Source of the DNA: Cyanidioschyzon merolae
Taxonomy: Eukaryota
DNA: 64,000 bases
Reading direction: 5' to 3' (one strand)
NCBI GenBank assembly: GCA_000091205.1
Contig: AP006502.2
Notes under the pieces: generated by a model
Databases searched by the model: none
What the model was told of the DNA's origin: nothing
What the model saw: only the letters and a program-made list of their open reading frames with translations
Shown: one piece after another, positions 1 through 64,000 of the stretch
How the letters are laid out: each line of letters opens with the position of its first letter
Numbering within the stretch: position 1 is the stretch's first letter
Made by a program: the position numbers and the translations under genes

Positions 1-132
1 GGTCAATCGCTTCGTCAAGCCAACCTCTACGTCGAGTTGTACGAGGCGCTGAAGCAACGCGATTTGTGGATGCGCGAGGCGCAGGCACTGGCTCGCAGCT
101 TGCGGTTCCTCCGTCAGGCGTTCCACTATTGA
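1..132 (+). CDS. 3' end of an upstream gene (partial CDS entering the window; product unknown)
   Basis: Frame 1 is open from base 1 to TGA at 130-132 and reads ...QANLYVELYEALKQRDLWMREAQALARSLRFLRQAFHY*. Codon usage looks coding and matches neighbouring genes. No in-window start codon, so it is absent from the ORF track. Confidence 0.3.
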   Translation, partial: GQSLRQANLYVELYEALKQRDLWMREAQALARSLRFLRQAFHY

Positions 133-1396
133 CAAAGAGACACGCTACCAGCGTTTGGTGGTCATGGTGATGGTGGTAGTTATGGCGGCAGTGTCATATC
201 GATGCTGTCGCTCCAACGACTGCTGCTGTTCCAGGAGCACCGTGATACGGTGCTTCTCGACGAGATATGGTACGAACACCGCATCACCGACGGATGTGCG
301 CTGACGAGGTACTGCTTTTCCATGGGATCTAGCTCAAACGCCGTTTTCTCAACGGATGATGCTCGTCTCTGGTGGAATCGTCAACGCTGGAGCGATGACG
401 CTACTTGTGTTGCTCCATCGGTGATGCCCGGGAAGTTTTCGACGCTGACCTATCGATTCATTTGTGCACTGAGTGCTCGTTATTCGGCCAGGTGATGACT
501 GTATTAGCTGTATCTGATGGGGCAATGACCAACTCCTCTGTGAAGACACCGAGAGAATCCCACCCATTGAAGCTGATGGCCGTTGCGGCATTCGGGTTGC
601 CTCTGAGGCCGTGGACGAGTGCGTCATATCAGCGATTTGTCGCAGAACTTTCCGTTTGCAGAGACGGAGTGATTTATTGGATGGAGGCGGGCTTTAAAAG
701 GCATGAAGCGACGCGATGGAACTCGTTTCCACGATGATATACGCGATCCTGGCATCGTCGCTCGGTCTCTTTCGATGTAGCATGCGTTCACGACGGTTCC
801 GAGTTGCCGCCAGCTACAATGCAGTACGCAGCGGGTTTGGATGACGCTGCTTTCTGTGCTGGGCGCTCAGTCCGGCGCAAATCGTTTGCTGTGCAAAATC
901 AGTAATTTTATCGATTAGGGCGCTTTGGATGCGCGGGTTCTCGTTGTCGCATCAGCCATTCCAGCCGCCGATCATCCGGGTAGCCTCTAATCCCCGTATT
1001 CGATCCTGTAGAGACCCTGAATCGACAGCGATGCACCCACGGGGACACTAGTCCCCATCGAGACCGAGTCTTTCGTGCTGTAGGAGCGCCTGTGTACGAG
1101 TCATTGCCACGCGTTTCTGCATGCCGAACGATAATGCCCCTCATGGGCTCCGAACAAGAGCATCACGACGAATGGGTAGAGCGGTCATGATCAAGAAAAA
1201 TTCTGAGCGCGAGGCCTGCTCAGCAAGATAGCGAAGATACGCTGTACATCTGCGCAGCGTCGTTTCCTATCTCGCAGGCAGATGCCGCCATACCGAAGCA
1301 CTTTGCCTGGGCGAGAATAGGCATTTAACCTGTCGTAATGAGCGTTTGCTCTGGTGCCTTCCGACGACGTCATACCTACTGATTGCTCTGTAGCAT

Positions 1397-2341
1397 TCAA
1401 AAATGAGAACTCCGTTTGCGGCCACTGTATTTGCTGAGGGGGCGCACGGGCTTCCCCTGACGTAACCGTCGAAGACGTTGCTTCTCAATCAAACGACGGA
1501 CCGACTGCACCCTCCTATGAACTGACTTACGGGAAACATTTTGCTGCCTGTTCTTGGGAACTGCAGCGATTGCAGTGTTTCCCGCCGGCGCCCTTGTCTC
1601 ACAGAGCGATGCTTCATCTTCGGACACGTCATCCGTCATTGGTTCCACGAAGCGCCGCGCGACTGCAGGTGATAACGCCTGCTGGCGCATCGTTGTCGCG
1701 CGTTCCGCAGGGCCTGCTTGCAGCACCAAGTAAAACTTCTTTGCACGAGTGCTGTTCGGGTAGTCTACAACGAGCCCGCCATCAAAACCCGCCCGTTTCG
1801 CTTGCGCGAAAATGAAAGCCACCTGGCGTTCGTGGCTCGGGTAGAACTGGAACACTGCCCGCGCACCGCGTCGAAGACATGCATATAATGTCATGAAGAA
1901 GGTAAACAAACGCTTTCGCGGATCCTGGTCGCTTGCGTCAGCATGACAGAGCCACTGGAGCACTGAGATACTCACTGCTCCATCAAAACAGCCGATTTGG
2001 AACGGTAAACCGGCTCCGAGGTCCAGTTGAATGAGGTCACCGTCAACGTCGCGCTCGACGGCGACTGACAGCATGGCAGCGGCGATGTCAAGACCCACCC
2101 ATAGGTGCCCAGCACGGCTCAGGACGTCTCCACTTAGCCCAGTACCGCATCCCAAATCGAGTATGAGTGCAGGGCCCTGCTCTAGTGTCGACGGATCGAG
2201 ATCTAGTAGTTCTAGTGCACGCTCTGCCAAGCGGGTCTGTACCTCGACAGTGTGCGTGTGGTAGATGTACTTGCGTGCTTCCTTCGGGTCGTAGAAGACT
2301 TGCGGCGGTGCCTTGTTCTCGGGGCGCTGCGCCATCGACAC
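1397..2341 (-). CDS. BUD23: 18S rRNA (guanine-N7)-methyltransferase Bud23/WBSCR22 family
   Basis: 314-aa ORF. SAM-binding motif I LDLGCGTGLSG, conserved Bud23 N-terminus (YDPKEARKY..HTVEVQTRLAERALELL), basic Lys/Arg-rich C-terminal tail typical of Bud23. Confidence 0.85.
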   Translation of the reverse strand: MSMAQRPENKAPPQVFYDPKEARKYIYHTHTVEVQTRLAERALELLDLDPSTLEQGPALILDLGCGTGLSGDVLSRAGHLWVGLDIAAAMLSVAVERDVDGDLIQLDLGAGLPFQIGCFDGAVSISVLQWLCHADASDQDPRKRLFTFFMTLYACLRRGARAVFQFYPSHERQVAFIFAQAKRAGFDGGLVVDYPNSTRAKKFYLVLQAGPAERATTMRQQALSPAVARRFVEPMTDDVSEDEASLCETRAPAGNTAIAAVPKNRQQNVSRKSVHRRVQSVRRLIEKQRLRRLRQGKPVRPLSKYSGRKRSSHF

Positions 2342-2893
2342 GCCGTGCTCCGGTTACCAGCACCAGGTCACAGTGACCGGACGAACAATCCCGTCCACTT
2401 TATCGGTGCGCCTTGAGATGCAAGAACGAGAGGTGTGAGCGGCGCGTCAAGTAGAACACCCATACACTGGTATATGGGAAACCACGCGAAAACGCTTGCT
2501 GCCCCTCTTGAGCGACAACGAGCTGAAACTTAGAGTGTCCGGGTCGGCACTTGGGACACAGGTTCCAAAAGCTGGTACAGAGTGCTTTCAGAAGAATGCA
2601 GGCGGTGCCCGTGCTTTCGCCTCTGCACAAAGGTCCCTATGGCTACGGGCTCAAGTGTGAGCTGCTAGTCCACGATTGACGGTTGCGTTTCGCACGGGCG
2701 TCGATGGGAAACGTTGCTGGAATTATTGGGACACATATGTCCATTCGCAAGATCGAACAATATTGTATATCAATACTTATTTCTGTCTTGCCTGTCCATA
2801 AATGGACATGTGCTTTGCACTCCATCGCGCCCTGACCCAGCTCGCTCATCGCTTCGGCCTGCGCTCTAGTCACCAGCTATCACTACTTTCAGA

Positions 2894-3829
2894 ATGGTTC
2901 ACAGGGACCCCGCTGAAGAGCTATGGTGTGAGCTGTGGCAGCCTGGCGTAGACATCACGAGGAAAATGAACGCTATTTTCGGTTTAAAGGAGATCGGTAC
3001 GGAGCGTGCCGTGACGCTGCTCTGCGCAGCGTTACTGGACGCCCGGGAGCGGTCAGTTCTCGTGCGTCACGAAATTGCGTACGTACTCGGCCAGATCCAA
3101 AGTGCAGCTTCTATAAAAACGCTCACTGATAGGTTAATCGATACTGATGAGAACTCAATTGTCCGCCACGAGTGTGGGGAAGCGCTCGGTGCCGTTCGGG
3201 CTTTCGCGGTGCGACCTATCCTGCAGAAACTGTGTGGCGACGCGGTACCCGAAGTTCGCGAGACGTGCGTCCTGGCGCTTGAGCGGTTACGCTGGCTTGA
3301 AGAAAAGTCCACGAACGAGGAGCGCGTGCGAGAAACCTCGGCGAAAGCGTTCAAGCTCTTCGAAACGGTCGATCCAGCGCCGGCTTTTGTTGCACCCGAC
3401 GACCTAGAGGCATCCTGGTCCAACGCTGAGCTCGGTGAACTGCTCTTGAATGAAAACGAACCATTATTTCGAAGGTATCGGGCGCTGTTTACGCTACGTG
3501 ATCGCAATACGGACGATACGGCCGGGGTGATTGCGGCAGCGCTTCGACGGGACACATCGAGTGCCCTGTTCCGGCACGAGGTGGCGTATGTGCTGGGCCA
3601 GATGAGTCGTGCCTGCACGTTACCAGCGTTGGAGTCTGCTCTGGCTGACACACACGAACACGCCATGGTGCGACACGAAGCAGCGGAGGCCATTGGTGCG
3701 ATAGGTAACTCAAGTGCATGCGATATATTGCGGAGATTTCTGCGAGATGCGAATGTCATCGTTCGAGAGAGCTGTCAGGTGGCTCTAGATATAGCTGGAA
3801 TCTCTGACGACTGCCAGTTCATGGACTAG
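2894..3829 (+). CDS. DOHH: Deoxyhypusine hydroxylase (HEAT-repeat, His-Glu diiron motifs)
   Basis: 311 aa. Four HE motifs in the characteristic two-lobed layout (RHEIAYVLGQ, RHECGEALGA, RHEVAYVLGQ, RHEAAEAIGA), as in eukaryotic DOHH. Confidence 0.85.
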   Translation: MVHRDPAEELWCELWQPGVDITRKMNAIFGLKEIGTERAVTLLCAALLDARERSVLVRHEIAYVLGQIQSAASIKTLTDRLIDTDENSIVRHECGEALGAVRAFAVRPILQKLCGDAVPEVRETCVLALERLRWLEEKSTNEERVRETSAKAFKLFETVDPAPAFVAPDDLEASWSNAELGELLLNENEPLFRRYRALFTLRDRNTDDTAGVIAAALRRDTSSALFRHEVAYVLGQMSRACTLPALESALADTHEHAMVRHEAAEAIGAIGNSSACDILRRFLRDANVIVRESCQVALDIAGISDDCQFMD

Positions 3830-5378
3830 ATCATCAGAATTTTTCATATCCGTATCGTGTGCTTGGGCGAGTTGCAATACTCAAGTGTGGCAGCCAACAC
3901 GAACAGGAAATCGCTCTCCGGTACCGAATGGTCTCATGAGCTGCATCGTATTGTCTGTTGATGAGTTGATTGCATTGTCGTGCAGGGAACCTCAGGAGCG
4001 GCTATGGTGATCGGGAATCCCGTTTCAGGCTGGCACCGCTGGACCGAACAAGAATGCACCGTAATCCCTGGATACACAGAGGCGCACTGAACCCATCCAT
4101 GTGAAGCAGGCATGGTGTGAGGCTCCTTCGCAATAAATGGACGCCGCTTGCACCTTGTATGAGGTGCGAATTGTTTGTAGACAATTCGTCGGGAACGTGC
4201 TGATATTCAAGATATCGATGCTGGTGGGTAATTCCGGCAGCAGTGCGCAACTGCGCGCCGAGTCCTTCGAGTGTACTTGCATCCAGTATGGCTTCGCCGC
4301 ATGCCGGCCTCTAAGCCGTGCGAGCAGGGCTTACTCCTTTGCTTTTATCTGTGACAGCCAACACGAGAAGCATACTCGAGTTAGCGCCAACCGATCGTAC
4401 GGGTTCTGAATGTAACCGAGGCACCCAGCAGGCGTGTCGGAACTCTTGTGGATGCATATGCTGGACCGGCGTTCCAGAGCGAACGATTCGAGAAATGGGG
4501 CACTGTTTCGGACTTGTGGGCGCGAGGTCAAGGGCGGCGTAGGTGCGTTCGCAAACGCCGAAGTTGCACGATGCCCCGTTATCGAGGTTTTGTCGATACG
4601 ATTGGGGAGTAAACTCCTGGGTCGATTTTAGCATTCGGTGGCGTCTAGAACGTTCGTTTGGCCCGGATATCGATATGCACGAACTCTCCTGAACGAATGG
4701 CCGGGTCATGTTTAGACACACTCAGTAATATCGAATAATGCAACACCATTCTCGATTGGCAGTCGCCCAGGGATACCATTCCGACTACATAAATACGATG
4801 TTGCAGACTTGTTGTATTCCTGACCATACCATACTACTGAATTGCTCCAGGCGAGAATCAGATGCCGCCTCTCTAATGTCCTTGAATTCGTTTATCAAAG
4901 GTCGTCAGCGATTCAGGGCAATGCCCACGGCCTGTACGCAACGATCCGCTCCGGGGTCCGTTCGATGCAGAGCTCATGCGCGTTTCGCTAGCAGAGGCCA
5001 TCTCCGAACGTTGTTCGACAGACGCTCATATCTCGATCCATAAAGGGCCGTCACACGCTTCGACAGGTAAACGCACACAACTGCATGCCGCTCGCTCTCG
5101 TTGCTCGCTGCATCGGACGTTATCTCAGCGTACCGTGCAACATCTCGAGCGTCCGGCTCTGTTTCACGCTCTTCTCCTCTACCGGCATCAGCGCGCAACC
5201 GTGCTCTTGATTTCTGCATATTGTCCTGCATCCATCGATAAGCATCGGAAAGAATCGATTCCTTCGCTCGTTGCACGCTCTCGTAGATGCAGCAGGAATG
5301 CAGCCCGAGCGCGTTCCAGCGCCTCGAGCGGCAGTGCGCTGCCACCGAACAGCACGACGCATCATGCACTATCGGGTT

Positions 5379-5421
5379 GATGTTCATGTTCATGTTCATG
5401 TTCATGTTCATGTTCATGTTC
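5379..5421. repeat. (ATGTTC)n hexanucleotide microsatellite, ~7 units (3 units in duplicate copy at ~18008-18026)
   Basis: Direct reading: atgttcatgttcatgttcatgttc... Unit number differs between the two duplication copies. Confidence 0.9.
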
Positions 5422-6885
5422 AAGTCCATGTCCTTGATCAAGTCCTTGAGCGTGTCCACGTCCATGTCCATTTCATGGAAACCGTTGGCCAGTCTGCGCT
5501 TCTTGCCTCCGTGCAGCCGGAGCATCGGCGAGTCCGGTGCGGCTCCATCTAGTGCCTCCATAGATTGTCTGCATGAGCCATTTGGACGCTCATGTGCTCC
5601 GTGAATGCGGCGTTCAGAGAATACCTCAGACCGCTGGATTCGGCGCTCAGAGCGTCAACATGGGTCACGACGCTGTCCTTGCACTCGCTGGTAGACCGCT
5701 GGGCGCCCGCCATGTCGGGCTCCCGTTCATGCCCTTCCCTGCACAAGCTGCGCAGTTGCATTTGCTCGCCCTGAGGATCTCCGGATACATCCCCTCGATG
5801 TAGAGATACTGCATCTGAGATGACGGTTTCCAGCTGCGGATCCGGGTCCGCCGCAATGTTCGTCTCGTCGTCTACCCTGACAGGTTGAAAAAGCTGCTCG
5901 TCGGCTGACGCTGGCCTCGGTTTCATGGAGTCTGTGTTTGTGTGTGTGTGTGTGCGTATGTGTGCAGACGGACAGTCCGTCGGTGCATCGTCCCTGTGCA
6001 TTTCGTCTTGTTTCCTTCGTGTGACAGAGAAACCTTGAACGAGCCTCTGCTCTGCTCTGCTCTGCTCTGCTTGAGGCTGCTCGAGCGATACGTCGCTGCT
6101 CGAAGAGATACCAGACCCTCTTCGCTATCCGCTTCACTGGGATGCCCGGTCATGGTCTGGTTGCTATGCTCTACGTCTGTTTTCCTCCTTGAGAAGCACA
6201 CGGACTGGATGGGCACTGTTACTAAGACTCGCCTTCTCTGTGTATGTATCGGCGCTCTCTCGGACACGTTTTCGTTACCTTCTTGAACGCGAGCGTGTCC
6301 ACGCACTGAAACGTGCCCCTGCGCTCCCTCCTGTGCAAGAGACGCGGCCCAACACGGTAGTTCAGGGCTGGTGGAGGTATCGCAAGCGTCGTCGAAAAAC
6401 TCGAGTGTTACGGACGTGACTGACGCACCACTAGATCCGTGAGCGTCAGAGCGGCTTTTGCCAACAGAAAAGACGCTTTCGACTGGAATGGACCAACGGA
6501 GAGTAGACTGGCAGGAAGCGCAGCTCTACGCAGTCTCAGCTGCATACTCGGTGACTGCTTCTTGTTGTGACGGGAACCGACGTTTTCTAGCAGCAGGACA
6601 GAAGAGCTTGGGAACGAGGTTCCGTGAGCACTTCTTAGAAGATTGAGGTTTTTGAAGGATCCGGGCTGTTCAGCGATCTCGGGGCGACCAGACGTGTTAC
6701 CCGCCGCTAGCTAGGACTGTTGTTGCCGTCGCGCTCGCTTGTCTTGGCTGAACGAACTGCGAATCGCCCCTCTTTAACTACCCGTGCGCAAGTCTACGCG
6801 TTCTCACGAACAAAGTCGCATCGAGTGAGACATGCAGCAGTCTGTCCCACGGTAAGCGATCCCTGAACAATACAAAAGCAAAGCT

Positions 6886-6906
6886 GAGCTGAGCTGAGCT
6901 GTCCGA
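6886..6906. repeat. (GAGCT)n microsatellite (expanded to ~11 units at 19488-19546 in copy B); (GT)n at 5934-5960 and (GCTCT)n at 6040-6076 nearby
   Basis: Direct reading of gagctgagctgagctgagctg. Copy B carries a longer array with one variant unit (gagctaagctg). Confidence 0.85.
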
Positions 6907-7339
6907 CACAGGATACGTTCCGGTGGCATCGCGCTTTCTCCCGCGTCCATTGGTGGCCCTTCACCGCTCTTCGTATCATGGGTACGGAAGTTTCAGAAAC
7001 TGTGGCTTTGCCAGTAGAGCTTCATAGCGAACGCTTGGAGACGAATGGAATGACGAGACGACGGTCGTGGAGATCGAGGTCCATAGGTTGCACGTCGGGT
7101 GCACCATGTCCAGACCGAGGACTAGGCAGCGAATGGCCCGTGCATCTGCCCACCGAAGAATGCCTGAATACTACACCTAAGATCCTCTGTCGCATGCTAC
7201 CAGAGACATCATAAAGTCGTCCCGCAACGCTCTTCCAACATGCTGGATACAGTCCATTAGTTGAGTGCCTGCGAGAAAAACAGAGGACGACGATGAAAAC
7301 GGCGTGCTGGTACAGGAGCTCCAGAATGCACTGCTCTGT

Positions 7340-10300
7340 TTATAGGCTCTCGATAGATGCCAAGTACTGGTGTGGGGAGAGCACGCTTGTACCGCCAATT
7401 ACCACGTCAATCTGCAGATGTGTAGCGAGTCCTCGTATCTGCTCCACTTCAAGAGCGGTGACTCCACCAAGTACCACGAACAGGAAGCGATCGTTTCGGT
7501 AACGTTCAGCGGCTCGCTGGAGACGATCCACCAACGCTGCATGCACTCCAGCGTCCTCGGGCAATGTTTCAGTCGCATCTTGCTGCTGCTGCTGCAGTGC
7601 CTCTGTGCCGTCTAAGGCTTCACAAACAGTCGCTTGTGATCGCACGTTCCTTTGTGCACTAGATGGGGGACTTGACGGCGACAGCGCCTCTGCCAGCATG
7701 CCTGCTTCTTCAGCGATACGCAACCTGCTGCGACGTGCACTGCGTTTGACGTCGACATCTGGCGTCGCCCGGTCGACTTGCTGAACGACTCGTGGAGTCG
7801 TTTGCGTGTCGGCTGCCGTTCGCTGTTCGTCGCTTTGATTACATGTTGTCCCTGGACTGTGCATCATATGCGCGTCCTCAGAATGAATACCTTTGCGGGT
7901 GTTCTGGCTGGGCATGGCGTCCAGTTGCATACCGACAGCAGCATCGTGCGTCATATCATGTCCCTGGGTTGCAGGCGTCGTCGTCGTCGTCATCGTCGTC
8001 GTCGCAGCGAGCGGAGCTGTCACGTGAGGCTCGGGCGCTGGCGACGGCGCTCGCGGCTCCACGAGCAACGTAGACAAGAAGAGTTCCGCAGCCGGTGACC
8101 CCAGCGGCTCCTTGTGTTCATGGTCGGACGCAACAGCGCTGTCGTCGTGCCCTTCAGCGACTTCATGTCGTTGTTGAAGATCGAATGCGCCCATATACTG
8201 GAGCAAAATTTGGCTCGCCATCGTCTCCGGTAACAGTAGCGATCCAAGTGACTCGTGTACCAGCACTCGAGCTCGCCGTCTCCGTCGCACGCGGGCGGAG
8301 CGCGTTGCCCACTTGGCGGCACGAAGGCGTTGAAGAAACGCATTCGCCGTTCGTATCAGCGAGTCTTGCGTCTGCAGGTCCAGTCCCGGAATTTTCTGGA
8401 CCAGTTCCCTGACAAGATGTGGGTCCCGGCATCCAAGGAACACCAGCAGTAAGCGCAGCTTGTCGGAGAGCGCATACGTGTCCGCTTCGAGAACCTTTTC
8501 CACGGTACGGCGCATCGTAGCGGAACTGATTCGTGACCCTTGATCCTGCTTGATACCCATGACGATGCACCTTTCCAACGCCGATAAATAGAGTAGATTT
8601 CGTTGTTGCTGTTCTTGGAGACAACGCTCCAGGCTCTTTGCATGCCAGCGCAAAGCGGAAAGCAACTCCAACTGCGCCGGGTCCGCTGCTTGGAGGCTCT
8701 CAAGCGCTCGCTTCAGCGAGGCAAGATCCAGGTCGATACATTCCGCATGAGTCACGCGGTTATCTGAGTCAGGCTCGCTGGATGCGAGGAGCGGCTGCGC
8801 GAGCGCCTGCAGTTTCGCCACAGCGTCCGATAGCGTGTACTGTCGCAGCGCTCGCCAGACCGCATCGTGCTCGGAAGGCCACTGCGGTCGGGCGTTTCCC
8901 GCTGCATCATTCAGTTCCAGAAGCATGCCGCGGTAGGTGTTCACGTGTAGCAGAGGCGTAACGGGGTCCACGGCACGATCCATGAGCAGGAGGTGCAGGG
9001 CACCGCGCCCTGCCACCAAACCTGGACAGAACAGCGGCAAGAGATGCACCGCTGCATACGTCTGAGCCGCCCTGGCAATGCAGGTCGCTTGTTCACTAGC
9101 CGCAGGAGAGGTATGAATCTGAATCCAGGGGGCTTCATTCGCAAAGGTGCCTGCACCCATGCCGTGCAGTAGGGTGCCGATCTGGTGACCGAGTTCCTCC
9201 ATGAGCTGGAACCGCATGGCGCAGGTCTCGGGAGCATCTGCACCGTACAAGAGACCAAATACGTCTTCCCGATTCTCGATACTTACCACTTGTTCCTCGA
9301 TCGGGAAAAAGTCCACATGAATGGGTAGTAAGACGGTGCTTCCGTCAACGTCCGCCCAGGAAATGGCGTGGCGGCGGGGCAGCGGTGCGCTCGGCGAACG
9401 CGTCAACAAGAGCCGCACCGGCACTGGAGCGCTTCGCTTAGCCTCATAGCGCGCCACACTGGTCATCCAGTCGCCCGTTGGAGCCAGAATATAGATTGTT
9501 GGGAGCTCTAGTTCCCGATTTCCGCAACGAGGAAGCTGCTCCAGGAGACATATCCGTGCTGAAGGGAAGCATTCGGCCAAGTTTGGTCCCAGGGCATATT
9601 TCAGGAGCACTGCAGTGCGGGCGTCGAGAACAAGAAGCCAATCTCTTTGCCCAAAGTGCTCCACTTGATCGTGGACAAGGGCGACCAGGAGACGCTGCAC
9701 TCGCTGGACGATGCTGAAAGGTTTTTGAGAATCGTCTATCGACCCGAAGCTCGGCAAACTGAGCATCAAAGGCGACAGGCTGTCCATGGACAGGATCCCC
9801 CCCGGAATACCCCAGCGCGGCTCATTCGCTGCCTCAGACCCGAGACTCGTCGGGCTGAGCGTGCCCTTCTCCGCTGCATCAGCTGCTTGAAATCCGTAGG
9901 CAGCCCCGAAATGCGCTTTTTTCTCGAAGCCAGCTCGTCGCTGCCGTCGTCTGCGCAGAAGGCACCATACCAACAATACACCGAATACCAGAGCGAGTAC
10001 GATCAGCACCGCCACAATGGCAGCTACGGCACCTGTACTGATGCCTTGAGCGGGACCCGCGGTCACAGCGTTGGCCTCGTTTGGATCCTGGACATCAACC
10101 GCGAGCACGTTGTCCGCGCCACAAGATACGGGTCCGAGCGCCGTCAAGTTACTCAAATGGCCCCTGCATACAAAGCGATTCAACGCTGTTTGCCAAGCAT
10201 CTAAAGCACTTGCGCTGATGACGCCCGCATAAGTGGCGATCACTGATCCAGCACGCAGATCGACCAGCACCAGCGGCGGGTCCGACAGAAGCGCTTCGCG

Positions 10301-11371
10301 TATATCCGGATTTCGCAATAGCGCTTCCGTGATATTTTGACTCACGCCAGTGGTAAATTTGCTCAGCATTAATCCCGTAAAATTCAACGGGAAGACTACC
10401 CGACGCGATGATTCTCCCCGGAAGGCAGGGAGTGGCGCGATAGTTGCCTGAGCGCTCCGCACGCCGCTGGCGATCGGGAACGGTAGCGGTGTCGGCACCG
10501 AGTCGCTCCCAGCGCTTTTAGCCGTCACCAGCACATTCGCGTATCGAATACCGGGGCAACGGGCATTGTAGAGGGCCCAGGTACCGCTGGAGAACGTGTT
10601 GTCACTCGTCTCAACAGAGAGCTCTCCGTTAATGAACACTTGAAGGCGGGCGTGATCGCAGCGCACGTGCAGCTCGACAAAGTCTCCGAGCGGGTACGGC
10701 TGCGCGTGCGCCGCTGTCGCAATCGTGTTCCAGCTCCCGTTCGCGACAACCTGCAGCTGCTGAATAGCGCCGCTGGCACGAACTCCCGGCTCTTCCGTGT
10801 TACTCCACACGAAGCGGTAATAGTTATTCGAGTCCTGAATGCGAAACATGACTCCGGCCAGTCCGTTAACTGCGGCATTGATCGCAACATAGATATCGTA
10901 GTTGGTGAGGGTCTCAGAGCCGGCCCCGATGTACTGGAGAAACGTGCCTGCATAGGGGTCGGCGGCGCTATTTGGCGAGAAAATGTTCTTGGTCTGCTCG
11001 AGCACCGCACCGCTCTCGTAACGCATCCCGTTCGCATCCACGTCGGTTTCAATCCAGAAGGAGGGCGCCCCAATCGAGCCCTGGTCCACTGGCTTCCACA
11101 CGCTCGTGTCTATTGGACATATTGGCGCTGTGCAGGAAGAGAAGTCCGTTCCGAAAATGACACCAGACTCGCTCACTCGAAACTTGCTCCAGTCGGGTGA
11201 AGCGCCCCTGACTGATTCGGAAACGCCCAAAAGCGCCAGCACCAGAACAAGCGCGCAGAGCCAGCGGTACCGCCGGGGCCACGGACGCCAGCGCGCACCC
11301 GAGAGCAGCGCGGCAACCGATGCGAACATCCACCACGTCCTGTGACGACTCAGTATAAAACCTGTGCCCAA
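7340..11371 (-). CDS. Sec1/Munc18 (SM) family vesicle-fusion protein with an N-terminal signal peptide, ~400-aa ectodomain and a transmembrane segment in the same ORF
   Basis: 1343-aa uninterrupted ORF. The C-terminal ~800 aa carry SM-family hallmarks (LLVLDARTAVLLKYALG near the domain start; LLLMDRAVDPVTPLLHVNTYRGML matching the LLxxDRxxDxxTPLLHxxTYQ core; C-terminal VVIGGTSVLS ~ IIGGTT motif). The N-terminal part has a hydrophobic signal-like segment (LCALVLVLALLGVSESVRG) and a TM helix (AAIVAVLIVLALVFGVLLVWCLL followed by RRRRQRR). A low-complexity Thr-rich insertion lies inside the SM domain. Confidence 0.7.
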   Translation of the reverse strand: MGTGFILSRHRTWWMFASVAALLSGARWRPWPRRYRWLCALVLVLALLGVSESVRGASPDWSKFRVSESGVIFGTDFSSCTAPICPIDTSVWKPVDQGSIGAPSFWIETDVDANGMRYESGAVLEQTKNIFSPNSAADPYAGTFLQYIGAGSETLTNYDIYVAINAAVNGLAGVMFRIQDSNNYYRFVWSNTEEPGVRASGAIQQLQVVANGSWNTIATAAHAQPYPLGDFVELHVRCDHARLQVFINGELSVETSDNTFSSGTWALYNARCPGIRYANVLVTAKSAGSDSVPTPLPFPIASGVRSAQATIAPLPAFRGESSRRVVFPLNFTGLMLSKFTTGVSQNITEALLRNPDIREALLSDPPLVLVDLRAGSVIATYAGVISASALDAWQTALNRFVCRGHLSNLTALGPVSCGADNVLAVDVQDPNEANAVTAGPAQGISTGAVAAIVAVLIVLALVFGVLLVWCLLRRRRQRRAGFEKKAHFGAAYGFQAADAAEKGTLSPTSLGSEAANEPRWGIPGGILSMDSLSPLMLSLPSFGSIDDSQKPFSIVQRVQRLLVALVHDQVEHFGQRDWLLVLDARTAVLLKYALGPNLAECFPSARICLLEQLPRCGNRELELPTIYILAPTGDWMTSVARYEAKRSAPVPVRLLLTRSPSAPLPRRHAISWADVDGSTVLLPIHVDFFPIEEQVVSIENREDVFGLLYGADAPETCAMRFQLMEELGHQIGTLLHGMGAGTFANEAPWIQIHTSPAASEQATCIARAAQTYAAVHLLPLFCPGLVAGRGALHLLLMDRAVDPVTPLLHVNTYRGMLLELNDAAGNARPQWPSEHDAVWRALRQYTLSDAVAKLQALAQPLLASSEPDSDNRVTHAECIDLDLASLKRALESLQAADPAQLELLSALRWHAKSLERCLQEQQQRNLLYLSALERCIVMGIKQDQGSRISSATMRRTVEKVLEADTYALSDKLRLLLVFLGCRDPHLVRELVQKIPGLDLQTQDSLIRTANAFLQRLRAAKWATRSARVRRRRRARVLVHESLGSLLLPETMASQILLQYMGAFDLQQRHEVAEGHDDSAVASDHEHKEPLGSPAAELFLSTLLVEPRAPSPAPEPHVTAPLAATTTMTTTTTPATQGHDMTHDAAVGMQLDAMPSQNTRKGIHSEDAHMMHSPGTTCNQSDEQRTAADTQTTPRVVQQVDRATPDVDVKRSARRSRLRIAEEAGMLAEALSPSSPPSSAQRNVRSQATVCEALDGTEALQQQQQDATETLPEDAGVHAALVDRLQRAAERYRNDRFLFVVLGGVTALEVEQIRGLATHLQIDVVIGGTSVLSPHQYLASIESL

Positions 11372-13237
11372 CCCTGCGCGTAAAACTCAATGAAAACAAA
11401 GCGCGTGATACCTGGAAGCGCAAGGCGGATCGCAGAACAGAAATCTCTGTTCATTGTAGGAGAAATAGGCATTCGATCGATCCGAGTATGGACGCGTGGC
11501 CTGGGGAGCAAACAGCGCCGGCTGGTGGCGCCTCGAGGGCCGGTGGCGGCACGTGCCGCTTCCGCGCACAGGGCGGCGCTTTTGTTGTGGCCCGGACCTA
11601 GCGGGGAAGCCGACGGAGATGGTTCATATTTGTCTATTAATGAATAAGAATATGAAGCGGCAGCAGGGCAATCGAGGTCTCCGCGCTCTTGCGCGTACCC
11701 CGCTGGACAGGAAAATGCGTACGCGCGCGCGGCTCGCATCCGATGATCGACACCTGTGATCGATACACATGCGATACTGAACTGCTCGTGCTATCCCTGC
11801 GTTGTGACTTGTCGCAAATTGCAGCGTTAAACGGACAACCTAGAGATCAAAAGTGCATGCATAGGAGATTACGGGTGCATATATAGGTATACGATTTTTG
11901 ATCGATTTTGTTCGGAGTGGGTTCTTCGAAGCTTTTGCGCCTGGGATTCGTTACGTTCCCAGAAACAAGATGACTGGGGGCGGCGCCCACAAATAATGAT
12001 TGGGAAAATAACCAATGTCGCGATGCAGCGTATGCGTCCAAGTCTCCGCTATTCTTCTATCGTTACATGTATCATGTTCAAATCACGTATTCTTCGTGGT
12101 TTCGATCGCACTGTTCTGAAGCGAGTCGTGCACGCAGTAATGCACGTCGCCGGATTGGCCACGAAACCAGAGCTCAACGTCGACTCTCGAAGGCGTTTTT
12201 CACATCGAATCATTTGTCTCGTTCGAAACACAAATCCGCCTCTGTTTCGAGGCATCGACCAATCGGCATTCGCCTGGAGCATAATACCTGTCACGGGATA
12301 TGCTCGCAAGGGCCCCTGTCTCTTCTCTTTGCATTCAAAAAAGGGTACTGGACACGAGCTCCAGTTATCGCAACGATCACTTCCCGTGGACCATAAGCGG
12401 ATGGAAAACTCTCGATCTCTCCTCTAACCTGGATTCCGCTTCCGAAACGTGTTCCATCATGACCAAGATCGCGTTTCATAAATCCCGTCTCGAATGGAAC
12501 ACTGCGCGCTTGCGCTCGCGGAGGATACCCTATTTACTGCGTGAATCGCACAGAAAAAACATGTGATCATGCGATACGACGATGTGTGCGAAAATGCAGG
12601 ACGGTACCGAAAGAAGCCTTCCGTAGTGTCCAGGTACATGCGGCAATCGATGAAGCAAGCGTTCAAGCTGCACTAGCCGCCGATAAAAGAGAGGGCACTT
12701 GTTGCGATGGACATCTGGGACGCCTGACCGCTGCCAAGTGTCACTGCTGCGAGGGACGAACCGAGGTCGCGTTCGAAGAACGTGCGTAGATCACAACTTT
12801 TGCCGGTGCATGAATCGCGTGAACAACACCCAGAAGCAGCGAAATCGGCGACTTGGACGCTACGATCAATACCCCTTGACCGGCATTAACAGAGCTGAAC
12901 AGACAGGAGAGATCGACGTAATCTGAGCCTGAGACCATACGGAGGTAAGGCAGGCAGTCGGAGACGAATCCCTCAAAGACTTTTGTTCATGACTGTGGGA
13001 AGCATCCCAAACTTGAGAATGTACGCTCGAGTTAGACCAGTGGACCTGCACCTTTCGATTCTGATATCGCGAGATGCTCGGTCGAGCAAAGAAGCAGACG
13101 TCGACCGGGGGCTGGCGGGTACATCTATTCAGCCAATCCCAGACGCCTTCCAGCCTTTATTAGGCCGGCCGACTGCTAACGGTTTCAGTTTATCCGGGCA
13201 CACTTCGAACCTCAGAGGCAAACCCCACGAAGCTGGA

Positions 13238-13576
13238 TTACGTCAGGCCGTCGTGTCTCGTCTTCAGCACCACACAGCGTCTGATATTGATAGCAGCGTT
13301 GAAGCCCCGGGTCACGAACTCCATGCGTTTGTTGCCTCTGGTCGAACTCACAAGTGCAAGAATTGCTAGAACTCGTGCCCCATCAGAGCCACTACAGTCT
13401 CGACATTGTCCTGTCGGGCAAGCACCGTGTCCCGCACATCTCCGCTCTTCCTCGTCTTTTGCTTCTACATCACTTGCTCTTCTTCGCTCGATCGTCGGCG
13501 AGAAGAGGATTTTTCTGTTTCCTTTCCAGTACCCGGCGATCTCGGGCCCGCCAGGACCCCTGACTTGCACGTCCAT
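13238..13576 (-). pseudogene. Degenerate Fanzor/TnpB-like nuclease remnant (C-terminal zinc-finger and RuvC-III segment only)
   Basis: ORF ends ...CAGHGACPTGQCRDC..VLAILALVSSTRGNKRMEFVTRGFNAAINIRRCVVLKTRHD. Clearly homologous to the C-terminus of the intact Fanzor-like ORF at 43056-44669 ([38 protein letters not shown]). No RuvC-I or RuvC-II region precedes it; the upstream part is replaced by a minisatellite. Confidence 0.55.
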
Positions 13577-13782
13577 ATCCGCCCCTTGGGTTTCTTACTT
13601 GTCCAAACGAGCACATGTCGAAAACGTCCAGCATAAACCGCAAAAAAAAGCACTTGACGCAACGCACCTGGAGATGGAACGCAATTCAGATGAAAGTCCA
13701 GAACGCACGCTGCGGCACCGGATCGCCGCAAGATCGCAGGCGCGCAGCGTGCACAGACGGCGCCTTTGCCGCTGAGGGTAGC

Positions 13783-14010
13783 GTCCGTCACGAGAAGCGG
13801 CCTGTGCGCGTCTGTCACGAGAAGCGGCCTGTGCGCGTCTGTCACGAGAAGCGGCCTGTGCGCGTCTGTCACGAGAAGCGGCCTGTGCGCGTCTGTCACG
13901 AGAAGCGGCCTGTGCGCGTCTGTCACGAGAAGCGGCCTGTGCGCGTCTGTCACGAGAAGCGGCCTGTGCGCGTCTGTCACGAGAAGCGGCCTGTGCGCGT
14001 CTGTCACAGC
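13783..14010. repeat. 27-bp minisatellite (gtcacgagaagcggcctgtgcgcgtct), ~8 tandem copies
   Basis: Perfect period-27 repeats starting at 13787, 13814, ... 13976. They produce artefactual repetitive ORFs in three frames (13465-14025, 13615-14130, 13766-14116). Confidence 0.9.
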
Positions 14011-14075
14011 TGGGAACGGCTGCACAGCAGTGCTTCGCGCTCACTTGGCTGTTCCAGGAAAGCACATCTGGGGCT

Positions 14076-14366
14076 ATGTCGACGTCAAGGTTGTGTACAA
14101 GTTTCCGAGCGATTAACGGCCGGGGCTTAGGGACTCTCGTTCCACGGCGAGGGCTGCACCAGACAACAGCGAGAAACCGAGCGACGCACGGCGAACACGA
14201 CGAACACCACGATGTGTACGGGTACCTGCACGCTCCGCACATGTACGACTTGAGTCACGCAAGCAAGTGGAAGTACGGCATTGCGACGTTTACATTTGTT
14301 ACAACAGGGCTGGGATTGCCTTTCTTCATGGTATGGTACTCGCAGAAAAAAGCCGGCATATGGTAA
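14076..14366 (+). CDS. Small mitochondrial single-TM protein, cytochrome c oxidase subunit 7C/Cox8-like
   Basis: 96 aa. Arg-rich presequence-like N-terminus, then KWKYGIATFTFVTTGLGLPFFMVWYSQKK, aligning with the COX7C KW-x16-PF-x-V-x6-K transmembrane signature. Assignment made from memory of COX7C only. Confidence 0.4.
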   Translation: MSTSRLCTSFRAINGRGLGTLVPRRGLHQTTARNRATHGEHDEHHDVYGYLHAPHMYDLSHASKWKYGIATFTFVTTGLGLPFFMVWYSQKKAGIW

Positions 14367-14471
14367 GACGGTTTCGATCAAGGTATTGTTGCTGGGGCTG
14401 TTGGCTGCTTCTTGAGGTTGGCGTCTCGTGTCCAACTTGTAAACACTACTTGTTTCTGAGTAACCCACGTT

Positions 14472-15128
14472 TTAGAGATACCGTTGGGGGAAGGAGAAAA
14501 TAGGTTCCATAAGAGAAGCAGCGCTCGGCAAACCAGACGCAGACGTGAGTACGTCGCGCACAAGCAGCGGCGGTTCAAGGCCCAGCGCCTGGGCACGTTC
14601 CCAGCGCTCGAGGCGACTGATACCTACACAAGGGCCGTATCGCACATCGAGGTCAAACATACGTAAAATATCTTCAGCATTTTCGTATCCCTCTGGACTT
14701 GCTGTCAAAGTGGAGGCACCGCCCCCGACTGTCGCTCCCTGCAATGTCGCTGTCGTCAGCGTTCTTGACGGCCTCGGAGCCTTCGTTGGCGTCTCCGGTG
14801 ATAACGTTCCTGACCTTGGTGCCGCCTCCTCAAACGTGCCAGGCTGGTGCGCTTTGTGTAACACGCGCACAGGTGTCGTCGAACCTGGTACGCTTCGTGC
14901 GGAAGCGGTCTGCGCGGCGCCAGACTTGGAAGCGCCACTTAAGGTCGATTTTCGACTCGTTGCTTCCATACGCAGCGTCTGTCTATCATGCTTTTGGTTT
15001 CGTGCGCTAGCCCTTGGAGAGCTGGCAGCTGCCGCGCCACCGGTCGCCTTCGAGACGCCCTCCGAAGTGACGTGCTGCTTGGCAGCGCGGGACCTGCCTC
15101 CTTGCCTCGTTCGCGTCGACACTGGCAT
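14472..15128 (-). CDS. POLD4: DNA polymerase delta subunit 4 (p12/Cdm1)-like protein with a long low-complexity N-terminal extension
   Basis: C-terminus ILRMFDLDVRYGPCVGISRLERWERAQALGLEPP matches the conserved POLD4 motif FDLxxxYGPCxGIxRLxRWxRAxxxGLEPP. The real start may be an internal Met. Confidence 0.5.
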   Translation of the reverse strand: MPVSTRTRQGGRSRAAKQHVTSEGVSKATGGAAAASSPRASARNQKHDRQTLRMEATSRKSTLSGASKSGAAQTASARSVPGSTTPVRVLHKAHQPGTFEEAAPRSGTLSPETPTKAPRPSRTLTTATLQGATVGGGASTLTASPEGYENAEDILRMFDLDVRYGPCVGISRLERWERAQALGLEPPLLVRDVLTSASGLPSAASLMEPIFSFPQRYL

Positions 15129-15449
15129 CTTCCGATAAAAACCTTAAAATAAATTCACCTGAGAACTTGTTTCCAGTACCAGACTATACCAAATCGAAGG
15201 TTTCATGAAACGCATTCCTCTGAGAAGCTCGCGATCGAACGACAGAGGAAGCGCTGCGGGCGATGTTGTGCTGCACGTCCGGCTGCGGCCGGTAACGCGC
15301 TGGCCGCCCGAACGACGACTTGTCGCGGTTCACGACGCTGTTCAACGCAGATTCGCGCTCTACACGGTACCAGCAACACGTAGTACAAGCAACACGACAC
15401 ACTGTCTTGGGAAGCACGCTTCCAAAAGCCTTGTGAACCGCTTAATTCA

Positions 15450-16196
15450 ATGGCGCTTCGCGTTCAGTTCGAGAACAATAACGATATCGGGTGTTTCGCC
15501 CGACTCACGAACGCTTACTGCCTGGTAGCCGTCGGCGGAAGTGAAGCGTTCTACTCGGCGTTCGAAGCGGAGCTTGCGGATCATATTCCTGTCATTCACG
15601 CTTCTGTCGCTGGTTGCCGCATCATCGGCCGGCTGTGCGTGGGTAATAAGCACGGCCTACTGCTTCCGAGCACCACGAACGATCAGGAGCTTCTACACAT
15701 CCGGAACTCGTTACCCGAGAGTATCGTAGTGCAGCGCGTCGAAGAGCGTTTATCTGCTCTGGGCAACTGCATCGCTTGTAACGACTACGCTGCGCTGGTG
15801 CATACGGACTTGGATCGTGAAACGGAGGAAATCATAGCGGATACTCTGCAGGTGGAGACGTTTCGTCAGACGCTTGCTGGCGAGGCGCTCGTTGGCAGTT
15901 ACTGTTACTTCACGAATCAAGGCGGCGTTGTTCACCCTATGTGTAGAGTGGAGGACCTAGATGAGCTCAGCGGCCTCTTGCAGGTCCCGCTGGTCGCAGG
16001 CACCGTCAACCGAGGCAGTGAAGTGATTGGAGCGGGGATCGTCGCCAACGACTGGCTCGGCTACTGCGGCTTTGCGACGACCGCAACAGAGCTATCTGTT
16101 GTGGAGAGCATTCTCAAGCTACGGACTTGGGCTGATAACAATGCATACGATTCGAGCGGTGCATTCAAGTCGGCGCTTATTGATGCCTTGGCTTGA
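15450..16196 (+). CDS. EIF6: Eukaryotic translation initiation factor 6 (eIF6)
   Basis: 248 aa, collinear with eIF6 throughout ([27 protein letters not shown]..., [81 protein letters not shown]). Confidence 0.92.
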
Positions 16197-17349
16197 GTTG
16201 CTCCTGCAGCGCACGCAGAGCATATTGGGATACTCGTGAAAGCCGGGGACACCTACGCCTCGAGTTGTCTGCAGAGCACTGATGGAACCGTCTGGGCTGG
16301 GAATTGGGCAAGTGCCCATCCAGATGCAATTTGAGGTGCACGAATGCATAGCTAGAAGGATGGCGTCCAAGCGGGTAGCTGCGCTCTCGTGCACCTCGTG
16401 TCTTTGCTTGAGGCGTAACACAAGCGCAGCGCCATCCTGGTATTCCGCGTCTGGGCTACATAGACAATGGTACTGGTGCGGCTCCGGTGTCATCGTTCGT
16501 GTGAAGCCTTTATGAGCAAGACAACGTAGACGCTGCAAGTTGCGTACGATGACTCGATGACAAATAGGCTCTACGCAGAGCACAGCACTCATCACGCTTG
16601 AGATGGTAGCGCTTCGGTGGCACTCCCGTGTGGTTGGCTAGAATACCAACAGCCTCTCAACAAAGATAGTCTGGGACAAGACGATGTCGGCAGCAGGACC
16701 TGTCAGAGGCGATCAGTACTCCCTATATCGTTTCTGGAACAAAGCTGTCGTGAGAGACGCATGATTTCACTGCATTGCACCACTGCTGAGTAATCGAGAT
16801 TTGTATGCATCCGTGCTTCCGGGATTGAACGTAACGCATTTCAAGTCGGTTGGTTGCGTAAGCAAGCAGGCGCTGCTGGCTACGGTGTGCTCGAAAGCGC
16901 GCGCACGTCCACGAGTGAACGTCATGGAAGCGTGCGAATGCGCTCCTCGATCATCTCTTCAACGCTTGCATGTCGCTCGTCTGCGCTTGTGCGGTGCTTT
17001 CCGTTCCGTCTTTCGATACCTTTCAAACTTGGCACCTGGGACTTGTTCAGTTTATGCCCATGACAGCCAAAGTGGATGCAGAGCAACATCGCTTGCGCTT
17101 CATGCTCGCCGGACGCAAACGCATTCGTTCCCACAGAAAACGTCACGCGCAAAACCCCGCTTGTTGGGCGGGCATGCGCAGCAAATCCGGGACCGCTGAC
17201 AAAGGTGTTGCCATTCCTGCTCATCATGGCGTTGTGCTGAGGTCTCGGCTCGTTTGGAGCCGTGTAGCTCATGTGGCTCCATAGCGCGCAAGTATGCACC
17301 GCAGCTTCGCCAGTTGAAATTCGGCAGCCACGTGTGTATTCTGCGAGAA

Positions 17350-20110
17350 ACTCAGTAATATCGAATAATGCAACACCATTCTCGATTGGCAGTCGCCCAG
17401 GGATACCATTCCGACTACATAAATACGATGTTGCAGACTTGTTGTATTCCTGACCATACCATACTACTGAATTGCTCCAGGCGAGAATCAGATGCCGCCT
17501 CTCTAATGTCCTTGAATTCGTTTATCAAAGGTCGTCAGCGATTCAGGGCAATGCCCACGGCCTGTACGCAACGATCCGCTCCGGGGTCCGTTCGATGCAG
17601 AGCTCATGCGCGTTTCGCTAGCAGAGGCCATCTCCGAACGTTGTTCGACAGACGCTCATATCTCGATCCATAAAGGGCCGTCACACGCTTCGACAGGTAA
17701 ACGCACACAACTGCATGCCGCTCGCTCTCGTTGCTCGCTGCATCGGACGTTATCTCAGCGTACCGTGCAACATCTCGAGCGTCCGGCTCTGTTTCACGCT
17801 CTTCTCCTCTACCGGCATCAGCGCGCAACCGTGCTCTTGATTTCTGCATATTGTCCTGCATCCATCGATAAGCATCGGAAAGAATCGATTCCTTCGCTCG
17901 TTGCACGCTCTCGTAGACGCAGCAGGAATGCAGCCCGAGCGCGTTCCAGCACCTCGAGCGGCAGTGCGCTGCCACCGAACAGCACGACGCATCATGCACT
18001 ATCGGGTTCATGTTCATGTTCATGTTCAAGTCCATGTCCTTGATCAAGTCCTTGAGCGTGTCCACGTCCATGTCCATTTCATGGAAACCGTTGGCCAGTC
18101 TGCGCTTCTTGCCTCCGTGCAGCCGGAGCATCGGCGAGTCCGGTGCGGCTCCATCTAGTGCCTCCATAGATTGTCTGCATGAGCCATTTGGACGCTCATG
18201 TGCTCCGTGAATGCGGCGTTCAGAGAATACCTCAGACCGCTGGATTCAGCGCTCAGAGCGTCAACATGGGTCACGACGCTGTCCTTGCACTCGCTGGTAG
18301 ACCGCTGGGCGCCCGCCATGTCGGGCTCCCGTTCATGCCCTTCCCTGCACAAGCTGCGCAGTTGCATTTGCTCGCCCTGAGGATCTCCGGATACATCCCC
18401 TCGATGTAGAGATACTGCATCTGAGATGACGGTTTCCAGCTGCGGATCCGGGTCCGCCGCAATGTCCGTCTCATCGTCTACCCTGACAGGTTCAAAAAGC
18501 TGCTCGTCGGCTGACGCTGGCCTCGGTTTCATGGAGTCTGTATTTGTGTGTGTGTGCGTGTGCGTATGTGTGCAGACGGACAGTCCGTCGGTGCATCGTC
18601 CCTGTGCATTTCGTCTTGTTTCCTTCGTGTGACAGAGAAACCTTGAACGAGCCTCTGCTCTGCTCTGCTCTGCTCTGCTTGAGGCTGCTCGAGCGATACG
18701 TCGCTGCTCGAAGAGATACCAGACCCTCTTCGCTATCCGCTTCACTTGGATGCCCGGTCATGGTCTGGTTGCTATGCTCTACGTCTGTTTTCCTCCTTGA
18801 GAAGCACACGGACTGGATGGGCACTGTTACTAAGACTCGCCTTCTCTGTGTATGTATCGACGCTCTCTCGGACACGTTTTCGTTACCTTCTTGAACGCGA
18901 GCGTGTCCACGCACTGAAACGTGCCCCTGCGCTCCCTCCTGTGCAAGAGACGCGGCCCAACACGGTAGTTCAGGGCTGGTGGAGGTATCGCAAGCGTCGT
19001 CGAAAAACTCGAGTGTTACGGACGTGACTGACGCACCGCTAGATCCGTGAGCGTCAGAGCGGCTTTTGACAACAGAAAAGACGCTTTCGACTGGAATGGA
19101 CCAAGGGAGAGTAGACTGGCAGGAAGCGCAGCTCTACGCAGTCTCAGCTGCATACTCGGTGACTGCTTCTTGTTGTGACGGGAACCGACGTTTTCTAGCA
19201 GCAGGACAGAAGAGCTTGGGAACGAGGTTCCATGAGCACTTCTCAGAAGATTGAGGTTTTTGAAGGATCCGGGCTGTTCAGCGATCTCGGGGCGACCAGA
19301 CGTGTTACCCGCCGCTAGCTAGGACTGTTGTTGCCGTCGCGCTCGCTTGTCTTGGCTGAACGAACTGCGAATCGCCCCTCTTTAACTACCCGTGCGCAAG
19401 TCTACGCGTTCTCACGAACAAAGTCGCATCGAGTGAGACATGCAGCAGTCTGTCCCACGGTAAGCGATCCCTGCACAATACAAATGCAAAGCTGAGCTGA
19501 GCTGAGCTGAGCTGAGCTGAGCTGAGCTAAGCTGAGCTGAGCTGTCCGACACAGGATACGTTCCGGTGGCATCGCGCTTTCTCCCGTGTCCATTGGTGGC
19601 CCTTCACCGCTCTTCGTATCATGGGTACGGAAGTTTCAGAAACTGTGGCTTCGACAGTAAAGCTTCATAGCGAACGCTTGGAGACGAATGGAACGACGAG
19701 ACGACGGTCGTGGAGATCGAGGTCCATAGGTTGCACGTCGGGTGCACCATGTCCAGACCGAGGACTAGGCAGCGAATGGCCCGTGCATCTGCCCACCGAA
19801 GAATGCCTGAATACTACACCTAAGATCCTCTGTCGCATGCTACCAGAGACATCACAAAGTCGTCCCGCAACGCTCTTCCAACATGCTGGATACAGTCCAT
19901 TAGTTGAGTGCCTGCGAGAAAAACAGAGGACGACGATGAAAACGGCGTGCTGGTACAGGAGCTCCAGAATGCACTGCTCTGTTTATAGGCTCTCGATAGA
20001 TGCCAAGTACTGGTGTGGGGCGAGCACGCTTGTACCGCCAATTACCACGTCAATCTGCAGATGTGTAGCGAGTCCTCGTATCAGCTCCACTTCAAGAGCG
20101 GTGACTCCAC
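17350..20110. repeat. Segmental duplication copy B (direct repeat of ~4725-7468)
   Basis: Same ORF translations as copy A, with microsatellite length differences: (ATGTTC) 3 vs 7 units, (GAGCT) ~11 vs 4 units, (GT)n variants. Ends inside a truncated copy of the Sec1 3' end. Confidence 0.85.
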
Positions 20111-20111
20111 C
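19983..20111 (-). pseudogene. Truncated duplicate of the Sec1/Munc18 gene 3' end (last ~42 codons) carried by duplication copy B
   Basis: ORF 19983-20231 ends WGGVTALEVELIRGLATHLQIDVVIGGTSVLAPHQYLASIESL. This is near-identical to the C-terminus of the 7340-11371 Sec1 ORF (...GGVTALEVEQIRGLATHLQIDVVIGGTSVLSPHQYLASIESL). The upstream part of that ORF is unrelated. Confidence 0.65.
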
Positions 20112-20490
20112 CCAGTAGCCCGGCCTTGCCCGTTCCACATGATCGACGATTCTCAGTCGATATATCCCTCCGATAAAGAGCGTGCCCTTGGCGACGCAAG
20201 AGTGCACTCGCCCGCACGCCGCACCAATCACAGAAATCGCTGCACGAAAAGCGCCGAGTACAAACTATATCGAATGCCAAGGAGTTCTTGTGCCGTAGTG
20301 GGCTCTCTTCGTTTGCGTGTTAGAGTTCTTGCAGCTTACCAAACACAGAAAGTAAGGAGGCGGACTGCCAGATTCACTCCAGGGTGCTTTTAGTGGCCGC
20401 TACTGCCGCTAAGCGCAGGTCGGGAGCGCAGCGCGCGGGCGAGGAACTCGTTTTGGAACGGGCGCGCCTAGTTGGTCGTCGCTTCAGCAA

Positions 20491-23400
20491 GTGCGCTGCA
20501 TGAACACGTCGCCAAGGTTACGAGGTCAGCGTCGATCGGACTATGCTGCGTATGCAGGTCGTCGACGACAGCCTGCATCGTCGTTGTCGTGCGCGGTTGG
20601 CGCTGAACTGAAAGCCGCTGCTCATGCAGAGCCTGTCTCTCCAGGTAACGAGATACCGCGCACCACTGGCGAGGGTGAACGTACCGGTACGGCCGTGCAA
20701 GGTCCGACAACTTCTCGGATTGATGCACTTCTAACGAAGCAGGCGCTTTCGGACGAGTTACTGATGTCAAAGCTTAGCGACCGTCTGCGGGAACTGGCAC
20801 GGAGAGCTGCAGCCTCTCGTGACGAGCACCTTCGTCAGGCGCAGCTCTTGCAAACGCGAGCTGAACGTGAACAGAAACGAAAGCTAGTGCGCAGCCACGG
20901 TGATGTGAGGCCCCTGAAACGAGACGCAGCTGGTTCGAGCGTGCTGCACACAACAGCACCACGGGGAACCGGCGAGCAGGCAAGCCCGCCTCGCTCCACG
21001 TTCCGGGACGCTGGCTCCATGGACTGGAAGTCGAGCGCGGAGGAGCCAGCCCGACTGACTCTAGACGAGCAGGTTTTGCAACATTTAACAAAAGGTCATG
21101 AATCGGGAGGAACCTCCACGTCTGCGGCTTTAGAGAAGCGCTGTCAGGCGTCCATCGAGGCCCTCGATACCACTGTTCTGGGTTTTTCTGATGCTGATGC
21201 TGCGTCGCAGCGCCTAGCGGAGGACCGCATACTGCGTGAAGCCACCGAAATCCAACAGCGCAACCTGGAGCTTGCGAAAGCGCGCCTGCCGAAGCAACCG
21301 GAACCGCCGCGCTCGAAGACACACCACGACTATCTCTGTGAGGCGATGATCTGGCTAGCCACTGATTATCGAGAGCGCTTCAAGTGGCACGCTGCTTTTC
21401 GAGCACGACTCGCTCGCGCTATCCACAGATTTCATGAAGAACGGAAGCAGCGGGACGCACGTGACTCCCAGGCACGAGAGGTCGCGCGTATACGACGAGC
21501 TCGCCTGTTGAGTCGGCACGTTCAAAAGTTCTGGGAGTCACTCTTCCATATGATGATATGGGAACAGCAGGCACAGGACGAGCGCCTTGCAAAGCGCAAA
21601 CGACAACGGGCTTTGGATTCCCTTGTTCACCAGACTGAAGACTACGTCAAGGTCCTGGCAGAAGAACTAGCGACTTGTGACTCGGAACAGATGGTTGTGG
21701 ATGGAGAGCCATATTCTACCGCGGAACTTGCGACAGGAAGGGAATCGGATCGGGCATCGCAAACGCAGCTCCCGGAGATAACCGCAGATACCGCAGCGAA
21801 TGGAACGATACGCGAGTCGGATACGCAGTCTCTGATGCCGCGCGCTACCAACGAAGTGCACTTGTCGACGAGCCGAGCACGAAGGCCACTTCCTGGTTGC
21901 TTGATGAGCAGCGCGGACGCATCAGTTGATGATGTTGGTACTGGCGGTTACGGAACGCAGCGACAAATTGGATCGATGCCAGGGACTGCGGATTCGGTCT
22001 ACTCCAGTGCGCAGCGACTGGGAGACGCCTCGCCCGAAGATCGTGGTGATGGTGATGGCGGTACAGCACTGCTACCAACGAAACCGGAAGTAGCTGCGAA
22101 CATGTCCGAAAGGTTGCCAAATACATCGCTGGGAGCAGCCGCTGCACCCGATGTTGAAGAGCATTCGGGAAACGCAACCCAGACCAGCTGTGCTGCACTG
22201 TCCACGAAAGAGGCACTTGAGCGGCCGGCATCGTTCCGCTCCGTGGACGACGCTTTGCGTATTCTCTTTCGAGGCCGCTTGCGCCCCTATCAACACGCCG
22301 GCCTACAATGGCTCATTGCCTTGAACGAGAAGGGTCTCAATGGTATGCTGGCAGACGACATGGGCCTGGGCAAGACCATCCAGACAATAGCGCTGTTGGC
22401 TTGGCTGGCAACTGCAAAACAGGACTGGGGTCCGCATCTGATCGTGGTACCCACCTCTGTGGTCATGAATTGGAACATTGAATTCAAAAAGTTCGCCCCA
22501 GGCCTCAAGGTGCTTTGTTATTTCGGGACGCCCACCGAACGAGCTGCCAAGCGCCGCGGCTGGACCAAACCCAATGCTTTCCACGTTTGTGTCACGTCTT
22601 ACCACATGGTGGTGCAGGACGCCACCGTCTTTCGTCGACAGCAATGGAGCTATCTCGTGCTCGATGAAGCGCAACACATCAAGAACTTTCAGAGCCAAAA
22701 ATGGCAGACATTGCTCACCTTCCATTCGCGGCATCGTTTACTGCTGACCGGAACGCCGCTGCAGAACTCGCTGATAGAATTGTGGTCGCTGTTACATTTC
22801 CTCATGCCAAATGTTTTCCAAAGCCATAGCGAATTCCGGGAGTGGTTTCAGGAACCTATCGAGACGCTCATTCAAGCCGATGCAAGCGTCCAGGAGAGCA
22901 TGGTTGAACGTCTGCACCGCGTTATTCGTCCCTTTGTGCTTCGACGCCTGAAGCGCGACGTGGAGCGTGAGCTGCCCCCGAAAACCGAGGAAATTGTCTG
23001 GTGTTCACTAAGCAAACGGCAACGAGAGCTCTACGATGACTTTATGAGTCGAGCAGCTACGCGGGAGAAGCTACTCAGCGGAAATTACCTGTCTGTGATG
23101 AATGTGCTCATCCAGCTGCGCAAGGTTTGTAACCATCCGGACTTGTTTGCAGGGCGACCCATCGACGAGCCCTACGCAAGTCAACGACCGCTGACGATCT
23201 TCATTCCGCACATCATACGAGCAGAAGCAGCGTCTGAGACGGCGCAGCGCCGGGCACCCCGCCTCGTCGATGAATCCATGTCTCGCGAGGACGCTGCTCG
23301 GATACGAGCCCTTACCGCCGCCGCGCGAATGCTCGCAGAGACTTCAGCGTGTCCGACGACATGCTCCGATTCGCAGGCCATATCGCGGGCATCGTTTGCG

Positions 23401-26046
23401 AGTCTCCTAGCTCGGATCGACAGAGCCGAGCAAACGGAACGCAACCAGTTGCGTCTGGTATCATGTAGTCGACGCATCGCGGAGCCAGTTATAGGGGCGA
23501 GTATTCGGCAACTCGTGCGGGTGCCTTTGCGCTCAGCACCTGCGCTGCATCCAGTGGCCACGCTGGAGCGCCTTGTTGACCGAGCGTTAGCGCAGGCGTT
23601 GCCGTTTACGCTGGTGGTGCATCGCGCGATCGCACCGGTGCCGCAGCTCGTAAGCAAGGCAGCTTTTCGTTACCAGAGACGAACAGCTTGTGGGACCACA
23701 TCACCGCCTCTAGCGTATTTGTTCGGTTTGTGGCGACCGTTGGCGATTCGTCAGCAACTGCGCTTCCCGGATGCGCGGCTGCTGCAGTGGGACTGCGGGA
23801 AACTCCAGCGCCTTGCTGTCCTGTTGAGAGAACTGGAACAAAAAGGGCATCGAGTGCTCATATTTACTCAAATGGTACGAATGCTCGATATTCTTGAACA
23901 ATTTCTCTGCCTGCATCGCTTTGCCTACATTCGCATGGACGGGAGCACGCCCACGGGTTTGCGTCTACGCCTCTGTGAGCGTTTCAACAACGATCGGCGC
24001 TATCTGGTGTTTCTCTCCACTACGCGTAGCGGAGGTGTCGGCTTGAACCTCACCGGTGCCGATACGGTGCTCTTCTACGACTCGGACTGGAACCCCACGG
24101 TTGATGCGCAGGCCCAAGACCGCTGTCATCGCATCGGACAGGATCGGCCGGTGCGAATCTACCGGCTCGTGACGGAAGGCACCGTGGAGGCTCCGATACT
24201 TCGTCGAGCGCTGCAGAAGCAACGCCTGGAACAACTGGTACTCGCGGATGGTCTCTTCACGACCGAGGTATTGCAGCGGGTCCATCCACTGGAACTGATC
24301 GAGGGAGGTCCGGCGCCGCCTCCTGTGCACCCGAATCCATACGGAGGACTGGAGGCGTGCGGCCTCACCGAGCAGGAGTACATACAGCTAGAGCGCACGA
24401 TACTCGAGGCTGAGGACGACGAGGAGCGACGGATGCGCCAGGCCATGGAGTTGGCAGCGTCTGCTGACGCCAGTCTGGATGCAGTGGACTTTGCCGAAAC
24501 GCCCGCCATGGCCGCTACTCGTACGGACAAGCCCGCTGGGGACACTTCGACCTGGTGGCCTGTTTGGCACACTGCGTGGCGAATCGCGCAGCATCTCGGA
24601 GGACCTGTGGCAGCAGCAGCAGCAGTAGCATGGGATACAAGGCAGGCACCGGAACGTGTTGCCAACACGAACGACTCCAACCTCGACGAAGGTGCTGCAA
24701 ACACATCTTTGAATGATGAAGCCGATCAGAACAGTGCAGCGCTACCTTTGGTGTATCCACCTGTTCCGGATCCGAACAGTTCGGGAACAAAAAACGGATC
24801 CGGGGGTCTCGACTGGCGGCGTACGACTCGCGCGTACCATAGCGAGAAGCGTAGCGGCGACACGGCGGCGGCGCTGGTGATGGTGTACGGGCCGCCCGTC
24901 GAGACCCCCGTTGATTTGATCCTCGACCCCGAGGCTGGCACCGAAGACGCGGCGTTTTTTATTCACTGCTATTGGCGAATGGCGCATTCTGGAGCCCCAA
25001 CTGCGCTCCAGCGCGGACGAGTAAGTGACGTGCAGCAAATCGCTTCGCATCTGCGCAACGACGACGCATTTGTCGATTCATTGACTGCTGGCTTGGGGGC
25101 AGCAGCAGCAACAACAACAACAACAACAACTACGACTACTACACGAGTACCTGTTGCAGAAGCGCGTAACGCTGTCGATCGCATTCGGGCCCCCGAGGCG
25201 ACTGCGACTGCCAAATCCGGAGCTCGTGCCGACTCGAGTACCATGCGGACATTGCCGCTAGGCCCAACACGCCAGGTCTATGTGAACCTACAGGCCTGGT
25301 TACGTCATCGAGTGCAGTGGTCGTTCCAGGAAGATGCCGCGCTGCTCCAGGCGTGGCAGCGCTACGGCTCCAATCCTCGACTGTTGGGGGATATCCTCCA
25401 TGCGCAAGCAAGCGTCCGTCTTGGTCTATTGCACCGTCGTACGGTCAGAGAGATTGAGGAGCGGCTGCAGCTCTTGCTTGCGAAGAAGATTACAGAACCG
25501 AGTGCCTTAGCGCAGTGGCATGAGGCCGTCTCGCAGACGCGAGCGACCTCGATGCGAAAACACCATCGTCGCTCGATTCAGCTGGCCCAGCGTCGCGTGC
25601 TGGGCATGCGAGCTCGCTTGGACACCAAGCGAGTGCTCCGAACGTCACGCGGGGACGCTGGAAACAACGCTTTTCTGGACCCGGACAGGGCACGCGAGGC
25701 ATCCCCGCGAACGGTGACAGCAGACCGCGCAGCAGCGAAACGCGACGCTCTTCCAAAGCGTACGCAAACAAACGAGGGAGCCCGAACCCCCGCTGATGCT
25801 GTTCCTGGAGCGGTGGCACCAGCTCCTGCCCAAGTCATGGATCCGCGAGTGTTGGTTCCACCGCCGGGCACCAGCGGCTGCGGCACTGCAGAGGCAACGG
25901 CCGCTGGGAGCCTTGTCCATCGCCCGGGGGTGAAACTCGAAGAGGAACTTCGTCGGAGGCGTCCTTTTCGTCGCTACATTGCCAGACTGGGTCCGCTGCT
26001 TGGTTTCGAGTTGCGAACCTCGAATCGGGGCCTCGACAACGACTAA
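20491..26046 (+). CDS. SWR1: SWR1/SRCAP/p400-type SNF2-family chromatin-remodelling ATPase (HSA domain, split helicase, C-terminal SANT-like region)
   Basis: 1851 aa. HSA-like block ([39 protein letters not shown]); SNF2 N-lobe ([77 protein letters not shown]); long SWR1-type insertion; helicase C-lobe ([62 protein letters not shown]); SANT/Myb-like [19 protein letters not shown]. Contains a poly-Thr tract from a CAA/ACA microsatellite. Confidence 0.88.
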   Translation: [1851 protein letters not shown]

Positions 26047-26502
26047 GGTTCTAAATCGCGATGTGTGCAGGTTCTAAGGTGCGTTTCGTTCACGAACGAG
26101 CTCCAGGGAAGCGCAGCTCGGGCATGTAATGGTATTGATGTTAGGTGCGGTGGCGTGGGGTTGCATAGCGACCCGCGCTGCTGACGTCATTGCCGGCTGC
26201 TGGACGGGATGTTGTGGCGCATGCCCCTGAAGCCTTCGCAATGCCTTTCGGTCGTGAAGACGCTGGTCTAGTTTCTCGGGTTCATCTGGGGAGGACAGAG
26301 CGCCTGAATCCCTGGAAACCGGACGTTGAGCATGTGCTCATCGTGGGTGTTGCGGCTATCGGCTGCATGGAGACAGGAAGTGCGGTCGCGGTCGTGTAAT
26401 GTATCGCTGCGAGAACACGTTAGAACACGTGCTGTTTTACCGCGAACAAGCTGCAGTCTCCGTGTTCCGCCGATTATGGATGTTGGTATGGAACCTTGGT
26501 AT

Positions 26503-26814
26503 CTAGAGTGCGCCCCCGAGTCCCTGTAAGCGGAGGTTTCCGCGGAGGATCGCTAGACCCACGTCAGAATAGAATGGAACAAGTACATGAACACTGGCGT
26601 TCTTGCCAATGTTCTGCATACTCTTCCCACGTTTATCAACAGAAGCATTTGTGGCATTTATCTGCGACTGCTTCCTCGTACTTTCTTTGATCGCCGGCAG
26701 CAAATACGCCGTGTTCTGCTTTCTCTCACGCTTCATTGTCAGCAATTGGAGGGTGTTCATAGCGGCACTGAAGTCCCGGTAACGCTTTTGCGGGCTGATT
26801 TCGACAACATCCAT
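26503..26814 (-). CDS. Possible signal recognition particle SRP14-like protein (C-terminal part)
   Basis: MDVVEISPQKRYRDFSAAMNTLQLLTMKRERKQN resembles the SRP14 C-terminal region (…STVVSSKEVNKFQMAYSNLLRANMDGLKKRDKKNK). The N-terminal half is not recovered in frame; an intron or frameshift would be required. Confidence 0.25.
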   Translation of the reverse strand: MDVVEISPQKRYRDFSAAMNTLQLLTMKRERKQNTAYLLPAIKESTRKQSQINATNASVDKRGKSMQNIGKNASVHVLVPFYSDVGLAILRGNLRLQGLGGAL

Positions 26815-27753
26815 GTAGGCGAGGTTGTAGCGATCTCCGTATCGCTTGCCATTTTCATCTTCCTGCTAGATAACATCGACGCGCAATGCGTAGCGGTGAC
26901 ACGGGCATGTAAGGCCGGTATTCCCGAGTATCCACCACATATTCACCTCCGAAGGCCGGGCAATGACGCTTCAAGACTTGCCTCATTGTTCGGTGCGTGC
27001 GCCGAACGAGTGCAGAAGGCTTCCGCCGATGCCCTCTCGAGTTCGCATGGCGAGTGCAGTACCGCAGGATCACGGGCTTGTCATGGTCGATGCCCTGGAC
27101 AAATTCACCGTCTGCTGCGAGCGCTCCCGTACTCTGTTCCATTCGATCAAGAATCAGTGGAACGCGATGCTGTCCATGGTAGACCAGGTACAGGGAGAAA
27201 ACTCCAGACTAACGAACAAGCCGCGATCATTCGTTCTCTTAACACTCCTCTCCTGCAAATCGATGGTACTCCTCCCAGTGCGTTACGATCGCTGCGATGA
27301 CTCAGGTCCGAGCACGAGACTCTTTTCCATGGAAACCGAAGCAAGGGGAGCCTCTCGGAACACATCCCGTCACAGGTATCATGCTGCTGTGCAAAAGTCG
27401 TTTCATCGATCACCGTAAAACGATTCGGACTTGTGATTCGATTGCATTCGATGATTTGACGTGAAAAGTTGCGTGCACTTTCAGCGTGCGCACGTATGAA
27501 CTTGTCGTCAAAACACGAAATCGAGTTTTCGTTTCCGCGTCAGTCCAGCTGCGCGAATTGCCTCGCCAACGAGCTCAAACATAAAAATAGTCGAAATCTT
27601 GAAGAATGCATGATTGGAGGAGGCTGCATTTTGGGAAACGTAACGAGAGGACCCTTGTTCGTATGATCAGAATTATGATGTCGTCTATTTTACGAACGCT
27701 CGATCTGCTTGTATCCAGGTGATGTCCATCGATACGCCTTGCTTGTCCGATCG

Positions 27754-29199
27754 CTATAACCGACGAGCATCCTCGAAAATTGCCTTGAACATATAGGCTC
27801 GGCTCAGAAGCGTGCTGAGATCCTGTTCTGTCCACGATCGGGTCGGCAGATTCTGAAGAAAGAGTACGAGATCGGGGAATGTCAGGCGCACAAGATCCAA
27901 CGAAAAACGCTCCAAAAGTGCAGCGCATACATACACGTGGAACGCGGCAAATGTGCCGCGTTCACTCAGATACGCATCCCAGAGTCGAAGGGTAATCGGA
28001 AGCGGAAACTCGCGAACCAAGAGACAATTCATCCAACGGAATGCAAACTGCATAAAGGTTACCTGCTCTTTGGCTAAGTGCGCACACAGTGAAGCATCAA
28101 TGCGTTGCATGATGCGTTCGAGTAGCGCCACTCGACGCTGAATACCAGGTTGCCCGAATACATACTGATCTTGCAGTGCTTCGAGAAGTGTGCTCAAGCA
28201 CCAGTAGGTATCCGCTTCAACCTCGCGCAGCAGCGGCTCCGCATCTTCCGGAAGCGTGGTGCGATCGAGTTGGCTAAACTCTGGAGCCTGGTCCGCGTAA
28301 AAGACGTACAACAGTGGTACCAGGATGTCATTGAGGCCTTGTACATAACCGGCGGCGGGATGTCGCACGGACCACAAGTGTAGGATCCGCGTCATTGCCT
28401 GTTGTACGGCTCCGGTGTGGAAGAGCGGAAATTCGGGTGCGGTACGCGGCACGTCGAGGTCGATCTGACGCTTACGAGCCCAGTCTTCTGAGGACAGGCG
28501 ATTACCGAGTCTGGGATCAGTGACTAGCCCGAGTTCAGCAACTGCTTGCCAGTACTGGTCGCGTTTGCGGCTGACGCTCCGGAGAAGACGCGAAGGTTGC
28601 GGCGGGCAGTAGTCCAGCAGCACCTTCCACGCAAGGGCCCGTTGCGCACCAGGCACGCCGCTCCAGGCAAGTTGTTCGAGGAGCCCGCGATCGACAGCGC
28701 TGATCCTGCTCAGTTCTGCAGCATCTCCTCGTCTCCAGGCCTGGCGAATCGCGTCCAGTTGTGTCCAGAGTGTGGTGGAGGCCTTCGAACCCACGCCCTC
28801 AGCGTCTTCGGTTTCCAGCGCGACTGCTGGCGCTGTTGCTGGCTTTGTCACAAGTGCTGCGCTGCCCCTTTTCAAACCAGCGTCTGTGGAAGCTTCTCGT
28901 TTGTTTTCGGCGAGCAACGGACCCTGGCACAAGGCCTGAACCGCCGTGCCGACTCGCGAACAGTGCGTTGTCGGCGCAGCGTCCGCTGAGGTTGCAGTCG
29001 TGTTATGAGGTGCGCTATCAGCGGTGATACCGCCTTGTTGCGCTTCCCATTCGCTGAACTGTGGTACGAGCTCACCTAAGCAGTCACCTGGTGCCCCAGA
29101 GAGCGAGCGAATAGACCACCAAACCGTGTTCAGCGCTCTCGAGTCCATGCAGTTCGCGGCTGCTCCAGCGTATGTGTCCAAGTTGTCGCTCAGTACCAC
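27754..29199 (-). CDS. TBC-domain Rab GTPase-activating protein
   Basis: 481 aa. Arg-finger motif IDLDVPRT and Gln-finger motif YVQGLNDILVPLL (IxxDxxR / YxQ dual-finger TBC signature); helical domain downstream. Confidence 0.8.
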   Translation of the reverse strand: MVLSDNLDTYAGAAANCMDSRALNTVWWSIRSLSGAPGDCLGELVPQFSEWEAQQGGITADSAPHNTTATSADAAPTTHCSRVGTAVQALCQGPLLAENKREASTDAGLKRGSAALVTKPATAPAVALETEDAEGVGSKASTTLWTQLDAIRQAWRRGDAAELSRISAVDRGLLEQLAWSGVPGAQRALAWKVLLDYCPPQPSRLLRSVSRKRDQYWQAVAELGLVTDPRLGNRLSSEDWARKRQIDLDVPRTAPEFPLFHTGAVQQAMTRILHLWSVRHPAAGYVQGLNDILVPLLYVFYADQAPEFSQLDRTTLPEDAEPLLREVEADTYWCLSTLLEALQDQYVFGQPGIQRRVALLERIMQRIDASLCAHLAKEQVTFMQFAFRWMNCLLVREFPLPITLRLWDAYLSERGTFAAFHVYVCAALLERFSLDLVRLTFPDLVLFLQNLPTRSWTEQDLSTLLSRAYMFKAIFEDARRL

Positions 29200-29486
29200 G
29201 CAGATAACTATGGTATTCGTAACTGTGGCAGCTGCGTCATCGGACGCCTGTCACGCTCTCGTTCAGGTCAGTGGGCAAACAACACCCATATCGAGACCGC
29301 AGCTCTATGCCACGTCCTGGACTAGGGAGAACGCTTCCAGGCTTTGCCTCGGAGCGACGATCGCTGCTGGCGTATGTGTCATTGGCATTGACTTTCTCTA
29401 GGCTTCTGTCGTTGCCGTTGTCGTCGAACAGAGACGATCGTGACCCGCTTATAAGGTGCTCCTGCAACTTTGCGGAAGCTTTCGGC

Positions 29487-29756
29487 ATGCAAGGGAGAAA
29501 ATGTGTGATTAAGTCTGTGGATATGCCAGAAGATCGGCAGCAGTTTGCCGTAGAGACTGCGACAAAGGCCATCGAGAACTATCAGGTGGAGAAGGACGTG
29601 GCGGCAGCTATAAAGAAAGAGTTTGACGCCAAGTACGGACCTACCTGGCACTGTATCGTCGGACGAAACTTTGGCTCGTACGTCACGCATGAAACCGGGT
29701 GTTTCATATACTTTTACCTGGACCAAATCGCGGTGCTTCTTTTCAAGTCCGGGTAG
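29487..29756 (+). CDS. DYNLL: Dynein light chain LC8
   Basis: 89 aa from the internal ATG of ORF 29271-29756: [89 protein letters not shown]. Near-identical to LC8 along the full length. Confidence 0.92.
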
Positions 29757-30849
29757 TGACGGGAGGGCGCGAGACGTTTGCCCGGGTCGAGCACTTGAAA
29801 GGATAACCCGCTGGTAAACGCTTTTATCAGTGCAAGCCAAACTGTTGCTACATCGTAGGTTCACTCGTAGTTTTTGCAGGGGAAGCGCCAGAAAAATGCC
29901 GATGGGGCAGCTGTAAGGCGCACAAGCACGCTTTTTTTTTGGCGGGAGCGGAGCACTTGACACGATGCAGCTACTGCTGCCGCAGTCTGCCGCAGTCAGC
30001 AACATATCGAAAAAAAGCATGGCGTTGTGCTCTGCCAACCAGGCGTAAGCAGTGTCGGAGAAGGCGCGAAGCGAACAGCGCCTCATCATCCTGGGCTGTA
30101 CACTGAAAGTCGAATAAACACGAGGCTGCTGCGAAGCAGCCTGTATCCCATTTAGGCCAGTATCGTGCGCTTCCCGCATGTTGCGTTTTCGATGCCCAGC
30201 TGCGCTCATCGCTGTCGACTTTCTCGGGAGAAAGGCATACGGTTCGTGTTTCAAAGTGGAGTTTCGATACCGAACGCGGCTCTACGGTCGTCGCCTGAAC
30301 CTAGCTCTAATGTTCCACGTCCTTGTGACGTACACATCGGATAGTCTCGTGGCGATACGCTGTCGCTTGATACACGTCCGTTGACGAAACGGATTCCAGG
30401 AATGCGACGTTTTCAACGCTCCGTGTATTCGTTTCGCATACGCTGTCCGTTACTTCACACCATCCATCTTTTGACAAAGCATGTCGCCAATGCGCGTCAA
30501 CGGAAGGCGGTCGCTTCTACCAGCTTGCTGGGCCATGGTTCAAAGCTTTTGCCTCAAATTGTGTTGGGGTGTTTTCGGCTATCGAGGTTCGATTTAGCGA
30601 ACCAGAAGCTACGGAATGTGCGCACACTGACGCCATCAATGACCAGCGGACAGGCATCTGCTCCTTTGCTGACGCTACGAGGGTCTGCGATCACCAGTTT
30701 CGTACTCCGCTGAGCAGAGGGAGCTTGAGCGAGCGACACGCGTGCAGAGAACCCAAGCCACGGCCCTGCTCATACCTACCTGGACAGCCGCGATATCGAA
30801 GCGTCAGCGTTTACGTAGCGCCCCTGACCTGGAGGGCCCAGATCCATCC

Positions 30850-31620
30850 TCACGGGGGGTCTGCTGCGTCCCTCAATGAACCCCAGTGATGCACCTTGTT
30901 TCCAGTGTCATACAAATGATGAGCGCATCCAGCAGGTCCTGGCTCGATTCGCCAGCAGAAGTTTGCCTCCTTCATGGCCGGATACAGCGGTGGGCAGCGG
31001 TGCCCACTACGCCGCCAACCGTCCCGCCATGGACTCGATGGTATCGAGAACGTTTCCAGCTCCGAAATCTGGAGTGCTTGTGCAAGCGCTCCCGACACCA
31101 CCCCTGGTCGGAACGTACAACCGCGGAGTGGATCGAACTCATCCAAAGGAACGTACACGTCACCGAGACCACGTAGGCGACTCCAGAGACGCCACTCTTC
31201 GGTCAGAGATTCTGATAAAGGCGTTTGCGGTTCTTGCAAGCATTCCATCAATCGCTCATATGCGTCTCGAACAAAAGCGAGTGCTCCACTCGGTAAGCCT
31301 CGTTTATTCTCTAGGTACCTTCGCTTCGCTCGCCAGTGTGCAGGAACTGGTACAGTACCCTGTTCGCTCTTGATGCTCACCAGTGCGAAGGGCTCGGGAG
31401 CGCTGCAGTCCCAGGGCTCCACCACAAACGGGTACGGAACGTGTAGCTTGAGATCGATGACCCGCGGGCGGCAGGCTCGACGCAGTCGCCGACTGGCTCT
31501 CCCAGGGAGTGGTGGTGCGCTCGATCCAGCCTGGTGCTGCGTTGAAGGTTGCTCACGGAACCTTTCTTCTTGCTTATCATAGTGCGGCAGATCTTTCGCC
31601 AGGTCTGAATCTTCCACCAT
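30850..31620 (-). CDS. Hypothetical protein (no recognised domain)
   Basis: 256-aa ORF with coding-like composition, between two confidently called genes. No motif I can assign. Confidence 0.3.
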   Translation of the reverse strand: MVEDSDLAKDLPHYDKQEERFREQPSTQHQAGSSAPPLPGRASRRLRRACRPRVIDLKLHVPYPFVVEPWDCSAPEPFALVSIKSEQGTVPVPAHWRAKRRYLENKRGLPSGALAFVRDAYERLMECLQEPQTPLSESLTEEWRLWSRLRGLGDVYVPLDEFDPLRGCTFRPGVVSGALAQALQISELETFSIPSSPWRDGWRRSGHRCPPLYPAMKEANFCWRIEPGPAGCAHHLYDTGNKVHHWGSLRDAADPP

Positions 31621-32283
31621 TGCAAGTTCCGCAGACAGGGACGAAGCTGCTGCTGTCGGTGCTCGGGTTAACTTACGAGACGGCTTTGGCGTTTCTCCGA
31701 GAGGCTGGTATCACCTTCGCTTGCATTCAAGGGTGCATTGGAACTCACAAAATCCTTTTCTCGATACTTCCCCAAGTTGACAGCAGTGCTGACTGCCCAG
31801 AGCAACACGAGCAACAATAACGAAACAAGAACATGGCTTTTCGCTTGCTGCACCCGATAATCGCTCCGGGCATCCGCGGTCATTACACGTCCTTCGACAA
31901 CGCGTGCGTAGCGTTTACGAACCTTGCCTTCCGCTTTCTATTCGGTGCTGCAGAACGATCTGAGGACTTTTCACAGACTTTTTTGGACTAGACTTTTACT
32001 GATACTTCCAGTATCTCTGGAATCTTGCAGAACAAAGTGTGCAGGATAGGCCTGATCGAGCGCGAAACGCTCATACTCAGCGGGGGTGCTCGACCTCGGC
32101 ACTTGTCGTGCCGTGTTTCAGGAACACGCACGGGCGACGACTGCATCCGTTGTCTCGATAGGAGCGCTCTGCTCGGTTACTGTGAGAGAAACGGCGGCCC
32201 AGGGCGCGTTGCAACTGCATTCGTTTGAGAGCACGCACTCGCACGCGCATCCCTGGCGTGGGAGCGCGTCACCCTACCCAGCC

Positions 32284-32820
32284 ATGGTTTCGGTGCGACG
32301 TGCGACGCCCGCTGACCTCTTGGCCATGCAATACTGTAACTTGCAATGTCTCCCAGAGAACTACCAAATCAAGTACTACATGTACCACCTGCTGTCGTGG
32401 CCGCATTTACTCTACGTCGCAGAGGACCTAGACGGGAGCATTGTTGGGTATGTTCTTGCCAAAATGGAGGAAAGCCCCGGATCCACGGACGCGGGCTCCA
32501 GTTCAAACACAGCAGCGACCTCTGGGGCTGTTAAACCGGTGCGTCATGGTCACATCACTTCGCTGGCGGTGCAACGGTCTCATCGAAAACTCGGTATCGC
32601 GAAACGATTGATGTGTATCGCACATCAGGCAATGCGTGAGGAGTACAATGCTGCCTATGTATCGTTACATGTTCGGTTGAGCAACGTAGCTGCGCAGCAC
32701 TTGTACCGAGACTCGTTAGGCTATCAAATCCATACCACTGAGGTTCGTTACTATGCGGATGGTGAGGATGCGTACGATATGCGGTTGTGGTTCTGTTCTG
32801 ACTCGATCCCGAAAGCATGA
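32284..32820 (+). CDS. NAA10: N-alpha-acetyltransferase 10, NatA catalytic subunit (Ard1)
   Basis: Internal Met of ORF 32086-32820: [63 protein letters not shown]...[23 protein letters not shown]...[37 protein letters not shown]. Collinear with Naa10, including the GNAT acetyl-CoA motif. Confidence 0.88.
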
Positions 32821-33494
32821 GTATTGAGCGCAATCAGTGCATGTTCAGGCAAGATTTGCAGCAAAGCAGCACCACTGGGGAACGAGCCGCTGTCCAACGC
32901 TTTGTGAATGCTTGATCAAACGCTTAAATGGCTCAACGAAATGTCGGTGCATGAAGCTGTAGGTGCAGTGTGCAGACCAGCGAGACTCGAAGGGGATTGT
33001 GGTGGCCTCAGTGCAGTTCGCACTCGCATGCGGGGACCCAGCGAGCCTCTATGGCCTTGGAGCAACTGGTACCAACTCTTTACCATCGAGAATCGTGTCG
33101 TTTTTGTTTTGGTGTTGATTTGGGAACCGGGTACCCGACATATTATCCATGTCTTATGCCTGGAGTAAACAAATTCAGAGCCCGCGTCTACGTAACCAGC
33201 CTAGTGCTACCCGAAAATTCTGACAAGCGTCTTTATCGTGTATCAAGAGTTTCCGCACGAGGTTTCCAATGCGCTTTCGGACGGAGAACCGAAGCGATAG
33301 GCGTTCTGGTAGCTGTCGCGGGGGCATCATCGACATATGCTGAAAGAATAGAAACTCTGCTCTGACTAGCAACTCGATAACAGTTTCGTTTGACCTTGAT
33401 TGTAAGCGCAGAAATGGGGAAAAGTTTCAGTATCTCGGAAAGTTTACCTTTTAGGCGGAAGGTCCCGCGAGCCGGACGAGTCTTCGGGGCTAGC

Positions 33495-33930
33495 TAGTGC
33501 TTCATGCTTCCTCCAGTGGCGGGTTCTTTAAAGAAACCTGAGCTACTCGTCCGTAACGCAATTCAATCTGGGACTAGGAGCGTGTATGCTGCGTCTGGGC
33601 GTCGCCCTGGTCGCAGTGGACGCCCAGTATATCGCACCGTGCCGCCGCAGGCAGTGCGTCTCTCTGCGCAGCTTCCAGGCTCCTAGAATGATTAAGTACT
33701 CCGACTCCGTGTCCGATGAACCACGCCTCGAGCCGACGCCCTCAGTGGTATGCCAAAGCCGTTCTGTCTCCGTGCAGCACCTGCTTCGGCGGTATATAAG
33801 CGCTACGGCGGGTGCTCAAAACAGCTAGTCGGCGCACTATAGAACATACGAAACGACCAGTATATCAGAGAGCATGTATGGGTGATAGAACTTGAAGGTA
33901 GATGCTTCATGATGGACGCTTTCCCGAAAG
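33495..33930. repeat. Dispersed ~435-bp repeat family, copy 1 (partner 45250-45685)
   Basis: Shared blocks: gctactcgtccg.a..gca.ttca.tctgggac; cccagtatatcgc; ccgcaggca; gaatgat..gtactccgac.ccgt.tc; gccgttctgtct.cgtgc; acgaaacgac.a.tatatc.gaga; gatgcttca. Roughly 75-80% identity by eye. The short ORFs 33586-33828 and 45340-45540 are homologous translations of this repeat. Confidence 0.6.
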
Positions 33931-34272
33931 CCATTATCCTTTCCGAATCCTCGGATCCATGGTCAGTCTAAACATTCTCTCATCTGAAAAGAATTCGACA
34001 TACGCTGTGTAAATGTTCAAAGCGAGCACCATATGAACTGGAACGCTACCAATGGCTAGAACGTGTGTCGAAGGAGACCTATTCATCCCGAGGAAGGTCT
34101 CGTGGGGTCTTCTCGGGCGCTCCGGCGCACGCGCCAAGCAAATTTCGAACCTCCGCTTGTGCTTATACAAGCATGGGAGACAAGCACTTCATGAACACCA
34201 CCATGACGAAGCTTTACCGCTACTAAACGAAAGTAGACTGGTTAAACTTGACGAAAGCGTTCAGGTTCCTTT

Positions 34273-36120
34273 GTGCAATTCATCAGACTGCTTACTTTTG
34301 GGTCCCGTCCCAGGTTTACGGCTGCGGAGCGAGCACTTACAAACGGGACTCATCCAGCGCGTATGGCCCCCGAAAGTGCACAAGTAACCAGTTTCGACGC
34401 GTTCCTCCATAGTGTGAGTGCTTGGGAGCACCTTCTCGAGTCTGATGCTCAGGAAACAGCGCAGAAGCAACTGAACGTCCTTCGACGCTCAGTGCCGCGC
34501 CAGCGGACCCCGAACGAACCAACACCCAGAGACGCAGCACACGCCCTCGAGACACTCTGGCTGAAGAAACACGCTGCCCTGTGGTATCGCTGGACGCCGA
34601 CCCTATGTCAGGGAGTGCGAAACGGACGCGCTGCTTCCTGCTCGCTGCTGTGCTTCCTTTTCGACGGGGCGCAGCGTTTCCTGTACCCGCTCTGTGGGAT
34701 GGTACTCAAGGCGCCACGACGTGCGACACGCATGGAAGGAGCACCAAACGCAACCAGCACCATGAAGAGCGCTCGACAGCAGACGTTTGTGCCCATGTCG
34801 GAACGGTATCGGTTGCATCTTCAACTGGTCTACGATACACTGGTCGAAACGATGCAGGCGCAGCTGACCCAAGCTGCAACTGCATTGACCGGTATAGTCA
34901 GCAGGGGAGGTGTGGATTCCAGCACCTCGACCTGTCAGCTCATGCGCTGCCTCGGGGTCGTGGTGCAGAATACGCCATCACGCTGTCTCCCGAGCGCACA
35001 GCTCAAGACCGCCGGGAACCTGCTCTGGGACCAGTACGCGCTTTCACTTGGGCCAGAGCTTGAAACGCTTCGAGCAGCGGCCATCTCCTGTCTGAAAAGT
35101 ATTCATGATCGTCTACAAACCATACCGCCGCTGGAGCAGCTTTTAGCGAATCCGCTGCGCTGGAATGATGCGCACGTGGTTTCGTTCGTGGAAGCCATGC
35201 TAACACTACGCATGCGTCATCTGAGCAGGGTCCAAGAATCCGCACCCGACAGCACTGCCGTCGACGAACTGGTACTTGCGATGGTCGAGCATCATTTTCG
35301 AAGTGCATCGACGAGTCCAGCGCTGCGACTACAAAGCGCCCGTCTCTTGCGCTTGCTGTTGCGCTCGCGGCCATCGATCGCAAGTTCGCGTAACGCACTC
35401 CTGTTCCGCATGTTGAAGGATCCCTTCCACGCGGTACGTGTGGTTGCCATCGCCTGTTTGAGTCAGCCTGGAATTGGAGCCGCAGGCACGCCGCTCTTTC
35501 GAGAGCTCGAGGCGTTAACCGCTGACCCCATTGCATCGATGCGCGCCGCTGCGTGTACCGCATTAGGGCGGCTCGCGGCGGATCCAGGCGCGTTCATCCC
35601 TCAAACAGAACCTACGATCATTCTCGATAACGACTGGAATGCATTGAAAGGGCGTGCGATGGATCTTCTACTGAAGCGACTCGAAGAAGATCCAAATGTC
35701 CATGTTCGAGCAGCTGCCGCCTACTCGTTGAGCCAGTTCTGCACGCATGCAGAACGCTTGGCGGCGCGACTCCCCGAGAGGATCATCGAATTGGCGATTG
35801 ATGAACTTCGACGTGCACCATATTCGAGTCAAGCAAGCGCGTACTGTCGCCTTCTGGGTGCGTCCGTCCCGTCCGAAGCACAGCGAACACAGATCGTTGT
35901 GGTGATCGGGGATATTGTGCAGGGTGCACGTCGAAAGGCGCTGCGCCAACAGGCGATCCTGGCGCTGGCGAAGCATGTACGACCTGCCGACGGGGCGGCA
36001 CGCTGGTCGCTTGCACAGAAGCCGGACAACGAACTGGACCTGGATCAGTGTGGACGAAACGCTGCGCCAGCGGAAACGCCACATCAGGATGCGGTTGCTT
36101 CGAATCGGACGGGAGCGTAG
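34273..36120 (+). CDS. HEAT/ARM-repeat protein (function unassigned)
   Basis: 615 aa. Repeated HEAT-like units (DPFHAVRVVAIACLSQ, DPIASMRAAACTALGRLA, DPNVHVRAAAAYSLSQF). No catalytic motif. Confidence 0.45.
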   Translation: MQFIRLLTFGSRPRFTAAERALTNGTHPARMAPESAQVTSFDAFLHSVSAWEHLLESDAQETAQKQLNVLRRSVPRQRTPNEPTPRDAAHALETLWLKKHAALWYRWTPTLCQGVRNGRAASCSLLCFLFDGAQRFLYPLCGMVLKAPRRATRMEGAPNATSTMKSARQQTFVPMSERYRLHLQLVYDTLVETMQAQLTQAATALTGIVSRGGVDSSTSTCQLMRCLGVVVQNTPSRCLPSAQLKTAGNLLWDQYALSLGPELETLRAAAISCLKSIHDRLQTIPPLEQLLANPLRWNDAHVVSFVEAMLTLRMRHLSRVQESAPDSTAVDELVLAMVEHHFRSASTSPALRLQSARLLRLLLRSRPSIASSRNALLFRMLKDPFHAVRVVAIACLSQPGIGAAGTPLFRELEALTADPIASMRAAACTALGRLAADPGAFIPQTEPTIILDNDWNALKGRAMDLLLKRLEEDPNVHVRAAAAYSLSQFCTHAERLAARLPERIIELAIDELRRAPYSSQASAYCRLLGASVPSEAQRTQIVVVIGDIVQGARRKALRQQAILALAKHVRPADGAARWSLAQKPDNELDLDQCGRNAAPAETPHQDAVASNRTGA

Positions 36121-37187
36121 CCGCTAAGCACCGCCCGCTCGTTGGGATGCCACGTTCGGAGTGCGTGTATGGCGTTGCTGCTTGCTTTGCTTCGTCGTGG
36201 ACGGCAAGCGCTCAGAGGCACGTCATCAAGGATGCGGAGCGAGCTGTTCCGACATGTGCATGTCGCTGGTACGACTCGGCGGGTCGCGTCGACGTGTCGT
36301 TGGTTGCATCGAGCGGGGGTAGGTTCGGCATGCGCATGCGTCTCGCATACGAGTCGGCGTAGGGGATCCATGTGCAGCTGCTCAGCCTCGAACAACTCTA
36401 TGGAGCATCGGGATTGAGCGCCGAACACCGTTAGCGGCATGCAAAACGCGCATTCAGTCCAGCGGCGTTGGGCGGGCATATCTGGGAGGGAACGTACGCT
36501 CGTTAACTCGCTGGCGGACGCGACCCTACTGTGGCTATGGCGGCTCTTCGTGCGCGCCAACACGGACCCAGTACAGCACGCATCGCGTCGGTCGCCAGAA
36601 AGACGATATCAGCGGTTACTGCCCTACCAGAAACGCTTCGAGCTGCAAGGTTAGCGCACCCAGTCGCCGTCTCCGTGCCCTGCCTGCCTCGCAGAGGCAC
36701 TGACGTCGTTCACGCAGAGACGCGCACGAGGGTACCGCAAAGCGCCTCCGAGCCCGTTCAGCGAACTTTTTAGAATGGACATACCAAACCTGGTGAATAG
36801 ACGTAGATCAACCACACCTGTGTCCCCTGCAGGAATACAGAACTGGAGCTCTCCTCGGAGCGTTCATGATGCGCACGACTCGACGAGTGCGATTCCGTAT
36901 TGGACGGCGGGACGGCTGGCGAGGTGTGCACCAGCAGCGCTCATGTCTGTTATATTCGTAATTGTCCTTATTGTACAAAGAGCTCCCTATTCACCATCAG
37001 CTGATGCGCGCGCATCTACAGGAGACGCCGCCGCCGCCGGCCGCGCCGTCCCGACGCGATCGTGGCGTGCGAGCCGTCCGAGTGCGCGATGCCGCCCAGC
37101 ATCGTGCGTGGGTGCATCCCGCTCCAAACGTTGGGCGCTCAACGGTAAGGGACGACCCTGGTCAGTTTAAACCGCGTTGCAGACGAT

Positions 37188-38342
37188 ATGCTGGTTCGAT
37201 TCTCGCAACTGGTGACGTGGTCTCAAACCCCTATGGTCACAGCATTGCAGCAGCGAAAGGATAACGGGGGCTCCAACTGCGGCGTGGACCAAGTTCTGCG
37301 AGCAGCACCGTCGACGCTGCCGACGGTGTGGGGTGCGCTCGGGGGTCGACCTGCGACACTCGTGGCGTGCTCGGCCGACGAAAACCCCACTTTCGGAACG
37401 TACCTGAAGTTTGCTCTGGCAGGTGCAATATGCTGCAGTGTTACCCATTCGGCTGTGGTTCCGGTCGACGTGGTCAAGACGCGGCTGCAGCTGTCGGACA
37501 AGTACCACGGTATGACACACGCCGCACGCACGATCGTCAAGGAGGAGGGCGCACTGGCACTGCTAACCGGACTGAGCCCGACTGCCGTTGGCTACTTCTT
37601 GCAAGGATGGTTCAAGTTTGGGCTTTACGAGTACTTCAAGCGGCTATATTCGAGTCTGGCTGGTCCCGAGGCAGCGGAGAAAGGCCGCTTCGGTATCTGG
37701 CTAGCAGCGGGCGGTACGGCGGAGTTTTTCGCAGACCTGGCGCTTTGCCCGCTGGAGGCCACGCGTATCCGTCTGGTGAGCCAACCGACTTTTGCGAGCT
37801 CTTTACCGGAGGCGTTCGGAAAGCTCATCTCCAATGAAGGGCTGCGTGGTCTCTACGCCGGACTCTTCCCGATCCTCCTGAAACAGATTCCCTACACAAT
37901 GGCCAAATTTGCTGTTTTTGAAGCAGCATCCGAGTTCATCTACCGCACGCTAGAGCGCATGGGGAAACCAAAAGCCGACATGCGGGATAGCACCAAGCTC
38001 TTGATTTCACTCAATTCCGGTATCTTTGCAGGTATCTGTGCAGCTGTGGTCTCGCAACCCGCGGACACGGTGTTGTCGGTCATCAACAAGTCCCGCGTAA
38101 CGGGTAGCATCGCTGAAGCAACGTTCCGGATTATTCGTGAGCTAGGTCCGCGTGGACTTTTCCGTGGACTGGGTGCTCGCGCAATCATGGTTGGTAGTCT
38201 GACTGCCGGGCAATTCTTTATTTACGACGGGTTGAAACAGCTGCTCGGCGTGGCGCCTGTTCACAAGAAAGAAGTTGCTCCACTGGTGGGCTCGGCAGCG
38301 CAACCCGCATCGGTGGCAGCACGTGCTCAACAGTCGCAGTGA
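37188..38342 (+). CDS. Mitochondrial phosphate carrier (SLC25A3/Mir1 family)
   Basis: 384 aa. Tripartite mitochondrial-carrier structure collinear with PiC: VVPVDVVKTRLQL; GWFKFGLYEYFKRLYS; AEFFADLALCPLEATRIRLVSQP; LLKQIPYTMAKFAVFE; VVSQPADTVLSVINK; AIMVGSLTAGQFFIYD. Confidence 0.88.
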   Translation: MLVRFSQLVTWSQTPMVTALQQRKDNGGSNCGVDQVLRAAPSTLPTVWGALGGRPATLVACSADENPTFGTYLKFALAGAICCSVTHSAVVPVDVVKTRLQLSDKYHGMTHAARTIVKEEGALALLTGLSPTAVGYFLQGWFKFGLYEYFKRLYSSLAGPEAAEKGRFGIWLAAGGTAEFFADLALCPLEATRIRLVSQPTFASSLPEAFGKLISNEGLRGLYAGLFPILLKQIPYTMAKFAVFEAASEFIYRTLERMGKPKADMRDSTKLLISLNSGIFAGICAAVVSQPADTVLSVINKSRVTGSIAEATFRIIRELGPRGLFRGLGARAIMVGSLTAGQFFIYDGLKQLLGVAPVHKKEVAPLVGSAAQPASVAARAQQSQ

Positions 38343-38683
38343 ACGCGAATGAAGCTGGATGAGCTCGCGTGACTCGACGACGACCTGACGCAGGTCGTCA
38401 TGGATCCCGAAACCCATATGGTACACTGGAAATCTAGCTGGTCACAGGGGACACGCCAGGCCACTGGGATGCCACTCCACGAGACGGGAGACTCGTTGCG
38501 CAGCGCCTATGTACCGTAGTCTTTTCTGTAAACGCTGCGGCGTCCAGGGACAACAGACTTGTCATACGTATCGCAGCAAGGTGCGCAGGAGCACGCGGCC
38601 CGAACCGGAGCAGCGCGCACCGCAGCAGCACCGGAGGGACTGGGGTCGCACCCAGAGCTATCGCTATCGCTTGTGGAGACGAG

Positions 38684-39676
38684 TTGCCCAGCGTTTGGAT
38701 GGATCTGGAAAACTTCCTCGAACAAGTAAAAGACCCAGACTTGCGACAGATAGTGCACGCTATCGCTGAAGCTTCGGTTTCGATTGATCAGGTTCTGCGG
38801 AACGGAGTACAAGACGTCTCATCGTCCGCAGTAGCGGCTGCTCCTGGACAGCAGCACAACGCTTTCGGCGACGCGCAGCTCTCCGAAGACCTCACAGCTG
38901 ATCATCTTGCGCGAAGTCGTCTTCTGCAGGTTCCGTGCGTATCGTACGTGAGCTCGGAAGAGAACCCCACTGAGCAGCGCGGGCCGGGGCACAAGTACGC
39001 CGTAGCGTTTGATCCCCTGGATGGCTCGTCGGTACTGGAGAGCAACTTCAGCGTCGGGTCAATTTTCGGTGTCTGGCGGACAGCAGAACGATTGGTTGGG
39101 TGCCAGGGACGCGATATGGTTGCCGCTGCGGTGACCCTGTACGGCCCACGTCTGGTGCTGGTGGTGGCAGTCGACCCCGGCCTCATGTCGAGTGACTGGC
39201 CAGGCGGTGTTGCATCCTTTCGCTGGACAACTTCGAACGACGCTCGCTGGCGACTGCTCAAGCAGTGGAGCCCCGACCTGTTGCGACACTCGAGCGCGTC
39301 GCTCTTCGCGCCGGGCAACTTGCGAGCAACGCAGGAACTGCCACCCTATGATCGTATGGTGCGCTCCTGGATCGAGTCACGCTATACGCTGCGGTACTCG
39401 GGAGCCATGGCACCGGATGTCTTCCAAATCATCGCAAAGGGACAGGGCATCTTCTGTAATCCGAGTGTTCCGGGCAAGGCGAAGTTACGGCTCGTATACG
39501 AGGCATTGCCGTTGGCGTTTCTTGTCGAAGCCGTGGGAGGTCGCAGCTCGGACGGTAGTCGCACCTCGACGAGTCTGCTGGATAAGCGTATCACTTTGCT
39601 TATAGAGCGGACGCCCGTCGTCCTGGGTTCACCGTCTGAAGTTCAACGCTATATCGAAGCGATGAACGAGACCTGA
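38684..39676 (+). CDS. Sedoheptulose-1,7-bisphosphatase-like / FBPase-class sugar bisphosphatase
   Basis: 330 aa. Metal-site motif FDPLDGSS, then NFSVGSIFGVWRTAERLVGCQGRDMVAAAVTLYGPR and LRYSGAMAPDVFQIIAKGQGIFCNPSVPGKAKLRLVYEALPLAFLVEAVGGRSSDG. These track SBPase more closely than cytosolic FBPase as far as I recall. Confidence 0.8.
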   Translation: MPSVWMDLENFLEQVKDPDLRQIVHAIAEASVSIDQVLRNGVQDVSSSAVAAAPGQQHNAFGDAQLSEDLTADHLARSRLLQVPCVSYVSSEENPTEQRGPGHKYAVAFDPLDGSSVLESNFSVGSIFGVWRTAERLVGCQGRDMVAAAVTLYGPRLVLVVAVDPGLMSSDWPGGVASFRWTTSNDARWRLLKQWSPDLLRHSSASLFAPGNLRATQELPPYDRMVRSWIESRYTLRYSGAMAPDVFQIIAKGQGIFCNPSVPGKAKLRLVYEALPLAFLVEAVGGRSSDGSRTSTSLLDKRITLLIERTPVVLGSPSEVQRYIEAMNET

Positions 39677-41006
39677 TGCGCTCGATGCTCTAGGATCGTT
39701 TCCGTGAACCGGGCATCCCCAACATCCGCAATATCGATCGGTACAGAAGCGAACGTCGAATCCTGATGCGTTTCCGGGTGTGCGTCTGTCGCCGTTATTC
39801 ACATGGCGTACACGTGCGACACTACCAGCTGTGCATCATCGGCGTAGATGGTGCTCTCCTGACTGCATGGGATTGCTGCATCCAACCAGGGATCGCTCGA
39901 GTACGCAGGTGCAGTGGATATCCCGGGAAGCGATGAACAAGAGATGACTCGTGACCGAGAGCCAGTGAGGCCTACCTCGTACGCACCGCGAAAGCGCACC
40001 TGCTGATGACAAATAGCGATCATTTAGAAATGATGGGGTCGCGCTCATAAACAGCTGTGTCTAATGCTCGCGGTAAAAAAATGTCAGTACAGGAGCTGGA
40101 ACTCGTGCGAGACTTGATGTCGACGATGTGCCAGGATGCACCTGGGCGTGCGATTTCGTGAAATTGGCGTGCACTGCACCTCTGGAGCGTTCATGCGCTT
40201 CATTTGAAATCAGGCTGGATTGCAACGCCCATGTGAATGTCAGGGATCGACGCGGTGAACACGGTATCGCAAGCTACGCATGCCGTTGCTGGTTCCACGA
40301 TGTGGCGGTGTGTCAGGCGAACGACCACAAGCGCACTCGACGGGCAAAGTTCGCGTCTATCGGTGATACGGCGTACTTGGATCGACTGAGGTTCAGAGCG
40401 AAAGTGCTGACGGTCGTCGACGGAACACAAGCAGCAGCGTGGATGCGACGTATCAACTGCTCAGGCAGCACAGCGCATATCACCACAGGACGTTACGCGC
40501 AAGCAGCGTACACCTAGGGCAGCTTTGCAGCAAGTCGACGTGCCGAACCGCGTTCTATGTGCATGCAGGCGCGTCAAGGCATGGAACGCGCACTCGCTGC
40601 GGAAACGCCCTCTGAATGAGATGAGGCAGCCCGCATACTTGGGCATGTCAAGGGAGGCCATCGGTGGCCTCATTCGTGGCCTCGCCTACGCTATATTCTG
40701 CAAAACGTACTGTGGATGTGGATGTCGATCCGCTTCCGCAAGTCCCGCTGGACGCCCGACATTCCCAGATGGCGGAATGTCCTGCTCGGTTGTCGGGCTC
40801 GTGCACTTCAGATGATCACCGGTCGGAAAGTTGTGCATTGTGGTTCTTGATGCACTGTACATCGGACGCTACACGCTCGTTGGCACCGAGAACCTGGCCC
40901 CATCGCGTGCCGTCGGCGCCTCTCGCTGACCAGTATACGTATCTATTCCGCGAGGCGCTTGCCGCACCGACACCGTCTAGCCGGCTTCGAGAAGCGCTTC
41001 GGGAAT

Positions 41007-42896
41007 TCAAATGGCTGAACGCGAACGGTCCACAGACTCTTGATCCGGAGCTTGTCGCTGCTCCATCCACTGAATATACGCTGTCTGTTGCTTGCTGTGC
41101 TCCACAATGTCCGGGAAGCGGAGCCCAACCTGCAGCTCATCTTGAGGGCACCGAGCCCGCTCAACAAGAACAACAACTGTATCAGGCACGTCCAGCATCG
41201 CTTGCCAGCCATCCGTTGCGTTCACGGAGAAGAGGCCGCCCCAGACACTTCGTTGCTGATGCATGACCACGAATTCCAGCTGCAAACGAATATCCTCCGG
41301 CTCGCGTTCCAGCCCTGGTCGATGCTCGAGTTTCACAAGCAGACCTCGAGACTCGGATCGCGCCAGTGGCCCCGCATGCGCAGCGACTCCATCGCTGGGG
41401 GTCGGGCGTTGCGCCCGAGGCGGCGTCTTCCTGTCAGGTATCCGCGGCGAACGCGTTGCGTCCCAGGAGCAGGCATCCATCCATTGAACTTGCCACCGCA
41501 AACCGCATACCTTCAACGTGCCGGGAACACGGGCCCATGCAAATGGTGGTAGCACCGCACATTTCAGCGGTATAGGTGCTTGGTCCTCGGGAAGCGCCAC
41601 CAACATCGTAGTACCAGCGGATTCGCTCCACGCACTGCATACCGCGTCGGATGCATCTATGACGGAGAGCGCGCTCAGCGCTTCCCAGCGCTCTTTCCAT
41701 TCCTGGTGTGCACGTAAGAGCGACTCAGCGCTGCTGGGGAGGGCGTGTGCGCGCTCCGCATAATGCCCTGCAATGTCCTGACGATACGCCAGCAGGCGAC
41801 GTTCCATGTCGCGGAGTAACCGCCGCAGATGCATACGCATGTCCACGAGACGCGTACGTGCTGCCTGCTGGGACTGGATCCGCTGCTGGACCTGGGTATC
41901 GATCTGCTCGAGCACGGAATCCATGAAACGTTGAATACGCTGGGAAAGCGCTTCACGCTGCCGCAGAAAGAATCGAGATGTCTGCTCGTACTCGAGCAGT
42001 TGGCATTCGAAACGCTGAAGGCGCTCGCGAAGCGGTTGCAAACCCTGCTCTAGCTCAGATGCCAAACTTTGGAGTCGCTCGTGGGCGCGTTCCAGCGGAT
42101 GGTAGCGATGCTCGCACTCGGGCAGCGGAGCACAGCACTCCGCACATATGAAGCGATTGCAGCGTTGGCAGTAATACCGCACAGCTTCATGAGCGTGGAC
42201 CGAGCAGCACCATAATGTTGCCTTCAGCGCTGACAGGGATCGCGGTGCACCTGGATTCTTTTCCGCTGGCTGCTCTGGCAGCGCCAGTTTCGGGCCTCGG
42301 CGGATGTTCTGCAGCAGCTCGCGGAGACAACGCACCAGCACCAGTTCGTGACGAGCAACGGGCTGTCGACAGTGTGGACACGGTTGTGTGCTCGCGATAC
42401 GACGGTGTCCCTGCGACGACGCCGTGCTGGGCTCTCGCCACCACTTCGTCGCACACCGTTCGCAAAACAAGACCCCGCACGAAGGACAGAGAAGCGGCTC
42501 GCGAGGGAGCTCAGCGCAAATAAGGCAGTTCAAATGGTGTTCAAGTTGTGTCGTCCAGGGGTTTGCGTTCGTCGAGGTCACAGGCGGCTGCCCCGTCGCG
42601 TTCAGGTCGGTGGGGTGTACCTCCTCGAGGGCCAGGCACTGCTCGCTCGGCTGTGAAAGAACGGTACCAGACGACCTGTCCCCTCTTTCTTCCACTCTAC
42701 ATAAACGTGCTAGCTGTGCAACAAGTTGCATCCAATCAAGCGACTCGGGTGTGCGGTCTGGGGCGAGCTCCTCGCTGTCGGCGCTCAGCGGTGGGCTGCC
42801 CGCTCTCGGCGACACCAGCCCACTCAGTGCTGTGTCGCTGAGCCGGTCGTCACCGACAGAGCATTCCAACGACGACAGGTCCGTATCACTGTCCAT
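41007..42896 (-). CDS. RING finger / B-box / coiled-coil (TRIM-like) putative E3 ubiquitin ligase
   Basis: 629 aa. RING-like CLICAELPREPLLCPSCGVLFCERC...CPHCRQPV; B-box-like WCCSVHAHEAVRYYCQRCNRFICAECC; then a heptad-rich coiled-coil segment. Confidence 0.6.
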   Translation of the reverse strand: MDSDTDLSSLECSVGDDRLSDTALSGLVSPRAGSPPLSADSEELAPDRTPESLDWMQLVAQLARLCRVEERGDRSSGTVLSQPSEQCLALEEVHPTDLNATGQPPVTSTNANPWTTQLEHHLNCLICAELPREPLLCPSCGVLFCERCATKWWREPSTASSQGHRRIASTQPCPHCRQPVARHELVLVRCLRELLQNIRRGPKLALPEQPAEKNPGAPRSLSALKATLWCCSVHAHEAVRYYCQRCNRFICAECCAPLPECEHRYHPLERAHERLQSLASELEQGLQPLRERLQRFECQLLEYEQTSRFFLRQREALSQRIQRFMDSVLEQIDTQVQQRIQSQQAARTRLVDMRMHLRRLLRDMERRLLAYRQDIAGHYAERAHALPSSAESLLRAHQEWKERWEALSALSVIDASDAVCSAWSESAGTTMLVALPEDQAPIPLKCAVLPPFAWARVPGTLKVCGLRWQVQWMDACSWDATRSPRIPDRKTPPRAQRPTPSDGVAAHAGPLARSESRGLLVKLEHRPGLEREPEDIRLQLEFVVMHQQRSVWGGLFSVNATDGWQAMLDVPDTVVVLVERARCPQDELQVGLRFPDIVEHSKQQTAYIQWMEQRQAPDQESVDRSRSAI

Positions 42897-43055
42897 CAGG
42901 TAGAGTGGGAGCCTGACGGGCTGTTTGCCGCACCAAGCGACGTTCTAAACTCGAACGACGTCGGGCGTGTACAGTAGTGGCGAACCGTACGCCCTGGACA
43001 AGAAGTCTTCAACCGAGGTGCAGACGCCTCCCCGTCTTTTTGGACCGGCTACCTA

Positions 43056-44669
43056 CTACTGATTCCAATTTTTCTCATATAATTCAACTTTTAGAGGTTG
43101 TCTACTAAAGTTCTCTCTTGTCCATTCTGGAGGTCTTTTCTCCAGCACCGCACATTTCCCTATATTGACAGCGGCGTTAACGTCACGGTTCACAAACTCC
43201 ATCCGTTTCTTGCCATCACTGGTTGTACTTCCTAATGCAAGTAGTCCACGAACTTTCGACATCCTTTCCATATGCTCTTCCGTCAGCGGTCCATACCTTT
43301 TTATATCCTCAGGGCTCCTCTGGCACTTTTCTATCCCGACCCCTTGAAGTGTGCACGCCACTTCATGGTGTGTATACGATGTGCGAACCTCACCTACAAG
43401 TATTGTAACGAAACGCCTTGCGCACTCCGTGTACGTTCTCGTCGTTGGAGCTGGTGTAGTTCCTTTTTGGGTCATCCAGTGTCCTGCTCCGTATGTTGCT
43501 ACGAGCCTCTGACCTTCATTCCCCTTCAAGGCGCTCAACTCATTGAAAAAATTCGCGAACGCCCCCTGCTTCCCACAATACAAATTCATTCGCAAACGAG
43601 CCCACCGGGGCTTGGCATACTCCTCCCACAGCGCATCCCAATGAGCGACGCGAACTTCCATAAACTCCCGAAAAGCTTTAAAATCCGCTCCTCGGCTTGT
43701 CACCTCGCTCAAAGCTTCCAGGTGCTCGTTCATTCCTGAATTCCACGTCTCTATTTTCTTCCTTGCATTCATGATTCCCGATTCTCGATAGTATCTCGCT
43801 CTCGAGAACCTCAAAAGACGCATGTCTTTCTGACGTAAGTTACCATCAGTGCCATCTTTCGCACGCTTCGGTGCTGCGATGGTTATGATATTTGTGCTTC
43901 CTGGGTCCGCACCAACGGCAAATTCGTTATCCTGCACTTTCTGCGTCTCAGGACCCGCCTCTTTTTTTTCTTCATGCTTTACCGCGTCAACGACGAAGTC
44001 GTTATCCTCCACCTCTTGCGTCGCAGGATCTGCCTCCTTCTCATCTTCATCCTTCGTCACGTCAACGACGAGGTCGTTATCCTGTACTTTCTGCATCGCA
44101 GGTTCCGCATCCTTCCCATCTTCATCCTTCGTCACGTCAACGACGAGGTCGTTATCCTGTACTTTCTGCATCGCAGGTTCCGCCTCCTTCTCATCTTCAT
44201 GGTTCGCCGAGGGCGGAACTGGACGATCTGTCTTCAACTGCCGATAGTGTACACACAACGCTACTCCATCGGTTTCGATCATCCTAGTGAACAACTTTTG
44301 TTTGCTCACTTTGAGACGTTTGAAATCGAAGATATTCTTCCAGTACGCCTCCTGGTTTTCACCGGAGAACTCCTTCCTGCTAACATTGAACTCCAGACTG
44401 ATCTCCTTAAAGATGCCGTAAAGGACGCCGGAGGCGATACTCAAAAAATGTGACTTGATGTTGTACATTGGAACCACGTTGAAGCGCTTACCCATCAGGA
44501 ACGCCTTCCGTCTCTCCCACTCTTTATTTGTCTCCTCACGCAGCTTCATCTCTGCCTTGCGTTCGAGCTCTCGGTCCAGAAACACGAAATAGCGCAGGAC
44601 GAGGCAATAGTATCTTTCCTTATGTTTTTTCAACTCTGATATCTTGTCTGTTGGATTCGCCAACCCCAA
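43056..44669 (-). CDS. Fanzor/TnpB-like RNA-guided RuvC-fold endonuclease (eukaryotic OMEGA-type nuclease)
   Basis: 537 aa. RuvC-I-like [16 protein letters not shown] (Asp); Fanzor-typical segment [15 protein letters not shown]...W after RuvC-I; RuvC-II/zinc-finger region [15 protein letters not shown]...C; Ruv[25 protein letters not shown] (the DxNAAxNI hallmark of TnpB/Cas12/Fanzor). The N-terminal part carries ~3.7 in-frame 25-aa tandem repeats. Confidence 0.7.
43919..44198. repeat. In-frame 75-bp tandem repeat (~3.7 units) inside the Fanzor-like CDS
   Basis: Plus-strand units gtcaacgacgaggtcgttatcctgtactttctgcatcgcaggttccgc.tcctt..catcttcatccttcgtcac. They encode [28 protein letters not shown]-type repeats just upstream of the RuvC-I motif. 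Confidence 0.85.
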
Positions 44670-45249
44670 GACTGCACGATGCTCTCGTATAACCGCACGG
44701 ATGACAGAAGCTTCATTCGTGCTCCTGCGTGACGCCTTCTCATAGACGAATTCGATCTCCTGCTCATGCTGGCGATCGTTCGTGATGCCATTGATAATCG
44801 TCTATATCCTCTTGGGAGAGATGCCCGGGTAGAGTGCAAACACGGCGCGTATCATGAGACGTTCGAGGTTCATTGTCAAATCGTTCATCAGGTTTCTGAG
44901 GTACTTTTCGCCCCGTAGTTGTAAATATTCCCGTCATCCTTGTATCGAGTACCGTTGGGGCGGGATTCTGCGTAATTTTAGTGCAGGGCATGCACTCGCT
45001 CATTTCTCCTCGACGTTTCCCTCGTACCAAGCATCAGGTGACGAATATAGGTCTTGTCGAAGAACTCGTCCGGAACCTCGACCGTTTCCATGTGCGTCAC
45101 GTCGCGATACATCTCCCTTACCAATTGCATCAGTCCTGACGACGCCTTTACAATACTCTTGGAGTACGAATCGACACGGTTTCTGATCGCATCTCGCAAC
45201 TTTTCCTTGTACGGATCCTTGATATGTGCAAGAAGGTTCCCCAGGCTTG

Positions 45250-45685
45250 TGGTTCATGCTCCCCCATTGTCTAGTGTTATCGTGAGATCTAAGCTACTCG
45301 TCCGCAGTGCAGTTCATTCTGGGACCGTGAACGGGATCATTGGGCGTAACGCTGGTCCCAGTTGACTCCCAGTATATCGCTTCACTGCCGCAGGCAATGA
45401 GTCTATCTTTACAGTTTGCAGGCTCCCAGAATAATGATGTACTCCGACCCCGTATCGAGTGGGTCACCCCTCGAGCCGGCGCCATCTGTGGTACGGCAAC
45501 GCCGTTCTGTCTGCGTGCGGCGACCGCATCGGCGCTTTAGGCGCCATTGCGCACTACCAGGGCAAGCAATCGGCACACGATTGAACGTACGAAACGACGA
45601 TTATATCCGAGAAGGAGTACGGATAATGTTACTTGGAAGTAGGGTATGGATCGATGGATGCTTCACCGCGCACTGAAACAAAGAA
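45250..45685. repeat. Dispersed ~435-bp repeat family, copy 2 (partner 33495-33930)
   Basis: See copy 1. Lies ~600 bp 5' of the Fanzor-like ORF start on the same side. Confidence 0.6.
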
Positions 45686-47749
45686 CAACGAAAAGAAAAG
45701 GCGTACAATCGGAGAAGGTTGGCCTCTGAAAGTGTGTTGTCAACTAAAAAAACTTCCATGCGCCAAGCAAGGCGATGCGGTAAGTTCGTTCGGACACAGC
45801 TACGCATTGATCAAGGTGGCAAGAGAGAATGGTGCTGTAGCCGGTTCGTGTGCGGAAGTTGCGTTCGGTCTGGTCCCTGCGGATTTGAGGACAGTGTCCC
45901 TTCATTACCGCTCGTAGGGACGGTGTGGAAACTTCACTTGATGTGGCTTGATTTATCGAATTTCTTAGAGAACATCCGGTAGGGAGTGGATTGATTACAA
46001 GTCAGTCTTGTAGAGAGCGTTGGCTACGTTCTGTTTTGGGTATGTGTATGTGATGTACAGGATAGGGAATACTGGGCATGTGCTTCATTCACTTGCTGAC
46101 CGTAAAATGACTAATTCGTAAACTTCATACCTGTTTTGCATGCGAGCACTAAGATCTTCACATCATTCCGCAACGTGTCTGCGATCGACCGAAAGCATGC
46201 TTTCAAGTACCTGCATGAGAAACAAAATAAAACGGATTGCGCCGGCACACGAGGTCCAGAGTTCACTGGTACGCGTATCGAGAGAACACAACGCAGGCGC
46301 TGTACCAAGGAGATTAAAATGGAACATTGACCTGCGTTCTCTGTCCTTACGTTTTGGTGATTCGCAAGTTTCTTATCCGATCTACAGCCTCGATATTCCA
46401 AGTGCAGCAATAGGGGATTCCACATTCACATCTCGTTCTAGGATTTTCGGCGGTGGTTTCGAAGTGGCTGCATCGACGCAGCCCCGCTCGAATGCATTCG
46501 ATCACCGGCATCACGGGGATTTGTGGCGTCCTCTCAAATAGATTCCTACAGAACCGATACGATTGTCTATTTCATGGGTGCGAGCCTCGGTTCTTTCCCT
46601 GACTTTACGTACAGGACGCACAAACCATGCATTCTTCAAGATTTCGATCTCACTCTTTCAAGGCAACACCTAAGCAGAACGACATGCTTCCCGAGGGTGA
46701 TGAGAAAAAGAATATGGCTTCGTCCTTTGAGTACTTGTTCACAAGCTCCTGCCAAAAGTTCATGGAACTTCTTGCGTCAAATAATCGATTCCATTCGAAC
46801 GACAAAGCCCATTTTCATCGTTGCAAAAGAGGAACCAGTATTCAACAGCAGCATGCTAATTTACGAGAGGTATACGCCAAGAGGCCCTTGTCTTCAAGCT
46901 TTGCACTAGAGAAAAGTCCTGGACTCGCTGCGCACGCATTATAGCAATCGCTACCACTAGAGGCCGAGTCACCAATTCTGGAAAAGGGAACGTAAGCGGA
47001 TTGCAATGCCTCGACTTGATCTCCGACCTGGATTTTCCGGACGACACTCGTTTCATCATTGACAAAATCGCGTTCCATGAAGCCTTAATCGACAGGAACA
47101 GCTCACGCTTGCTTGCGCAACGGACAGGGTAATTGTCAATGGCCTCACCGAGGAAGAGCCCATGGATGTAGGGTACGACACCTTTGTCTCGCGGACCTAT
47201 GACGGCACTGAGGGTACCGTCTGCACCCGTCATGCGCACGCATCGAGCGATGAAGCCAGCGTTCGCGCGCTCCAAGACGGCTCCCTGAGGCGGACGGCTG
47301 CTGGTCTTATGCGAACCCCTGAGAACAATCAAGTGCCACCGCTGCGAAGGGCGCACAGAAGCTGTATTCAAAGACGCTTGAAGTGTCAAGCGAAGCCTAG
47401 ATCGCAATGACCATGAGTGCATGAAACGCGTCGACAACGCCGGGAATCGGCGTGATCAGAAGTTCAACGCTGCCGTGTACTTCCTTGGGCCTGTGACAAC
47501 GCCACTGGAGGATACAGAGACATCGGCATATTCAGAGCCGGAGCTTAGAGCGCGAGGAAACGGAAGCAGTCACAGAAACAGCGTGCCGCGCTTCGTGTCG
47601 GTGAGAAACGGAAGAAACCAAAACTGTAGAGAGCACATCCGAACTCGCAAACCAGACCTTTTCTATTCATGTCTGACACGAGTGTAACTGCCTGTTTGTG
47701 CTGACCCTGCACGTGTCGCGCTCGAGTCGCTCACGAAAAAGGGAATTTG

Positions 47750-47823
47750 TATCGGCGGCGCGACTCGAACGCGCGATCTTGTGCGTGTGAAGCACACGTC
47801 ATAACCAACTAGACCACGCCGAC
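47750..47823 (-). tRNA. tRNA-Val (anticodon CAC)
   Basis: Minus-strand sequence folds by hand into a cloverleaf: GTCGGCG TG GTCT AGTTGGTTA TGAC G TGTGC TTCACAC GCACA AGATC GCGCG TTCGAGT CGCGC CGCCGAT A. 7-bp acceptor stem with a G1:U72 wobble; D-loop AGTTGGTTA; anticodon loop TTCACAC with U33 and A37 (anticodon CAC); perfect 5-bp T-stem with TTCGAGT loop; discriminator A. Closely resembles eukaryotic tRNA-Val. Confidence 0.75.
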
Positions 47824-47965
47824 ATCAATGCAACTTTCCGTGAAATTCATATATAAATACCGTTTGCGTGTGCTGCTGGCGGCCGAGTCGATGGCCGGCG
47901 CGTTCCAGCTGTCTCGCCGAATTCGTTCGCGATGATGGCAGCGGTTTCGCGTTCCAGCTTGAACC

Positions 47966-48886
47966 TTGAACGCAGAGGTGCTTGCACCCTCACAAAGTCC
48001 CATGTCGACAGAGTCTCGCGGAAAATCAGTAACGACATCAGTGTCTTCTCTGTATTCAAAGGCGAAGCAGAGAGTTTTGAACAAGTTTGGACGGCGAACG
48101 CACTTGACTCGTAACCCGAAAGTAGACTCGCTCAACGAAATCCAGAGTGGTATCCGAGCAGACGAATCGAAGCTAGCGTCTCGCATTACGTCGTATCGGC
48201 GATCACTGCGTGACGCTATCCTTTCAGGTCTGGAGTTACAAACGCTGTACCTGACCATCTACAAGCGGAACGTCGGTGCGCTCAAGTTTAACGTCGAGCG
48301 GAACGAGTACTCGCGAGAGCCGTCTGCGGCGCAAGTAATCTTCATCCAAAAGTTGGAGAAAGAGCTTTCTGAAGTGGAGACGGTGCTCAAACGGGAAATA
48401 GACGCGTTCACTGCCCGGTTTAAGGACTACGCCGACCACCCGCTCACCAACAAGACGCTGGAGGAAGCCGATGAGCTACGGCGGGTGGAGACGCTCAAGG
48501 CGGACTACAAGAAGGCGCGAACCCTGTACAGTGACCGTGCCATTGAGGTCGAGGCGGGTAGCAGCAATCAAGCAGCTTTAACGGAGGCATACCAGGAGTA
48601 TATGCGCCAGAGTGACTTGTTATGTCAGGAAATGATCCAGTACCAGGATCGGGTGGCGCGGGAGGTTGGGAACAAAGTTCGCGGTTTCTTCGAAGCACAG
48701 CATCGAATTTATAGCACCCTCAATGAACAGTATGACAAACTACTGCCAATGGCTCGCCAGCTTGAGTCGCTGCCTTTCCAGAATGGCTTGCCTGGGGTGA
48801 CTGTGGCGGCGGCTGCACCGATCGATGTGGTGAAACAGCACGAATCGGCTACGCCGAGCAGTGACACCATGAGTCTCTTTGATTAA
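47966..48886 (+). CDS. Hypothetical coiled-coil protein (possibly BAR-like)
   Basis: 306 aa, coding-like composition, long predicted helical/coiled segments. No catalytic motif recognised. Confidence 0.4.
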   Translation: MNAEVLAPSQSPMSTESRGKSVTTSVSSLYSKAKQRVLNKFGRRTHLTRNPKVDSLNEIQSGIRADESKLASRITSYRRSLRDAILSGLELQTLYLTIYKRNVGALKFNVERNEYSREPSAAQVIFIQKLEKELSEVETVLKREIDAFTARFKDYADHPLTNKTLEEADELRRVETLKADYKKARTLYSDRAIEVEAGSSNQAALTEAYQEYMRQSDLLCQEMIQYQDRVAREVGNKVRGFFEAQHRIYSTLNEQYDKLLPMARQLESLPFQNGLPGVTVAAAAPIDVVKQHESATPSSDTMSLFD

Positions 48887-50095
48887 TGGTGACCTAGTGC
48901 AATGCATGGGAGTAAAGTGCAAAAGTCCTCCGCCTTGGAAAGCACGATTTCGGCATGTCTTGCTTTTATACAATGCGCTGTCCGAGAACATCCTGGACGG
49001 AACAGGTCGAGCGGGCATGCAGATGCTACTGCAGCGGATGCTGCCGTTTGCGGCAGCGCGAGATGTACGCTTTGGGGTCGACGACCGCTAGTGCCGGGAG
49101 CGCTGAACGCTGGTCGCGCAGCGCCCTGGGGCGTGCCTTGATGGAGGCCTCTCCACAGGGAACAGTGGTCACAAGCAATGCTTTTGGGTTCAGCATGCGC
49201 TCAGCACATGCGAAGCATTCCCGACGAGGCCGAGAGCCTATGGAAACGTTGACGTGCACGCATCAGAGCACACATGCACACACGTATAAATATCTTGCAT
49301 CGCTGTTGTGCGTGCAGGAAATGTAGTTCCTCTTTTGCGGGGTTCTTACCATGGCACTCACTGGGATCATATGCGCCACAACATGAACGCCCGTGCGTCA
49401 ATTTCTTTCTTCCGCTGTTTATCCTAAACAAATGATGCGGAAACCAGGTTCCCCAAAGACCTGCATCCGTAACCCTGGCATGCGATCGGATTTCTGCTAA
49501 TCTGTCAGCGAGGAGCAAGACGCACGTTGCGACGGGCGCTCGCTTCCATCATTCCGCTGAATACACCAGCGGATTTGCTCAGTTACCCCAGCGTTTGCCC
49601 GCACATTGGCCCTGATCTGCCGCTCGCAGACCCAACAGTAGCTAAACTGTAAGCGCTGTCGCGCGTAACACGAGGCAGGAGCCCATGCAGCATGCCTCTT
49701 TGAGGGTATTCGTTTCGTCGCGCGGGTATCTGCGGATCCGAGAATCGCTTCGAATACTGGGCCCTCGCCAATATTTCCTCGCACTGGACGATCAGAAAGC
49801 ACGCGTATTTGGTGGAGATGGCAGCGGTTTCGGACGCTCAACGCACGCGCTGGCACTGAACGAAGAAAACTAGTGGTTGCAGCGCAAGCCGACTTCACTG
49901 CCCATGGAGCACTGCGTAGAAACAGGTGGCGTTCTCTGGAATGTCGTACAAGTCGTATCAGCCACGGTGATAGCGAGGTTTCGGCGTCGGGGCATCGGCA
50001 CTGCCCACAACACTATCGACAACCTGCGCTATTTTCTTTAGCGGAAACGGAATACGGCTCACGCTTCTCCAGCTGGCCGAGTCGCGCACCCAGCA

Positions 50096-50737
50096 TCACT
50101 GGGTCTCTGCAGTCGTTTCGTTGAAATAGGCGTCTGCACTCGCTTGCGACGGGTGTTCTTCGGCGAAGCGCATGAGCATCGCTGTAACTTGCCGGCAACC
50201 GACCAGCACTGCTTCGTCGTAGGCACTGCGTCCACTCTTATTTAAAACAAACGGACTCGCGCCTGTTTGCCGAAGCGCACCTAAAAGAACCTCAACGCAC
50301 TGCACTTGCTGGTTCATACTCGCCCAGTGTAGGGGCGTATTCCCCGCCTCGTTTTGCGCAGCTGGGTCAGCCCCGGCCTCGAGCAACAACCGAACGACCT
50401 CGGTGTGGCCGTTCGCACTCGCCATATGAAGTGCCGTGTTTCCAGTATGCTCATCGGCGGTATTCACGAACGCGATGCGGTCGCTCGGGTCTGGCCACAC
50501 GCTCTCGCTGAGCAGATCCCGCACACCTGCCTCGTCGTTCGCACGGGCATAGTCACGAAGCTCTGCAGCGAGATCTTCCCTACGAAGTAGCGCTGCGCTT
50601 GCAGCGCTCCGTTCAGACAAGACTTTTTCCCGCTCACACATGACCACGACCACAGACCATACGAACAAGTAGACATGCGTCGCCGGTATAGCGCGAAGCC
50701 ATCGTAGCAGCGGCACCAACGACGTTTTGCGGTGCAT
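50096..50737 (-). CDS. Ankyrin-repeat protein
   Basis: 213 aa. Consecutive ANK units (GNTALHMASANGHTEVVRLLLEAGADPAAQNEAGNTPLHWASMNQQVQCVEVLL). Confidence 0.65.
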   Translation of the reverse strand: MHRKTSLVPLLRWLRAIPATHVYLFVWSVVVVMCEREKVLSERSAASAALLRREDLAAELRDYARANDEAGVRDLLSESVWPDPSDRIAFVNTADEHTGNTALHMASANGHTEVVRLLLEAGADPAAQNEAGNTPLHWASMNQQVQCVEVLLGALRQTGASPFVLNKSGRSAYDEAVLVGCRQVTAMLMRFAEEHPSQASADAYFNETTAETQ

Positions 50738-50832
50738 CGATGAGCGTCGTCGATCCGAAACGGACGCGCCGCCAGAAGCGCGCCCTCGGCACAGATCAGC
50801 TGCAAAATCGTTGGCGCGGAGGATGCTCGTAA

Positions 50833-51699
50833 GTGTCTCATTCTTTTTTCCTAGGCGGGACTGTACTCGGGACGGGGCAGGGTAACTGGGTTTCTATGCT
50901 TTTCGTGAGTCTCATTCAAACTAACTGCAACTTATGGAAATGGAAAAGGGAACTCCAGCGCATACAGAGTGGGCGCTGTGACTCCAAGCCGCCTCGGATT
51001 CGAGTCCAGCGCGGGGCGGTGCACGCGAGCATCCCTGTTTCGAGGAGAGAGGTTTTGTACGCGCTTGTGTCAGCGCTTCTGGTGCCGCATACGGGCGGGA
51101 TTCAAAGTCGCCCGTTCAGTGCGGAGCTCGTGCTCGCAGCTGAAACCATGCAGGATGGTGTATCAAGCGCCACTGGTACGACGGCGTTTGCCGGGCCTCG
51201 AGCGGACGCTGTGTACAGCGCTCCCGGCGCCAGGGGCGTGCAGTTCCGCTACCCCAGTCGTTGGCGAATCCGAATGAAACCAATAAAAACACACGCCTTT
51301 GAGGTTCTTGTGGTGAGTGACACCGACGCCAACACGTCCATAGGTGTCGTCAGTGACGCGGTACGTATCAGCCGCGTGGAGGACTTCGGCTCGGCTACGG
51401 ATATCGGCGAGCGCGTTATTGATTTGGAGAGAAAGAAAGATGGGGTACTTTCTGCTGGACTCGTACGCACCGCCCAATCCGTAAGCGAAAACGACGAGCA
51501 ACCCCTAACCTACTATCTGTGTGAGTATCGGGTGAACTCTACTCGAGGCGGGGAGCGGCACTATGCTGCGAAGGTGACGATCGCGAACGGCCAGCTCTAT
51601 GTCATGACAGTACAATGCAAAGAAAGTCAATGGGTCATGTATGAACCTCTCTTCAAAGAGGTCTTGGACTCGTTCCAAGTGCGGGCTTCACAAACCTAA
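50833..51699 (+). CDS. PsbP-domain (PsbP/Mog1-fold) protein, PsbP-like
   Basis: C-terminal region PLTYYLCEYRVNSTRGGERHYAAKVTIANGQLYVMTVQCKESQWVMYEPLFKEVLDSFQV parallels the PsbP C-terminus (...[42 protein letters not shown].KFVE...SF). The N-terminal part may be a transit sequence; the true start may be an internal Met. Confidence 0.55.
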   Translation: MSHSFFLGGTVLGTGQGNWVSMLFVSLIQTNCNLWKWKRELQRIQSGRCDSKPPRIRVQRGAVHASIPVSRREVLYALVSALLVPHTGGIQSRPFSAELVLAAETMQDGVSSATGTTAFAGPRADAVYSAPGARGVQFRYPSRWRIRMKPIKTHAFEVLVVSDTDANTSIGVVSDAVRISRVEDFGSATDIGERVIDLERKKDGVLSAGLVRTAQSVSENDEQPLTYYLCEYRVNSTRGGERHYAAKVTIANGQLYVMTVQCKESQWVMYEPLFKEVLDSFQVRASQT

Positions 51700-53237
51700 T
51701 GATGCACACCAACTGGCGTACAGGGCCCGCCACGCGCACGCGCAACCCTGCAGGGAGCATGCTTCGCGCCTATCCTGCACACCGGAAGCTCGCATTACCA
51801 GCGATGAATGTTTCAGCACGCAGGCACCTGATGCGTCGCGGCCGTTCAACATCCCGATAACGTTCGATCAGGAGCGGTGCTGGCATTCCGGCGATATACC
51901 CATGCGCATCGGGCTGCGCTCATCGTGCGACACGGCAGCGGGGTCGCGCTGCATCTCGTCAGCAGCAAGCATAGATCTAGGGTTGTGCCCAGTGCCTGCA
52001 GTATACATCAACCGAGCTACTGGAGGTACAACTTGGTCAGCGGCAGGCACGGATCTAAGCATATGCCGAATGCCTGCAGGATAGGCCAACGGTTCCACTA
52101 CAGGTACATCTGGAGGCGCTTGGAACATAGAGCAGATCGTTTGGAAGCAAATCCGCATCTTTTCCACACAAATTCGCAACGCAGGAGCAGCGACGTATAC
52201 AGCATCTTACGCATCCGGATGCCATGGTGACGGCCACGCATGACGCTAGGATGTGTGATAGAGTCGCACGCACCAGATGCATGCGATGCGTGATGCGTGC
52301 GTCGTCGATGGCGCGCAATGCCAACGCATCGTCTGCTCGGCGTGCGGGCGCGCGTTCACCATCATCGATGGCGAGGGATCGGCCTCTTTAGCGGATGCCT
52401 GGTGCAGTGCCGCTTTGCAAACCAGAGCTTGGATAATGTTTATGGTATTGGTATTGACTTGAAACACGGGTGAGGGCATCGCCGTTGCATTTGTTGCCTT
52501 GGTTTAGGGGTTGCAGCCGGTTCCAGTCCCCCGTGGACACTGCTGCACGTCTCGAGATGTGCAGCAGACAGCACGCTAGCTCGCACGTCCCAGACGCGTC
52601 GAGCGGTTGCGTTGATGGAGACAATGTATGTCATCGAGATGATTCGCGCTGTGCACGCGGCGCTTTGGTGTTTCCATGGGATCCGATTTGGCGCAAAAAC
52701 GCAATGTACTAGCATGGTGCAGGAAAGGTATTCACTATTTCAGCATACATAGGACTCGTTACGCTTTATATGAAACGCTCTTGATGACATGGGATCGCAT
52801 CAAAAACGCCACCAGTTAACCACGGGGACAAAACAGCCGGCCAGTGGTATTGTCCGGCAAAAGCTCTAACAAAAGCATATATTTGCAGCCCGTACAGAAT
52901 TATGGCCGAAGCGCTTTTTCCATGATTAGCTTCCCGACATGCACCGCAATCAAGCCCAGATCCGAATGTGCGGCCCAATGAGAACACGTCACTGGCGTTC
53001 GTTTCAGTCGCTATGGTGGCATTGGCACGCCTCTAGCGACGAGTGGCTCTCCAGATTTGCCCATAGCATACGTAACGCCAAAAACAGATGCATAAATTTT
53101 ACAGTCGGTCTCGTCCAGGCACTCACCCACAAGCCCGATATGCCAATCCAAGGGGAACAGCCATGATCATCAGGTTCACCCATACAGAATGTTGGCAAAG
53201 TCGGCATCTAGATAGCTGAAGCCGCTCGAACTCTGGG

Positions 53238-54959
53238 CTATTGGTCCGCTGGTTCAGGAGACTGGACCCAATGCGAAAGCGGCTCGGCGATCACTGCGAC
53301 GAGTGATGCGCGTAAATGCCTCACTTCGGTCAGCTGAAAACCACATCGACGTAAGAGCGCATCAAACTCTATCCTGTCGCGTTCCTTGGATCGAAATGCG
53401 GTAAACATGATTTGATCGAGTGCAACGCGAAAGCGCTCAAGGAGTGAGCCGCGCGGATACTGGTCAATGCTTGCCTCCAGGATGACGAGCTTCACATTGC
53501 GAACGTCGCCGATTGCTGCTCGAACACTCCGGCCAATGCGGATACAGTCGGGATCGCGCCAGTCGTGCCAGATATTGCGCATCACATAGATGTCGCCTTC
53601 CTCCGCTGCTGGCACGGTGGTGGCGTCGAAAAGGTCGCCGGCCGCGAACTGGACGCGGCCACTTGCGACCATTGCCGAGCGCTCCGGACTCGTGTTCCAG
53701 TACGCCTTGGCATGCTCGATAACCGGCGGCAGATCGAAAATCACTGCCTTCAGCGCGAAAGCGCTCAGCAGATGATAAACGAGTGAACCATCCGCTGCGC
53801 CGAGGTCTATAACCCGGAGGTAGCGTCCCCAGTCGATATCTTTCATGATCGTCGATCCCAGGAGCGCATCTGAGCTACGCATGGCCCTGTTGAAGACATC
53901 CCATCGATCCGGATGGCTCGACAGGTATTCCCAAAACGTACACTGATGGACGCGTTCAAACGCGCTCGGTTGTTTTGTCGCTGACGCATCGGCACGCGCT
54001 CGCAAACCGTCCGTTTCTACGTCGTTTGACGGCGTATCACGTATCGTCTCAAAGAGAAGCGCACTCGCGGGAAAAATATCGACGTACAAGTGCATTATTT
54101 GAGCGCGCACGCTGTGTGGATGATCCTCGCGCAATAAAGCCGATAATAGTGTGTTCCGCCATAAGCGCTGCTCGTTCGATACGCTCTTTGAGTCACAGTC
54201 CCGCGGGACGTAGGACTCAAAGTAGCCCCAGTTTTCGCAAGCCCGTAGAACGCGACCGACCGCATTGACATCGGCACAGTTGCACTCTTTCGCAACTTCC
54301 GCTGCAGTAACGCCGCCGCCGCGTCTACCGATGATACCGGCAAAGTCAAACAGCGCCGCAGTCCCCAAACACGCGCCTATCAGAAAGAAAGAACCGTCTA
54401 GAAGGGCCCGCAGGTTGGGAGGCACTGGTCCAACGCCGTATACAGCACCCAGCTTGAAGAGCGGCCAAGGCGGCAGCGTGTTTCCGTGCCTCGCAACAAG
54501 TCGCTGTTCGAAAGCAAGCCCTTGGGGTGTGTCGGCCGCATCAGCATACGATCCACTCGCTCCGAACAGCAGAGATCTCATTTGCTCCCAGATGGACGAC
54601 ATGGCCACGTATTGGTACAACACGAAAAGTTGCCTTCTCTCGAACGCTGTACACAGGTTCTCGAAGCGGCCGCCTCCGGCCCGAGCACTCCGTCTCGATG
54701 GTGCATTGCGACGGTCGAGGCGCTCGCTGCGCCTCAGTGTTGCACAGGCTGCGTTGCTGGATGCGTTGCAGTGGCGGTAAACACGAGCGTCAGCACCTGG
54801 AATCGAATCTGCTGGCAGTGACGTCTGTGCTGTCCCACGGTAGATTAAGGAGGCGCTTGCGTCGCGGAACGGTACAGATTCCTGGTATGATTCATCGGGA
54901 ACACGTGGTGCATCATGTAATGGGAGTGGTATGCACACGCTCCCGATCGGCGTTGACAT
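53238..54959 (-). CDS. SAM-dependent O-methyltransferase family protein (plant COMT-like class I fold) with a long N-terminal region
   Basis: The C-terminal domain has motif I VIDLGAADGSLVYHLLSAF, then AVIFDLPPVIEHA, then VQFAAGDLFD...GDIYVMRNIWHDWRDPDCIRI. This matches the OMT family-2 pattern LVDVGGGxG...INFDLPHVI...GGDMF...HDWSDEHC. Confidence 0.55.
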   Translation of the reverse strand: MSTPIGSVCIPLPLHDAPRVPDESYQESVPFRDASASLIYRGTAQTSLPADSIPGADARVYRHCNASSNAACATLRRSERLDRRNAPSRRSARAGGGRFENLCTAFERRQLFVLYQYVAMSSIWEQMRSLLFGASGSYADAADTPQGLAFEQRLVARHGNTLPPWPLFKLGAVYGVGPVPPNLRALLDGSFFLIGACLGTAALFDFAGIIGRRGGGVTAAEVAKECNCADVNAVGRVLRACENWGYFESYVPRDCDSKSVSNEQRLWRNTLLSALLREDHPHSVRAQIMHLYVDIFPASALLFETIRDTPSNDVETDGLRARADASATKQPSAFERVHQCTFWEYLSSHPDRWDVFNRAMRSSDALLGSTIMKDIDWGRYLRVIDLGAADGSLVYHLLSAFALKAVIFDLPPVIEHAKAYWNTSPERSAMVASGRVQFAAGDLFDATTVPAAEEGDIYVMRNIWHDWRDPDCIRIGRSVRAAIGDVRNVKLVILEASIDQYPRGSLLERFRVALDQIMFTAFRSKERDRIEFDALLRRCGFQLTEVRHLRASLVAVIAEPLSHWVQSPEPADQ

Positions 54960-57132
54960 CCGCAGAAGACATCCCTGGCAACGCTGGATGCTTCAGGGAA
55001 AATCGTTGCATCGCTTCCACAAGCTCTGGACATGTTGCAGGACGTATGGTTGCGGCCTCATGACGTGAGGGTGCTGCATGTCTCGATCCGGCTTTATCGG
55101 TCATCGGATGGAAAGAACCGTCATGTCGACGCGTTTCTCATGTAGATCCTGGCGCGTCATGCGAAAATCAGCCAGCGCAGTCGATCTGTGACTCCCGCGT
55201 GTGCCTGCAACCGAGCCAAACATGGAAGTGAGCAGTCGTGGGGATCTCGCTTGCAGCCCGCGAGTCTGAGGAGCACAAGCATCGCGGCAACTGGGGGCGT
55301 TTCTCTGCTTCCAACACCGTTCTATGGCGTAAGATGGCGTCTATATTCAGCAAGATCGAATCATGGAACACTATAATCGTCTTCCGTCTGCGAAGGGATA
55401 TCGCTGCCGGGGCATCTGTAGGGTGCTCCCAACTTGCTCGATTGCCGAATTCGAACGACATCCGTGTCAGGAACCGGGCGAAAATCCATTGTCGTTTCTA
55501 ATCAGGCAAGTGGGTTTTCACTACAGGTCTGTAACGCTTCAGCAGCATGCCCACATGAAGCGTTCAACGATTACGTCGAAAGTTCACTCTCCAGAAAAGC
55601 AGCAGGACGCTCCAGAAGCACGAGTGTTCACCGGGTGCTGATCGAGGCGCTCAAGTCTCGGTGCAGAGCGTGCGCACGCGCTGACGTATGCTCCACTGAA
55701 AGCGATCCCTGTAAAAAGCGTCTTGTCTCGGTCCGCGGCCATTTTCCATCCGGAGAGAAGAGACAGGAGCCTCCCGCAACATATCCCGTGAGATGTACCG
55801 AGCAGCTGTCGAATGCCGTTTCGCGACTGGCCAGAAAGCGAGAAGGATATGTCACGCAAAGGGAATCGATTAGTTTCCATGAGAAGCTCAGTGGACGTTC
55901 GTCATGAGCTTGTGAAAATGTATTCAGTGGACGACGTCGAGCATTTTCTTTCGTCTATTCAGCGTCGCGAATTGCTGCGCCTCACGAGTTACCTTGAACC
56001 AGAACGATCGAAAACTTGAAAAATGCGCAAACTGTGTGCGCTACACGTAACAAATGGAGCAAGTTGGAGGCTGGTGCGTATGAACTGCATGATAAGATCG
56101 GTTATTTTACAAACCCTCGTTTGAGGGCGTTGCAAATCATCTTGATTCCCCTGACGTCACGAATTCCACCAGCGAAACGTCGATTGATGCAATCCGAATA
56201 GACGACAGAGAATCCCAAAGCTGCGTGTGAGTTCTCAACACCTTACGAGTGCACATCGAACGTCTAGACTCGAAGTCTAAATAAAGCATACAAAAATGTC
56301 GACAGGCACAAACAGAGCGAGCAGCCCAGTGATTGATTTTAATCTGACACGGGTATAGCGCTGCTGCATCTCCGATGACGAGTCGCCTTGTCGCCGCTCC
56401 CGAGACTCCGCGTCCATGATCGTCAAAAGGCGATGTGAAAGCCCTGCAGCTTTGTGGATTGATTCGGAGCGATCCACGCAAGTTGCGTACACGACATGAA
56501 TCTAGGTGCATATGTAGCATCAGCGTTCTCATCGCTAGCTCCACTGCATTTCATATGTGCACCGATTCGGTGGTCGATGCGAAGCGACTGGCTGTACCTC
56601 GAGATGGACTCAGAATGCGGTATTAAGAGCGCGACGTTCGTTCCGCCCGCGAGCGCCTCGCGGTTTTCTGCAGCGAGTCCAATAAGCGGCTTTGGCTTCG
56701 GGTTAGCAGGCACTCGAAAATTGCGTGAATCCAAGACGGGAACGTGGTTCAGCGCGAATGCAATGCGAGAATTATCGATATGGAGGCGTGATGATGCTAC
56801 GATGATGCGCGAACTTTTCTGGAATGCAACATCGCACTGCGACCACACAGGTGCCAATGAATGCAACGCGCGAATTATCGATAGGGAGGCATCATAATGC
56901 GGCCACGATGCGCGAACTTTTCTTGAATGCAACATAGCAATGCGTCCGCACGAATTCCACGCCGCACAACTTCCGCCCTTGACGTCGCTGTGCACCAAAA
57001 TCGGCAAAATCAATAGCACAGAGAGATCGTCAGTGGTCGTGCCCGCCATGCGAGCAATGCAGTGATGAAACTTCTCAAGAAGAGACGGGATACACTCGCT
57101 TCCAATCTCGTCGGAGAAGTGGAAAACGCTTC

Positions 57133-58173
57133 TCACTGCAAACCGCAGCGCGATAACAGCATGCTGCCGGAGCCGTCCGCTCCGGAACGAAACCCGCCCG
57201 CACAGAGCGTGGCTGAGCCCTCCGCGCTAACCGCCTCCCTTGTTCTCCTTGCTGTCGACGACGACGACGTCGTCACCGCCGAACGCGACTGTTCGCCTGG
57301 CTTACTCTCTCCCTGCGATGATTCAATGGTCGGAGGATCCTGCGGTGTGAGCTGTCCGCGATTCCGGGCTGTTTTCGCATCTCGGACCGGTGCTCGCCAC
57401 GTTTTTGGGTCGCGCTCTTCCAGATACTGGTCATCTGCTTCCTGATCCTCTTCGTCAATTGGTCCGAAGCCATCGTCAGATGCGGATCGCTCTATTTCAT
57501 CGAGCAGAATCCGGAATACTTCCGCAACATTCGTCCCGGTTCGCGCACTACATTCACAGAACGCTGCACCAATTGTCTCTGCAATGTGGGCCCCTTCCTC
57601 GAAGGATACTTCCCGATCAAGCGCTTGATCAATCTGGTTCCCAACGAGGATCATTGGGATCTGATCGCTTCCGAGTATTGCTACCAGACGCTGGAATATG
57701 TAGCGGACCATTTCAAATGAGCTGGCATCCCGCACAGAGTACAGCAGTACGTAGCCGTCGATGCCGATTGTCGCTTGCGCCCCCAACGAGGAGTACTCAT
57801 CCTGACCTGCTGTATCAACAATTTCCAGAGCGTAAACCGTACCGTCTCGTCCTCGCAAGGTAGTCTGGTACGTGTCTTCAATCGTCGGCAGGTACGATTC
57901 AGGGAAAGTGCCCTCGCAAAAACGAATCGTCAGTGCTGACTTGCCAACACCGCGCGCTCCCAACACTGCGATGCGTCGAACGCGCTGCGCACCAGCTGCT
58001 GCCGCCGCATACATCCCAACGCCACCATAATACGAAGTTGAAAGCAGAGAGCCTGCACTATCAGGCACTGCATTGCCTCGCGGGACCCGCGTCGAAACCG
58101 GTTGCTGGTCGCCCTCAGCCATTAGAAGTGAGAACTGTCGTGTTTCGGGTCGCGGAGGGTCTGTGTTTATCAC
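57133..58173 (-). CDS. Ras-superfamily small GTPase, Rheb-like, with a ~100-aa C-terminal extension and a CaaX box
   Basis: G1 GARGVGKSA; switch I YLPTIEDTY; G3 DTAGQDEYS; G4 VGNQID; G5 ECSA. The overall pattern is closest to Rheb (LTIxFxEGxFxxSYxPTIE). C-terminal CGLQ fits a prenylation CaaX motif. Confidence 0.72.
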   Translation of the reverse strand: MINTDPPRPETRQFSLLMAEGDQQPVSTRVPRGNAVPDSAGSLLSTSYYGGVGMYAAAAAGAQRVRRIAVLGARGVGKSALTIRFCEGTFPESYLPTIEDTYQTTLRGRDGTVYALEIVDTAGQDEYSSLGAQATIGIDGYVLLYSVRDASSFEMVRYIFQRLVAILGSDQIPMILVGNQIDQALDREVSFEEGAHIAETIGAAFCECSARTGTNVAEVFRILLDEIERSASDDGFGPIDEEDQEADDQYLEERDPKTWRAPVRDAKTARNRGQLTPQDPPTIESSQGESKPGEQSRSAVTTSSSSTARRTREAVSAEGSATLCAGGFRSGADGSGSMLLSRCGLQ

Positions 58174-58718
58174 CTTTGTGTGCCAGGTCGCAAGCGTTTT
58201 TCTAGTCCGAACTTCTGTTACTTGAATTAAACAGATCTTTCAACACCAATGAGACCAGTTCCAGTTGTTACACCTGGAACAGTAACCAGAGCAACAACAA
58301 CAACAACAACAACAACAATAGCAGCGGGGAACGCACCCGCAACGAGCGGGTCCGGTGCACTTGCGCTTACCGCTTCACGCGACTCTCGCGCAAACACACT
58401 ACACCAAACGAACAGCTCTGGTAATACGGCCACTTGGTTAACCGAATGACACCACGAAACCGACTGCTTTGATTCTGGCAGCCCTGATGAGCAATACGTG
58501 GAAAGCGAAAACACCACGATAGCCAACGCGTGTGGCTCGCCACAACGGATGCCGCAGCGCTGCGCCTACGGACGCCGTACCGCCCAGCGCGTGTACCGAG
58601 TCCAAAAGCACGCGGTGCTCGCCGGGAGTCTGCAAGCCGAGAGCCGTGCCCAATGCGGCACTTCAGTAGCATGCCTTGTCCTCAGTATCCGGGTCGGTTA
58701 CGTGGCATCAAAGCCTGA

Positions 58719-59720
58719 GTGCAGCGGTTAATGTCTCCCGCAAGAACGACGACGCGAAAGAGTCAAGTAGCCGCCGCTGATAAAGCGTACGGATCCAGCG
58801 AGGGCACTGGCGCTGGCACTGGTGTTCGCTCCGGTACGGGACTCCGGTCGACCCAGTTTGCACTGTTGGGTCTCTCGTTCCAGGCTGCAAACCCAGAAGG
58901 TAAACTGGCAGCTGGTCCGCTGCTCTTGGAACGCTCCGCGAGCGAGACTAGTGATGCGCTGCTGCCGTGGCCACCGCTTGATCGACTCCGGCTGCTATTC
59001 GATCGCGGTGCAGCAGACTGGCTCCGGCAGGAGGTGCTGGGTTTCTTCTTGGATGCAAGTAGCCAGTGCGCTGACCCACTTGCTCCGCCGGGCACAGTGC
59101 TGAGCTTTACAGGCGTTCATTCCGCGGCAGGGGCGGAAGACGGGGCGCCCCTGGCGTCGACAGCACCCACAGCTTCGACAGCGCCAAACACGAGCGGATC
59201 GGTAACTGTCAATCGTCTCGGGGGTAAGGCTTGCGGGAGTTGGCTACCGCTGGAACTGATGGAAAGCGCCTATGAGCAGGGTGCCTGGCTCGCACAGCAC
59301 CGCGTCGTGCTAGAACAGCTGGGCGTAAGCCCCGACACGTTCCGCAGCTTCGAGGGCCATGCCGCCACGAAACGCCGCCCACAACCGAAAATCATCGGTT
59401 CGAACAACGTCGAACCTGTCCAGGAGGCGTTTTCGAGGCAATCGAATGCCGTCCGGGAGGATCCGGGTTGGTTGAGGTCCCCCGAAACCGCTCATCGTAT
59501 CGAACGTGGGTCGGCACTGCGCCGGCACTCGCGAGCACCCGGTGTCGATGATGAGCGCACGCTTTCCTCCGACGAAAGTCGTTCACCGAGCACTGACCGT
59601 GACACTCTAGACTCCTCTGAACTGGACTCAGATTGGACAATGGATACATTCGATGATGACGAATCGTACGAAGCCGACGAAGCGTTCGCAACTGCGGCTG
59701 AACGCGAAGCCGTTTTCTGA
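58719..59720 (+). CDS. Hypothetical protein (Ser/Thr/Ala-rich, no recognised domain)
   Basis: 333-aa ORF in an otherwise gene-free gap between two confident genes. Composition coding-like but low-complexity. Confidence 0.3.
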   Translation: MQRLMSPARTTTRKSQVAAADKAYGSSEGTGAGTGVRSGTGLRSTQFALLGLSFQAANPEGKLAAGPLLLERSASETSDALLPWPPLDRLRLLFDRGAADWLRQEVLGFFLDASSQCADPLAPPGTVLSFTGVHSAAGAEDGAPLASTAPTASTAPNTSGSVTVNRLGGKACGSWLPLELMESAYEQGAWLAQHRVVLEQLGVSPDTFRSFEGHAATKRRPQPKIIGSNNVEPVQEAFSRQSNAVREDPGWLRSPETAHRIERGSALRRHSRAPGVDDERTLSSDESRSPSTDRDTLDSSELDSDWTMDTFDDDESYEADEAFATAAEREAVF

Positions 59721-60257
59721 GCAGGCGCGCTGCCCCCGAGGCGCATCAGCGAAACGGGATATGAGCAGAGCAGCGGGCAACTAGGGAGATCGTCTGTGGT
59801 GAATGGAGACTGACTCGCTCTCCCGTTGATGGTTACCGATGCGGAAAGCTGCGTCTGGCATCGGAATCAGCTCATCGGTAAATACGAGCGGATGCACGGG
59901 ATTTCGATGCCCACTGCATATCGTCAGTATTCTCTTTGGGTTGCGTCAAGAACGAGTTGACCCGGGGACCTCCACTGGAGACCGTGAACGCTCGGCGGTG
60001 CGGTTGATAAACGATTACCGGTGCTTGCCTTATCTCATCGTCTTGGAAAAAGCAACAGCAATAGCAGCAGTAGCAGACGCTCTGTGGTTTCCGTTTCTGT
60101 GTCGGTATGCGAAAGGCCGGATATTCCGATGTTTACCCCAGAAACGATCCAGATTTGCTGAGTTTATGTGCTCGACTCAGCAAACACGCAATCAGTTGGC
60201 TACGCAACCGAAATCACGGTCCCTGTTCGCCTATACGAGAGTGTCAGGAGGTTGCAA

Positions 60258-62105
60258 TCAGAGGCGGTGTCGTCCACGGGCTAAGCGTCTCCAGTCAGAA
60301 TCGTCATAGGGTCCCTCGCGACTTCGCTCGGCCAGATCGCCGTGATGGCCCTCTGTCTCGCTGTCACCGGGGCAGAGGATGCCGCCAGCACCCCGCAACT
60401 TGCCACGATACCGCACAAAGTCAGTATCCGCACCGGTTGAAACCGATCGCTCGAACGCATCCGGGATTTTGTACTTTTGCAGCTGGTTCGCTAAGCGGCG
60501 CGGAACGCGTATGCTCAAGTAGATGCCATGCGGCGTATAGTCTTGGTGATCGCACAAACCATGTGAGAGCGCCTCGGAAGCAAGCGCCGCCTCAGTATAG
60601 GGAATGAGGCACTCAACAGGAATGTACATGTCGCGGAGCGTGTCACTGATGCACTCCATGAGGTCGTCGAGACCCTCTCCCGTGAGCGCCGACAATGGAA
60701 CCACCGGCGGATCCTGACGTGAAAGGATCGCTGCCTGGTGTCGTACCGAAGTCGCATGCTCAATCAAATCCATCTTGTTCCAGATGACTATGCGGGGCTT
60801 GGATCGCAGGACCCCAAGCTCGCTGAGCGTATCCTCGACAACCGCGGCTTGTGCTCGCCAGCTTGGACTCGAACGGTCAATCACATGTAAAATAATATCA
60901 GCATCGACAACGACCTCAAGGGTAGCGCGGAATGCTGCAATCAGCTCCGTTGGCAGTTTCTGAATAAATCCCACCGAGTCCGTGATTAAAACCTCTGGTG
61001 CCACATTCAGGCCTGGGATTTCCGCCCGTCGCGTGGTCGGATCCAGCGTACAGAACAGCATCGGATCCGCAAACACTCGAGCATGGGTCAGTGCGTTCAG
61101 AAGCGTGCTCTTCCCACTGGAAGTATAACCGGTGAGTACCAGCGAGGGCAGATGTTGTGCTGCTCGCTGCCGTCGCCGTTGTTGACGTTGCTGGCGAATA
61201 CCTTCGAGTTCGCGTCGGAGTCGCGCAATACGCTGCGCGATGATTCGCCGGTCGACCTCAATCTGGGTCTCGCCGGGTCCACGAAAGGCCACACCGAGCC
61301 CACCGCTTTGTCTTTCCAAATGCTGCCACATGCGCGTGAGCCTGGGCAAGCGATACTGGAGAAGGGCAAGCTCAATCTGGAGAGCACCCTCACGGCTCAT
61401 CGCGTGTTGAGCGAAGATGTCGAGGATCACAGCAGTTCGATCGAGCACCTGAATCCCAGAGCGCTCGCCTCCGAAAGCTTCCTCCAGTGCTCGCTGTTGA
61501 GACGGCGACAGCTGCTCATCGAAAACGCAGGCAGTGGCCCCTACGCTTTGCATCATGGCGCGTACTTGCAGCACTTTTCCGCTGCCGATTAATGTGCGAC
61601 TCTGAAACTCTGTAAGTTTCTGAACAGTTCGTCCCATAACCTCCATACCAGCAGTACTGCAGAGTTCTGCAAGCTCGTCTAGAGACTGCTCGAGGGTGAT
61701 GCGCGTGCTCGCCGCTCCGCCGAGTCGCGCGCTTTTCAGCTCAGCGCCAACGAGGAAGCAGCGAGTGGGCGGCACGTAGCGGAGGCGTGCTCGCCAGGCA
61801 GGTTCCATACGTCTCTCCGCGTACTGTTCTTCATTTTGCTGACAGCACCAGATAGCAGGCGCCAGACTTGCCGCCCGTTGCCTGGGCCCAGGTAATCGAG
61901 GCGCCCAGGCGTAGCAGTGACCTCGGGGCTCCAACGAACACCGGTACGAGGTGCCTGTGACGCCACCACGCCACAACCAGGTGCCAATAAACATTGGCCT
62001 CTGACGACGAGCTCTGGACAGCAAGCCTTCCGAGAAAGAATGAAGTGCTTTTTGCCCCCGCAAGGTGAGCGAGGTGCTCCCCACAACACACACACACACA
62101 CACAC
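60258..62105 (-). CDS. hflX: GTPase HflX (organelle-type), probably starting at an internal Met
   Basis: Collinear with HflX: N-terminal domain (VLDRTAVILDIFAQHA..REGALQIELALLQYRLPRL...GPGETQIEVDRRII) and G domain (LVLTGYTSSGKSTLLNALT...TLDPTTRR..LITDSVGFIQKLP..IILHVID...IVIWNKMDL). The extreme 5' of the ORF (MCVCVCVV) is a (CA)n microsatellite, so the annotated ORF start is probably not the true start. Confidence 0.8.
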   Translation of the reverse strand: MCVCVCVVGSTSLTLRGQKALHSFSEGLLSRARRQRPMFIGTWLWRGGVTGTSYRCSLEPRGHCYAWAPRLPGPRQRAASLAPAIWCCQQNEEQYAERRMEPAWRARLRYVPPTRCFLVGAELKSARLGGAASTRITLEQSLDELAELCSTAGMEVMGRTVQKLTEFQSRTLIGSGKVLQVRAMMQSVGATACVFDEQLSPSQQRALEEAFGGERSGIQVLDRTAVILDIFAQHAMSREGALQIELALLQYRLPRLTRMWQHLERQSGGLGVAFRGPGETQIEVDRRIIAQRIARLRRELEGIRQQRQQRRRQRAAQHLPSLVLTGYTSSGKSTLLNALTHARVFADPMLFCTLDPTTRRAEIPGLNVAPEVLITDSVGFIQKLPTELIAAFRATLEVVVDADIILHVIDRSSPSWRAQAAVVEDTLSELGVLRSKPRIVIWNKMDLIEHATSVRHQAAILSRQDPPVVPLSALTGEGLDDLMECISDTLRDMYIPVECLIPYTEAALASEALSHGLCDHQDYTPHGIYLSIRVPRRLANQLQKYKIPDAFERSVSTGADTDFVRYRGKLRGAGGILCPGDSETEGHHGDLAERSREGPYDDSDWRRLARGRHRL

Positions 62106-62648
62106 AGATACGCTCGTCTACACAATGTGAGGGTGCGCGCGCTCAACCAGCGACGTGCCGCGTGGCGCAGTGCGTTAACGGGTACGTGTCTGGTGTGGTG
62201 GAGCGTCCAAGCCGTCGCAGCGGTATTACGAGGACCCTGCGCACTTGACGGGCAATGCACGTGAGTCGGGAAATGGTCTTACGAATCCTTTGAAACGTAC
62301 GCTGGAGAAAACAGTTTGCAGAAGAAAGCTTCTGAGTTGTCACGTTCTGTGTACGTGTCGCGGCTATGAACTGGGAGGAGGTTAGCGTTCCCGCTCGGCA
62401 GTGCGTGCAGCCCGCGCACGCATAAGAACGGCAAAAAAGTACCATGTCGAAAGTTTGCCGCGGAAAGAATCAAATCGTGCCGTGCCGCACGAATCGCTAC
62501 GTGAATCGATCGGCACTTGTAAATATTCGGGCTTCTCCAAACTGGGTAATGCATGTTACATCCCAGTGGAAACAGTGATATTCTCCCGAGTATTTGCTTC
62601 CACACGATTTCCTTTTTGGCACACAAGCTAGCAATACCTTTTATGAGG

Positions 62649-63950
62649 CTAGGACGCGGATGACTCTGGGGAGCGTGTCGCAGCGATATCCTTCAGTTGC
62701 GTCTTGGCAGCTAGACGACGCTGGGCATCACGCTCGTGTTCCCAGGCGAAACCCCTGCGACCAATCCAAACGCCTCGCTCAAGGCGTTGCGCTTGATGTT
62801 CACGCGCTAGCTGTGCAACATGAAGCACCTTTCCACCGCGACCCGGTTCGAACAGCGTGCCACCATCAAAGCGCGTTGCCTGTGCACTGCTGCTCACCGC
62901 AGACCGTCCTGCATTGCACGACTGCTGTGGCGTGCCGGGGGATTCAACGCCCCCGACACGCATCATGGCAAGTGCATTCTCCGTATCCGAAATGGAATTC
63001 GACAGGTTGTGCGCACCTTCTCCGGGTGCCGATGCATCGATACGCGCTGATGCCGATAGCCTGCCTCGCCGCTCCGTCGCGGACGCATGCGTTGAGGCAT
63101 CTGCCGCAGCCGCTGGTGTCGACGTCCGACGCAGGCACGGAAACGCGTCGGGCCCCGGCGGTATTTGGGCACGGGCACGAGCATTGCTCGACAACTGATG
63201 AGCATTCGTGTTCCTGACGACACTGGAAAGCGTTCGTGTCGCAGGAAGATTCCCTGCAGGCGGCGCTTCATTTGATTGGACCCGAGGGTGCGCGGCCAGC
63301 GCTCTACAGGCAGCGAAGAGCGCTTCTCGCAGTCGCGGATCGGGCTGTAGTGCGCACATTTCGAATAAGATAGCCGCAGCTACCGACCTGGATGCGCCGC
63401 TTTCCATTAAAAGGCGTTCGAGTGCCTGAACGCATGCTCCCGCTTGGAGTTCCCCACGCACCAGGCGCTCACAGTGCGCGCAGAACGCTAGCCAGCTCTC
63501 CTGACCCCCGGGAGACTCCGCTCGCAGGAGCGCCTTGACGCGCTCAAGCAGCCGTGCACCGCGTCGCATGGCTTCCTCTTCTGTTTTCGGAATCGGATGC
63601 ATTGCATGATCAGCAGCGGTCCTGAATTCAGCATCTCCAGCACGCTGGCTTTGGACGTCTCGACTGGAATGAGCGACCTCTGTGTCGAGCGCTTGACGCT
63701 GCCGATGATTGGTGCCAATACCCGGATTACTTGTTGCAAACCTGGGGTCACTGTTGCTGGCATTCGTCTCGTATGGTCGATATCGGGCGTCCGCTGCATG
63801 TGCCATAGAGTCACACGGCAGGGTATCGTGATCGGTGCGAGGTCGCTGGTCGACAGTCTGCCGTTGCCTGTTGCGGCTTTCCGATGTCTCAGGGGTTCTG
63901 CGCAGGGCGACCTGCTCCGTCGTCGATTCTGTCGCACTGGCGTATACCAC
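62649..63950 (-). CDS. Hypothetical protein
   Basis: 433-aa ORF with coding-like composition. Overlapped in another frame by a partial ORF (63488-64000) that looks less protein-like. No domain recognised. Confidence 0.3.
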   Translation of the reverse strand: MVYASATESTTEQVALRRTPETSESRNRQRQTVDQRPRTDHDTLPCDSMAHAADARYRPYETNASNSDPRFATSNPGIGTNHRQRQALDTEVAHSSRDVQSQRAGDAEFRTAADHAMHPIPKTEEEAMRRGARLLERVKALLRAESPGGQESWLAFCAHCERLVRGELQAGACVQALERLLMESGASRSVAAAILFEMCALQPDPRLREALFAACRALAAHPRVQSNEAPPAGNLPATRTLSSVVRNTNAHQLSSNARARAQIPPGPDAFPCLRRTSTPAAAADASTHASATERRGRLSASARIDASAPGEGAHNLSNSISDTENALAMMRVGGVESPGTPQQSCNAGRSAVSSSAQATRFDGGTLFEPGRGGKVLHVAQLAREHQAQRLERGVWIGRRGFAWEHERDAQRRLAAKTQLKDIAATRSPESSAS

Positions 63951-64000
63951 AGCAGAACCCGAAAAGCCTCGTCGACGTGCTGCTGTGATGGTTGGTTCAT

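Follow-up and report, generated by a model that had tools for sequence, protein, structure and literature searches.

The window, a 64,000-nucleotide stretch of chromosome 20 of Cyanidioschyzon merolae 10D, carries two copies of a block in direct orientation, A at 4720-7468 and B at 17350-20111. Blastn of the window against itself, the comparison that the initial annotation had asked for as a dot-plot, and global alignment both bore out the proposed direct segmental duplication as real, while shifting its outer limits from 4725 and 20110 to 4720 and 20111. Positions 4720-6901 match 17350-19509 at 98.1% and 6882-7468 match 19525-20111 at 98.5%; self-blastn revealed no second pair comparable to A/B in the rest of the window. 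A repeat search agreed with blastn on a start-to-start spacing of 12606-12643. The global alignment of the two copies comprises 2701 matches, 24 substitutions (0.88%; 15 of the 24 are transitions) and 61 gap columns, all within three microsatellite indels. These indels map to an (ATGTTC)n array (7 units at 5376-5431 in A, 3 units at 18006-18037 in B), an (AGCTG)n array, equivalent to (GAGCT)n (4 units at 6882-6901 in A; 11 units, 7 of them perfect, at 19490-19544 in B), both recorded without strand, and a (GT)n array that differs by 2 bp. The copies had been described as differing in repeat arrays alone, which is correct for these three arrays but misses the 24 substitutions. A length difference had also been claimed for (GCTCT)n; in this genome the (GCTCT/CTCTG)n array has 5.4 copies in both A and B, and its length varies only among other strains. 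The flanks of copy B (16197-17349 and 20112-20499) are unique DNA. An Rfam scan (E ≤ 1) retrieved no RNA family in 3800-20600; the sole tRNA of the window is at 47749.

The right end of copy A reaches into CMT347C (BAM83303; 7340-11329, minus strand), a 1,329-aa Sec1-domain gene identified by an exact protein match and a Pfam Sec1 hit (E 2e-32), and the earlier claim that A ends within an intact Sec1 gene therefore stands. The stop codon of CMT347C, which reads TTA on the plus strand (7340-7342), is 5 bp from the transposable element that forms most of the block (see below). Since this element starts 5 bp after the stop, downstream and on the same strand, the Sec1 3′ UTR must lie within it. 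Identity between A and B overshoots the element end by 134 bp, to 7468/20111; the homology of other relatives ends at about 7334. The flank of A that was co-copied into B (7335-7468, minus strand) consists of the 5-bp spacer plus the end of CMT347C, namely its final 42 codons and the stop. Its counterpart in B (19978-20111, minus strand) translates to GGVTALEVELIRGLATHLQIDVVIGGTSVLAPHQYLASIESL*; these 42 codons and the stop differ from A by two amino acids (Q>L and S>A), which confirms the dead captured fragment noted initially.

Pfam identified Sec1, COX7C, DNA polymerase delta subunit 4 and eIF6 as the genes between A and B, as the initial annotation had them, and BLASTP to the intact Fanzor ORF of the window (E 1e-10) likewise substantiated a Fanzor remnant in this interval. 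Gene order across the region is kept in Cyanidiococcus and Cyanidium, both of which lack A and B. The DOHH-Sec1 spacer lacks the element in Cyanidiococcus (876 bp) and in Cyanidium (37 bp), and the eIF6-SNF2 spacer spans 4.3 kb in C. merolae versus 930 bp and 259 bp, respectively. Nhmmer searches with the block matched the Cyanidiococcus locus (L032) at the Sec1 3′ end only and returned no match in that of Cyanidium (L033). The outgroup loci thus show sites free of the element, and as they keep the gene order without either copy, both copies are insertions in the C. merolae lineage. Identity between A and B runs 134 bp into the Sec1 gene, which indicates that B was copied from A together with its flank. 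In the Cyanidiococcus orthologue, the Sec1 3′ end runs colinear with that at A (7339-7467 corresponds to 3455-3583 of L032), in agreement with the initial proposal that A is ancestral and B derived. The exclusion of an LTR element also held, because the 9.9 kb between the copies consists of host genes that are syntenic in Cyanidiococcus and Cyanidium. In addition, A and B end in ACTC..CACC rather than TG..CA and lack a target-site duplication, and LTR elements have not been reported in the C. merolae genome (PMC1955436).

Two low-complexity ORFs present in both copies (4974-5561 and 5549-6001 in A) had been put forward as a possible duplicated gene. Hmmsearch with a Fanzor1 profile uncovered instead a Fanzor1 ORF remnant at 5552-6124 (minus strand; profile positions 336-443; E 7e-12), which covers ORF 5549-6001, and a second one in another frame at 5123-5368 (minus strand; profile positions 486-546; E 2e-5), which sits within ORF 4974-5561 and recurs in B at 17753-17998. 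The B counterpart of the first remnant (18158-18757, minus strand; profile positions 313-443; E 2e-15) extends further than in A, an effect of the 2 bp by which the (GT)n arrays differ. Tblastn of P0263 (aa 384-640) onto 5887-5018 gave an E value of 1.6e-16. ORF 4974-5561 shows 2 synonymous versus 13 non-synonymous changes, and the SNP density of the block ORFs resembles that of intergenic DNA; control genes show a third-position SNP excess (e.g., 20 of 31 SNPs in Sec1). Homologue searches with ORF 4974-5561 retrieved orthologous ORFs on C. merolae-like metagenome contigs only, ORF 4738-5043 had no match among 1.84 billion representatives (full HMMER scan), and Pfam yielded nothing credible on the block ORFs. 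Neighboring genes match BAM83302-83307 exactly, and these accessions are consecutive, so no annotated 10D gene lies in A or B. A duplicated protein-coding gene was rejected for lack of purifying selection, outside homologues and an annotated product. By all these measures, the block ORFs are frame-broken, neutrally evolving Fanzor1 remnants, and neither copy encodes a working protein; these ORFs should not be annotated as genes.

Judging from its relatives, the body of the block (4720-7334, minus strand) is not anonymous DNA but a transposable element that is dispersed and has defined ends. In the Fanzor sense, this decayed Fanzor1-type element runs from 7334 (5′ end) to 4720 (3′ end). Element copy B (17350-19977, minus strand) is located in the eIF6-SNF2 spacer and shares 99.1% of aligned bases with A. 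A third copy elsewhere on chromosome 20 (L041:17833-20325, with limits also given as 17827-20327) is matched by nhmmer over the full length of the element (E 1e-123), is 56% identical to and colinear with the block, and adjoins the orthologue of a chromosome-20 gene. Within the window, an isolated 3′-terminal fragment of this element type was found at 55345-55681 (minus strand; nhmmer E 9e-10), the homology beginning at the first base of the block. A full-length relative at 42932-46274 (minus strand; nhmmer E 3e-17) retains an intact 537-aa Fanzor1 ORF (43056-44669), and its 5′-terminal 380 bp (45894-46274) are homologous to block positions 6953-7334. The left terminus is common to A, B, the L041 copy and the 55345 fragment, and the flanks upstream of it are unrelated. 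It reads ACTCAG, preceded by C, A, G or T depending on the copy, and its motif matches only 4722, 17352 and 55347. The right terminus, common to the block, the L041 copy and position 46274, reads CACTGC, CAGTGC or CACTGG and lacks a conserved hairpin. As they were set from copies that are 56-60% identical, these termini are good to about 5 bp only, and dispersion was judged on a small sample, the 64 kb of the window and about 63 kb from other loci. Several of the relatives found retain the 3′ end and vary in the position of the 5′ start.

Inverted repeats were not detected in 1-30000. The flanks of A, B, the L041 copy and the 42932-46274 element were compared for a target-site duplication and yielded a single match, the 6-bp TGTTTA flanking copy A, which is not significant (chance P ∼0.055). 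The Fanzor1 family profile matches the PDB Fanzor1 chains 9cf0, 8gkh and 9cer, whereas a PDB search with the Fanzor ORF as a single sequence gave no match. Plain blastn and tblastx picked up the family relationship of the element barely or not at all. A metagenome scan with a 40-mer from the left end of the block returned A and B contexts only, and the block is thus two-copy at near-identity, the family becoming visible only with nhmmer. A degenerate terminus motif was not found in viral contigs. Two further candidates were discarded: an apparent homology extending left of B (17175-17349 to 55174-55345) vanished with tiled queries and inspection, and a suspected 60-bp overlap of the element 5′ end with a neighboring repeat (46296-47693) did not hold up.

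The tract at 4720-5287 (17350-17917 in B; no strand assigned) has 0 substitutions in 568 bp, whereas all 24 fall in the other 2157 aligned bp (Poisson P = 0.0018). This reveals later, recent gene conversion between A and B and shows that ectopic gene conversion acts over 12.6 kb in the C. merolae genome. Collectively, we read the A/B unit as a decayed Fanzor1 element specific to the C. merolae lineage, with B copied from A along with its flank (probability of about 0.72). The non-coding element of about 2.6 kb, of a type devoid of terminal inverted repeats, sits 5 bp downstream of the CMT347C stop codon. The copied stretch has one limit within a few bases of the Fanzor-3′ terminus and, at the other terminus, overruns by 134 bp into the Sec1 coding sequence; it was deposited 9.9 kb away in the eIF6-SNF2 spacer. 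Afterwards, A and B drifted (0.88% substitutions and microsatellite slippage) and exchanged sequence by gene conversion. Against this reading, the element had already decayed when copied, as the two copies share the same broken frames and the nearest paralogue is only 56% identical, and its cis-acting ends may no longer have been functional by then. The lack of a target-site duplication, of poly(A) and of a known transposase also weighs against it. The most likely route, at about even odds, is an aberrant end-anchored mobilization that carried the flank along, either by one-ended DNA copying or by reverse transcription of a Sec1 read-through transcript.

Host break repair or template switching could have generated B as a plain segmental duplication whose left breakpoint fell at the element terminus by chance. 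This explanation, which we regard as unlikely but worth retaining, accommodates the right breakpoint in ordinary coding DNA, the unique flanks of B, the lack of a target-site duplication, terminal inverted repeat or poly(A) at B, and an element long dead before copying. However, 4720/17350 is within a few bases of the start of homology in two independent family members, and the chance of a random breakpoint in the 3.5-kb spacer falling there was estimated at well under 1%. Of similarly low probability is a special case of the end-anchored model, in which B is a 5′-truncated retrocopy of a Sec1 mRNA reading through the element. The Sec1 fragment and the element are on the same strand, with the element 5 bp past the stop codon, a compatible arrangement, and the relatives that keep the 3′ end but vary in their 5′ start fit this route as well. 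Moreover, non-LTR retrotransposons whose reverse transcriptase is intact occur in the genome, and these elements are transcribed (PMC1955436). Yet B lacks the marks of a processed retrocopy: there is no poly(A) or T-run at its Fanzor-3′ end (the sequence left of 17350 is ...TTCTGCGAGAA) and no target-site duplication. A 2.6-kb 3′ UTR would also be unusual for a compact genome, and Fanzor elements are regarded as DNA transposons (PMC3627910).

It is more doubtful that the element inserted independently at A and B and that ectopic gene conversion later homogenized the copies, repair synthesis having overrun the element end of A by 134 bp before joining the B flank. Such a sequence of events would account for an exact left and a ragged right boundary, and conversion is visible in the 568-bp tract. 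A-type and B-type alleles also form a mosaic pattern across strains, although the metagenome copies are mosaic or collapsed, which leaves a phylogeny of A-type against B-type sequences across strains uninformative. Nonetheless, outside that tract A and B differ evenly by about 1% throughout, the Sec1 fragment included, and nowhere does an older, more diverged segment survive. The B flanks hold no residual element sequence, and a rare type of element would have had to insert twice and then be converted along its full length. About equally doubtful is a broader reading of A/B as a rare fresh record of how the unclassified Fanzor1 elements of C. merolae, for which no transposase is known, copy themselves: with the Fanzor-3′ end as anchor, through the 5′ end, and with no target-site duplication left behind. 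On the same reading, the copies may drive amplification of a 12.6-kb cassette in the wild. Two contigs (L009 and L010) that join eIF6, the block and Sec1 hint at tandem amplification of this essential-gene cassette. These joins, together with the many short-read contigs that break at block edges, could also speak for an assembly artefact or a collapsed allelic variant, which is nevertheless highly improbable: 24 substitutions and three indels tell the copies apart, their four flanks are unique, 122-kb and 142-kb metagenome contigs reproduce the layout, and the source genome was reported as finished telomere to telomere (PMC1955436). All four A/B junctions recur on independent metagenome contigs, which makes an artefact unlikely and largely answers the concern raised initially. 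On one contig (Ga0078972_1000883) A and B are 100% identical; as metagenome copies may be collapsed, they back the layout and not the A/B divergence.

The model organism C. merolae has a genome that ranks among the simplest and least redundant of eukaryotes, and Fanzor1 elements are its main repeat family. To our knowledge, no transposase, class or insertion signature has been described for them. A 99%-identical pair with one exact end and 134 bp of donor flank at the other is a usable clue to how Fanzor1 elements are copied and, if the broader reading is true, would point to propagation by a route that no standard transposon class covers. Transposon sequence also makes up the 3′ UTR of CMT347C, an apparently essential gene of the Sec1 family.

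As in Fanzor1 elements, the block combines ORF remnants, dispersed copies with common termini and the absence of terminal inverted repeats or a clear target-site duplication. The closest described element is CMe-1A, an unclassified 3-kb element with about 150 copies and no terminal inverted repeats (Bao & Jurka 2013, PMC3627910). It is the "novel interspersed repetitive element" of Nozaki et al. (2007), who counted 253 interspersed 3.2-kb elements with a WSV486-like ORF in C. merolae (PMC3627910, PMC1955436). The block resembles CMe-1A in host genome, size (about 3 kb), dispersion, lack of terminal inverted repeats or a determinable target-site duplication, and position of the Fanzor1 ORF relative to the ends; its 5′-terminal 380 bp are homologous to the CMe-1A-type copy at 42932-46274 (roughly 60% by eye). 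In contrast, the 3′-terminal 340 bp differ from that copy, and the Fanzor remnant shares no more than 22-29% identity with the window Fanzor ORF and its paralogues, whereas these paralogues are mostly 63-80% identical to that ORF. Only the 5′ 380 bp and a weak ORF similarity are shared, and identity falls short of about 80% to CMe-1A, as compared with the window's CMe-1A-like copy rather than the Repbase consensus. The block thus appears to belong to a lineage of its own, related to CMe-1A but older and fully decayed, and we file it apart.

Dispersed repeats such as yeast Ty elements and subtelomeric repeats are held similar by ectopic gene conversion. The A/B conversion tract and the mixing of A- and B-type alleles among strains are alike, but conversion would explain the upkeep of A/B similarity and not the origin of B. 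Helitron-type capture was rejected, as 5′-TC, 3′-CTRR and a subterminal hairpin are missing and the ends are ACTCAG and CACTGC/CAGTGC/CACTGG; Helitrons insert between A and T, whereas here the base before the left end is C, A, G or T depending on the copy. Without poly(A), a target-site duplication or Helitron hallmarks at B, LINE-1, Helitron or IS91 mechanisms are not assignable. The outcome is nonetheless reminiscent of flank transduction by LINE-1 (5′ or 3′) and of Helitron/IS91 read-through: B has one element end, overshoots the other into the donor gene, and leaves a dead gene fragment at its new site.

Comparison of the window with itself returned two direct copies, A (4720-7468) and B (17350-20111), which blastn aligned in two segments (98.1% and 98.5% identical) separated by a microsatellite, in agreement with the direct duplication proposed in the initial annotation. 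In a global alignment, A and B agree at 2701 positions and differ by 24 substitutions (0.88%) and by three indels. One of these (24 bp) lies in (ATGTTC)n, with 7 units in A versus 3 in B, another (2 bp) in a (GT)n run, and the third (35 bp) in (AGCTG)n, with 4 versus 11 units. The reported array differences thus hold for these arrays but not for (GCTCT)n, which is the same in A and B of strain 10D and varies in length only among other strains. The end of A lies within a long ORF on the minus strand that encodes a Sec1 domain (Pfam, E 2e-32), and B carries the final 42 codons of this ORF, as had been noticed, and its stop codon, with two amino-acid replacements. The Cyanidiococcus orthologue aligns with the 3′ end of Sec1 at A, which identifies A as the original and B as its copy and upholds the polarity first assigned.

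Six ORFs of the window encode proteins identical to BAM83302 to BAM83307 of Cyanidioschyzon merolae 10D, which belong to a 1,621,617-bp record and are the products of the genes for deoxyhypusine hydroxylase (DOHH), CMT347C (Sec1-like), CMT349C, DNA polymerase delta subunit 4, eIF6, and an SNF2 helicase. These accession numbers run consecutively across A and B; neither copy therefore contains an annotated gene. The order DOHH, Sec1, DNA polymerase delta subunit 4, eIF6, SNF2, RabGAP is common to Cyanidiococcus yangmingshanensis and Cyanidium caldarium, with DOHH-Sec1 spacers of 876 and 37 bp, respectively (3.5 kb in C. merolae), and eIF6-SNF2 spacers of 930 and 259 bp (4.3 kb in C. merolae). 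Conservation of this order with short spacers indicates that A and B were both inserted in the C. merolae lineage. A single LTR-type element spanning A to B, already discounted initially, is ruled out because the genes in between are old residents, syntenic in both outgroups.

Some loci between the outer genes showed features of their own. CMT347C (7340-11329, minus strand) is one 1329-aa ORF with a C-terminal Sec1 domain and an N-terminal region combining a weak 3-keto-disaccharide hydrolase-like match with a hydrophobic stretch; its counterpart is one 1214-aa gene in Cyanidium, and the Cyanidiococcus annotation divides it into two genes, of 477 and 601 aa. A 96-aa COX7C-like ORF at 14076-14366 (plus strand; Pfam COX7C, E 5.9e-7) is 83% identical in DNA to a Cyanidiococcus locus (L032, 8381-8521) and near-invariant among strains. 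The protein collection lacks its exact sequence, and neither species has a gene call there; it is probably an unannotated gene. Directly upstream, 13781-14007 holds 8.4 copies of a 27-bp tandem repeat (99% identity) at which metagenome-contig alignments break, suggesting that copy number differs between strains.

Sensitive DNA comparison (nhmmer) revealed relatives of the repeat unit, hereafter the block (element body 4720-7334 in A). Among them are 45894-46274, homologous to the right end of the block (6953-7334; E 3e-17), and 55345-55681, homologous to its left end (4720-5060; E 9e-10). A metagenome contig (L041, 17827-20327) carries a full-length colinear copy that is 56% identical (E 1e-123); one of its flanks holds the orthologue of chromosome-20 gene BAM83178. 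On the left, homology begins at the same base as A/B identity, with the motif A(C/T)TC(A/G), and the upstream flanks of the copies are unrelated to one another. On the right, it stops at ~7334 (..TCCAG..CA(C/G)TG(C/G)), 5 bp short of the Sec1 stop codon, both termini being accurate to about 5 bp given how diverged the compared copies are. Rightward, A/B identity exceeds family homology by 134 bp, and B thus comprises both the element and these 134 bp of flank from A. L041 also carries, at 3481-5421, a cysteinyl-tRNA synthetase close to chromosome-20 orthologues; in 10D, the corresponding protein (BAM79775) is on a record of 739,753 bp. This points to a chimeric contig or to a rearrangement that distinguishes the strains.

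The family was identified through the full-length element at 42932-46274, which holds an intact 537-aa ORF (43056-44669, minus strand); paralogues of this ORF form more than 100 clusters in C. merolae-like contigs. A profile of this ORF and its homologues matches structures of Fanzor1, a TnpB-like protein family (9cf0, E 7e-22; 8gkh, E 2e-14; 9cer, E 9e-6), and 6 of 13 family members match a Cas12f1-like TNB domain. The same profile is found in broken frames on the minus strand of the block, at positions 313-443 (E 2e-15 in B, 7e-12 in A) and 486-546 (E 2e-5). The two low-complexity ORFs (4974-5561 and 5549-6001) offered initially as a possible duplicated gene are these Fanzor1 remnants. Variation in the block is intergenic-like (22 variable sites per kb among eight block copies, versus 18-29 in unique spacers and 3-17 in genes), and ORF 4974-5561 shows 2 synonymous versus 13 non-synonymous changes with no third-position excess, the control figures for SNPs at third positions being 20/31 in Sec1 and 6/6 in eIF6. 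Homologue searches with the block ORFs found nothing outside C. merolae, and the block matched no RNA family.

Other repeats populate the window. The intact Fanzor1 ORF contains a 75-bp in-frame tandem repeat (43907-44200) of acidic DEKEA..VQDND units, and CMT349C (13238-13576) corresponds to the remnant C terminus of an ORF of this type (BLASTP E 1e-10). A second interspersed family of ~1.4 kb, detectable only with nhmmer, has four copies in the 64 kb (11640-13081 and 46296-47693, plus strand; 26543-27776 and 55683-56362, minus strand); its ORFs have no Pfam match, and the copy after SNF2 occupies a spacer whose Cyanidiococcus counterpart measures 215 bp. Finally, 33430-33926 and 45189-45668, the latter within the 5′ part of the full-length Fanzor element, form a 75% identical pair that may represent the short TE-N2_CMe element of the literature.

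The first 568 bp of the block show zero A/B differences, versus 24 in the other 2157 aligned bp (P=0.0018), which we read as a recent gene-conversion tract; with conversion between the copies, the 0.88% divergence gives a minimum age only. B was found in all strains sampled. The element was already dead when B was copied. B's left boundary is the element's own end, and the other falls past the element, in the same-strand upstream gene. No significant target-site duplication, terminal inverted repeats, or poly(A) was found at B, and the DNA at its target site is unique. We favor, at a probability of roughly one half, a copying event that would have been anchored at the element end and taken the flank along, by a DNA or RNA route. 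A repair-made duplication would account for the same boundaries if one breakpoint fell at the element end by chance, which we consider unlikely. Two insertions made alike by gene conversion would have to include an overshoot into the flank, and this reading is more doubtful still.

That the pair is an assembly artefact is very improbable, since its layout recurs in independent metagenome assemblies of organisms ~99% identical to 10D, whose own genome is described as complete, telomere to telomere (PMC1955436). A 122-kb contig carries both A and B with all flanks, a 142-kb contig joins B to SNF2, and several further contigs join DOHH to A or eIF6 to B. Many short-read contigs end at the block edges, as expected of a genuine repeat. 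The two copies on the 122-kb contig show 100% identity, perhaps because the assembler passed through a single repeat node twice; metagenome copies were accordingly used for layout only. Two other contigs (L009, JGI 3300053675; L010, JGI 3300050369) join eIF6, the block, and Sec1, i.e., B's left flank and A's right flank; in L010, alleles are B-like in the left part and A-like in the right part. Either the assembler took a wrong path (a loop), or wild populations carry the 12.6-kb unit in tandemly amplified form.

Collectively, the feature and polarity of the initial annotation stand but its nature changes: rather than a duplicated gene or an anonymous segment, A and B form a young pair of transposon relics that includes captured flank. 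The pair is a fresh case of an already known type of event, of modest significance. In an earlier survey, interspersed elements bearing a WSV486-like ORF numbered 253 (PMC1955436), and CMe-1A, a 3-kb Fanzor1 element with ~150 copies in the C. merolae genome, was described as lacking terminal inverted repeats, with target-site duplications undetermined and class unknown (PMC3627910). The block shares its 5′ end and ORF with the CMe-1A type, but its 3′ end is unlike and its protein remnant far more diverged; we regard the block as an older lineage related to CMe-1A, not as CMe-1A itself.

Follow-up and report, generated by a model that had tools for sequence, protein, structure and literature searches.

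[quoted passage not shown] The gene lies on the minus strand of the stretch of DNA that we analysed (64,000 nucleotides, hereafter the window). While its structure is well supported, we infer its function: CMT347C is probably, if far from certainly, a type-I membrane SM protein by which SNARE-mediated secretion is coupled, in the diploid phase, to the wall or matrix outside the cell.

The minus-strand reading frame 7340..11371 runs for 1343 codons without a stop, so that, as the initial annotation had stated, nothing interrupts the passage from the N-terminal region to the SM domain. Since the other two frames of this interval hold 34 and 38 stops, its openness is far beyond chance. Its listed TTG start comes from the bacterial table; eukaryotic translation begins at the ATG at 11329, codon 15 of the TTG frame, whose numbering (ATG = aa 15) is used for all parts of CMT347C below. 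The 1329-aa product is identical end to end to XP_005539339.1 (CMT347C) of C. merolae 10D, annotated as a 'hypothetical protein', and full-length orthologues measure 1306-1318 aa. The parts of the gene are as follows.

7340..11329, minus strand: complete CMT347C coding sequence, 1329 codons plus the stop at 7340-7342 (ORF list, protein identity, orthologue lengths)
11204..11329, minus strand: predicted cleavable signal peptide, aa 15-56, MFASV...LCALVLVLALLGVSESVRG (translation, hydropathy, SignalP 6 on an orthologue)
10520..11161, minus strand: ConA-like beta-sandwich of the DUF1080 / 3-keto-disaccharide-hydrolase / CBM66-like type, aa 71-284, motif GVMFRIQDSNNYYRFVWSN (Pfam, profile search, AF2/Foldseek)
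10091..10408, minus strand: SEA-like juxtamembrane alpha/beta module and Cys-containing stalk, aa 322-427
9956..10024, minus strand: single transmembrane helix, aa 450-472, 23 residues (translation, Kyte-Doolittle)
9719..9955, minus strand: cytosolic stop-transfer RRRRQRR and 79-aa linker, aa 473-551 (charge, length, dN/dS, conserved residues)
7343..9718, minus strand: complete SM domain, aa 552-1343 (Pfam, PDB profile scores, dN/dS)
7547..8176, minus strand: fast-evolving low-complexity insert of ~210 aa in the SM domain, aa 1066-1275 (identity, length variation, HMMER alignment)

The topology signals agree with the initial annotation, which had recognised a hydrophobic leader, N-glycosylation-like sites, an ectodomain of about 400 aa and a 23-residue membrane segment followed by RRRRQRR. 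The leader has an Arg-rich n-region, the h-region LCALVLVLALLGV and the c-region SESVRG/AS; in five family members hydropathy peaks at 1.8-2.2 near the N-terminus. According to the supplement of PMC13353863, SignalP 6 returns SP(Sec/SPI) for the Cyanidium orthologue, and Phobius counts the signal peptide of the Cyanidiococcus orthologue as a second TM. The ectodomain, of ~390 aa, carries the sequons NGS, NFT, NIT and NLT, and five of its Cys positions are kept in at least four of six proteins. The membrane helix, AAIVAVLIVLALVFGVLLVWCLL, has a 19-residue Kyte-Doolittle mean of 3.31, with a matching peak of 2.7-3.3 across all family members, and RRRRQRR (9935-9955) directly adjoins its C-terminal end. 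In six proteins the net charge is 0 or -1 before the helix and +4 to +9 after it, and the density of N-X-S/T sequons is 2.4-8 times higher on its N-terminal side. The polybasic stop-transfer stretch fixes the orientation, placing the SM domain in the cytosol.

The initial annotation left two options, an SM protein tethered to the membrane or two neighbouring genes that share a frame by accident, and comparison with orthologues favours the first. The fusion is uninterrupted in six proteins of 23-59% identity, from Cyanidioschyzon, Cyanidiococcus (KAK4529375.1), Cyanidium caldarium (KAK4534560.1) and an uncultured relative, together with the far more distant members P0043 and P0069, which come from metagenome and read-archive assemblies (23% identity). 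P0069 is probably a paralogue from the same alga as P0003, because the two come from the same metagenome sample and have similar GC (0.54 versus 0.53). From the N-terminus, they share a signal peptide, a ConA-like lectin/CBM domain, a SEA-like module bearing an invariant G-S-V, one TM, a basic stretch, a linker of 63-86 aa and a full Sec1 domain. Between lineages synonymous sites have reached saturation and the unused frames hold 34-45 stops, yet no lineage has a stop in the fused frame; from stop densities, we estimate a chance of about 1e-7 that the 79-codon spacer would keep its frame and remain free of stops in five additional lineages. The linker evolves as coding sequence, with a dN/dS of 0.40-0.52 (dS saturated), faster than the flanking domains, and its steady length and conserved motif, FxAADxAEKGxxSPxS, suggest that it is a tether under constraint and not a spacer that could be dispensed with.

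These data support one gene and strongly disfavour two independent genes, one for a lectin-like protein that is secreted or membrane-bound and one for a soluble SM protein, that share a frame by chance with no intervening stop, a reading to which we give very little credence. It can draw on the internal methionines at ILSMDSLSPLM (aa 526-536), where the initial annotation had pointed out an internal Met and which precede the SM domain by 16 and 23 residues, and on an older Cyanidiococcus annotation with two proteins, KAF6005292 and KAF6005293. However, the linker of the Cyanidium orthologue contains no Met; as the first lies 138 residues into the SM domain, a downstream gene of its own could not supply the whole domain in that lineage, and the upstream gene would run on into the SM domain anyway. 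The Cyanidiococcus split, the only one among the orthologues, looks like a frameshift artefact within the TM, its second model starting at MEELGHQ, deep in the SM domain. The RNA-seq and proteome tables of PMC13353863 treat the orthologues as a single SM gene with signal peptide/TM. A chimeric join in assembly or annotation might be suspected because the last 126 nt of the coding sequence lie within a 2.75-kb repeat, the second copy of which is 12.6 kb away, but the repeat touches only the extreme C-terminus, which aligns with all orthologues. Moreover, the finished 10D genome contains the protein, as do contigs of 122-142 kb, and independent metagenome assemblies supply 31 members of its cluster; gene order around the orthologue locus is that of the window, and other genera carry the same neighbours. 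Independent assemblies and conserved neighbours thus refute this explanation for practical purposes, and we reject it.

The SM domain is complete. CMT347C scores 113.6 bits against Pfam Sec1 (PF00995; cut-off 30.7), the model is covered from 2 to 575 of 575 in orthologues and paralogues, and the LLxxDRxxDxxTPLLH core and IGGT tail described in the initial annotation are found as LLLMDRAVDPVTPLLH (aa 794-809) and as VVIGGTS close to the C-terminus. As to which SM clade it belongs, a question that the initial annotation had raised, the family profile scores 202 bits against Munc18-2, 180 against Munc18-1 and 171 against squid Sec1, compared with 70 for Sly1, 65 for Vps45 and 52 for Vps33; these score differences, rather than a tree, place the domain with the exocytic Sec1/Munc18 clade. 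Known exocytic members are soluble, cytosolic proteins of ~600-700 aa without signal peptide or TM. With these proteins (Munc18-1/2/3 = STXBP1-3, squid Sec1, Monosiga Unc18, yeast Sec1p and plant SEC1/KEULE; 141-202 bits) CMT347C has in common a complete Sec1 domain, in which the family keeps the DRxxDPxTPLxH core and the domain-3a segment, both aligning with Munc18-2, and the C-terminal GG..E....IGGT. Unlike them, it begins with a further ~540 residues that comprise signal peptide, ectodomain, TM and linker, and it has the 210-aa insert and, in its orthologues, diploid-restricted expression. The insert, of variable length and 11-26% amino acid identity among orthologues, occupies the place of a variable loop at Munc18-2 residues 472-514 (HMMER alignment to 4cca_A).

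The ectodomain is the most conserved part of the family (dN/dS ~0.08-0.10). Pfam PF06439 matches CMT347C with E 1.8e-5 and 25.3 bits, slightly below the 26.8 cut-off, and the Cyanidiococcus orthologue with 28.7 bits, above it; a profile search recovered bacterial DUF1080 proteins at E 2.3e-30. The AF2 model has a block-mean pLDDT of ~65-93 over this domain, which Foldseek matched best to CBM66 4b1m (2.5e-8), the thrombospondin C-terminal lectin-like domain, galectins and GH16. A beta-sandwich fold is common to CMT347C, DUF1080/PF06439 proteins and ConA-like CBMs, and the motif GVMFRxxDxxNYYRFxW is common to the family and bacterial DUF1080 repeat proteins. These closest relatives are large multi-repeat surface proteins, whereas CMT347C has one copy fused to a eukaryotic trafficking domain; because of this relationship, the predicted lectin-like domain may have been acquired from bacteria.

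The SEA-like module has no Pfam SEA match and no PDB sequence match. Like the SEA domains of MUC1, MUC16 and the matriptase/TMPRSS family, it is an extracellular juxtamembrane alpha/beta-sandwich; the cytosolic partner domains are unrelated. SEA domains self-cleave at the beta2-beta3 turn (G/SVVV, G/SVIA), and it is in this turn that the family places its invariant R-x-G375-S376-V-x-A-x-Y, a G-S-V-(I)-A motif at the self-cleavage position. By analogy, we infer that CMT347C could be cleaved there as well.

Two other readings accept the fusion and differ in what the SM domain does. CMT347C could serve mainly at the wall or matrix, as a receptor, adhesin or enzyme, its SM-derived domain having given up SNARE regulation and been recruited as a scaffold or sorting module in the cytosol. 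We regard this as unlikely, though deserving of attention: the SM domain is divergent in this subgroup (Pfam E 2e-32, versus 1e-113 for an ordinary SM protein) and contains a 210-aa disordered insert, conservation peaks in the ectodomain, and PF06439 relatives include 3-keto-glycoside hydratases and lyases, with a fold that also matches GH16 glucanases. Against it, the SM domain is under purifying selection along its whole length (dN/dS ~0.14), relatives cover the Sec1 model end to end with core and domain-3a segment kept, and P0043, a less divergent family member, aligns with Munc18-1 over its full length (E 3e-35). Somewhat less probable still is that the fusion is made but the active SM protein is soluble, through an internal transcription or translation start or linker proteolysis, the fusion serving mainly co-expression or delivery. 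To our knowledge, every characterised SM protein acts as a soluble or peripheral protein; the linker evolves faster than the domains, and five of six proteins have a linker Met. These Mets, however, are not aligned between species and are absent in Cyanidium, and linker length and motif are conserved. In C. merolae, Cyanidiococcus and the uncultured relative, where Mets lie 11-38 residues upstream of the SM domain, an extra soluble isoform may be made.

The reading that we prefer, a membrane-anchored SM protein for wall secretion, is consistent with when the gene is used. In the supplementary tables of PMC13353863 (2026), the orthologues are entered as SM genes with signal peptide/TM; the passages of its text covered here contain no discussion of the fused layout. 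According to that supplement, the Cyanidiococcus orthologue mRNA reaches ~120 TPM in 2n versus ~2 in n cells, with protein detected '2n only', and the Cyanidium orthologue mRNA reaches ~115 versus ~0.1 TPM (log2FC 10.7). Expression is thus almost exclusive to the cell-walled diploid phase, for mRNA in two genera and protein in one. The same source counts 10 SM genes per genome, 4-6 of them diploid-biased, and suggests that diploid SM proteins work with SYP1 to build the nascent wall. C. merolae 10D itself is a wall-less haploid.

In the walled diploid, a CMT347C-type protein would be placed in the plasma membrane or secretory carriers, with its ConA-like and SEA-like domains outside the cell or in the lumen and, beyond the ~80-residue linker, its SM domain at the cytosolic face. 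Tethered in this way, the SM domain would act as chaperone and template for the SNARE complex of a plasma-membrane, SYP1-type syntaxin while the ectodomain would bind wall or matrix glycans, and secretion of wall material would be concentrated or held at sites of wall building. A covalently anchored SM domain could also take over from recruitment by a tethering complex, because the lineage largely lacks the exocyst: Sec8, Sec10 and Sec15 are scored absent in C. merolae, which has only TRAPPI and a minimal COG (Koumandou 2007). A Munc18c fragment stimulates fusion once artificially anchored on the t-SNARE membrane (PMC9547204).

Two further known systems offer analogies only. In HOPS/CORVET, Vps33 is likewise an SM protein that is not left to diffuse to the membrane but is placed there by a stable link to larger targeting machinery; its link in HOPS is non-covalent and peripheral, whereas CMT347C carries its SM domain, of the Sec1 and not the Vps33 clade, within an integral membrane polypeptide. 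Wall and matrix receptors (plant malectin-like/CrRLK1L and WAK kinases, yeast Wsc1/Mid2) also have a type-I layout, in which one TM separates a glycan-binding-type domain facing outward from an effector in the cytosol, and share expression tied to the presence of a wall; their effector is a kinase or GEF adaptor with no sequence relationship to CMT347C, in which it is a SNARE chaperone.

We find that CMT347C is one gene, which very probably encodes a membrane-tethered Sec1/Munc18 (SM) protein. The window has a G+C content of ~56% and long open reading frames (ORFs) on both strands, including a minus-strand ORF at 7340..11371 that runs for 1343 codons without a stop; the remaining two frames of that interval contain 34 and 38 stops. 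The ORF is listed from a TTG because the ORF tool uses the bacterial table, and its first ATG lies at 11329. Translation from this ATG yields 1329 residues that match, residue for residue, XP_005539339.1 / BAM83303.1 of Cyanidioschyzon merolae 10D, named 'hypothetical protein CYME_CMT347C' in the database and without a mention in the main text of the papers searched. The hydrophobic leader, the N-glycosylation-like sites (N-X-S/T sequons), the transmembrane (TM) segment followed by RRRRQRR, the internal methionines, the LLLMDRAVDPVTPLLH core and the IGGT tail claimed in the initial annotation are all seen in this sequence. Its Pfam score for Sec1 (PF00995) is 113.6 bits, where the cut-off is 30.7, and it also has a borderline match to the 3-keto-disaccharide hydrolase / DUF1080 family at aa 154-267. 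A better name, replacing 'hypothetical protein', would be transmembrane Sec1/Munc18-family protein. The features of CMT347C, with residues numbered from the TTG (ORF aa), are:

11204-11329, minus strand: signal-like leader (ORF aa 15-56)
10520-11161, minus strand: ConA-like beta-sandwich (ORF aa about 71-284)
ORF aa about 285-321, minus strand: Pro-rich spacer between the ConA-like and SEA-like modules
10091-10408, minus strand: SEA-like module and Cys stalk (ORF aa 322-427)
9956-10024, minus strand: TM helix (ORF aa 450-472)
9719-9955, minus strand: basic stretch and linker between TM and SM domain (ORF aa 473-551)
7343-9718, minus strand: SM domain (ORF aa 552-1343)
7547-8176, minus strand: low-complexity insert inside the SM domain (ORF aa 1066-1275)

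Comparison with orthologues, a check proposed in the initial annotation, returned full-length fused proteins in several lineages: KAK4529375.1 of Cyanidiococcus yangmingshanensis (1318 aa, 53% identical across the entire alignment), P0003 of an uncultured relative, encoded on a metagenome contig of 135 kb (1306 aa, 53%) and KAK4534560.1 of Cyanidium caldarium (1214 aa, 35%). Two more distant proteins, P0043 and P0069, came from a profile search run exhaustively over 1.84 billion representatives; each is 23% identical, and its match extends without a break over both halves. P0043 (1084 aa) lies on a 5.4-kb contig on which its true N-terminus was not recovered, and P0069 (1228 aa; L004/L005/L006 5001-8687) has the same domain order as CMT347C. 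P0069 is probably a paralogue of P0003 within the same alga, since the two come from a shared metagenome sample and have the same G+C (0.54 and 0.53) but different neighbours, those of P0069 being 6PF2K, GOST_TM and membralin; membrane-anchored SM proteins would therefore form a small family. A metagenome scan yielded just two further loci, both C. merolae-like.

This conserved fusion, together with a linker that looks coding, the absence of methionine from the Cyanidium linker and a shared gene order, supports a membrane-tethered SM protein, one of the two options originally entertained. The other, two adjacent genes accidentally in frame, finds its closest parallel in an older Cyanidiococcus assembly, where the orthologue is annotated as two models, KAF6005293 (477 aa) and KAF6005292 (601 aa) (P0019/P0020). 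We regard that split as an artefact: KAF6005293 diverges from the family sequence inside the TM in a frameshift-like manner and KAF6005292 begins with MEELGHQ, midway through the SM domain, so that such split models in related genomes should be merged. The linker, 63-86 residues long across the family, retains an FxAADxAEKGxxSPxS motif. Synonymous substitutions have reached saturation among the three most closely related species (pS 0.53-0.85), and non-synonymous change remains low: the lectin-like domain has a dN/dS of about 0.08-0.10, the SM domain one of 0.14 and the linker, which behaves as coding sequence, one of 0.40-0.52. The other frames have about 0.027 stops per codon, a density at which we estimate that an unconstrained 79-codon spacer would be open and in frame with a probability of about 0.04 per lineage; by our own reckoning, chance would leave it open in five further lineages with a probability of about 1e-7. 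In Cyanidium, moreover, the linker has zero methionines and the earliest one lies 138 residues into the SM domain, and a separate SM gene is therefore not possible there. With the fusion kept across lineages, we reject the two-gene reading and consider it very improbable. The gene order at the orthologue locus is that of the window (methyltransferase, HEAT protein, CMT347C, DNA polymerase delta subunit 4, eIF6, SNF2/HSA), and an artefact such as an assembly chimera is also rejected, its probability being negligible. A soluble isoform produced in addition to the fused protein could draw on the internal methionines of CMT347C, a route that the Cyanidium linker lacks, and we think it quite unlikely.

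SM proteins work in the cytosol and, to our knowledge, all characterised members are soluble or peripheral cytosolic proteins without a signal peptide or TM. In contrast, CMT347C has a strong TM, a signal-like segment, a positive-inside charge distribution and a sequon-rich ectodomain (the part N-terminal of the TM). In all six family members the TM peaks at 2.7-3.3 on the Kyte-Doolittle scale (3.3 in CMT347C), the net charge is +4 to +9 in the 15 residues after the TM and 0 or -1 before it, and N-X-S/T sequons are 2.4-8 times denser N-terminal of the TM than C-terminal. Five Cys positions of the ectodomain recur in four or more of the six proteins. Signal-peptide and TM predictors, likewise proposed as a check, are available for two orthologues in the supplement of Hirooka et al. 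2026 (Plant Cell, PMC13353863), where the Cyanidium protein has a Sec/SPI signal peptide by SignalP 6 and one TM by Phobius, and the Cyanidiococcus protein two TMs and no signal peptide by Phobius. The SM domain is predicted to be cytosolic under either outcome, in a type-I single-pass, N-out/C-in topology.

Scores place the SM domain of this family with the exocytic Sec1/Munc18 group, answering the question of clade raised initially, and single sequences and profile agree in order. The six-member profile matched Munc18-2 in the PDB at 202 bits, followed by Munc18-1 (180), squid Sec1 (171), Monosiga Unc18 (143) and Munc18c (141), as against 70 bits for Sly1, 65 for Vps45 and 52 for Vps33. Among single sequences, P0043 reached 1.6e-38 against Munc18-2, 1.4e-35 against squid Sec1 and 3e-35 against Munc18-1 (residues 13-604), compared with 1e-11 for Vps45 and 3e-8 for Sly1; the SM part of CMT347C scored 1.7e-12 and about 1e-8 against Munc18-2 and Munc18-1, and 3e-3 against Vps45, on the C-terminal 75 residues only. 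Since these scores exceed those for Sly1, Vps45 and Vps33, we reject membership of those clades. The domain is complete: the Sec1 model was covered over positions 2-575 or 3-574 of 575 in the Cyanidiococcus, uncultured-relative and Cyanidium proteins, P0043 and P0069, and the sequence alignment to Munc18-2 and Munc18-1 spans residues 13-604, the low-complexity insert falling at Munc18-2 residues 472-514. At the sequence level, this alignment is in keeping with a putative arch-shaped SM fold of three domains (1, 2 and 3a/3b). Koumandou et al. 2007 (PMC1810245) found the SM proteins of C. merolae divergent, yet assignable to all four clades.

The membrane-distal part of the ectodomain is a lectin-like domain. 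Against the PF06439 gathering threshold of 26.8 bits, the Cyanidiococcus orthologue scores above it (28.7), and CMT347C (25.3), the uncultured relative (23.1) and Cyanidium (18.8) score below. An AlphaFold2 model built from 14 sequences has block-mean pLDDT values of about 65-93, and Foldseek matched it best to CBM66 (2.5e-8, TM-score 0.68-0.78 on the target) and further to the lectin-like C-terminal domain of thrombospondin, galectins and GH16 glucanases; as modelled, the domain is a beta-sandwich with a jelly-roll fold. A three-orthologue profile matched DUF1080 proteins of bacteria, such as those of a Phycisphaerales MAG, at E 2.3e-30, in a search that left the fused proteins themselves unlisted. 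Among P0023-P0034 and P0039-P0185, the ectodomain comes closest to DUF1080 proteins that are large and multi-repeat, and those named by source are all bacterial; among the best 150 matches the only ones recognised as clearly eukaryotic are the fused family and one ordinary SM protein. The lectin-like domain may thus be bacterial in origin, acquired by horizontal transfer, which we treat as a lead because the exhaustive search was dominated by large proteins with 2-13 matched stretches each that share a GVMFRxxDxxNYYRFxW motif.

Between this domain and the membrane lies a module that resembles SEA domains. SEA domains are extracellular and juxtamembrane, and carry a G|SVVV or G|SVIA self-cleavage site in the beta2-beta3 turn. 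The module of CMT347C has the same self-cleavage-type G|S-V/I-V/I motif in the same place: R-x-G-S-V-x-A-x-Y is invariant in all six proteins (G375-S376-V-I-A in CMT347C, about 75 residues N-terminal of the TM) and falls in the turn that joins strand 2 (56-62 in the model) to strand 3 (67-75). The AlphaFold2 model from the six-sequence alignment (pLDDT 88.4, pTM 0.82) runs strand, helix, strand, turn, strand, helix, and a SEA fold is defined as an alpha/beta-sandwich with the order b-a-b-b-a-b. In none of the six members did the module match a Pfam family at E values of up to 10, a profile search against the PDB gave no SEA match, and the Foldseek top 50 held generic ferredoxin-like matches and no SEA domain; we therefore call the module SEA-like rather than a SEA domain. 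Speculatively, SEA-type cleavage would yield a two-chain receptor.

Published data connect the family to one phase of the life cycle. C. merolae 10D is a wall-less haploid, and a cell-walled diploid phase occurs in Cyanidioschyzon, Cyanidiococcus and Cyanidium (PMC13353863). Tables of the same study establish diploid-specific expression for the orthologues: the Cyanidiococcus gene, classed as 'SEC' with 2 TM, is at about 120 TPM in diploids versus about 2 in haploids, its protein being marked '2n only', and the Cyanidium gene, listed with a signal peptide and 1 TM, is at about 115 TPM versus about 0.1 (log2FC 10.7). The study reports 10 SM genes in each of these three small genomes and 8 in Galdieria, 4-6 being diploid-biased. 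In Galdieria partita the supplement lists two adjacent 'Protein transport protein sec1' genes, one with a signal peptide and 1 TM, diploid-biased, and the other with 2 TM. The authors suggest that construction of the nascent wall may involve diploid SM proteins acting together with a SYP1 syntaxin specific to diploids, and the existence of this SYP1 paralogue provides a candidate syntaxin partner. CMT347C was already known as a database 'hypothetical protein' and as a flagged SM gene in the PMC13353863 supplement; the arrangement of signal peptide, ectodomain and TM is not discussed in the main-text passages of that article consulted here, and the layout of the family and its implications seem to be previously undescribed. 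Literature phrase searches for natural membrane-anchored SM proteins gave engineered constructs only.

SM proteins are universal and essential SNARE partners, and we know of descriptions of them solely as soluble proteins that are brought to membranes by syntaxins or tethering complexes. A naturally occurring SM protein with a covalent membrane anchor, conserved across lineages and fused to an extracellular domain of glycan-binding type, would be new. We propose that in walled diploids CMT347C would be found either in the plasma membrane or in secretory carriers; that its SM domain, held inside by a tether of ~80 residues, might chaperone a SYP1 SNARE complex; and that its ectodomain could bind wall or matrix glycans and so localise or stabilise secretion sites. 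This coupling of SNARE chaperoning to the wall or matrix is a tentative model, to which we give somewhat less than even weight. It is plausible because C. merolae lacks most tethering complexes, with the exocyst subunits Sec8, Sec10 and Sec15 scored absent (Koumandou 2007, PMC1810245), and because anchoring to the t-SNARE membrane suffices for a Munc18c fragment to promote fusion in vitro (PMC9547204). A protein that functions chiefly as a receptor or an enzyme and uses its SM-derived domain as a scaffold would suit the hydrolase-family affinity of the ectodomain, and sits less easily with the nearly full coverage of the Sec1 model; we judge it unlikely. Going beyond the coupling model, the Cyanidiophyceae family could combine landmark and SNARE chaperone, with an ectodomain that reads the wall or matrix, a self-cleaving SEA-like module that responds to force and an SM domain that licenses local exocytosis. 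This is a bold and rather unlikely extension; if true, it would replace exocyst-type targeting in a lineage that lost the exocyst and provide direct outside-in control of membrane fusion. More generally, an anchored SM protein would test how far SM function needs cycling on and off the membrane, and suggests that the wall is directly and physically coupled to the fusion machinery. Since expression of the orthologues is confined to the cell-walled diploid phase, itself a recent discovery, the idea is directly testable, in a host alga that is genetically tractable and has a minimal trafficking system.

The surroundings of CMT347C hold several further features. A direct repeat of 2.75 kb (98% identity; 4720-7468 and 17350-20111, about 12.6 kb apart) flanks the segment that runs from CMT347C to eIF6. 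Its right edge falls within CMT347C, and the duplication thereby takes in the final 42 codons of the gene, its stop and about 2.6 kb of downstream sequence. The second copy accordingly holds a 42-codon relic of the SM C-terminus with 2 aa changes (19986-20111, minus strand), which has no ORF leading into it and lies about 380 nt before the SNF2/HSA ORF. Other genes of the window include:

20491-26046, plus strand: SNF2/HSA chromatin remodeller, 1851 aa
27754-29199, minus strand: RabGAP-TBC protein, another trafficking gene
47749-47823, minus strand: tRNA-Val(CAC), single

The interval that separates CMT347C from the DNA polymerase delta subunit gene contains, at 13781-14007, 8.4 copies of a 27-nt unit (GCGTCTGTCACGAGAAGCGGCCTGTGC) repeated in tandem with 99% matches, and several frames are open across the repeat. 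The 2026 tables of PMC13353863 place CMX218C, a small gene with one TM, between the same two genes, which corresponds to window positions of about 11372-14400, between CMT347C and CMT350C; its orthologues are listed there at about 200-800 TPM.

Follow-up and report, generated by a model that had tools for sequence, protein, structure and literature searches.

How much of a Fanzor gene survives in a short annotated reading frame of the red alga Cyanidioschyzon merolae, and is the tandem repeat beside it connected with what was lost? The locus lies in a 64,000-nucleotide stretch of chromosome 20 of C. merolae strain 10D, which we refer to as the window and whose numbering is used throughout. An original prediction, made by reading this sequence without database searches, described the locus as a decayed Fanzor-like copy, the remnant of a second insertion, with a 27-bp minisatellite fused to it. 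We find that the sequence from about 13045/13140 to 13695 on the minus strand is very probably an old, inactive and non-autonomous copy of the Fanzor1 transposon CMe-1A, and that the minisatellite is a separate matter. The reading frame itself is an exact match to BAM83304.1 (CMT349C), annotated as a hypothetical protein, and its setting is as follows.

13238..13576, minus strand: ORF CMT349C, 112 aa, an open frame running through the relic and starting at the ancestral Fanzor1 ATG
14472-15128, minus strand: DNA polymerase delta subunit D (BAM83305), the next annotated gene
15450-16196, plus strand: eIF6 (BAM83306), the annotated gene beyond BAM83305

The CMe-1A family was described in C. merolae as comprising about 150 copies, each about 80% identical to a consensus of about 3 kb, with no terminal inverted repeats (TIRs) and with undetermined target site duplications (TSDs) (Bao & Jurka 2013, Mob DNA 4:12, PMC3627910). 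The supplement to that paper provides a 3169-bp consensus together with the 734-aa CMe-1 protein, and TE-N2_CMe, a sequence of 635 bp that corresponds to the 5' end of the CMe-1A consensus, is listed as a separate repeat (PMC3627910). Our search of the literature on Fanzor in red algae returned nothing beyond this work. The family, its abundance and its age have been known since 2013, and a further copy of it is ordinary, with no novelty of kind; only a short two-module subfamily and the alleles of the minisatellite are mildly new. The C. merolae genome measures about 16.5 Mb, and some 150 copies of CMe-1A correspond to roughly one per 110 kb. The initial estimate of at least two insertions in 64 kb is right in that two copies are there, and too low in that two older relics and one TE-N2_CMe copy (33343-33984) are also present in the window.

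The last 46 codons of CMT349C, whose protein product (pA) ends in ...GNKRMEFVTRGFNAAINIRRCVVLKTRHDGLT, are homologous to the RuvC-III block of Fanzor1. BLASTP aligns residues 67-107 of pA with residues 471-512 of the protein of the copy at 43-45 kb (copy B) at 55% identity over 42 aa (E 1e-10), and residues 67-112 are 66% identical (E 1.5e-14) to residues 647-693 of the CMe-1 consensus protein as published. A family HMM from which CMT349C was left out, searched against the six-frame translation of the window, matches pA at profile positions 542-585 (i-E 5e-9), and between 12 and 15 kb there is no other match to it. This places the similarity in the RuvC-III block and not in a generic zinc-ribbon, the outcome that would have refuted the prediction, and it bears out the prediction of a dead Fanzor-derived sequence paralogous to copy B. 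The family profile in turn matches the Fanzor1 structures of Parasitella parasitica (9cf0, E 3.6e-21) and Spizellomyces punctatus (8gkh, E 1.9e-13). Pfam has no family for either pA or the copy B protein (pB); the family is too divergent for PF07282, which was found in distant relatives only, and a word-indexed protein search with pA returned its own cluster (90%) alone. These matches show that the locus derives from Fanzor1; they do not speak to function.

The relationship is not limited to the reading frame. When aligned to the CMe-1A consensus, the relic resolves into two modules joined at a junction, followed by a poorly preserved end.

13390..13695, minus strand: 5' module, CMe-1A consensus 793-1070, with the proximal 5' leader, then the ATG (906) and ~55 codons from the start of the gene
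13381..13389, minus strand: deletion junction, approximate, from consensus ~1070 to ~2842, where the modules end and begin
13140..13380, minus strand: 3' module, consensus 2842-3083, the last 46 codons and then 3' tail (alignment, 68% over 244 columns)
13045..13139, minus strand: probable diverged remainder of the 3' terminus (consensus 3084-3169, terminal hairpin region), boundary approximate

The 5' module is 61.5% identical to the consensus over 309 columns, with the ATG at 13576 aligned to the consensus ATG at 906, and its score of 112 compares with 29 +/- 3.7 (maximum 40) for shuffled sequences, about 22 standard deviations above them. A profile of 20 full-length 5' regions matches 13695-13452 (E 3.8e-17) and, reciprocally, a profile of the relic's 5' part matches about 60 full-length loci just upstream of, or across, the start of the Fanzor ORF. 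The 3' module, with its degenerate RuvC-III codons at 13241-13378, matches consensus 2849-2970 in blastn at 78.7% over 122 bp (E 3e-23) and has matches in more than 50 family loci; a query of 12000-14300 gave the expected matches to 13255-13380. In the comparison of the relic with copy B, which had been suggested as a check, the protein alignment over 42 aa given above is accompanied by nucleotide homology that runs on past both stop codons.

That all of this is chance or a generic motif, at a locus unrelated to Fanzor, is an explanation to which we give next to no credence. It could appeal to the length of the protein match, only about 46 residues, and to the silence of Pfam, but the nucleotide homology to the consensus spans both modules, about 550 bp, and continues past the stop codon into non-coding tail, with E values of 3e-23 (blastn), 3.8e-17 (5' profile) and 1.5e-14 (protein).

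Everything upstream of the RuvC-III part was originally thought to be missing, yet 13695-13390 holds the 5' leader together with the ATG and the earliest codons of the gene. Since window positions 13695-13390 and 13380-13140 align to consensus 793-1070 and 2842-3083, respectively, the relic is an internal-deletion derivative and has not been 5'-truncated. The sequence lost at the junction, whose position is resolved to about 10 bp, amounts to about 1.77 kb (consensus ~1071-2841) and includes RuvC-I, RuvC-II and the zinc-ribbon region. Consensus 1-792 was not found at the relic with either 5' profiles or consensus alignment, and consensus 3084-3169 is not securely alignable; at 13045-13139 there is patchy similarity only to the 3' end of the family, for example TCGAAAGG, and this segment folds into different hairpins. 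As a complete element the relic fails, with neither consensus terminus (1, 3169) secured, and searches for inverted and direct repeats found no TIRs or TSDs at its edges. A stretch of extra 5' sequence (GCGCGCCTGCGA) that the relic seemed to share with a paralogue (L013b) was dropped as a candidate, as a stricter alignment did not reach that far.

What the deletion and later decay did to the nuclease can be read against the family. The 537-aa protein of copy B has 119 relatives, nearly all from hot-spring metagenomes, and in an alignment of 20 of them the RuvC triad of D (DPGxTN), E (DEFRTS) and D (NRDxNAAxNI) is invariant. The RuvC-I Asp (DPGxxN motif; family D255) is absent from the relic in the profile search, lying in the deleted consensus 1071-2841, and the RuvC-II Glu (DEFRTS motif; family E427) is absent in both the profile search and the consensus alignment. 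The RuvC-III motif, predicted to be retained, is indeed there in the degenerate but recognisable form FVTRGFNAAINI, and what has not been retained is its invariant residue: the family-invariant Asp (D496 of the NRDxNAAxNI motif) has given way to Gly in 10D, and to Cys in other strains. The zinc finger attributed to the locus is not there. The profile match to pA begins at position 542, after the zinc-ribbon (TNB) region, and the Cys-rich stretch of pA at codons 47-61, which looked like a zinc finger, derives from the 5' end of the element (consensus ~1040-1070), being largely a frame-shifted reading of the region that encodes ...RRQRLQERRQYDEMVV near the N-terminus. Having lost RuvC-I, RuvC-II and the zinc-ribbon region, and with Gly in place of the RuvC-III Asp, the relic cannot encode a nuclease. 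Compared with the Fanzor1 proteins of 8gkh and 9cf0, its source family matches them by profile and carries the D/E/D triad, whereas the relic has only the RuvC-III neighbourhood, with Asp changed to Gly, and lacks RuvC-I, RuvC-II, WED/REC and the zinc-ribbon, and so it is not a Fanzor protein.

Copy B had been regarded as intact and active-looking, which would have made the two loci a natural comparison of a live with a dead insertion.

42967..45663, minus strand: copy B, consensus 65-494 joined to 1080-3137, ~87.5% identity (blastn to consensus)

Copy B, too, has lost part of the element, namely consensus 495-1079, comprising leader, ATG and the first 58 codons. An in-frame stop lies at 44802-44804 and a frameshift near 44915-44942, and its longest ORF is 43056-44669 on the minus strand; the orthologues of copy B on L005 and L006 carry the same frame shift. 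The D/E/D residues are kept (ADPGSTN at RuvC-I), but copy B cannot make a full-length protein and is dead. Because both copies in the window are dead, the comparison of intact with dead is not available here.

Whether the relic lost its interior in place or arrived without it is a question that other copies can address. The comparison set consisted of 80 family loci from metagenomes, searched by BLASTN with 12000-14300. Three of these loci match the whole ORF region including its 5' two-thirds (L013:5731-6161, L038:6393-6654 and L029:7362-7520), and together with the relic they align end to end, across the same junction, at L013:5723-6259, L038:6279-6783 and L029:7218-7521. In terms of the consensus, L038 consists of 785-969 plus 2833-3169, reaching the exact consensus end with 81% identity kept to that point, L013 consists of 842-969 plus 2907-3084, and L029 covers 881-961 before its contig ends. 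At a further locus, L016, the short-element profile is tiled by two segments, 2127-2389 (hmm 7-286) and 4301-4562 (hmm 286-545). The flanks of the short copies are unrelated to those of the relic: in L013, L029 and L038 the 12000-14300 query gave matches to the element alone, and among the family loci a query of 13650-14400 had no match outside the orthologous loci. Because three paralogues in unrelated contigs have an identical layout across the junction, the deletion predates insertion at this locus, and we infer a single deletion in a progenitor, with the short form copied afterwards. Independent decay or gene conversion, instead of copying of a short form, may also have produced the pattern; the short copies seen number only four, and three lie no more than 3 kb from a full-length copy. 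They begin some 150 bp inward of the core element's 5' end, and their apparent start points vary (profile positions 155, 169, 195 and 246).

The two-module short form (~785-1070 plus ~2833-3169, ~620 bp) could be a true non-autonomous 'mini-CMe-1A', a suggestion that we offer tentatively and think rather less probable than its being no such unit. If it were one, it may have been copied after the deletion by the machinery of the full-length element, and the copy in the window may be an old, dead member of the subfamily. Internal-deletion derivatives that are non-autonomous are known among DNA transposons, Ds from Ac and many MITE precursors being examples. The relic resembles these in keeping end regions while losing the coding interior, and in that one breakpoint layout occurs in dispersed copies; it differs in that both ends are only partly kept, the short copies lacking the first ~150 bp of the core element. 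It is also not a copy of TE-N2_CMe, the other short repeat related to CMe-1A, as it contains none of consensus 1-635. Set beside ordinary CMe-1A copies, the relic belongs to the same genome and family, both of its modules align, and it likewise shows no TIRs or TSDs at its edges, whereas it lacks consensus 1-792 and 1071-2841, is far more diverged than typical copies (~62-68% identity), and has a two-module form not described in the main text of Bao & Jurka (2013).

The divergence bears on whether such a short element might still function. Over the 270 columns at the 3' end, the relic is 62.5% identical to the consensus, as against 84-94% for 72 full-length copies. The full-length copies are conserved through the 3' tail to a terminal hairpin, e.g. 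CGTCGTTCGACTTTCGAACGGCG, and the terminal segments of 62 full-length tails fold better than their shuffles (median z -2.4). RNAalifold applied to the same number of full-length 3' tails, 62, gave essentially no consensus structure, and in four helices drawn by hand 80% of cells are paired, with covariation of 0.122 against 0.123 in shuffles. Rfam returned no match at the gathering threshold across the window and none at E<=1 over 12900-14100. The guide RNA of Fanzor and TnpB reportedly derives from the 3' end of the element. By analogy with other Fanzor and TnpB systems, and not as a finding of ours, an omegaRNA in the CMe-1A family is plausible; we claim no structured RNA here, and the tail of the relic is too diverged for function to be expected of it. 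We therefore weighed, and consider very unlikely, the reading that the short element continues to work as a non-autonomous unit whose 3' tail serves as an omegaRNA scaffold or as a transposon end acted on in trans. The strong conservation of full-length tails to a terminal hairpin that folds better than shuffled sequence, the origin of characterised guide RNAs at element 3' ends, and the short paralogue L038 with its 81% identity through the exact consensus end all speak for it. Against these stand a relic tail only ~62% identical to the consensus, with the terminal 86 bp barely recognisable; covariation no different from shuffles, an empty RNAalifold result and no Rfam match; and a window without an intact full-length Fanzor1 gene. 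An inactive copy remains our preferred reading of the relic.

As a reading frame, CMT349C moves in and out of register with its ancestor, with frame changes in the 5' module. Relative to the consensus ORF, 203 nt are in frame and 100 nt out of frame, and the ancestral frame is confined to 9 codons at the start, some short patches and the final 46 codons. The frame is open in six of six cluster members and in every orthologous contig seen, although this says little because the haplotypes are 98.5-100% identical. Among strains that are ~99% identical, the variants are D2N, G91C, T112I and T112M plus one synonymous change (one synonymous and two non-synonymous from DNA, and two more non-synonymous from cluster members); the ratio of 4:1 non-synonymous to synonymous is compatible with neutrality, in numbers too small to be strong. 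None of the three paralogues keeps the CMT349C frame, and L013b has no corresponding ORF. ORFs of 112 aa or longer are frequent on both strands of this GC-rich stretch, at least seven overlapping ones of this size occurring on both strands within 12983-14242.

These observations can be set against the idea of domestication, with CMT349C a genuine gene for a small protein in which the start codon and the C-terminal helix of Fanzor1 have found a new use. Its annotation in the reference, its start at the ancestral ATG and its openness in all six cluster members and all orthologous contigs are what one would point to, but orthologues at least 98.5% identical are too close to reveal constraint, the four non-synonymous variants against one synonymous include the former catalytic position, and paralogues do not preserve the frame. 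In addition, the N-terminal two-thirds are mostly frame-shifted ancestral sequence, there are no relatives past the protein's own 90% cluster and no Pfam domain, and equally long ORFs are common here on both strands. We give domestication a very small chance, and infer instead that CMT349C is non-coding, an open frame that arose by chance and whose start coincides with the ancestral ATG.

There remains the tandem repeat, which lies beyond the 5' edge of the relic.

13696..13780, no strand: unique 85-bp spacer between element edge and minisatellite, no similarity to any family locus
13781..14007, no strand: minisatellite, 8.4 copies of GCGTCTGTCACGAGAAGCGGCCTGTGC, between CMT349C and a COX7C-like ORF

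Tandem Repeats Finder gives a period of 27, 8.4 copies and 99% matches at 13781-14007, and a pattern search recovers eight units where shuffles predict none, the first unit carrying one mismatch; the tandem array as originally described is real. The array begins 86 bp beyond the element edge (~13695), 205 bp from the ATG of CMT349C and about 400 bp from the deletion junction. Because of those 205 bp nothing is fused to the ORF, and the repeat does not occupy the place of the missing part, as had been supposed. Nothing in the spacer 13696-13780 corresponds to the distal part of the full-length 5' region, and the 27-mer occurs neither in the 80 family loci nor anywhere else in the window; when the window and 84 loci were searched in all rotations with up to four mismatches, the orthologous locus alone matched. 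The stretch between CMT349C and the COX7C-like ORF, in which the array sits, carries no annotation, and neither does that ORF.

The array varies between strains, as the original prediction had proposed to check. Contigs that span it have alleles of 38 bp (1.4 copies; L001, L002, L085), 65 bp (2.4; L096) and 92 bp (3.4; L095), compared with 227 bp (8.4 copies) in 10D, and the remaining contigs break inside the array. Short-read metagenome assemblies, in which repeats can collapse, are the source of the 1.4-copy alleles; collapse is argued against by the 2.4- and 3.4-copy alleles, which have a distinguishing variant first unit and are shorter than the assembly k-mer that the 'k141' contig names imply. 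The flanks of the orthologous contigs are 98.5-99.8% identical, and the element is 98.5-100% identical among strains. L095, with 3.4 copies, and 10D have the same ORF sequence, which means that the array is altered more quickly than point mutations build up. One unit bounded by an 11-bp direct repeat, GTGACAGACGC, makes up the 1.4-copy allele. Short direct repeats around a unit are a classic substrate for slippage, and the array has probably expanded by replication slippage. With its head-to-tail, near-perfect units and allelic variation in copy number, it has what minisatellite and VNTR loci share and nothing unusual. The data go part of the way to establishing it as a recent VNTR of host DNA, separate from the transposon.

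Lying outside the element and missing from 80 other family loci, the minisatellite is not a deletion scar. The alternative that it was taken to support holds that the insertion, once full-length, was stripped here of all that preceded the zinc finger and RuvC-III, with the minisatellite filling or marking the scar. The RuvC-III homology is real, and the array is indeed upstream of the ORF, no more than 205 bp away, but the 5' leader and ATG of the element sit between the RuvC-III remnant and the array, the breakpoint at ~13381-13389 is roughly 400 bp away, and three paralogues with the same layout have no array. Nor does an array that ranges from 1.4 to 8.4 copies while the element stays constant, and whose 27-mer is absent from 80 family loci, fit such a scar, and we consider this account highly improbable.

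The history that we favour for the relic would begin with a progenitor CMe-1A losing about 1.77 kb of its interior (consensus ~1071-2841), a loss that would have brought the proximal 5' leader and the beginning of the gene up against the final ~46 codons and the 3' tail. Copies of this short form would then have been made in several places, one of them the locus in the window, which would since have decayed. Separately, a single 27-bp unit flanked by the 11-bp direct repeat would have expanded recently to the 8.4 copies seen in 10D.

For the C. merolae reference, the CMT349C entry should be renamed as a transposon relic and the unannotated COX7C-like ORF merits a gene model, while the 27-bp VNTR, 69 bp upstream of the COX7C-like start codon, could serve as a strain marker. 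For the family, a short internally deleted form present in several copies could help to work out what a Fanzor1 element requires in cis. Were the two-module form to prove a true non-autonomous unit, the cis-requirements of Fanzor1 elements for mobility or retention would be reduced to ~290 bp around the start codon and ~330 bp of the 3' end, the latter being the presumed guide-RNA region, and the core element could do without the first ~150 bp of its 5' end.

The second Fanzor copy on this stretch, copy B, which the original prediction described as active-looking, proves to be defective: it is without the ATG and the first 58 codons, it carries an in-frame stop at 44802-44804, and its reading frame is shifted near 44915-44942. 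This copy, the relic and the repeats that accompany them are set out below.

Fanzor-related and neighbouring features (window positions, except where a fetched contig is named)
42967-45663, minus strand: copy B, CMe-1A (Fanzor1 transposon) consensus 65-494 joined to 1080-3137
43913-44200: coding tandem repeat in copy B, 75 bp, 3.8 copies
33343-33984, minus strand: TE-N2_CMe, complete 635-bp element, CMe-1A consensus 2-636 at 81.5% identity
13140-13695 (the relic), L013:5723-6259, L038:6279-6783, L029:7218-7521: short two-module copies
4720-7468 and 17350-20111: direct duplication, 2.75 kb, 97% identical
5123-5368 and 5552-6124: older Fanzor-like relics in the first duplicate (family profile)
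17753-17998 and 18158-18757: older Fanzor-like relics in the second duplicate (family profile)
12068-12766: another dispersed repeat, immediately downstream of the relic
14076-14366, plus strand: COX7C-like ORF, 96 aa, Pfam PF02935 match

The copy number of the 75-bp coding repeat differs between members of the Fanzor family, and TE-N2_CMe is also present in many of the fetched loci, at differing positions and orientations. None of the short two-module copies reaches the 5' end of the core element: they start about 150 bp in from it, at points that apparently differ from copy to copy (profile positions 155-246). The poly-T tract near 13658, within the relic, varies from 7 to 9 T between contigs, and in one orthologous contig an unrelated 75 bp (L089:1-75) is attached at this tract, a join explained either by chimeric assembly across the repeat or by a structural variant.

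The 2.75-kb duplicates lie 12.6 kb apart, one on each side of the relic locus, and R1 of the duplication overlaps the last 128 bp of a Sec1-family gene. Each duplicate contains GTTCAT and CTCTG microsatellites together with Fanzor-like relics that are older and far more diverged (matched by the family profile at E 2.5e-10 to 3e-14 and 4e-4); the duplicated repeat did not turn up among the 80 family loci. The dispersed repeat at 12068-12766 shows 68-93% similarity to sequence in six fetched contigs (L024, L017, L019, L039, L054 and L057) and overlaps a 143-aa ORF (11996-12427) that is reported by metagenome gene callers and has no Pfam match.

On the other side of the relic, the COX7C-like ORF is matched by PF02935 with 30.1 bits (E 5.9e-7; the Pfam cut-off is 25). 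It is absent from the reference protein set, where BAM83305 (POLD4) comes right after BAM83304, the ORF of the relic, and metagenome gene callers call in its place an antisense ORF running through the minisatellite. Since the end of this variable array lies 69 bp from the ATG of the COX7C-like ORF, the spacing of its upstream region shifts with array length.

Follow-up and report, generated by a model that had tools for sequence, protein, structure and literature searches.

IS200/IS605 TnpB elements, such as ISDra2, have no inverted repeats or duplications at their termini, carry sub-terminal hairpins, and contain a guide-RNA scaffold that overlaps both the 3' end of tnpB and the right end of the element, with the guide being read from the flank. 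Fanzor1 omega-RNAs described in other systems overlap or trail the 3' end of the ORF and run to the right end of the element (PMC10432273, PMC10530073, PMC11423790). Green-algal Fanzor1 genes ride on Helitron2 elements with hairpins at both ends (PMC10530073, PMC3627910), and in Chlamydomonas a small RNA that assembles into an RNP is produced from the 3' non-coding region (PMC10530073). For Cyanidioschyzon merolae, a "novel interspersed repetitive element" has been reported that is present in 253 copies and is transcriptionally active at the family level (Nozaki et al. 2007; PMC1955436), and CMe-1A has been described as lacking terminal inverted repeats and target-site duplications (Bao & Jurka 2013; PMC3627910).

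We analyzed a 64,000-nucleotide stretch of C. merolae 10D (contig AP006502.2; hereafter, the window), in which the region 42897-43200, at the 3' end of a Fanzor-like gene, had been predicted to encode an omega-RNA and guide. Comparison with the descriptions in PMC3627910 and PMC1955436 identifies the gene as a copy of the known and very abundant CMe-1A Fanzor1 repeat of C. merolae (Table 1). The window copy matches CMe-1A in organism, in its Fanzor1-type ORF, in its length of ~3 kb, in having many copies that are ~10-20% diverged, in lacking terminal inverted repeats, and in having a 5' part common to another repeat; it shows no difference in kind and represents one degenerate member of the family. 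Comparison by blastn with 80 paralogous loci places the left limit at 45235/6 and the right limit at 42927-42997, and multiple alignments of both element ends agree with these limits. Upstream of the left limit stands an unrelated sequence, "repeat X", a second copy of which is present at 33493-33921 in the window. The phylogeny of the CMe-1A copies is a star, the copies being pseudogenes that decay independently of one another. A giant-virus origin of the element was considered and dropped because IMG/VR viral contigs gave no relatives.

Table 1. Features of the CMe-1A copy and its surroundings (window coordinates).
Feature	Coordinates	Strand	Basis or remark
"Repeat X", unrelated to element	45245..45663	-	Stands in place of the element's own 5' ~550 nt
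Retained CMe-1A-type Fanzor1 body	42925..45235	-	5'-truncated or recombined at 45235; right end ~42925-42933
Degenerate Fanzor1 gene, longest open stretch (537 codons)	43056..44669	-	ORF, motifs and profile matches
Candidate omega-RNA scaffold, upstream half	43063..43192	-	Overlaps last conserved codons (NRDFNAAINI...RPPE...)
A-run, one base short relative to all paralogs	43069..43073	-	Alignments
Candidate omega-RNA scaffold, downstream half	42933..43062	-	Consensus fold
Ex-coding tail of ancestral ORF	42994..43055	-	Consensus translation
First palindrome, agacg-gggagg-cgtct	43022..43037	-	Encodes K-T-G-R-R-L in intact paralogs
Terminal right-end hairpin, containing second palindrome (42957-42941)	42937..42962	-	Family alignment
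Last element bases (to ~42925), then host flank	42897..42932	-	Similarity between insertions lost
Host gene BAM83315.1, "similar to glycogenin-interacting protein"	41007..42896	-	RING, B-box, coiled coil

The 537-codon open stretch contains the RuvC-I motif GADPG, the motif DE(F/V)RTS (GEVRTS in the window copy), and the RuvC-III motif NRDVNAA. A profile built from relatives of the window protein matches three solved Fanzor1 proteins in the PDB, PpFz1 (9CF0; 2.5e-19), SpuFz1 (8GKH; 6.1e-14), and GtFz1 (9CER; 1.8e-6), aligning DPG(R/N)TNI with DP(N/G) of SpuFz1 and PpFz1, DEFRTS with DE(Y/F)(K/R)TS, and NRD with NRD; by homology to Fanzor1 proteins, the RuvC-I D, RuvC-II E, and RuvC-III D are present in order. 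The family thus resembles these three systems in having a homologous protein with aligned RuvC motifs (PMC10432273, PMC11423790). The broader profile was needed: Pfam and PDB searches with the single protein or with a close-family profile gave no matches. For the C-terminal TNB/OrfB zinc ribbon (C4), the Pfam family PF07282 is matched by 7 of 14 relatives (best E, 5.9e-7) and by neither the window protein nor its close paralogs, which have TSYTHHELGC at the position of TSSFCPKC in PpFz1; the CMe-1A family differs from the solved Fanzor1 proteins in being without the first CxxC of the zinc finger. The best green-algal protein match has 39% identity over 45% of the query. We conclude from the profile matches that the gene, as originally proposed, is a true Fanzor1 relative.

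The window copy of the gene is a pseudogene. There is an in-frame stop at 44804-44802, with more stops and a frame change upstream (44802-45236), and the ATG and ~60 N-terminal codons are absent, having been lost at 45235. At the other end of the gene, a 1-nt deletion in the A-run at 43073-43069 results in a frameshift and, as a consequence, in the apparent stop at 43058-43056. With the A restored, the frame runs on as ...EKKLEAVVGGRSKKTGRRLHVSWRRFV to a stop ending at window position 42996-42994, where the consensus TAG is CAG in the window copy; within this frame, an ancestral TGG has mutated to TGA at 43011-43009 in the window copy. The original statement that the DNA between the Fanzor stop and the next gene is not coding is true of the window copy and fails for its ancestor, in which ~43055-42994, now a frameshifted remnant, belonged to a longer ORF. 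The ancestral tail lies past the C-terminus of the solved Fanzor1 proteins and has no codon-position signature, conservation at codon positions 1 and 2 is 0.88 over the last 43 codons, down from 0.92 (p 8e-5), and many copies stop at ...RPPE, near the ends of the SpuFz1 and PpFz1 proteins. The C-terminal protein tail is therefore dispensable, protein constraint being lost over the last 43 codons. With its stops, its frameshifts, and its replaced 5' end, the locus contains no intact expressible gene.

On the minus strand, 159 nt lie between the TAG (43058-43056) and the ATG of the next gene (42896-42894); the coordinates first given for the Fanzor stop, for the start of the downstream TRIM-like gene, and for two palindromes discussed below are right. 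Similarity among ~40 independent insertions with unrelated flanks extends to ~42925-42933, that is, 120-130 nt past the stop of the window copy and ~60-70 nt past the ancestral stop. The right end of the element therefore lies inside the region in which it had been anticipated, and homology continues well beyond 43056 rather than ending upstream of it. BAM83315.1, the TRIM-like gene, lies outside the element, and 42897-42932 is also its 5' leader. The flank just past the right end is where, by analogy with the TnpB/Fanzor precedent (PMC10432273), a guide would be read. A search for an empty site through orthologues of the neighbor gene found none, every contig carrying the element or breaking at it; two loci appear to be chimeric assemblies at a conserved 14-mer. 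Solo copies of the 3' module are limited to one 97-nt fragment and two 51-nt fragments. The position of the right end, only 29-37 nt upstream of ATG 42896, raises the question of whether the TRIM-like gene has taken over the 3' end of the element for its promoter or 5' UTR, an explanation compatible with the others considered here. The element and the gene have the same orientation, all of the orthologous contigs recovered share the arrangement (97.5-100% identity), and the repeat family is reported to be transcribed (PMC1955436); however, the junction is no more conserved than the rest of the locus, and an old insertion would be expected to be fixed among near-identical strains whatever its function. 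We regard co-option as quite unlikely.

The palindromes on which the original prediction drew, agacg-gggagg-cgtct at 43037-43022 and cgttc-gagttta-gaacg at 42957-42941 (minus strand), do not by themselves indicate an RNA: the 159 nt contain 2 perfect 5-bp hairpins, and 2000 dinucleotide shuffles contain 1.53 +/- 1.49 (P = 0.42), so that as evidence the palindromes are at chance frequency. The first encodes K-T-G-R-R-L in intact copies, because the ancestral frame continues through it; in the family consensus it forms only 4 bp plus a mismatch, and the two AGAC and two GUCU motifs offer alternative pairings that compete with it. The second, although likewise not above chance when taken alone, is the mutated remnant of a genuine terminal hairpin of the family.

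Folding of the family consensus gives a different result from counting palindromes. The consensus segment corresponding to the upstream half of the candidate scaffold has a z of -3.04 (0 of 200 dinucleotide shuffles as low), the segment corresponding to the downstream half has a z of -4.38 with terminal-hairpin version V1 and of -4.55 with version V2 (0 of 200 shuffles in each case), and the whole 260 nt has a z of -3.73, whereas 13 coding segments of the same consensus range from +1.12 to -1.28. The shuffles preserve dinucleotides, and composition is thereby controlled. In the reconstructed ancestral element, strong structure is thus confined to the last ~260 nt. In the downstream half, a long-range helix is predicted between arms at 43061-43046 and 42987-42972, around inner stems; this helix is I1, the longest inverted repeat in an inverted-repeat search, and is followed by the motif CGCCACTACTGTACAC (42982-42967) and then by the terminal hairpin. 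The best-preserved individual copies have z values of -4.3 to -5.4, and individual copies have a mean z of -1.71 vs. -1.01 for the coding control (Wilcoxon p 0.010). The advantage of sense over antisense folding is ~3.7 times the asymmetry of coding controls. For the window copy itself, folds are not significant, with z values of -1.33 (42933-43062), -0.77 (43063-43192), and -1.88 (whole 260 nt).

The terminal hairpin is common to the copies of the family and has 10-12 bp; the hairpin of the window copy is a decayed form of V1, CGTCGTTCGA-ctt-TCGAACGGCG. The terminal 48 nt of 41 copies, which are not independent of one another, has a folding energy of -17.6 kcal/mol, whereas random 48-mers are at -9.7 (p 2e-17). 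Versions V1, V2 (register-shifted), V3, and V4 can be distinguished, of which at least three differ in sequence, and the switch in register requires five substitutions. Different versions recur at the same place in independent insertions. The hairpin has a covariation score of 0.141 vs. 0.098 in shuffles, of which 14 of 500 reach the observed score, and three of its pairs have changed on both sides. It is the sole part of the 3' end with covariation, and that covariation is weak. An outer helix seen by eye around the hairpin (CAC-N / N'-GTG) failed a permutation test (p 0.245) and was discarded.

Over the remainder of the candidate scaffold, RNAalifold found no consensus structure in 41 copies, the main-body fold had 82.4% of cells paired vs. 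82.3% in shuffles, and a scan for helices with double-sided changes yielded almost none. Synonymous sites over the candidate region are not more conserved (p 0.84), an apparent local rise having vanished upon comparison with the whole ORF (p 0.84 and 0.49), and the 62 nt after the stop match the consensus at 0.77, below the 0.85 of synonymous sites. A search of 40000-47000 against Rfam 15 (E<=10), which may lack a model for Fanzor omega-RNAs, gave three weak and unrelated matches, none of them in 42897-43200. For a comparison across families, the 3' region of a single-copy, 48%-identical relative is not alignable, and a comparison of subfamily consensuses is precluded by the star phylogeny. 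The covariation and conservation negatives are low in power because the copies are decaying members of a star phylogeny; they still lend no positive support. The proposal of an omega-RNA in this region is accordingly borne out in some respects, among them the uniquely strong structure of the consensus 3' ~260 nt, and not in others, namely an Rfam match, an RNAalifold fold, or main-body covariation. These negatives, together with the chance frequency of the palindromes and a G/T-rich sense strand (coding controls, too, fold better in sense than in antisense), are what would be expected if the region had no function and consisted of neutrally decaying ex-coding and UTR sequence, with chance palindromes and a G+U-rich composition giving the appearance of structure by accident. 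We consider this very unlikely, given that in none of three separate tests did a composition-controlled shuffle fold as stably as the consensus, that every one of the coding segments of the same consensus is ordinary, and that the hairpin recurs, in different versions, in independent insertions.

A different question is whether the 3' end served as a transposition signal only, its sub-terminal hairpin being read as single-stranded DNA by a transposase, either rolling-circle/Helitron-like or IS200/IS605-like, with the remainder being ordinary 3' UTR and with no guide RNA. The absence of terminal inverted repeats and target-site duplications (PMC3627910), the palindromes lying close to the 5' region that full-length copies share, together with the strong 3' hairpin, the restriction of covariation to that hairpin, and the association of green-algal Fanzor1 genes with hairpin-ended Helitron2 elements all fit such an explanation. 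The structured consensus, however, is far longer than the terminal hairpin, and the Helitron2 features are incomplete: a 3' sub-terminal hairpin is present, but CMe-1A 3' ends are not CTRR, and a search for the Helitron2 asymmetric inverted repeat, covering CCACTACTGTACAC, which immediately precedes the 3' hairpin, found only 2 scattered weak matches to its reverse complement (<=3 mismatches) in the 2.5 kb upstream of 62 loci. A left terminus and a target-adjacent motif, sought among the copies, were not found because the upstream sequence splits into several groups. Moreover, both roles coexist in TnpB systems, and a transposition signal is therefore compatible with an omega-RNA. A transposition signal alone is, in our estimation, unlikely.

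CMe-1A can be compared with several described systems. As in the solved Fanzor1 systems, the candidate region for the RNA shares sequence with the 3' end of the ORF and continues to the right end, with stem-loops before the flank; in contrast to them, the candidate, known here from DNA, is ~130-260 nt rather than the 75-150 nt of their omega-RNAs, the conserved 7-bp SL1 of Fanzor1 omega-RNAs is not identifiable in it, and CMe-1A has no counterpart of the 33-bp inverted repeats of the SpuFz1 element. As with CrFNuc and CRe-1,2,3 of Chlamydomonas reinhardtii (PMC10530073, PMC3627910), CMe-1A is an algal Fanzor1, a non-autonomous element without a transposase, with frequent 5' truncation, a 3' hairpin, and a conserved 3' non-coding region; it differs from them in that the Helitron2 asymmetric inverted repeat was not found and in having no known target-site duplications. 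It is like IS200/IS605 elements in its lack of terminal inverted repeats and duplications, in its right-end hairpin, and in a candidate scaffold that would overlap the ORF 3' end and the right end, with the guide read from the flank, and unlike them in being eukaryotic and nuclear, in having no TnpA, and in encoding a protein of the Fanzor1 clade rather than TnpB.

The region 42897-43200 thus comprises the 3' ~270 nt of a dead CMe-1A copy and ~30 nt of host flank, and we judge it somewhat more probable than a coin toss that the 3' ~260 nt of the ancestral element was an omega-RNA scaffold. In order, as judged from the family consensus, this ancestral segment comprised RuvC-III codons, the dispensable C-terminal tail, ~60 nt of true non-coding sequence, and the strong terminal hairpin. 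By analogy with TnpB and Fanzor, the omega-RNA would have been co-transcribed with the Fanzor mRNA or processed out of it, would have been bound by the nuclease, and would have reached ~20 nt into the flanking DNA, which would supply the guide. A probable second role of the terminal hairpin was that of right-end recognition structure for transposition. A functional omega-RNA/nuclease pair at the window locus itself is unlikely, because the gene is a pseudogene and the fold has degraded; both partners have decayed, and the locus is therefore a relic, not a working guide-RNA gene. We conclude that the locus is an ordinary relic of a known element and that an omega-RNA in its ancestor is plausible. 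The mapped right end, the variant terminal hairpin, and the structured consensus 3' ~260 nt are new for CMe-1A, being undescribed in the literature searched. More tentatively, and with clearly less than an even chance of being correct, CMe-1A may be a transposase-less, hairpin-ended Fanzor1 element whose last ~130-260 nt is an unusually long, undescribed omega-RNA in which the guide-adjacent stem is the right-end hairpin.

For the locus, the implication is that the "gene plus guide" is a fossil and that most of the "intergenic" DNA before the TRIM-like gene belongs to the tail of a transposon, a point of importance for annotating the promoter and 5' UTR of that gene. For the organism, the implication is broader. 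The C. merolae genome is among the simplest eukaryotic genomes, yet ~5% of it is CMe-1A. C. merolae lives at 45 C and pH 1.5. If CMe-1A does have a long omega-RNA, the intact consensus could be resurrected as a Fanzor1-guide RNA pair, and the pair might explain how a repeat of this abundance spread without a recognizable transposase. If the right end encodes a guide RNA, the repeat would be tied to RNA-guided homing, and a heat- and acid-adapted Fanzor1 system would be rebuildable from the consensus.

Exact counterparts of three window ORFs exist among the annotated proteins of Cyanidioschyzon merolae 10D. The longest open stretch in this region, an ORF of 537 codons, has no match in Pfam or PDB when searched alone. 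Hot-spring metagenomes contain more than 100 relatives with 60-80% identity to it, and a Cas12f1-like TNB domain is present in more distant relatives. The profile of the distant relatives matches three solved Fanzor1 structures (Parasitella PpFz1 9CF0, 2.5e-19; Spizellomyces SpuFz1 8GKH, 6e-14; Guillardia GtFz1 9CER, 1.8e-6), with the DPG, DEF-RTS, and NRD motifs aligned, and the label 'Fanzor-like' in the original prediction is therefore right. The element is CMe-1A, a repeat family already known: Bao & Jurka (PMC3627910) describe ~150 copies of ~3 kb, ~80% identical to consensus, without inverted repeats and of unknown class, and Nozaki et al. (PMC1955436) describe the same repeat as a 'novel interspersed repetitive element' with 253 copies of 3.2 kb, making up ~5% of the genome, that is transcribed and has truncated ORFs. 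The Fanzor/TnpB zinc ribbon has no first Cys pair in this family (window ~43390-43330; ...KC), THHE standing in place of the C-P-K/R-C of PpFz1 and SpuFz1, and close paralogs of the window protein do not match PF07282. Within the Fanzor ORF, directly before RuvC-I, a tandem array (43913-44200; 75-nt unit, 3.8 copies, 84% matches) encodes acidic 25-residue repeats that vary in copy number among paralogs. A more remote member of the Fanzor family, P0106 (33% identical; L100:378-1130), is encoded directly 3' of a transposase gene of DDE_3 / Tc3 type. In this branch the carrier is a Mariner/Tc1-like element, unlike in CMe-1A.

Features of CMe-1A and of the neighboring gene
Feature	Coordinates	Strand	Sequence or remark
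TRIM-like ORF BAM83315.1, 'similar to glycogenin-interacting protein'	41007-42896	-	exact match to annotated protein
Fanzor-like ORF, 537 codons	43056-44669	-	longest open stretch
First palindrome	43037-43022	-	
Second palindrome	42957-42941	-	
Long-range helix	43046-43061 with 42972-42987		also longest inverted repeat detected
Terminal hairpin V1			CGTCGTTCGA-ctt-TCGAACGGCG
Terminal hairpin V2			ACGTTTTTC-tttt-GAAAGGCGT; other register, five substitutions away
Terminal hairpin V3			CCGGCGAG...CTCGCCGG; two insertions

The window copy of CMe-1A is a pseudogene with several disabling lesions. The A-run at 43069-43073 is one base shorter than in all paralogs, resulting in a frameshift; there are in-frame stops, including one at 44804-44802 where paralogs have Trp; the frame changes further 5' in the gene; and an ancestral-frame TGG is now TGA at 43011-43009. 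At 45235 the element's own 5' ~550 nt, which contained a palindrome-bearing 5' region, the ATG, and ~60 codons, are replaced by an unrelated repeat, repeat X (~430 nt; two copies, 45245-45663 and 33493-33921, 70% identical). Loci L035/L036, L062, and L071 have exactly the same junction between repeat X and the Fanzor body. The composite resembles a subfamily that has propagated as such and probably corresponds to TE-N2_CMe plus CMe-1A of Bao & Jurka. Full-length paralogs (L009, L012, L013, L017, and others) have an extra 5' region, ~450 nt upstream of the 45235 equivalent, that carries an ATG and encodes a basic N-terminus and contains the palindromes GCGCTCAgTGAGCGC and CCTGggagatCAGG; farther upstream their sequences form at least four unrelated groups, and neither a left end nor a target-adjacent motif was located.

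With the missing A restored, the ORF extends as ...EKKLEAVVGGRSKKTGRRLHVSWRRFV*, ending at the position of 42996-42994. The claim that the 160 nt between the two genes are not coding thus holds only superficially, for the window copy, and fails in part for the ancestral element. Protein-level constraint fades over the last 43 codons of the family ORF (p 8e-5), TAG directly follows ...RPPE (window ~43128 equivalent) in many independent copies (L013, L017, L020, L024, L053, L055, L079), and SpuFz1 and PpFz1 end close to this position. The 37-residue tail past ...RPPE may never have been a functional protein part; this dispensable C-terminal tail looks like read-through across a nucleic-acid feature.

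One metagenome scan yielded 80 loci, representing ~44 distinct insertions with unrelated flanks, that define the right end. In blastn, similarity to the window always ends between 42927 and 42997; in multiple alignments, it passes ...CGCCACTACTGTACAC, the hairpin, GCGTTTG(T/G), and a few G/T-rich bases, and then vanishes at ~42925-42933. The element therefore does not end upstream of 43056, and its boundary lies, as predicted, within 42897-43200. No empty site was found, orthologous contigs of related strains all carrying the insertion or breaking there. Two loci (L091:1-113, L094:1-869) are 100% identical to the window 3' of 42979/42981, and their switch to unrelated sequence falls precisely on the conserved CCACTACTGTACAC 14-mer; both probably reflect chimeric assembly across a repeated k-mer, the alternative being a right end shared with other repeat families. 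The 3' module also occurs in a 97-nt version (L047:370-466; 88.7% identical to consensus) with no Fanzor coding sequence 5' of it; this is a solo right end or else a copy truncated at its 5' side.

In every orthologous contig recovered, the element and BAM83315.1, which has weak RING and B-box matches, are in the same orientation, with the right end just 29-37 nt 5' of the host-gene ATG (window 42897-42933). [quoted passage not shown]

Both palindromes named in the original prediction are present at their positions, but they carry no signal by number: the 159 nt contain two perfect 5-bp hairpins, and 1.5 are expected from shuffled sequence (P 0.42). The first has just 4 bp in the family consensus and, because the restored A lets the ORF run on, lies inside codons K-T-G-R-R-L. 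The second is a mutated copy of the family terminal hairpin.

To assess folding we split the family consensus, which has an intact ORF and approximates the active ancestor, into non-overlapping 130-nt windows. The 13 coding windows give z-scores of +1.12 to -1.28, the penultimate window gives -3.04, and the terminal one -4.38 or -4.55 by hairpin version (0/200 shuffles as stable for each of the last two); the whole terminal 260 nt gives -3.73. Individual copies average -1.71, compared with -1.01 in a coding control (p 0.010), and the best-preserved are at -4.3 to -5.4. The recurrent fold comprises the long-range helix around inner stems, then the terminal hairpin, of which a fourth type is also present. 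Across 41 copies, the last 48 nt fold at -17.6 kcal/mol vs. -9.7 for 48-mers drawn at random from these contigs, and in the V1-type alignment three pairs are changed on both sides, with a covariation score exceeded in 14/500 shuffles. A purely neutral reading of the 3' segment sits poorly with the z-scores of the consensus and with the variants of the hairpin. The sense strand folds better than the antisense strand, by ~3.7 times the asymmetry in coding controls, which suggests a structure specific to one strand, in RNA or in single-stranded DNA. The terminal hairpin may, alone or additionally, act in transposition as a signal in single-stranded DNA; a search for a Helitron2-type inverted copy of the motif 5' of the hairpin, over 2.5 kb upstream in 62 loci, was negative.

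Other tests gave no support for structure. An Rfam scan gave no relevant match for the candidate region, RNAalifold predicted no consensus structure for 41 copies, the pairing of the consensus fold is retained in 82.4% of cells vs. 82.3% in shuffles, and synonymous sites over the region are not more conserved (p 0.84). Past the ancestral stop, agreement with consensus over 62 nt is lower (0.77) than at synonymous sites (0.85), and the window copy's own fold is not significant (z -0.77, -1.33, -1.88). An outer helix around the terminal hairpin, seen by eye, was rejected by permutation (p 0.245). The copies form a star phylogeny (mean pairwise divergence 18%), and many have independent stops; the bulk of the variation therefore reflects neutral decay that followed insertion, and such variation speaks neither for nor against selection on structure.

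The 3' anatomy of CMe-1A matches the layout described for TnpB/Fanzor omega-RNAs (PMC10432273, PMC10530073, PMC11423790): a structured module overlaps the ORF 3' end, and a strong stem-loop is followed a few bases later by the boundary and immediately thereafter by the flank. On this comparison, we consider it most likely, with moderate confidence, that the ancestral element encoded an omega-RNA at its 3' end, of which the window locus would be a relic. Both the repeat family and the general principle of Fanzor omega-RNAs are already known, and we found no description, in the papers searched, of an omega-RNA, mapped right end, or terminal hairpin of CMe-1A.

Follow-up and report, generated by a model that had tools for sequence, protein, structure and literature searches.

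The 64,000-nucleotide stretch of Cyanidioschyzon merolae DNA that was analysed here (the window) carries on its minus strand an open frame of 537 codons (43056-44669), which a preliminary description had taken for an apparently intact, possibly active gene of a Fanzor/TnpB-like RuvC nuclease. Set against the family consensus and orthologous copies, it proved to be a truncated pseudogene. The best explanation, to which we assign a probability of about 0.93, is that positions 42937-45745 (minus strand) represent a dead copy of CMe-1A, a family of DNA transposons of about 3.2 kb without terminal inverted repeats (TIRs) that carries a Fanzor1 gene; the 537-codon frame is most likely the surviving tail of this broken copy. 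The ORF list confirmed the frame itself, its freedom from internal stops and the peptides quoted from it, and the assignment to Fanzor1 stands. The locus type, which had been regarded as mostly uncharacterised, is not new: a 2013 publication on C. merolae already gave the family, its host and copy number, and consensus sequences for DNA and protein, and Fanzor activity was established in 2023.

CMe-1A and the lesions of the locus

CMe-1A was described in C. merolae as a Fanzor1 family without TIRs that numbers about 150 copies, some of them intact, at about 80% identity each to a consensus of about 3 kb (Bao & Jurka 2013, Mob DNA 4:12, PMC3627910). The short element TE-N2_CMe is equal to the 5′ 635 bp of CMe-1A (Bao & Jurka 2013), and the published consensus of 3169 bp encodes a 734-aa single-exon Fanzor1 named CMe-1 (supplements of PMC3627910). 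The consensus DNA and protein from these supplements were used as the reference, with the consensus CDS at nt 906-3110 (734 codons). When the published consensus was compared with the window by blastn, consensus 1080-3137 matched 45235-42967 at 87.5% nucleotide identity (87.4-87.7%), and consensus 65-494 matched 45663-45241 at 74%. By blastn and global alignment, the whole Fanzor1-carrying copy was placed at 42937-45745 on the minus strand, with ends approximate to about 10 nt, and its 5′ non-coding part at 45241-45745 (minus strand), equivalent to consensus 1-494 and including the segment common with TE-N2_CMe. No inverted repeat joining the two ends of the element was found in a terminal inverted-repeat search of 42937-45745.

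Both features that mark a member of CMe-1A were thus found, namely similarity to the consensus along the length of the locus and a TE-N2_CMe-like 5′ segment without TIRs. The locus and CMe-1A share the species, about 2.1 kb at 87.5% identity, the gene order and the motifs; relative to the published consensus, however, an internal deletion has cost the locus 585 bp, and there are two nonsense codons, two frameshifts and three additional 75-bp units. Two neighbouring ORFs were identical to the C. merolae 10D proteins BAM83313 and BAM83315 (1.62-Mb chromosome). The relative P0113 was not found to be encoded within the 64-kb window.

The lesions were enumerated by global alignment and with a codon table against the 734-codon consensus CDS, and the codon-by-codon comparison revealed five disabling ones. 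The first is a deletion of consensus nt 495-1079, with its junction at 45235-45241 (minus strand; blastn and global alignment): what remained of the 5′ UTR is gone, together with the start codon (the ATG at consensus nt 906) and codons 1-58, among them those for the K/R-rich N-terminus. A remnant of consensus codons 59-167, which correspond to N-terminal WED/REC, was located by tblastn at 44909-45235 (minus strand) in a frame other than that of the main ORF; CMe-1 consensus aa 59-167 matched it at 83% identity in frame -1. Within this remnant, E144 is replaced by a nonsense codon (GAA to TAA, 44978-44980, minus strand; codon table and translation). At codon 168, next to the remnant, the reading frame is shifted by the loss of 1 bp (consensus nt 1408; about 44907, placed at 44906-44908, minus strand, by global alignment). 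W203 is likewise changed from TGG to TAG at 44802-44804 (minus strand; translation and codon table), which sets the upstream limit of the 537-codon ORF. The fifth lesion, at 43056-43073 (minus strand; blastn, alignment and codon table), is a 1-bp deletion in an A-run (about 43068; consensus nt 3035, codon 710) that is followed by a stop at 43056-43058 and costs about 25 basic C-terminal residues. The global alignment also showed 213 extra in-frame bases in a tandem repeat relative to the consensus.

The 537-codon ORF is thus the stretch left between the W203 nonsense codon and the codon-710 frameshift, and it is not an intact gene. It comprises approximately consensus codons 220-709, 71 extra repeat codons and four out-of-frame codons. 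Its listed start was a TTG, as allowed by the bacterial code, and an ATG appears in frame only at codon 41 (44549); counted from there, 497 codons are still open in strain 10D. On the family profile the ORF begins at about position 205-213 of 606, and the N-terminal WED strand and most of REC are absent; the complete Fanzor1 domain set (N-terminal WED strand and REC, WED, RuvC, NUC) is not present in the ORF, nor does the locus, with its five lesions, hold an intact full-length ORF with a start codon. No annotated protein for the ORF was found in any source when exact protein look-ups were made with three start choices.

The view that the gene is apparently intact could not be upheld in the face of these lesions and the TTG start, and the orthologs described below are further broken. 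An intron-containing 5′ extension to about 45200 had also been envisaged. Homology does run upstream, to 45235, but it consists of exon-like sequence with nonsense codons and a frameshift. Introns were rejected as an explanation of the upstream breaks, since the stops sit at aligned consensus codons. The case illustrates that freedom from stops over a long ORF, even with the catalytic triad preserved, does not show a gene to be intact.

Orthologous copies and selection

A metagenome scan yielded 80 family copies, in which L003, L004, L005 and L008 were identified as orthologs; a further ortholog, L002, was found separately and does not cover the N-terminal lesion region. The five orthologs showed 98-99% nucleotide identity and 94-96% amino-acid identity to the window copy, with the same host-gene neighbour. 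In L003, L004, L005 and L008 the deletion junction, the TAA, the TAG and the codon-168 frameshift were identical to those in the window, which indicates that the N-terminal lesions are real and old. Assembly errors are an unlikely source of them, since the same lesions occur in four independent metagenome assemblies. The 3′ frameshift at codon 710 was present in L002 and L003 and absent in L004 and L005. In addition, all five wild orthologs carried an extra 1-bp deletion at 44448, where the window keeps the consensus frame; the deletion breaks the 537-codon ORF, and the frame is therefore not conserved. An ATG-initiated ORF of at least 599 aa was kept in only 3 of 82 related loci, L001 (722 aa), L080 (654 aa) and L006 (599 aa), and intact members of the family look rare.

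Outside the repeat, the five orthologs pooled gave about 24 non-synonymous versus 16 synonymous variants, small numbers drawn from variants that were patchy in distribution. This is somewhat fewer non-synonymous variants than strict neutrality predicts, a deviation short of significance, with patchy conversion or assembly chimerism as a confounder. A dense patch of variants was observed at 43059-43181 in L004 and L005, and such patchiness points to conversion by paralogous copies or to a chimeric assembly. Divergence among the orthologs reached 8.3% in the hypervariable repeat versus 0.2-0.4% in the host gene. Neither the pooled variants nor dN/dS between the window copy and L002 gave a clear signal of constraint.

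When the locus was compared with the consensus, the RuvC part had a dN/dS of 0.18 and the remainder one of 0.42, so that most of the divergence predates inactivation and arose in the active lineage. The probability that no stop would appear in 506 codons was estimated by simulation to be 0.09-0.32 if 15-30% of the substitutions were neutral; the 506-codon open stretch was therefore rejected as evidence of selection.

Fanzor1 motifs, zinc ribbon and acidic repeat

As a single sequence, the ORF gave no significant match in Pfam, NCBIfam or PDB (phmmer). These blanks were rejected as evidence against homology, since the family profile and the fold search were positive, and the blank Pfam OrfB result reflects the divergence of Fanzor1 and not missing homology. 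A homologous-protein search found 119 relatives, many of them tagged PF26935 (DUF8286), and the distant relatives P0112 and P0116 reached the gathering score of PF07282 (Cas12f1-like TNB, formerly OrfB_Zn_ribbon). The comparison with OrfB profiles that had been proposed as a check thus gave a match for these distant relatives and none for the sequence alone. A 19-sequence family profile (A1) matched the structures of Parasitella PpFz1 (9CF0, E 5.6e-21) and Spizellomyces SpuFz1 (8GKH, E 8.3e-14). In these profile alignments DPG was paired with DPG/DPN, DEFRTS with DEFRTS/DEYKTS, and NRD with NRD.

The AF2 model of the ORF had a mean pLDDT of 61, with 70-89 in the RuvC half and less than 35 at residues 147-241, which cover the repeat. 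When the model was compared with the PDB by Foldseek, the closest folds were SpuFz (9CEZ, E 3.9e-9), PpFz (9CF1, 1.9e-7) and GtFz (9CER, 7e-6), followed by Cas12o and Cas12i. Profile and fold thus agree with the earlier proposal that this eukaryotic chromosome carries a RuvC homolog of the Fanzor/TnpB family.

In the alignment, the three putative catalytic acidic residues fell at the invariant or near-invariant DPG, DE[FY]xTS and NRD columns. The RuvC-I Asp, D255 in the motif GADPGSTN (43905-43907, minus strand), occupies a near-invariant column aligned with DPN/DPG of SpuFz1 and PpFz1. The alternative RuvC-II Glu, E427 in VGEVRTS (consensus VDEFRTS; 43389-43391, minus strand), lies in an invariant column aligned with DEYKTS/DEFRTS, and the RuvC-III Asp, D496 (43182-43184, minus strand), in an invariant column aligned with NRD of SpuFz1 and PpFz1. 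The canonical upstream RuvC-II position is a Gly (ATYGAG) in the ORF. Judged from these alignments, D255/E427/D496 would constitute the Fanzor-type rearranged triad, retained in the locus. A rearranged RuvC-II Glu has been described in Fanzors (Jiang et al. 2023, PMC10530073), and the metal ligands of SpuFz1 are D383/N385, E541 and D606 (Saito et al. 2023). In SpuFz1, H21, T22 and K25 of WED and R96, Q129 and N133 of REC contact the heteroduplex and the TAM; without N-terminal WED/REC, the ORF thus lacks the parts that contact the TAM and the first heteroduplex base pairs in SpuFz1.

The Fanzor motif given by Bao & Jurka, D-X-[TS][TS]-X-X-[C4]-X-RD, includes a zinc ribbon between RuvC-II and RuvC-III (PMC3627910). 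In the family alignment, no Cys was found in any of the four zinc-ligand columns of the ORF, and the published consensus and close relatives likewise have none; where P0112 and P0116 show CxxC...CxxxxC, the ORF has T, E, L/A and R/M. The "C..C zinc-finger neighbourhood" that had been read around E427 is accordingly not a zinc finger, and neither the C4 zinc ribbon expected of Fanzor1 nor PF07282 was detected in the ORF. The C4 zinc ribbon was lost at the level of the clade, not just in the 43056-44669 copy.

Tandem Repeats Finder located the in-frame acidic repeat at 43913-44200 (minus strand), with about 3.8 units of 75 bp (25 aa) and 84% matches. With 33 D+E versus 11 K+R in 93 residues, it is located in the linker that joins the WED beta-hairpin to RuvC strand 1, where it is predicted to be disordered. 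The repeat had been noted before as an unusual feature of this copy; its presence is confirmed, but it is not peculiar to it. Unit counts were taken from the spacer between conserved anchors in 76 family copies, and one unit was found in 21 copies, two in 24, three in 8, four in 12, five in 7, six in 2 and seven in 2. The published consensus has one unit and the near-intact L001 four. The repeat is a family-wide minisatellite of 1-7 units, every expansion of which is automatically in frame since the unit is 75 bp. In the family alignment it was absent outside the Cyanidioschyzon clade.

The 3′ end, rival explanations and known systems

The conserved 3′ terminal region was mapped to 42937-43055 (minus strand) by alignments of 41-69 copies and per-copy folding. 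Its last approximately 120 nt are well conserved across copies and form the best-conserved non-coding part of the family. In most copies a stem-loop, here at 42937-42962, lies exactly at the element boundary (...GCGT); it occurs in two versions, ACGTTTTTC-TTTT-GAAAGACGT and GCGTCGTTCGA-CTT-TCGAACGGCGT. Per-copy folding of the terminal segment gave a median MFE of -9 kcal/mol, with z below -1.5 in 22 of 41 copies, and the stem of the window copy was weakened (-8.3 kcal/mol versus -15 to -18 in the best copies). RNAalifold returned no consensus structure and no covariation support for the 41 aligned 3′ ends, and no Rfam family matched the 64-kb window at gathering thresholds. Fanzor omega-RNAs derive from the 3′ or right end of their element (PMC10530073), and the region fits a candidate omega-RNA scaffold or a terminal recognition hairpin. 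The 5′ flank of element copies was found to be T-rich and semi-conserved.

The parent gene encodes a 734-aa Fanzor1. By homology to SpuFz1, PpFz1 and GtFz1, this would be an omega-RNA-guided RuvC DNA endonuclease with a rearranged catalytic Glu, whose guide RNA would be expected from the 3′ end of the element, which is conserved and rich in hairpins. In the window copy, the gene was inactivated when the internal deletion took out the start codon and the first 58 codons, and by the two nonsense mutations and the pair of 1-bp frameshifts; the 537-codon ORF is the longest stretch left open by chance. Still present in it are the C-terminal part of REC/WED, the acidic linker with its expanded repeat, the RuvC triad and a NUC/TNB region that is zinc-less. 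Since N-terminal WED/REC and a proper start are missing, it is most likely that no functional nuclease comes from the locus and that it evolves as a pseudogene. Certain observations nevertheless count against a dead copy: the whole D/E/D set is still in place, the model gives the RuvC half a fair confidence (pLDDT 70-89), 497 codons remain open from an ATG in 10D, and the ortholog variants show the slight, non-significant shortage of non-synonymous changes noted above.

The alternative closest to the earlier proposal, an intact or near-intact Fanzor gene for an active RNA-guided nuclease with introns perhaps joining the upstream homology to the ORF, seems to us barely credible. It would account for the 537-codon open frame, for the retention of D255, E427 and D496, and for the homology reaching 45235, but it has to contend with the deleted start codon and codons 1-58, with frameshifts at codon 168 and at the 3′ end, and with a further frameshift inside the ORF in all five wild orthologs. 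The TAA and TAG that replace E144 and W203 lie within codon-for-codon aligned sequence and are thus not intronic, and the consensus CMe-1 gene is a single exon. C. merolae has very few introns; Matsuzaki et al. 2004 reportedly counted 26 intron-containing genes. Scarcely more plausible is the expression in 10D of a truncated RuvC-only protein of about 497 aa, starting at the ATG at 44549 and serving as a regulator, a dominant-negative of intact Fanzors or a domesticated nuclease. The same frame that stands open in 10D with its triad retained is broken at 44448 in all five wild orthologs, it has no dedicated promoter or start context, and its product would probably be deprived of the N-terminal WED/REC for TAM recognition and heteroduplex contacts. 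The ortholog ratio of non-synonymous to synonymous variants, slightly under the neutral expectation, points toward such a protein, but not significantly, and the variants lie in patches.

It was also considered that the protein is dead while the 3′ end yields an omega-RNA, loaded in trans by the Fanzor1 of an intact paralog and aimed at sequence flanking the locus. The conservation of the 3′ region, the boundary stem-loop of most copies and the 3′ origin of known Fanzor omega-RNAs are in keeping with this, but the weakened terminal stem of the window copy, the lack of a covariation-supported consensus structure and the apparent rarity of intact family members make it very unlikely. A wider proposal, which likewise takes the locus as dead, is doubtful and to be held only tentatively: the family may be a distinctive, still partly active zinc-less Fanzor1 lineage of a thermo-acidophilic alga, with an acidic linker, a boundary stem-loop and a T-rich candidate TAM, in which rare intact copies supply the protein and decayed copies might supply omega-RNAs in trans. 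The zinc-less NUC, the variable acidic linker, and the boundary hairpin and flank motifs can serve as guides for testing an intact CMe-1 nuclease of this thermo-acidophile. For the locus itself, the reading as a dead CMe-1A copy is retained.

Among known systems, the characterised Fanzor1 nucleases SpuFz1, PpFz1 and GtFz1 (PDB 8GKH, 9CEU-9CF3, 9CER) show significant profile and fold similarity to the CMe clade and share with it the DPG/DPN, DE[FY]xTS and NRD motifs and the rearranged RuvC-II Glu. The CMe clade differs from them in its identity of only about 11-18%, in lacking the four zinc-ribbon Cys of NUC/TNB, in its expandable acidic disordered linker before RuvC-I and in an element without inverted repeats; the window copy in addition lacks N-terminal WED/REC. 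With bacterial TnpB (ISDra2, IS200/IS605) the ORF family has in common the RuvC fold, the D...E...D order and membership in the superfamily of RNA-guided nucleases. Unlike ISDra2 TnpB, the ORF has Gly in place of the canonical RuvC-II Glu, an alternative Glu and no TnpA partner, and the CMe-1 protein is much larger with a eukaryotic N-terminus. In Spizellomyces punctatus, 42 Fz loci, 19 of them full-length, were reported together with 134 ORF-less ghost elements (PMC10432273); as in CMe-1A, mostly partial or ORF-less relics thus stand beside few intact copies. TE-N2_CMe differs from such ghost elements in that it represents the 5′ end of the long element and not both ends.

Termini, hairpin and neighboring gene of the dead element

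The approximately 10 nt directly beyond the published consensus ends of CMe-1A, the Fanzor1-carrying transposon of C. merolae, were found to be semi-conserved when family copies were compared (window 45746-45752 and 42927-42936, on either side of the decayed "dead element"; 5′ ends of related loci from the metagenome scan, L010, L019, L031, L055, L063, L065 etc.). The 5′ flank was T-rich (..GATTTTTTT(C)/CGATGACAAAAC; the slash marks the junction) and the 3′ flank was G/T-rich (..GCGT/TTGNTGNTGG). Either the real termini are located about 10 nt beyond the published ones, or the flanks reflect a target-site preference resembling a target-adjacent motif (TAM-like). Target-site duplications could not be determined in the 2013 paper (Bao and Jurka, 2013; PMC3627910).

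An alignment of 41 non-redundant 3′ ends (window 42926-43175 and 40 loci from L001 to L076) revealed two sequence-distinct versions of the terminal stem-loop, which differed in loop size. This is compensatory change at the subfamily level that maintains a hairpin precisely at the boundary of the element.

The host gene BAM83315, described as "similar to glycogenin-interacting protein", is on the same strand as the dead element, and its ATG follows the element's 3′ end after only ~40 bp (42896-42937); therefore, the promoter or 5′ UTR of this gene must overlap the transposon fossil.

Divergence among orthologous copies

Variants were patchily distributed when the orthologous copies L004 and L005 were compared with that of the window: 10 substitutions together with indels fell within one 120-bp patch (43059-43181), and these indels returned the 3′ end to the reading frame of the consensus. 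Between strains, divergence of the whole element was several-fold above that of the adjacent host gene. Such patchiness, combined with the high divergence, suggests ectopic gene conversion among the ~150 copies or a chimeric metagenome assembly.

Other repeats and Fanzor1-related sequences in the window

The short element TE-N2_CMe, equal to CMe-1A consensus nt 2-636, was also detected on its own, with no Fanzor gene attached (33343-33984, minus strand; this solo copy is 81.5% identical). An isolated C-terminal fragment of the transposon's protein, CMe-1, was located at 13223-13378 (minus strand; consensus aa 647-699, 64% identity), and a near-perfect tandem duplication of ~108 bp (13781-14007, 99% identity) was noted ~400 bp away. 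Another short tandem duplication (56756-56951, ~100-bp unit, 84% identity) had no relation to the Fanzor finding.

A second dispersed repeat, of 2.79 kb, was present in two copies, 96.9% identical to each other (4720-7468 and 17350-20111). Both contained minus-strand Fanzor1-like remnants (5027-5887 and 17657-18592) with ~24-28% amino acid identity to CMe-1, which were spread over multiple frames, far more degraded and interspersed with microsatellites. TDGLSVCTH, the DPD RuvC-I motif and RD were all retained; the alternative Glu of the rearranged Fanzor-type RuvC-II was gone (LIDGCRT). Since a single Fanzor family is given for C. merolae by Bao and Jurka (PMC3627910), this repeat may represent an older family, so far unreported.
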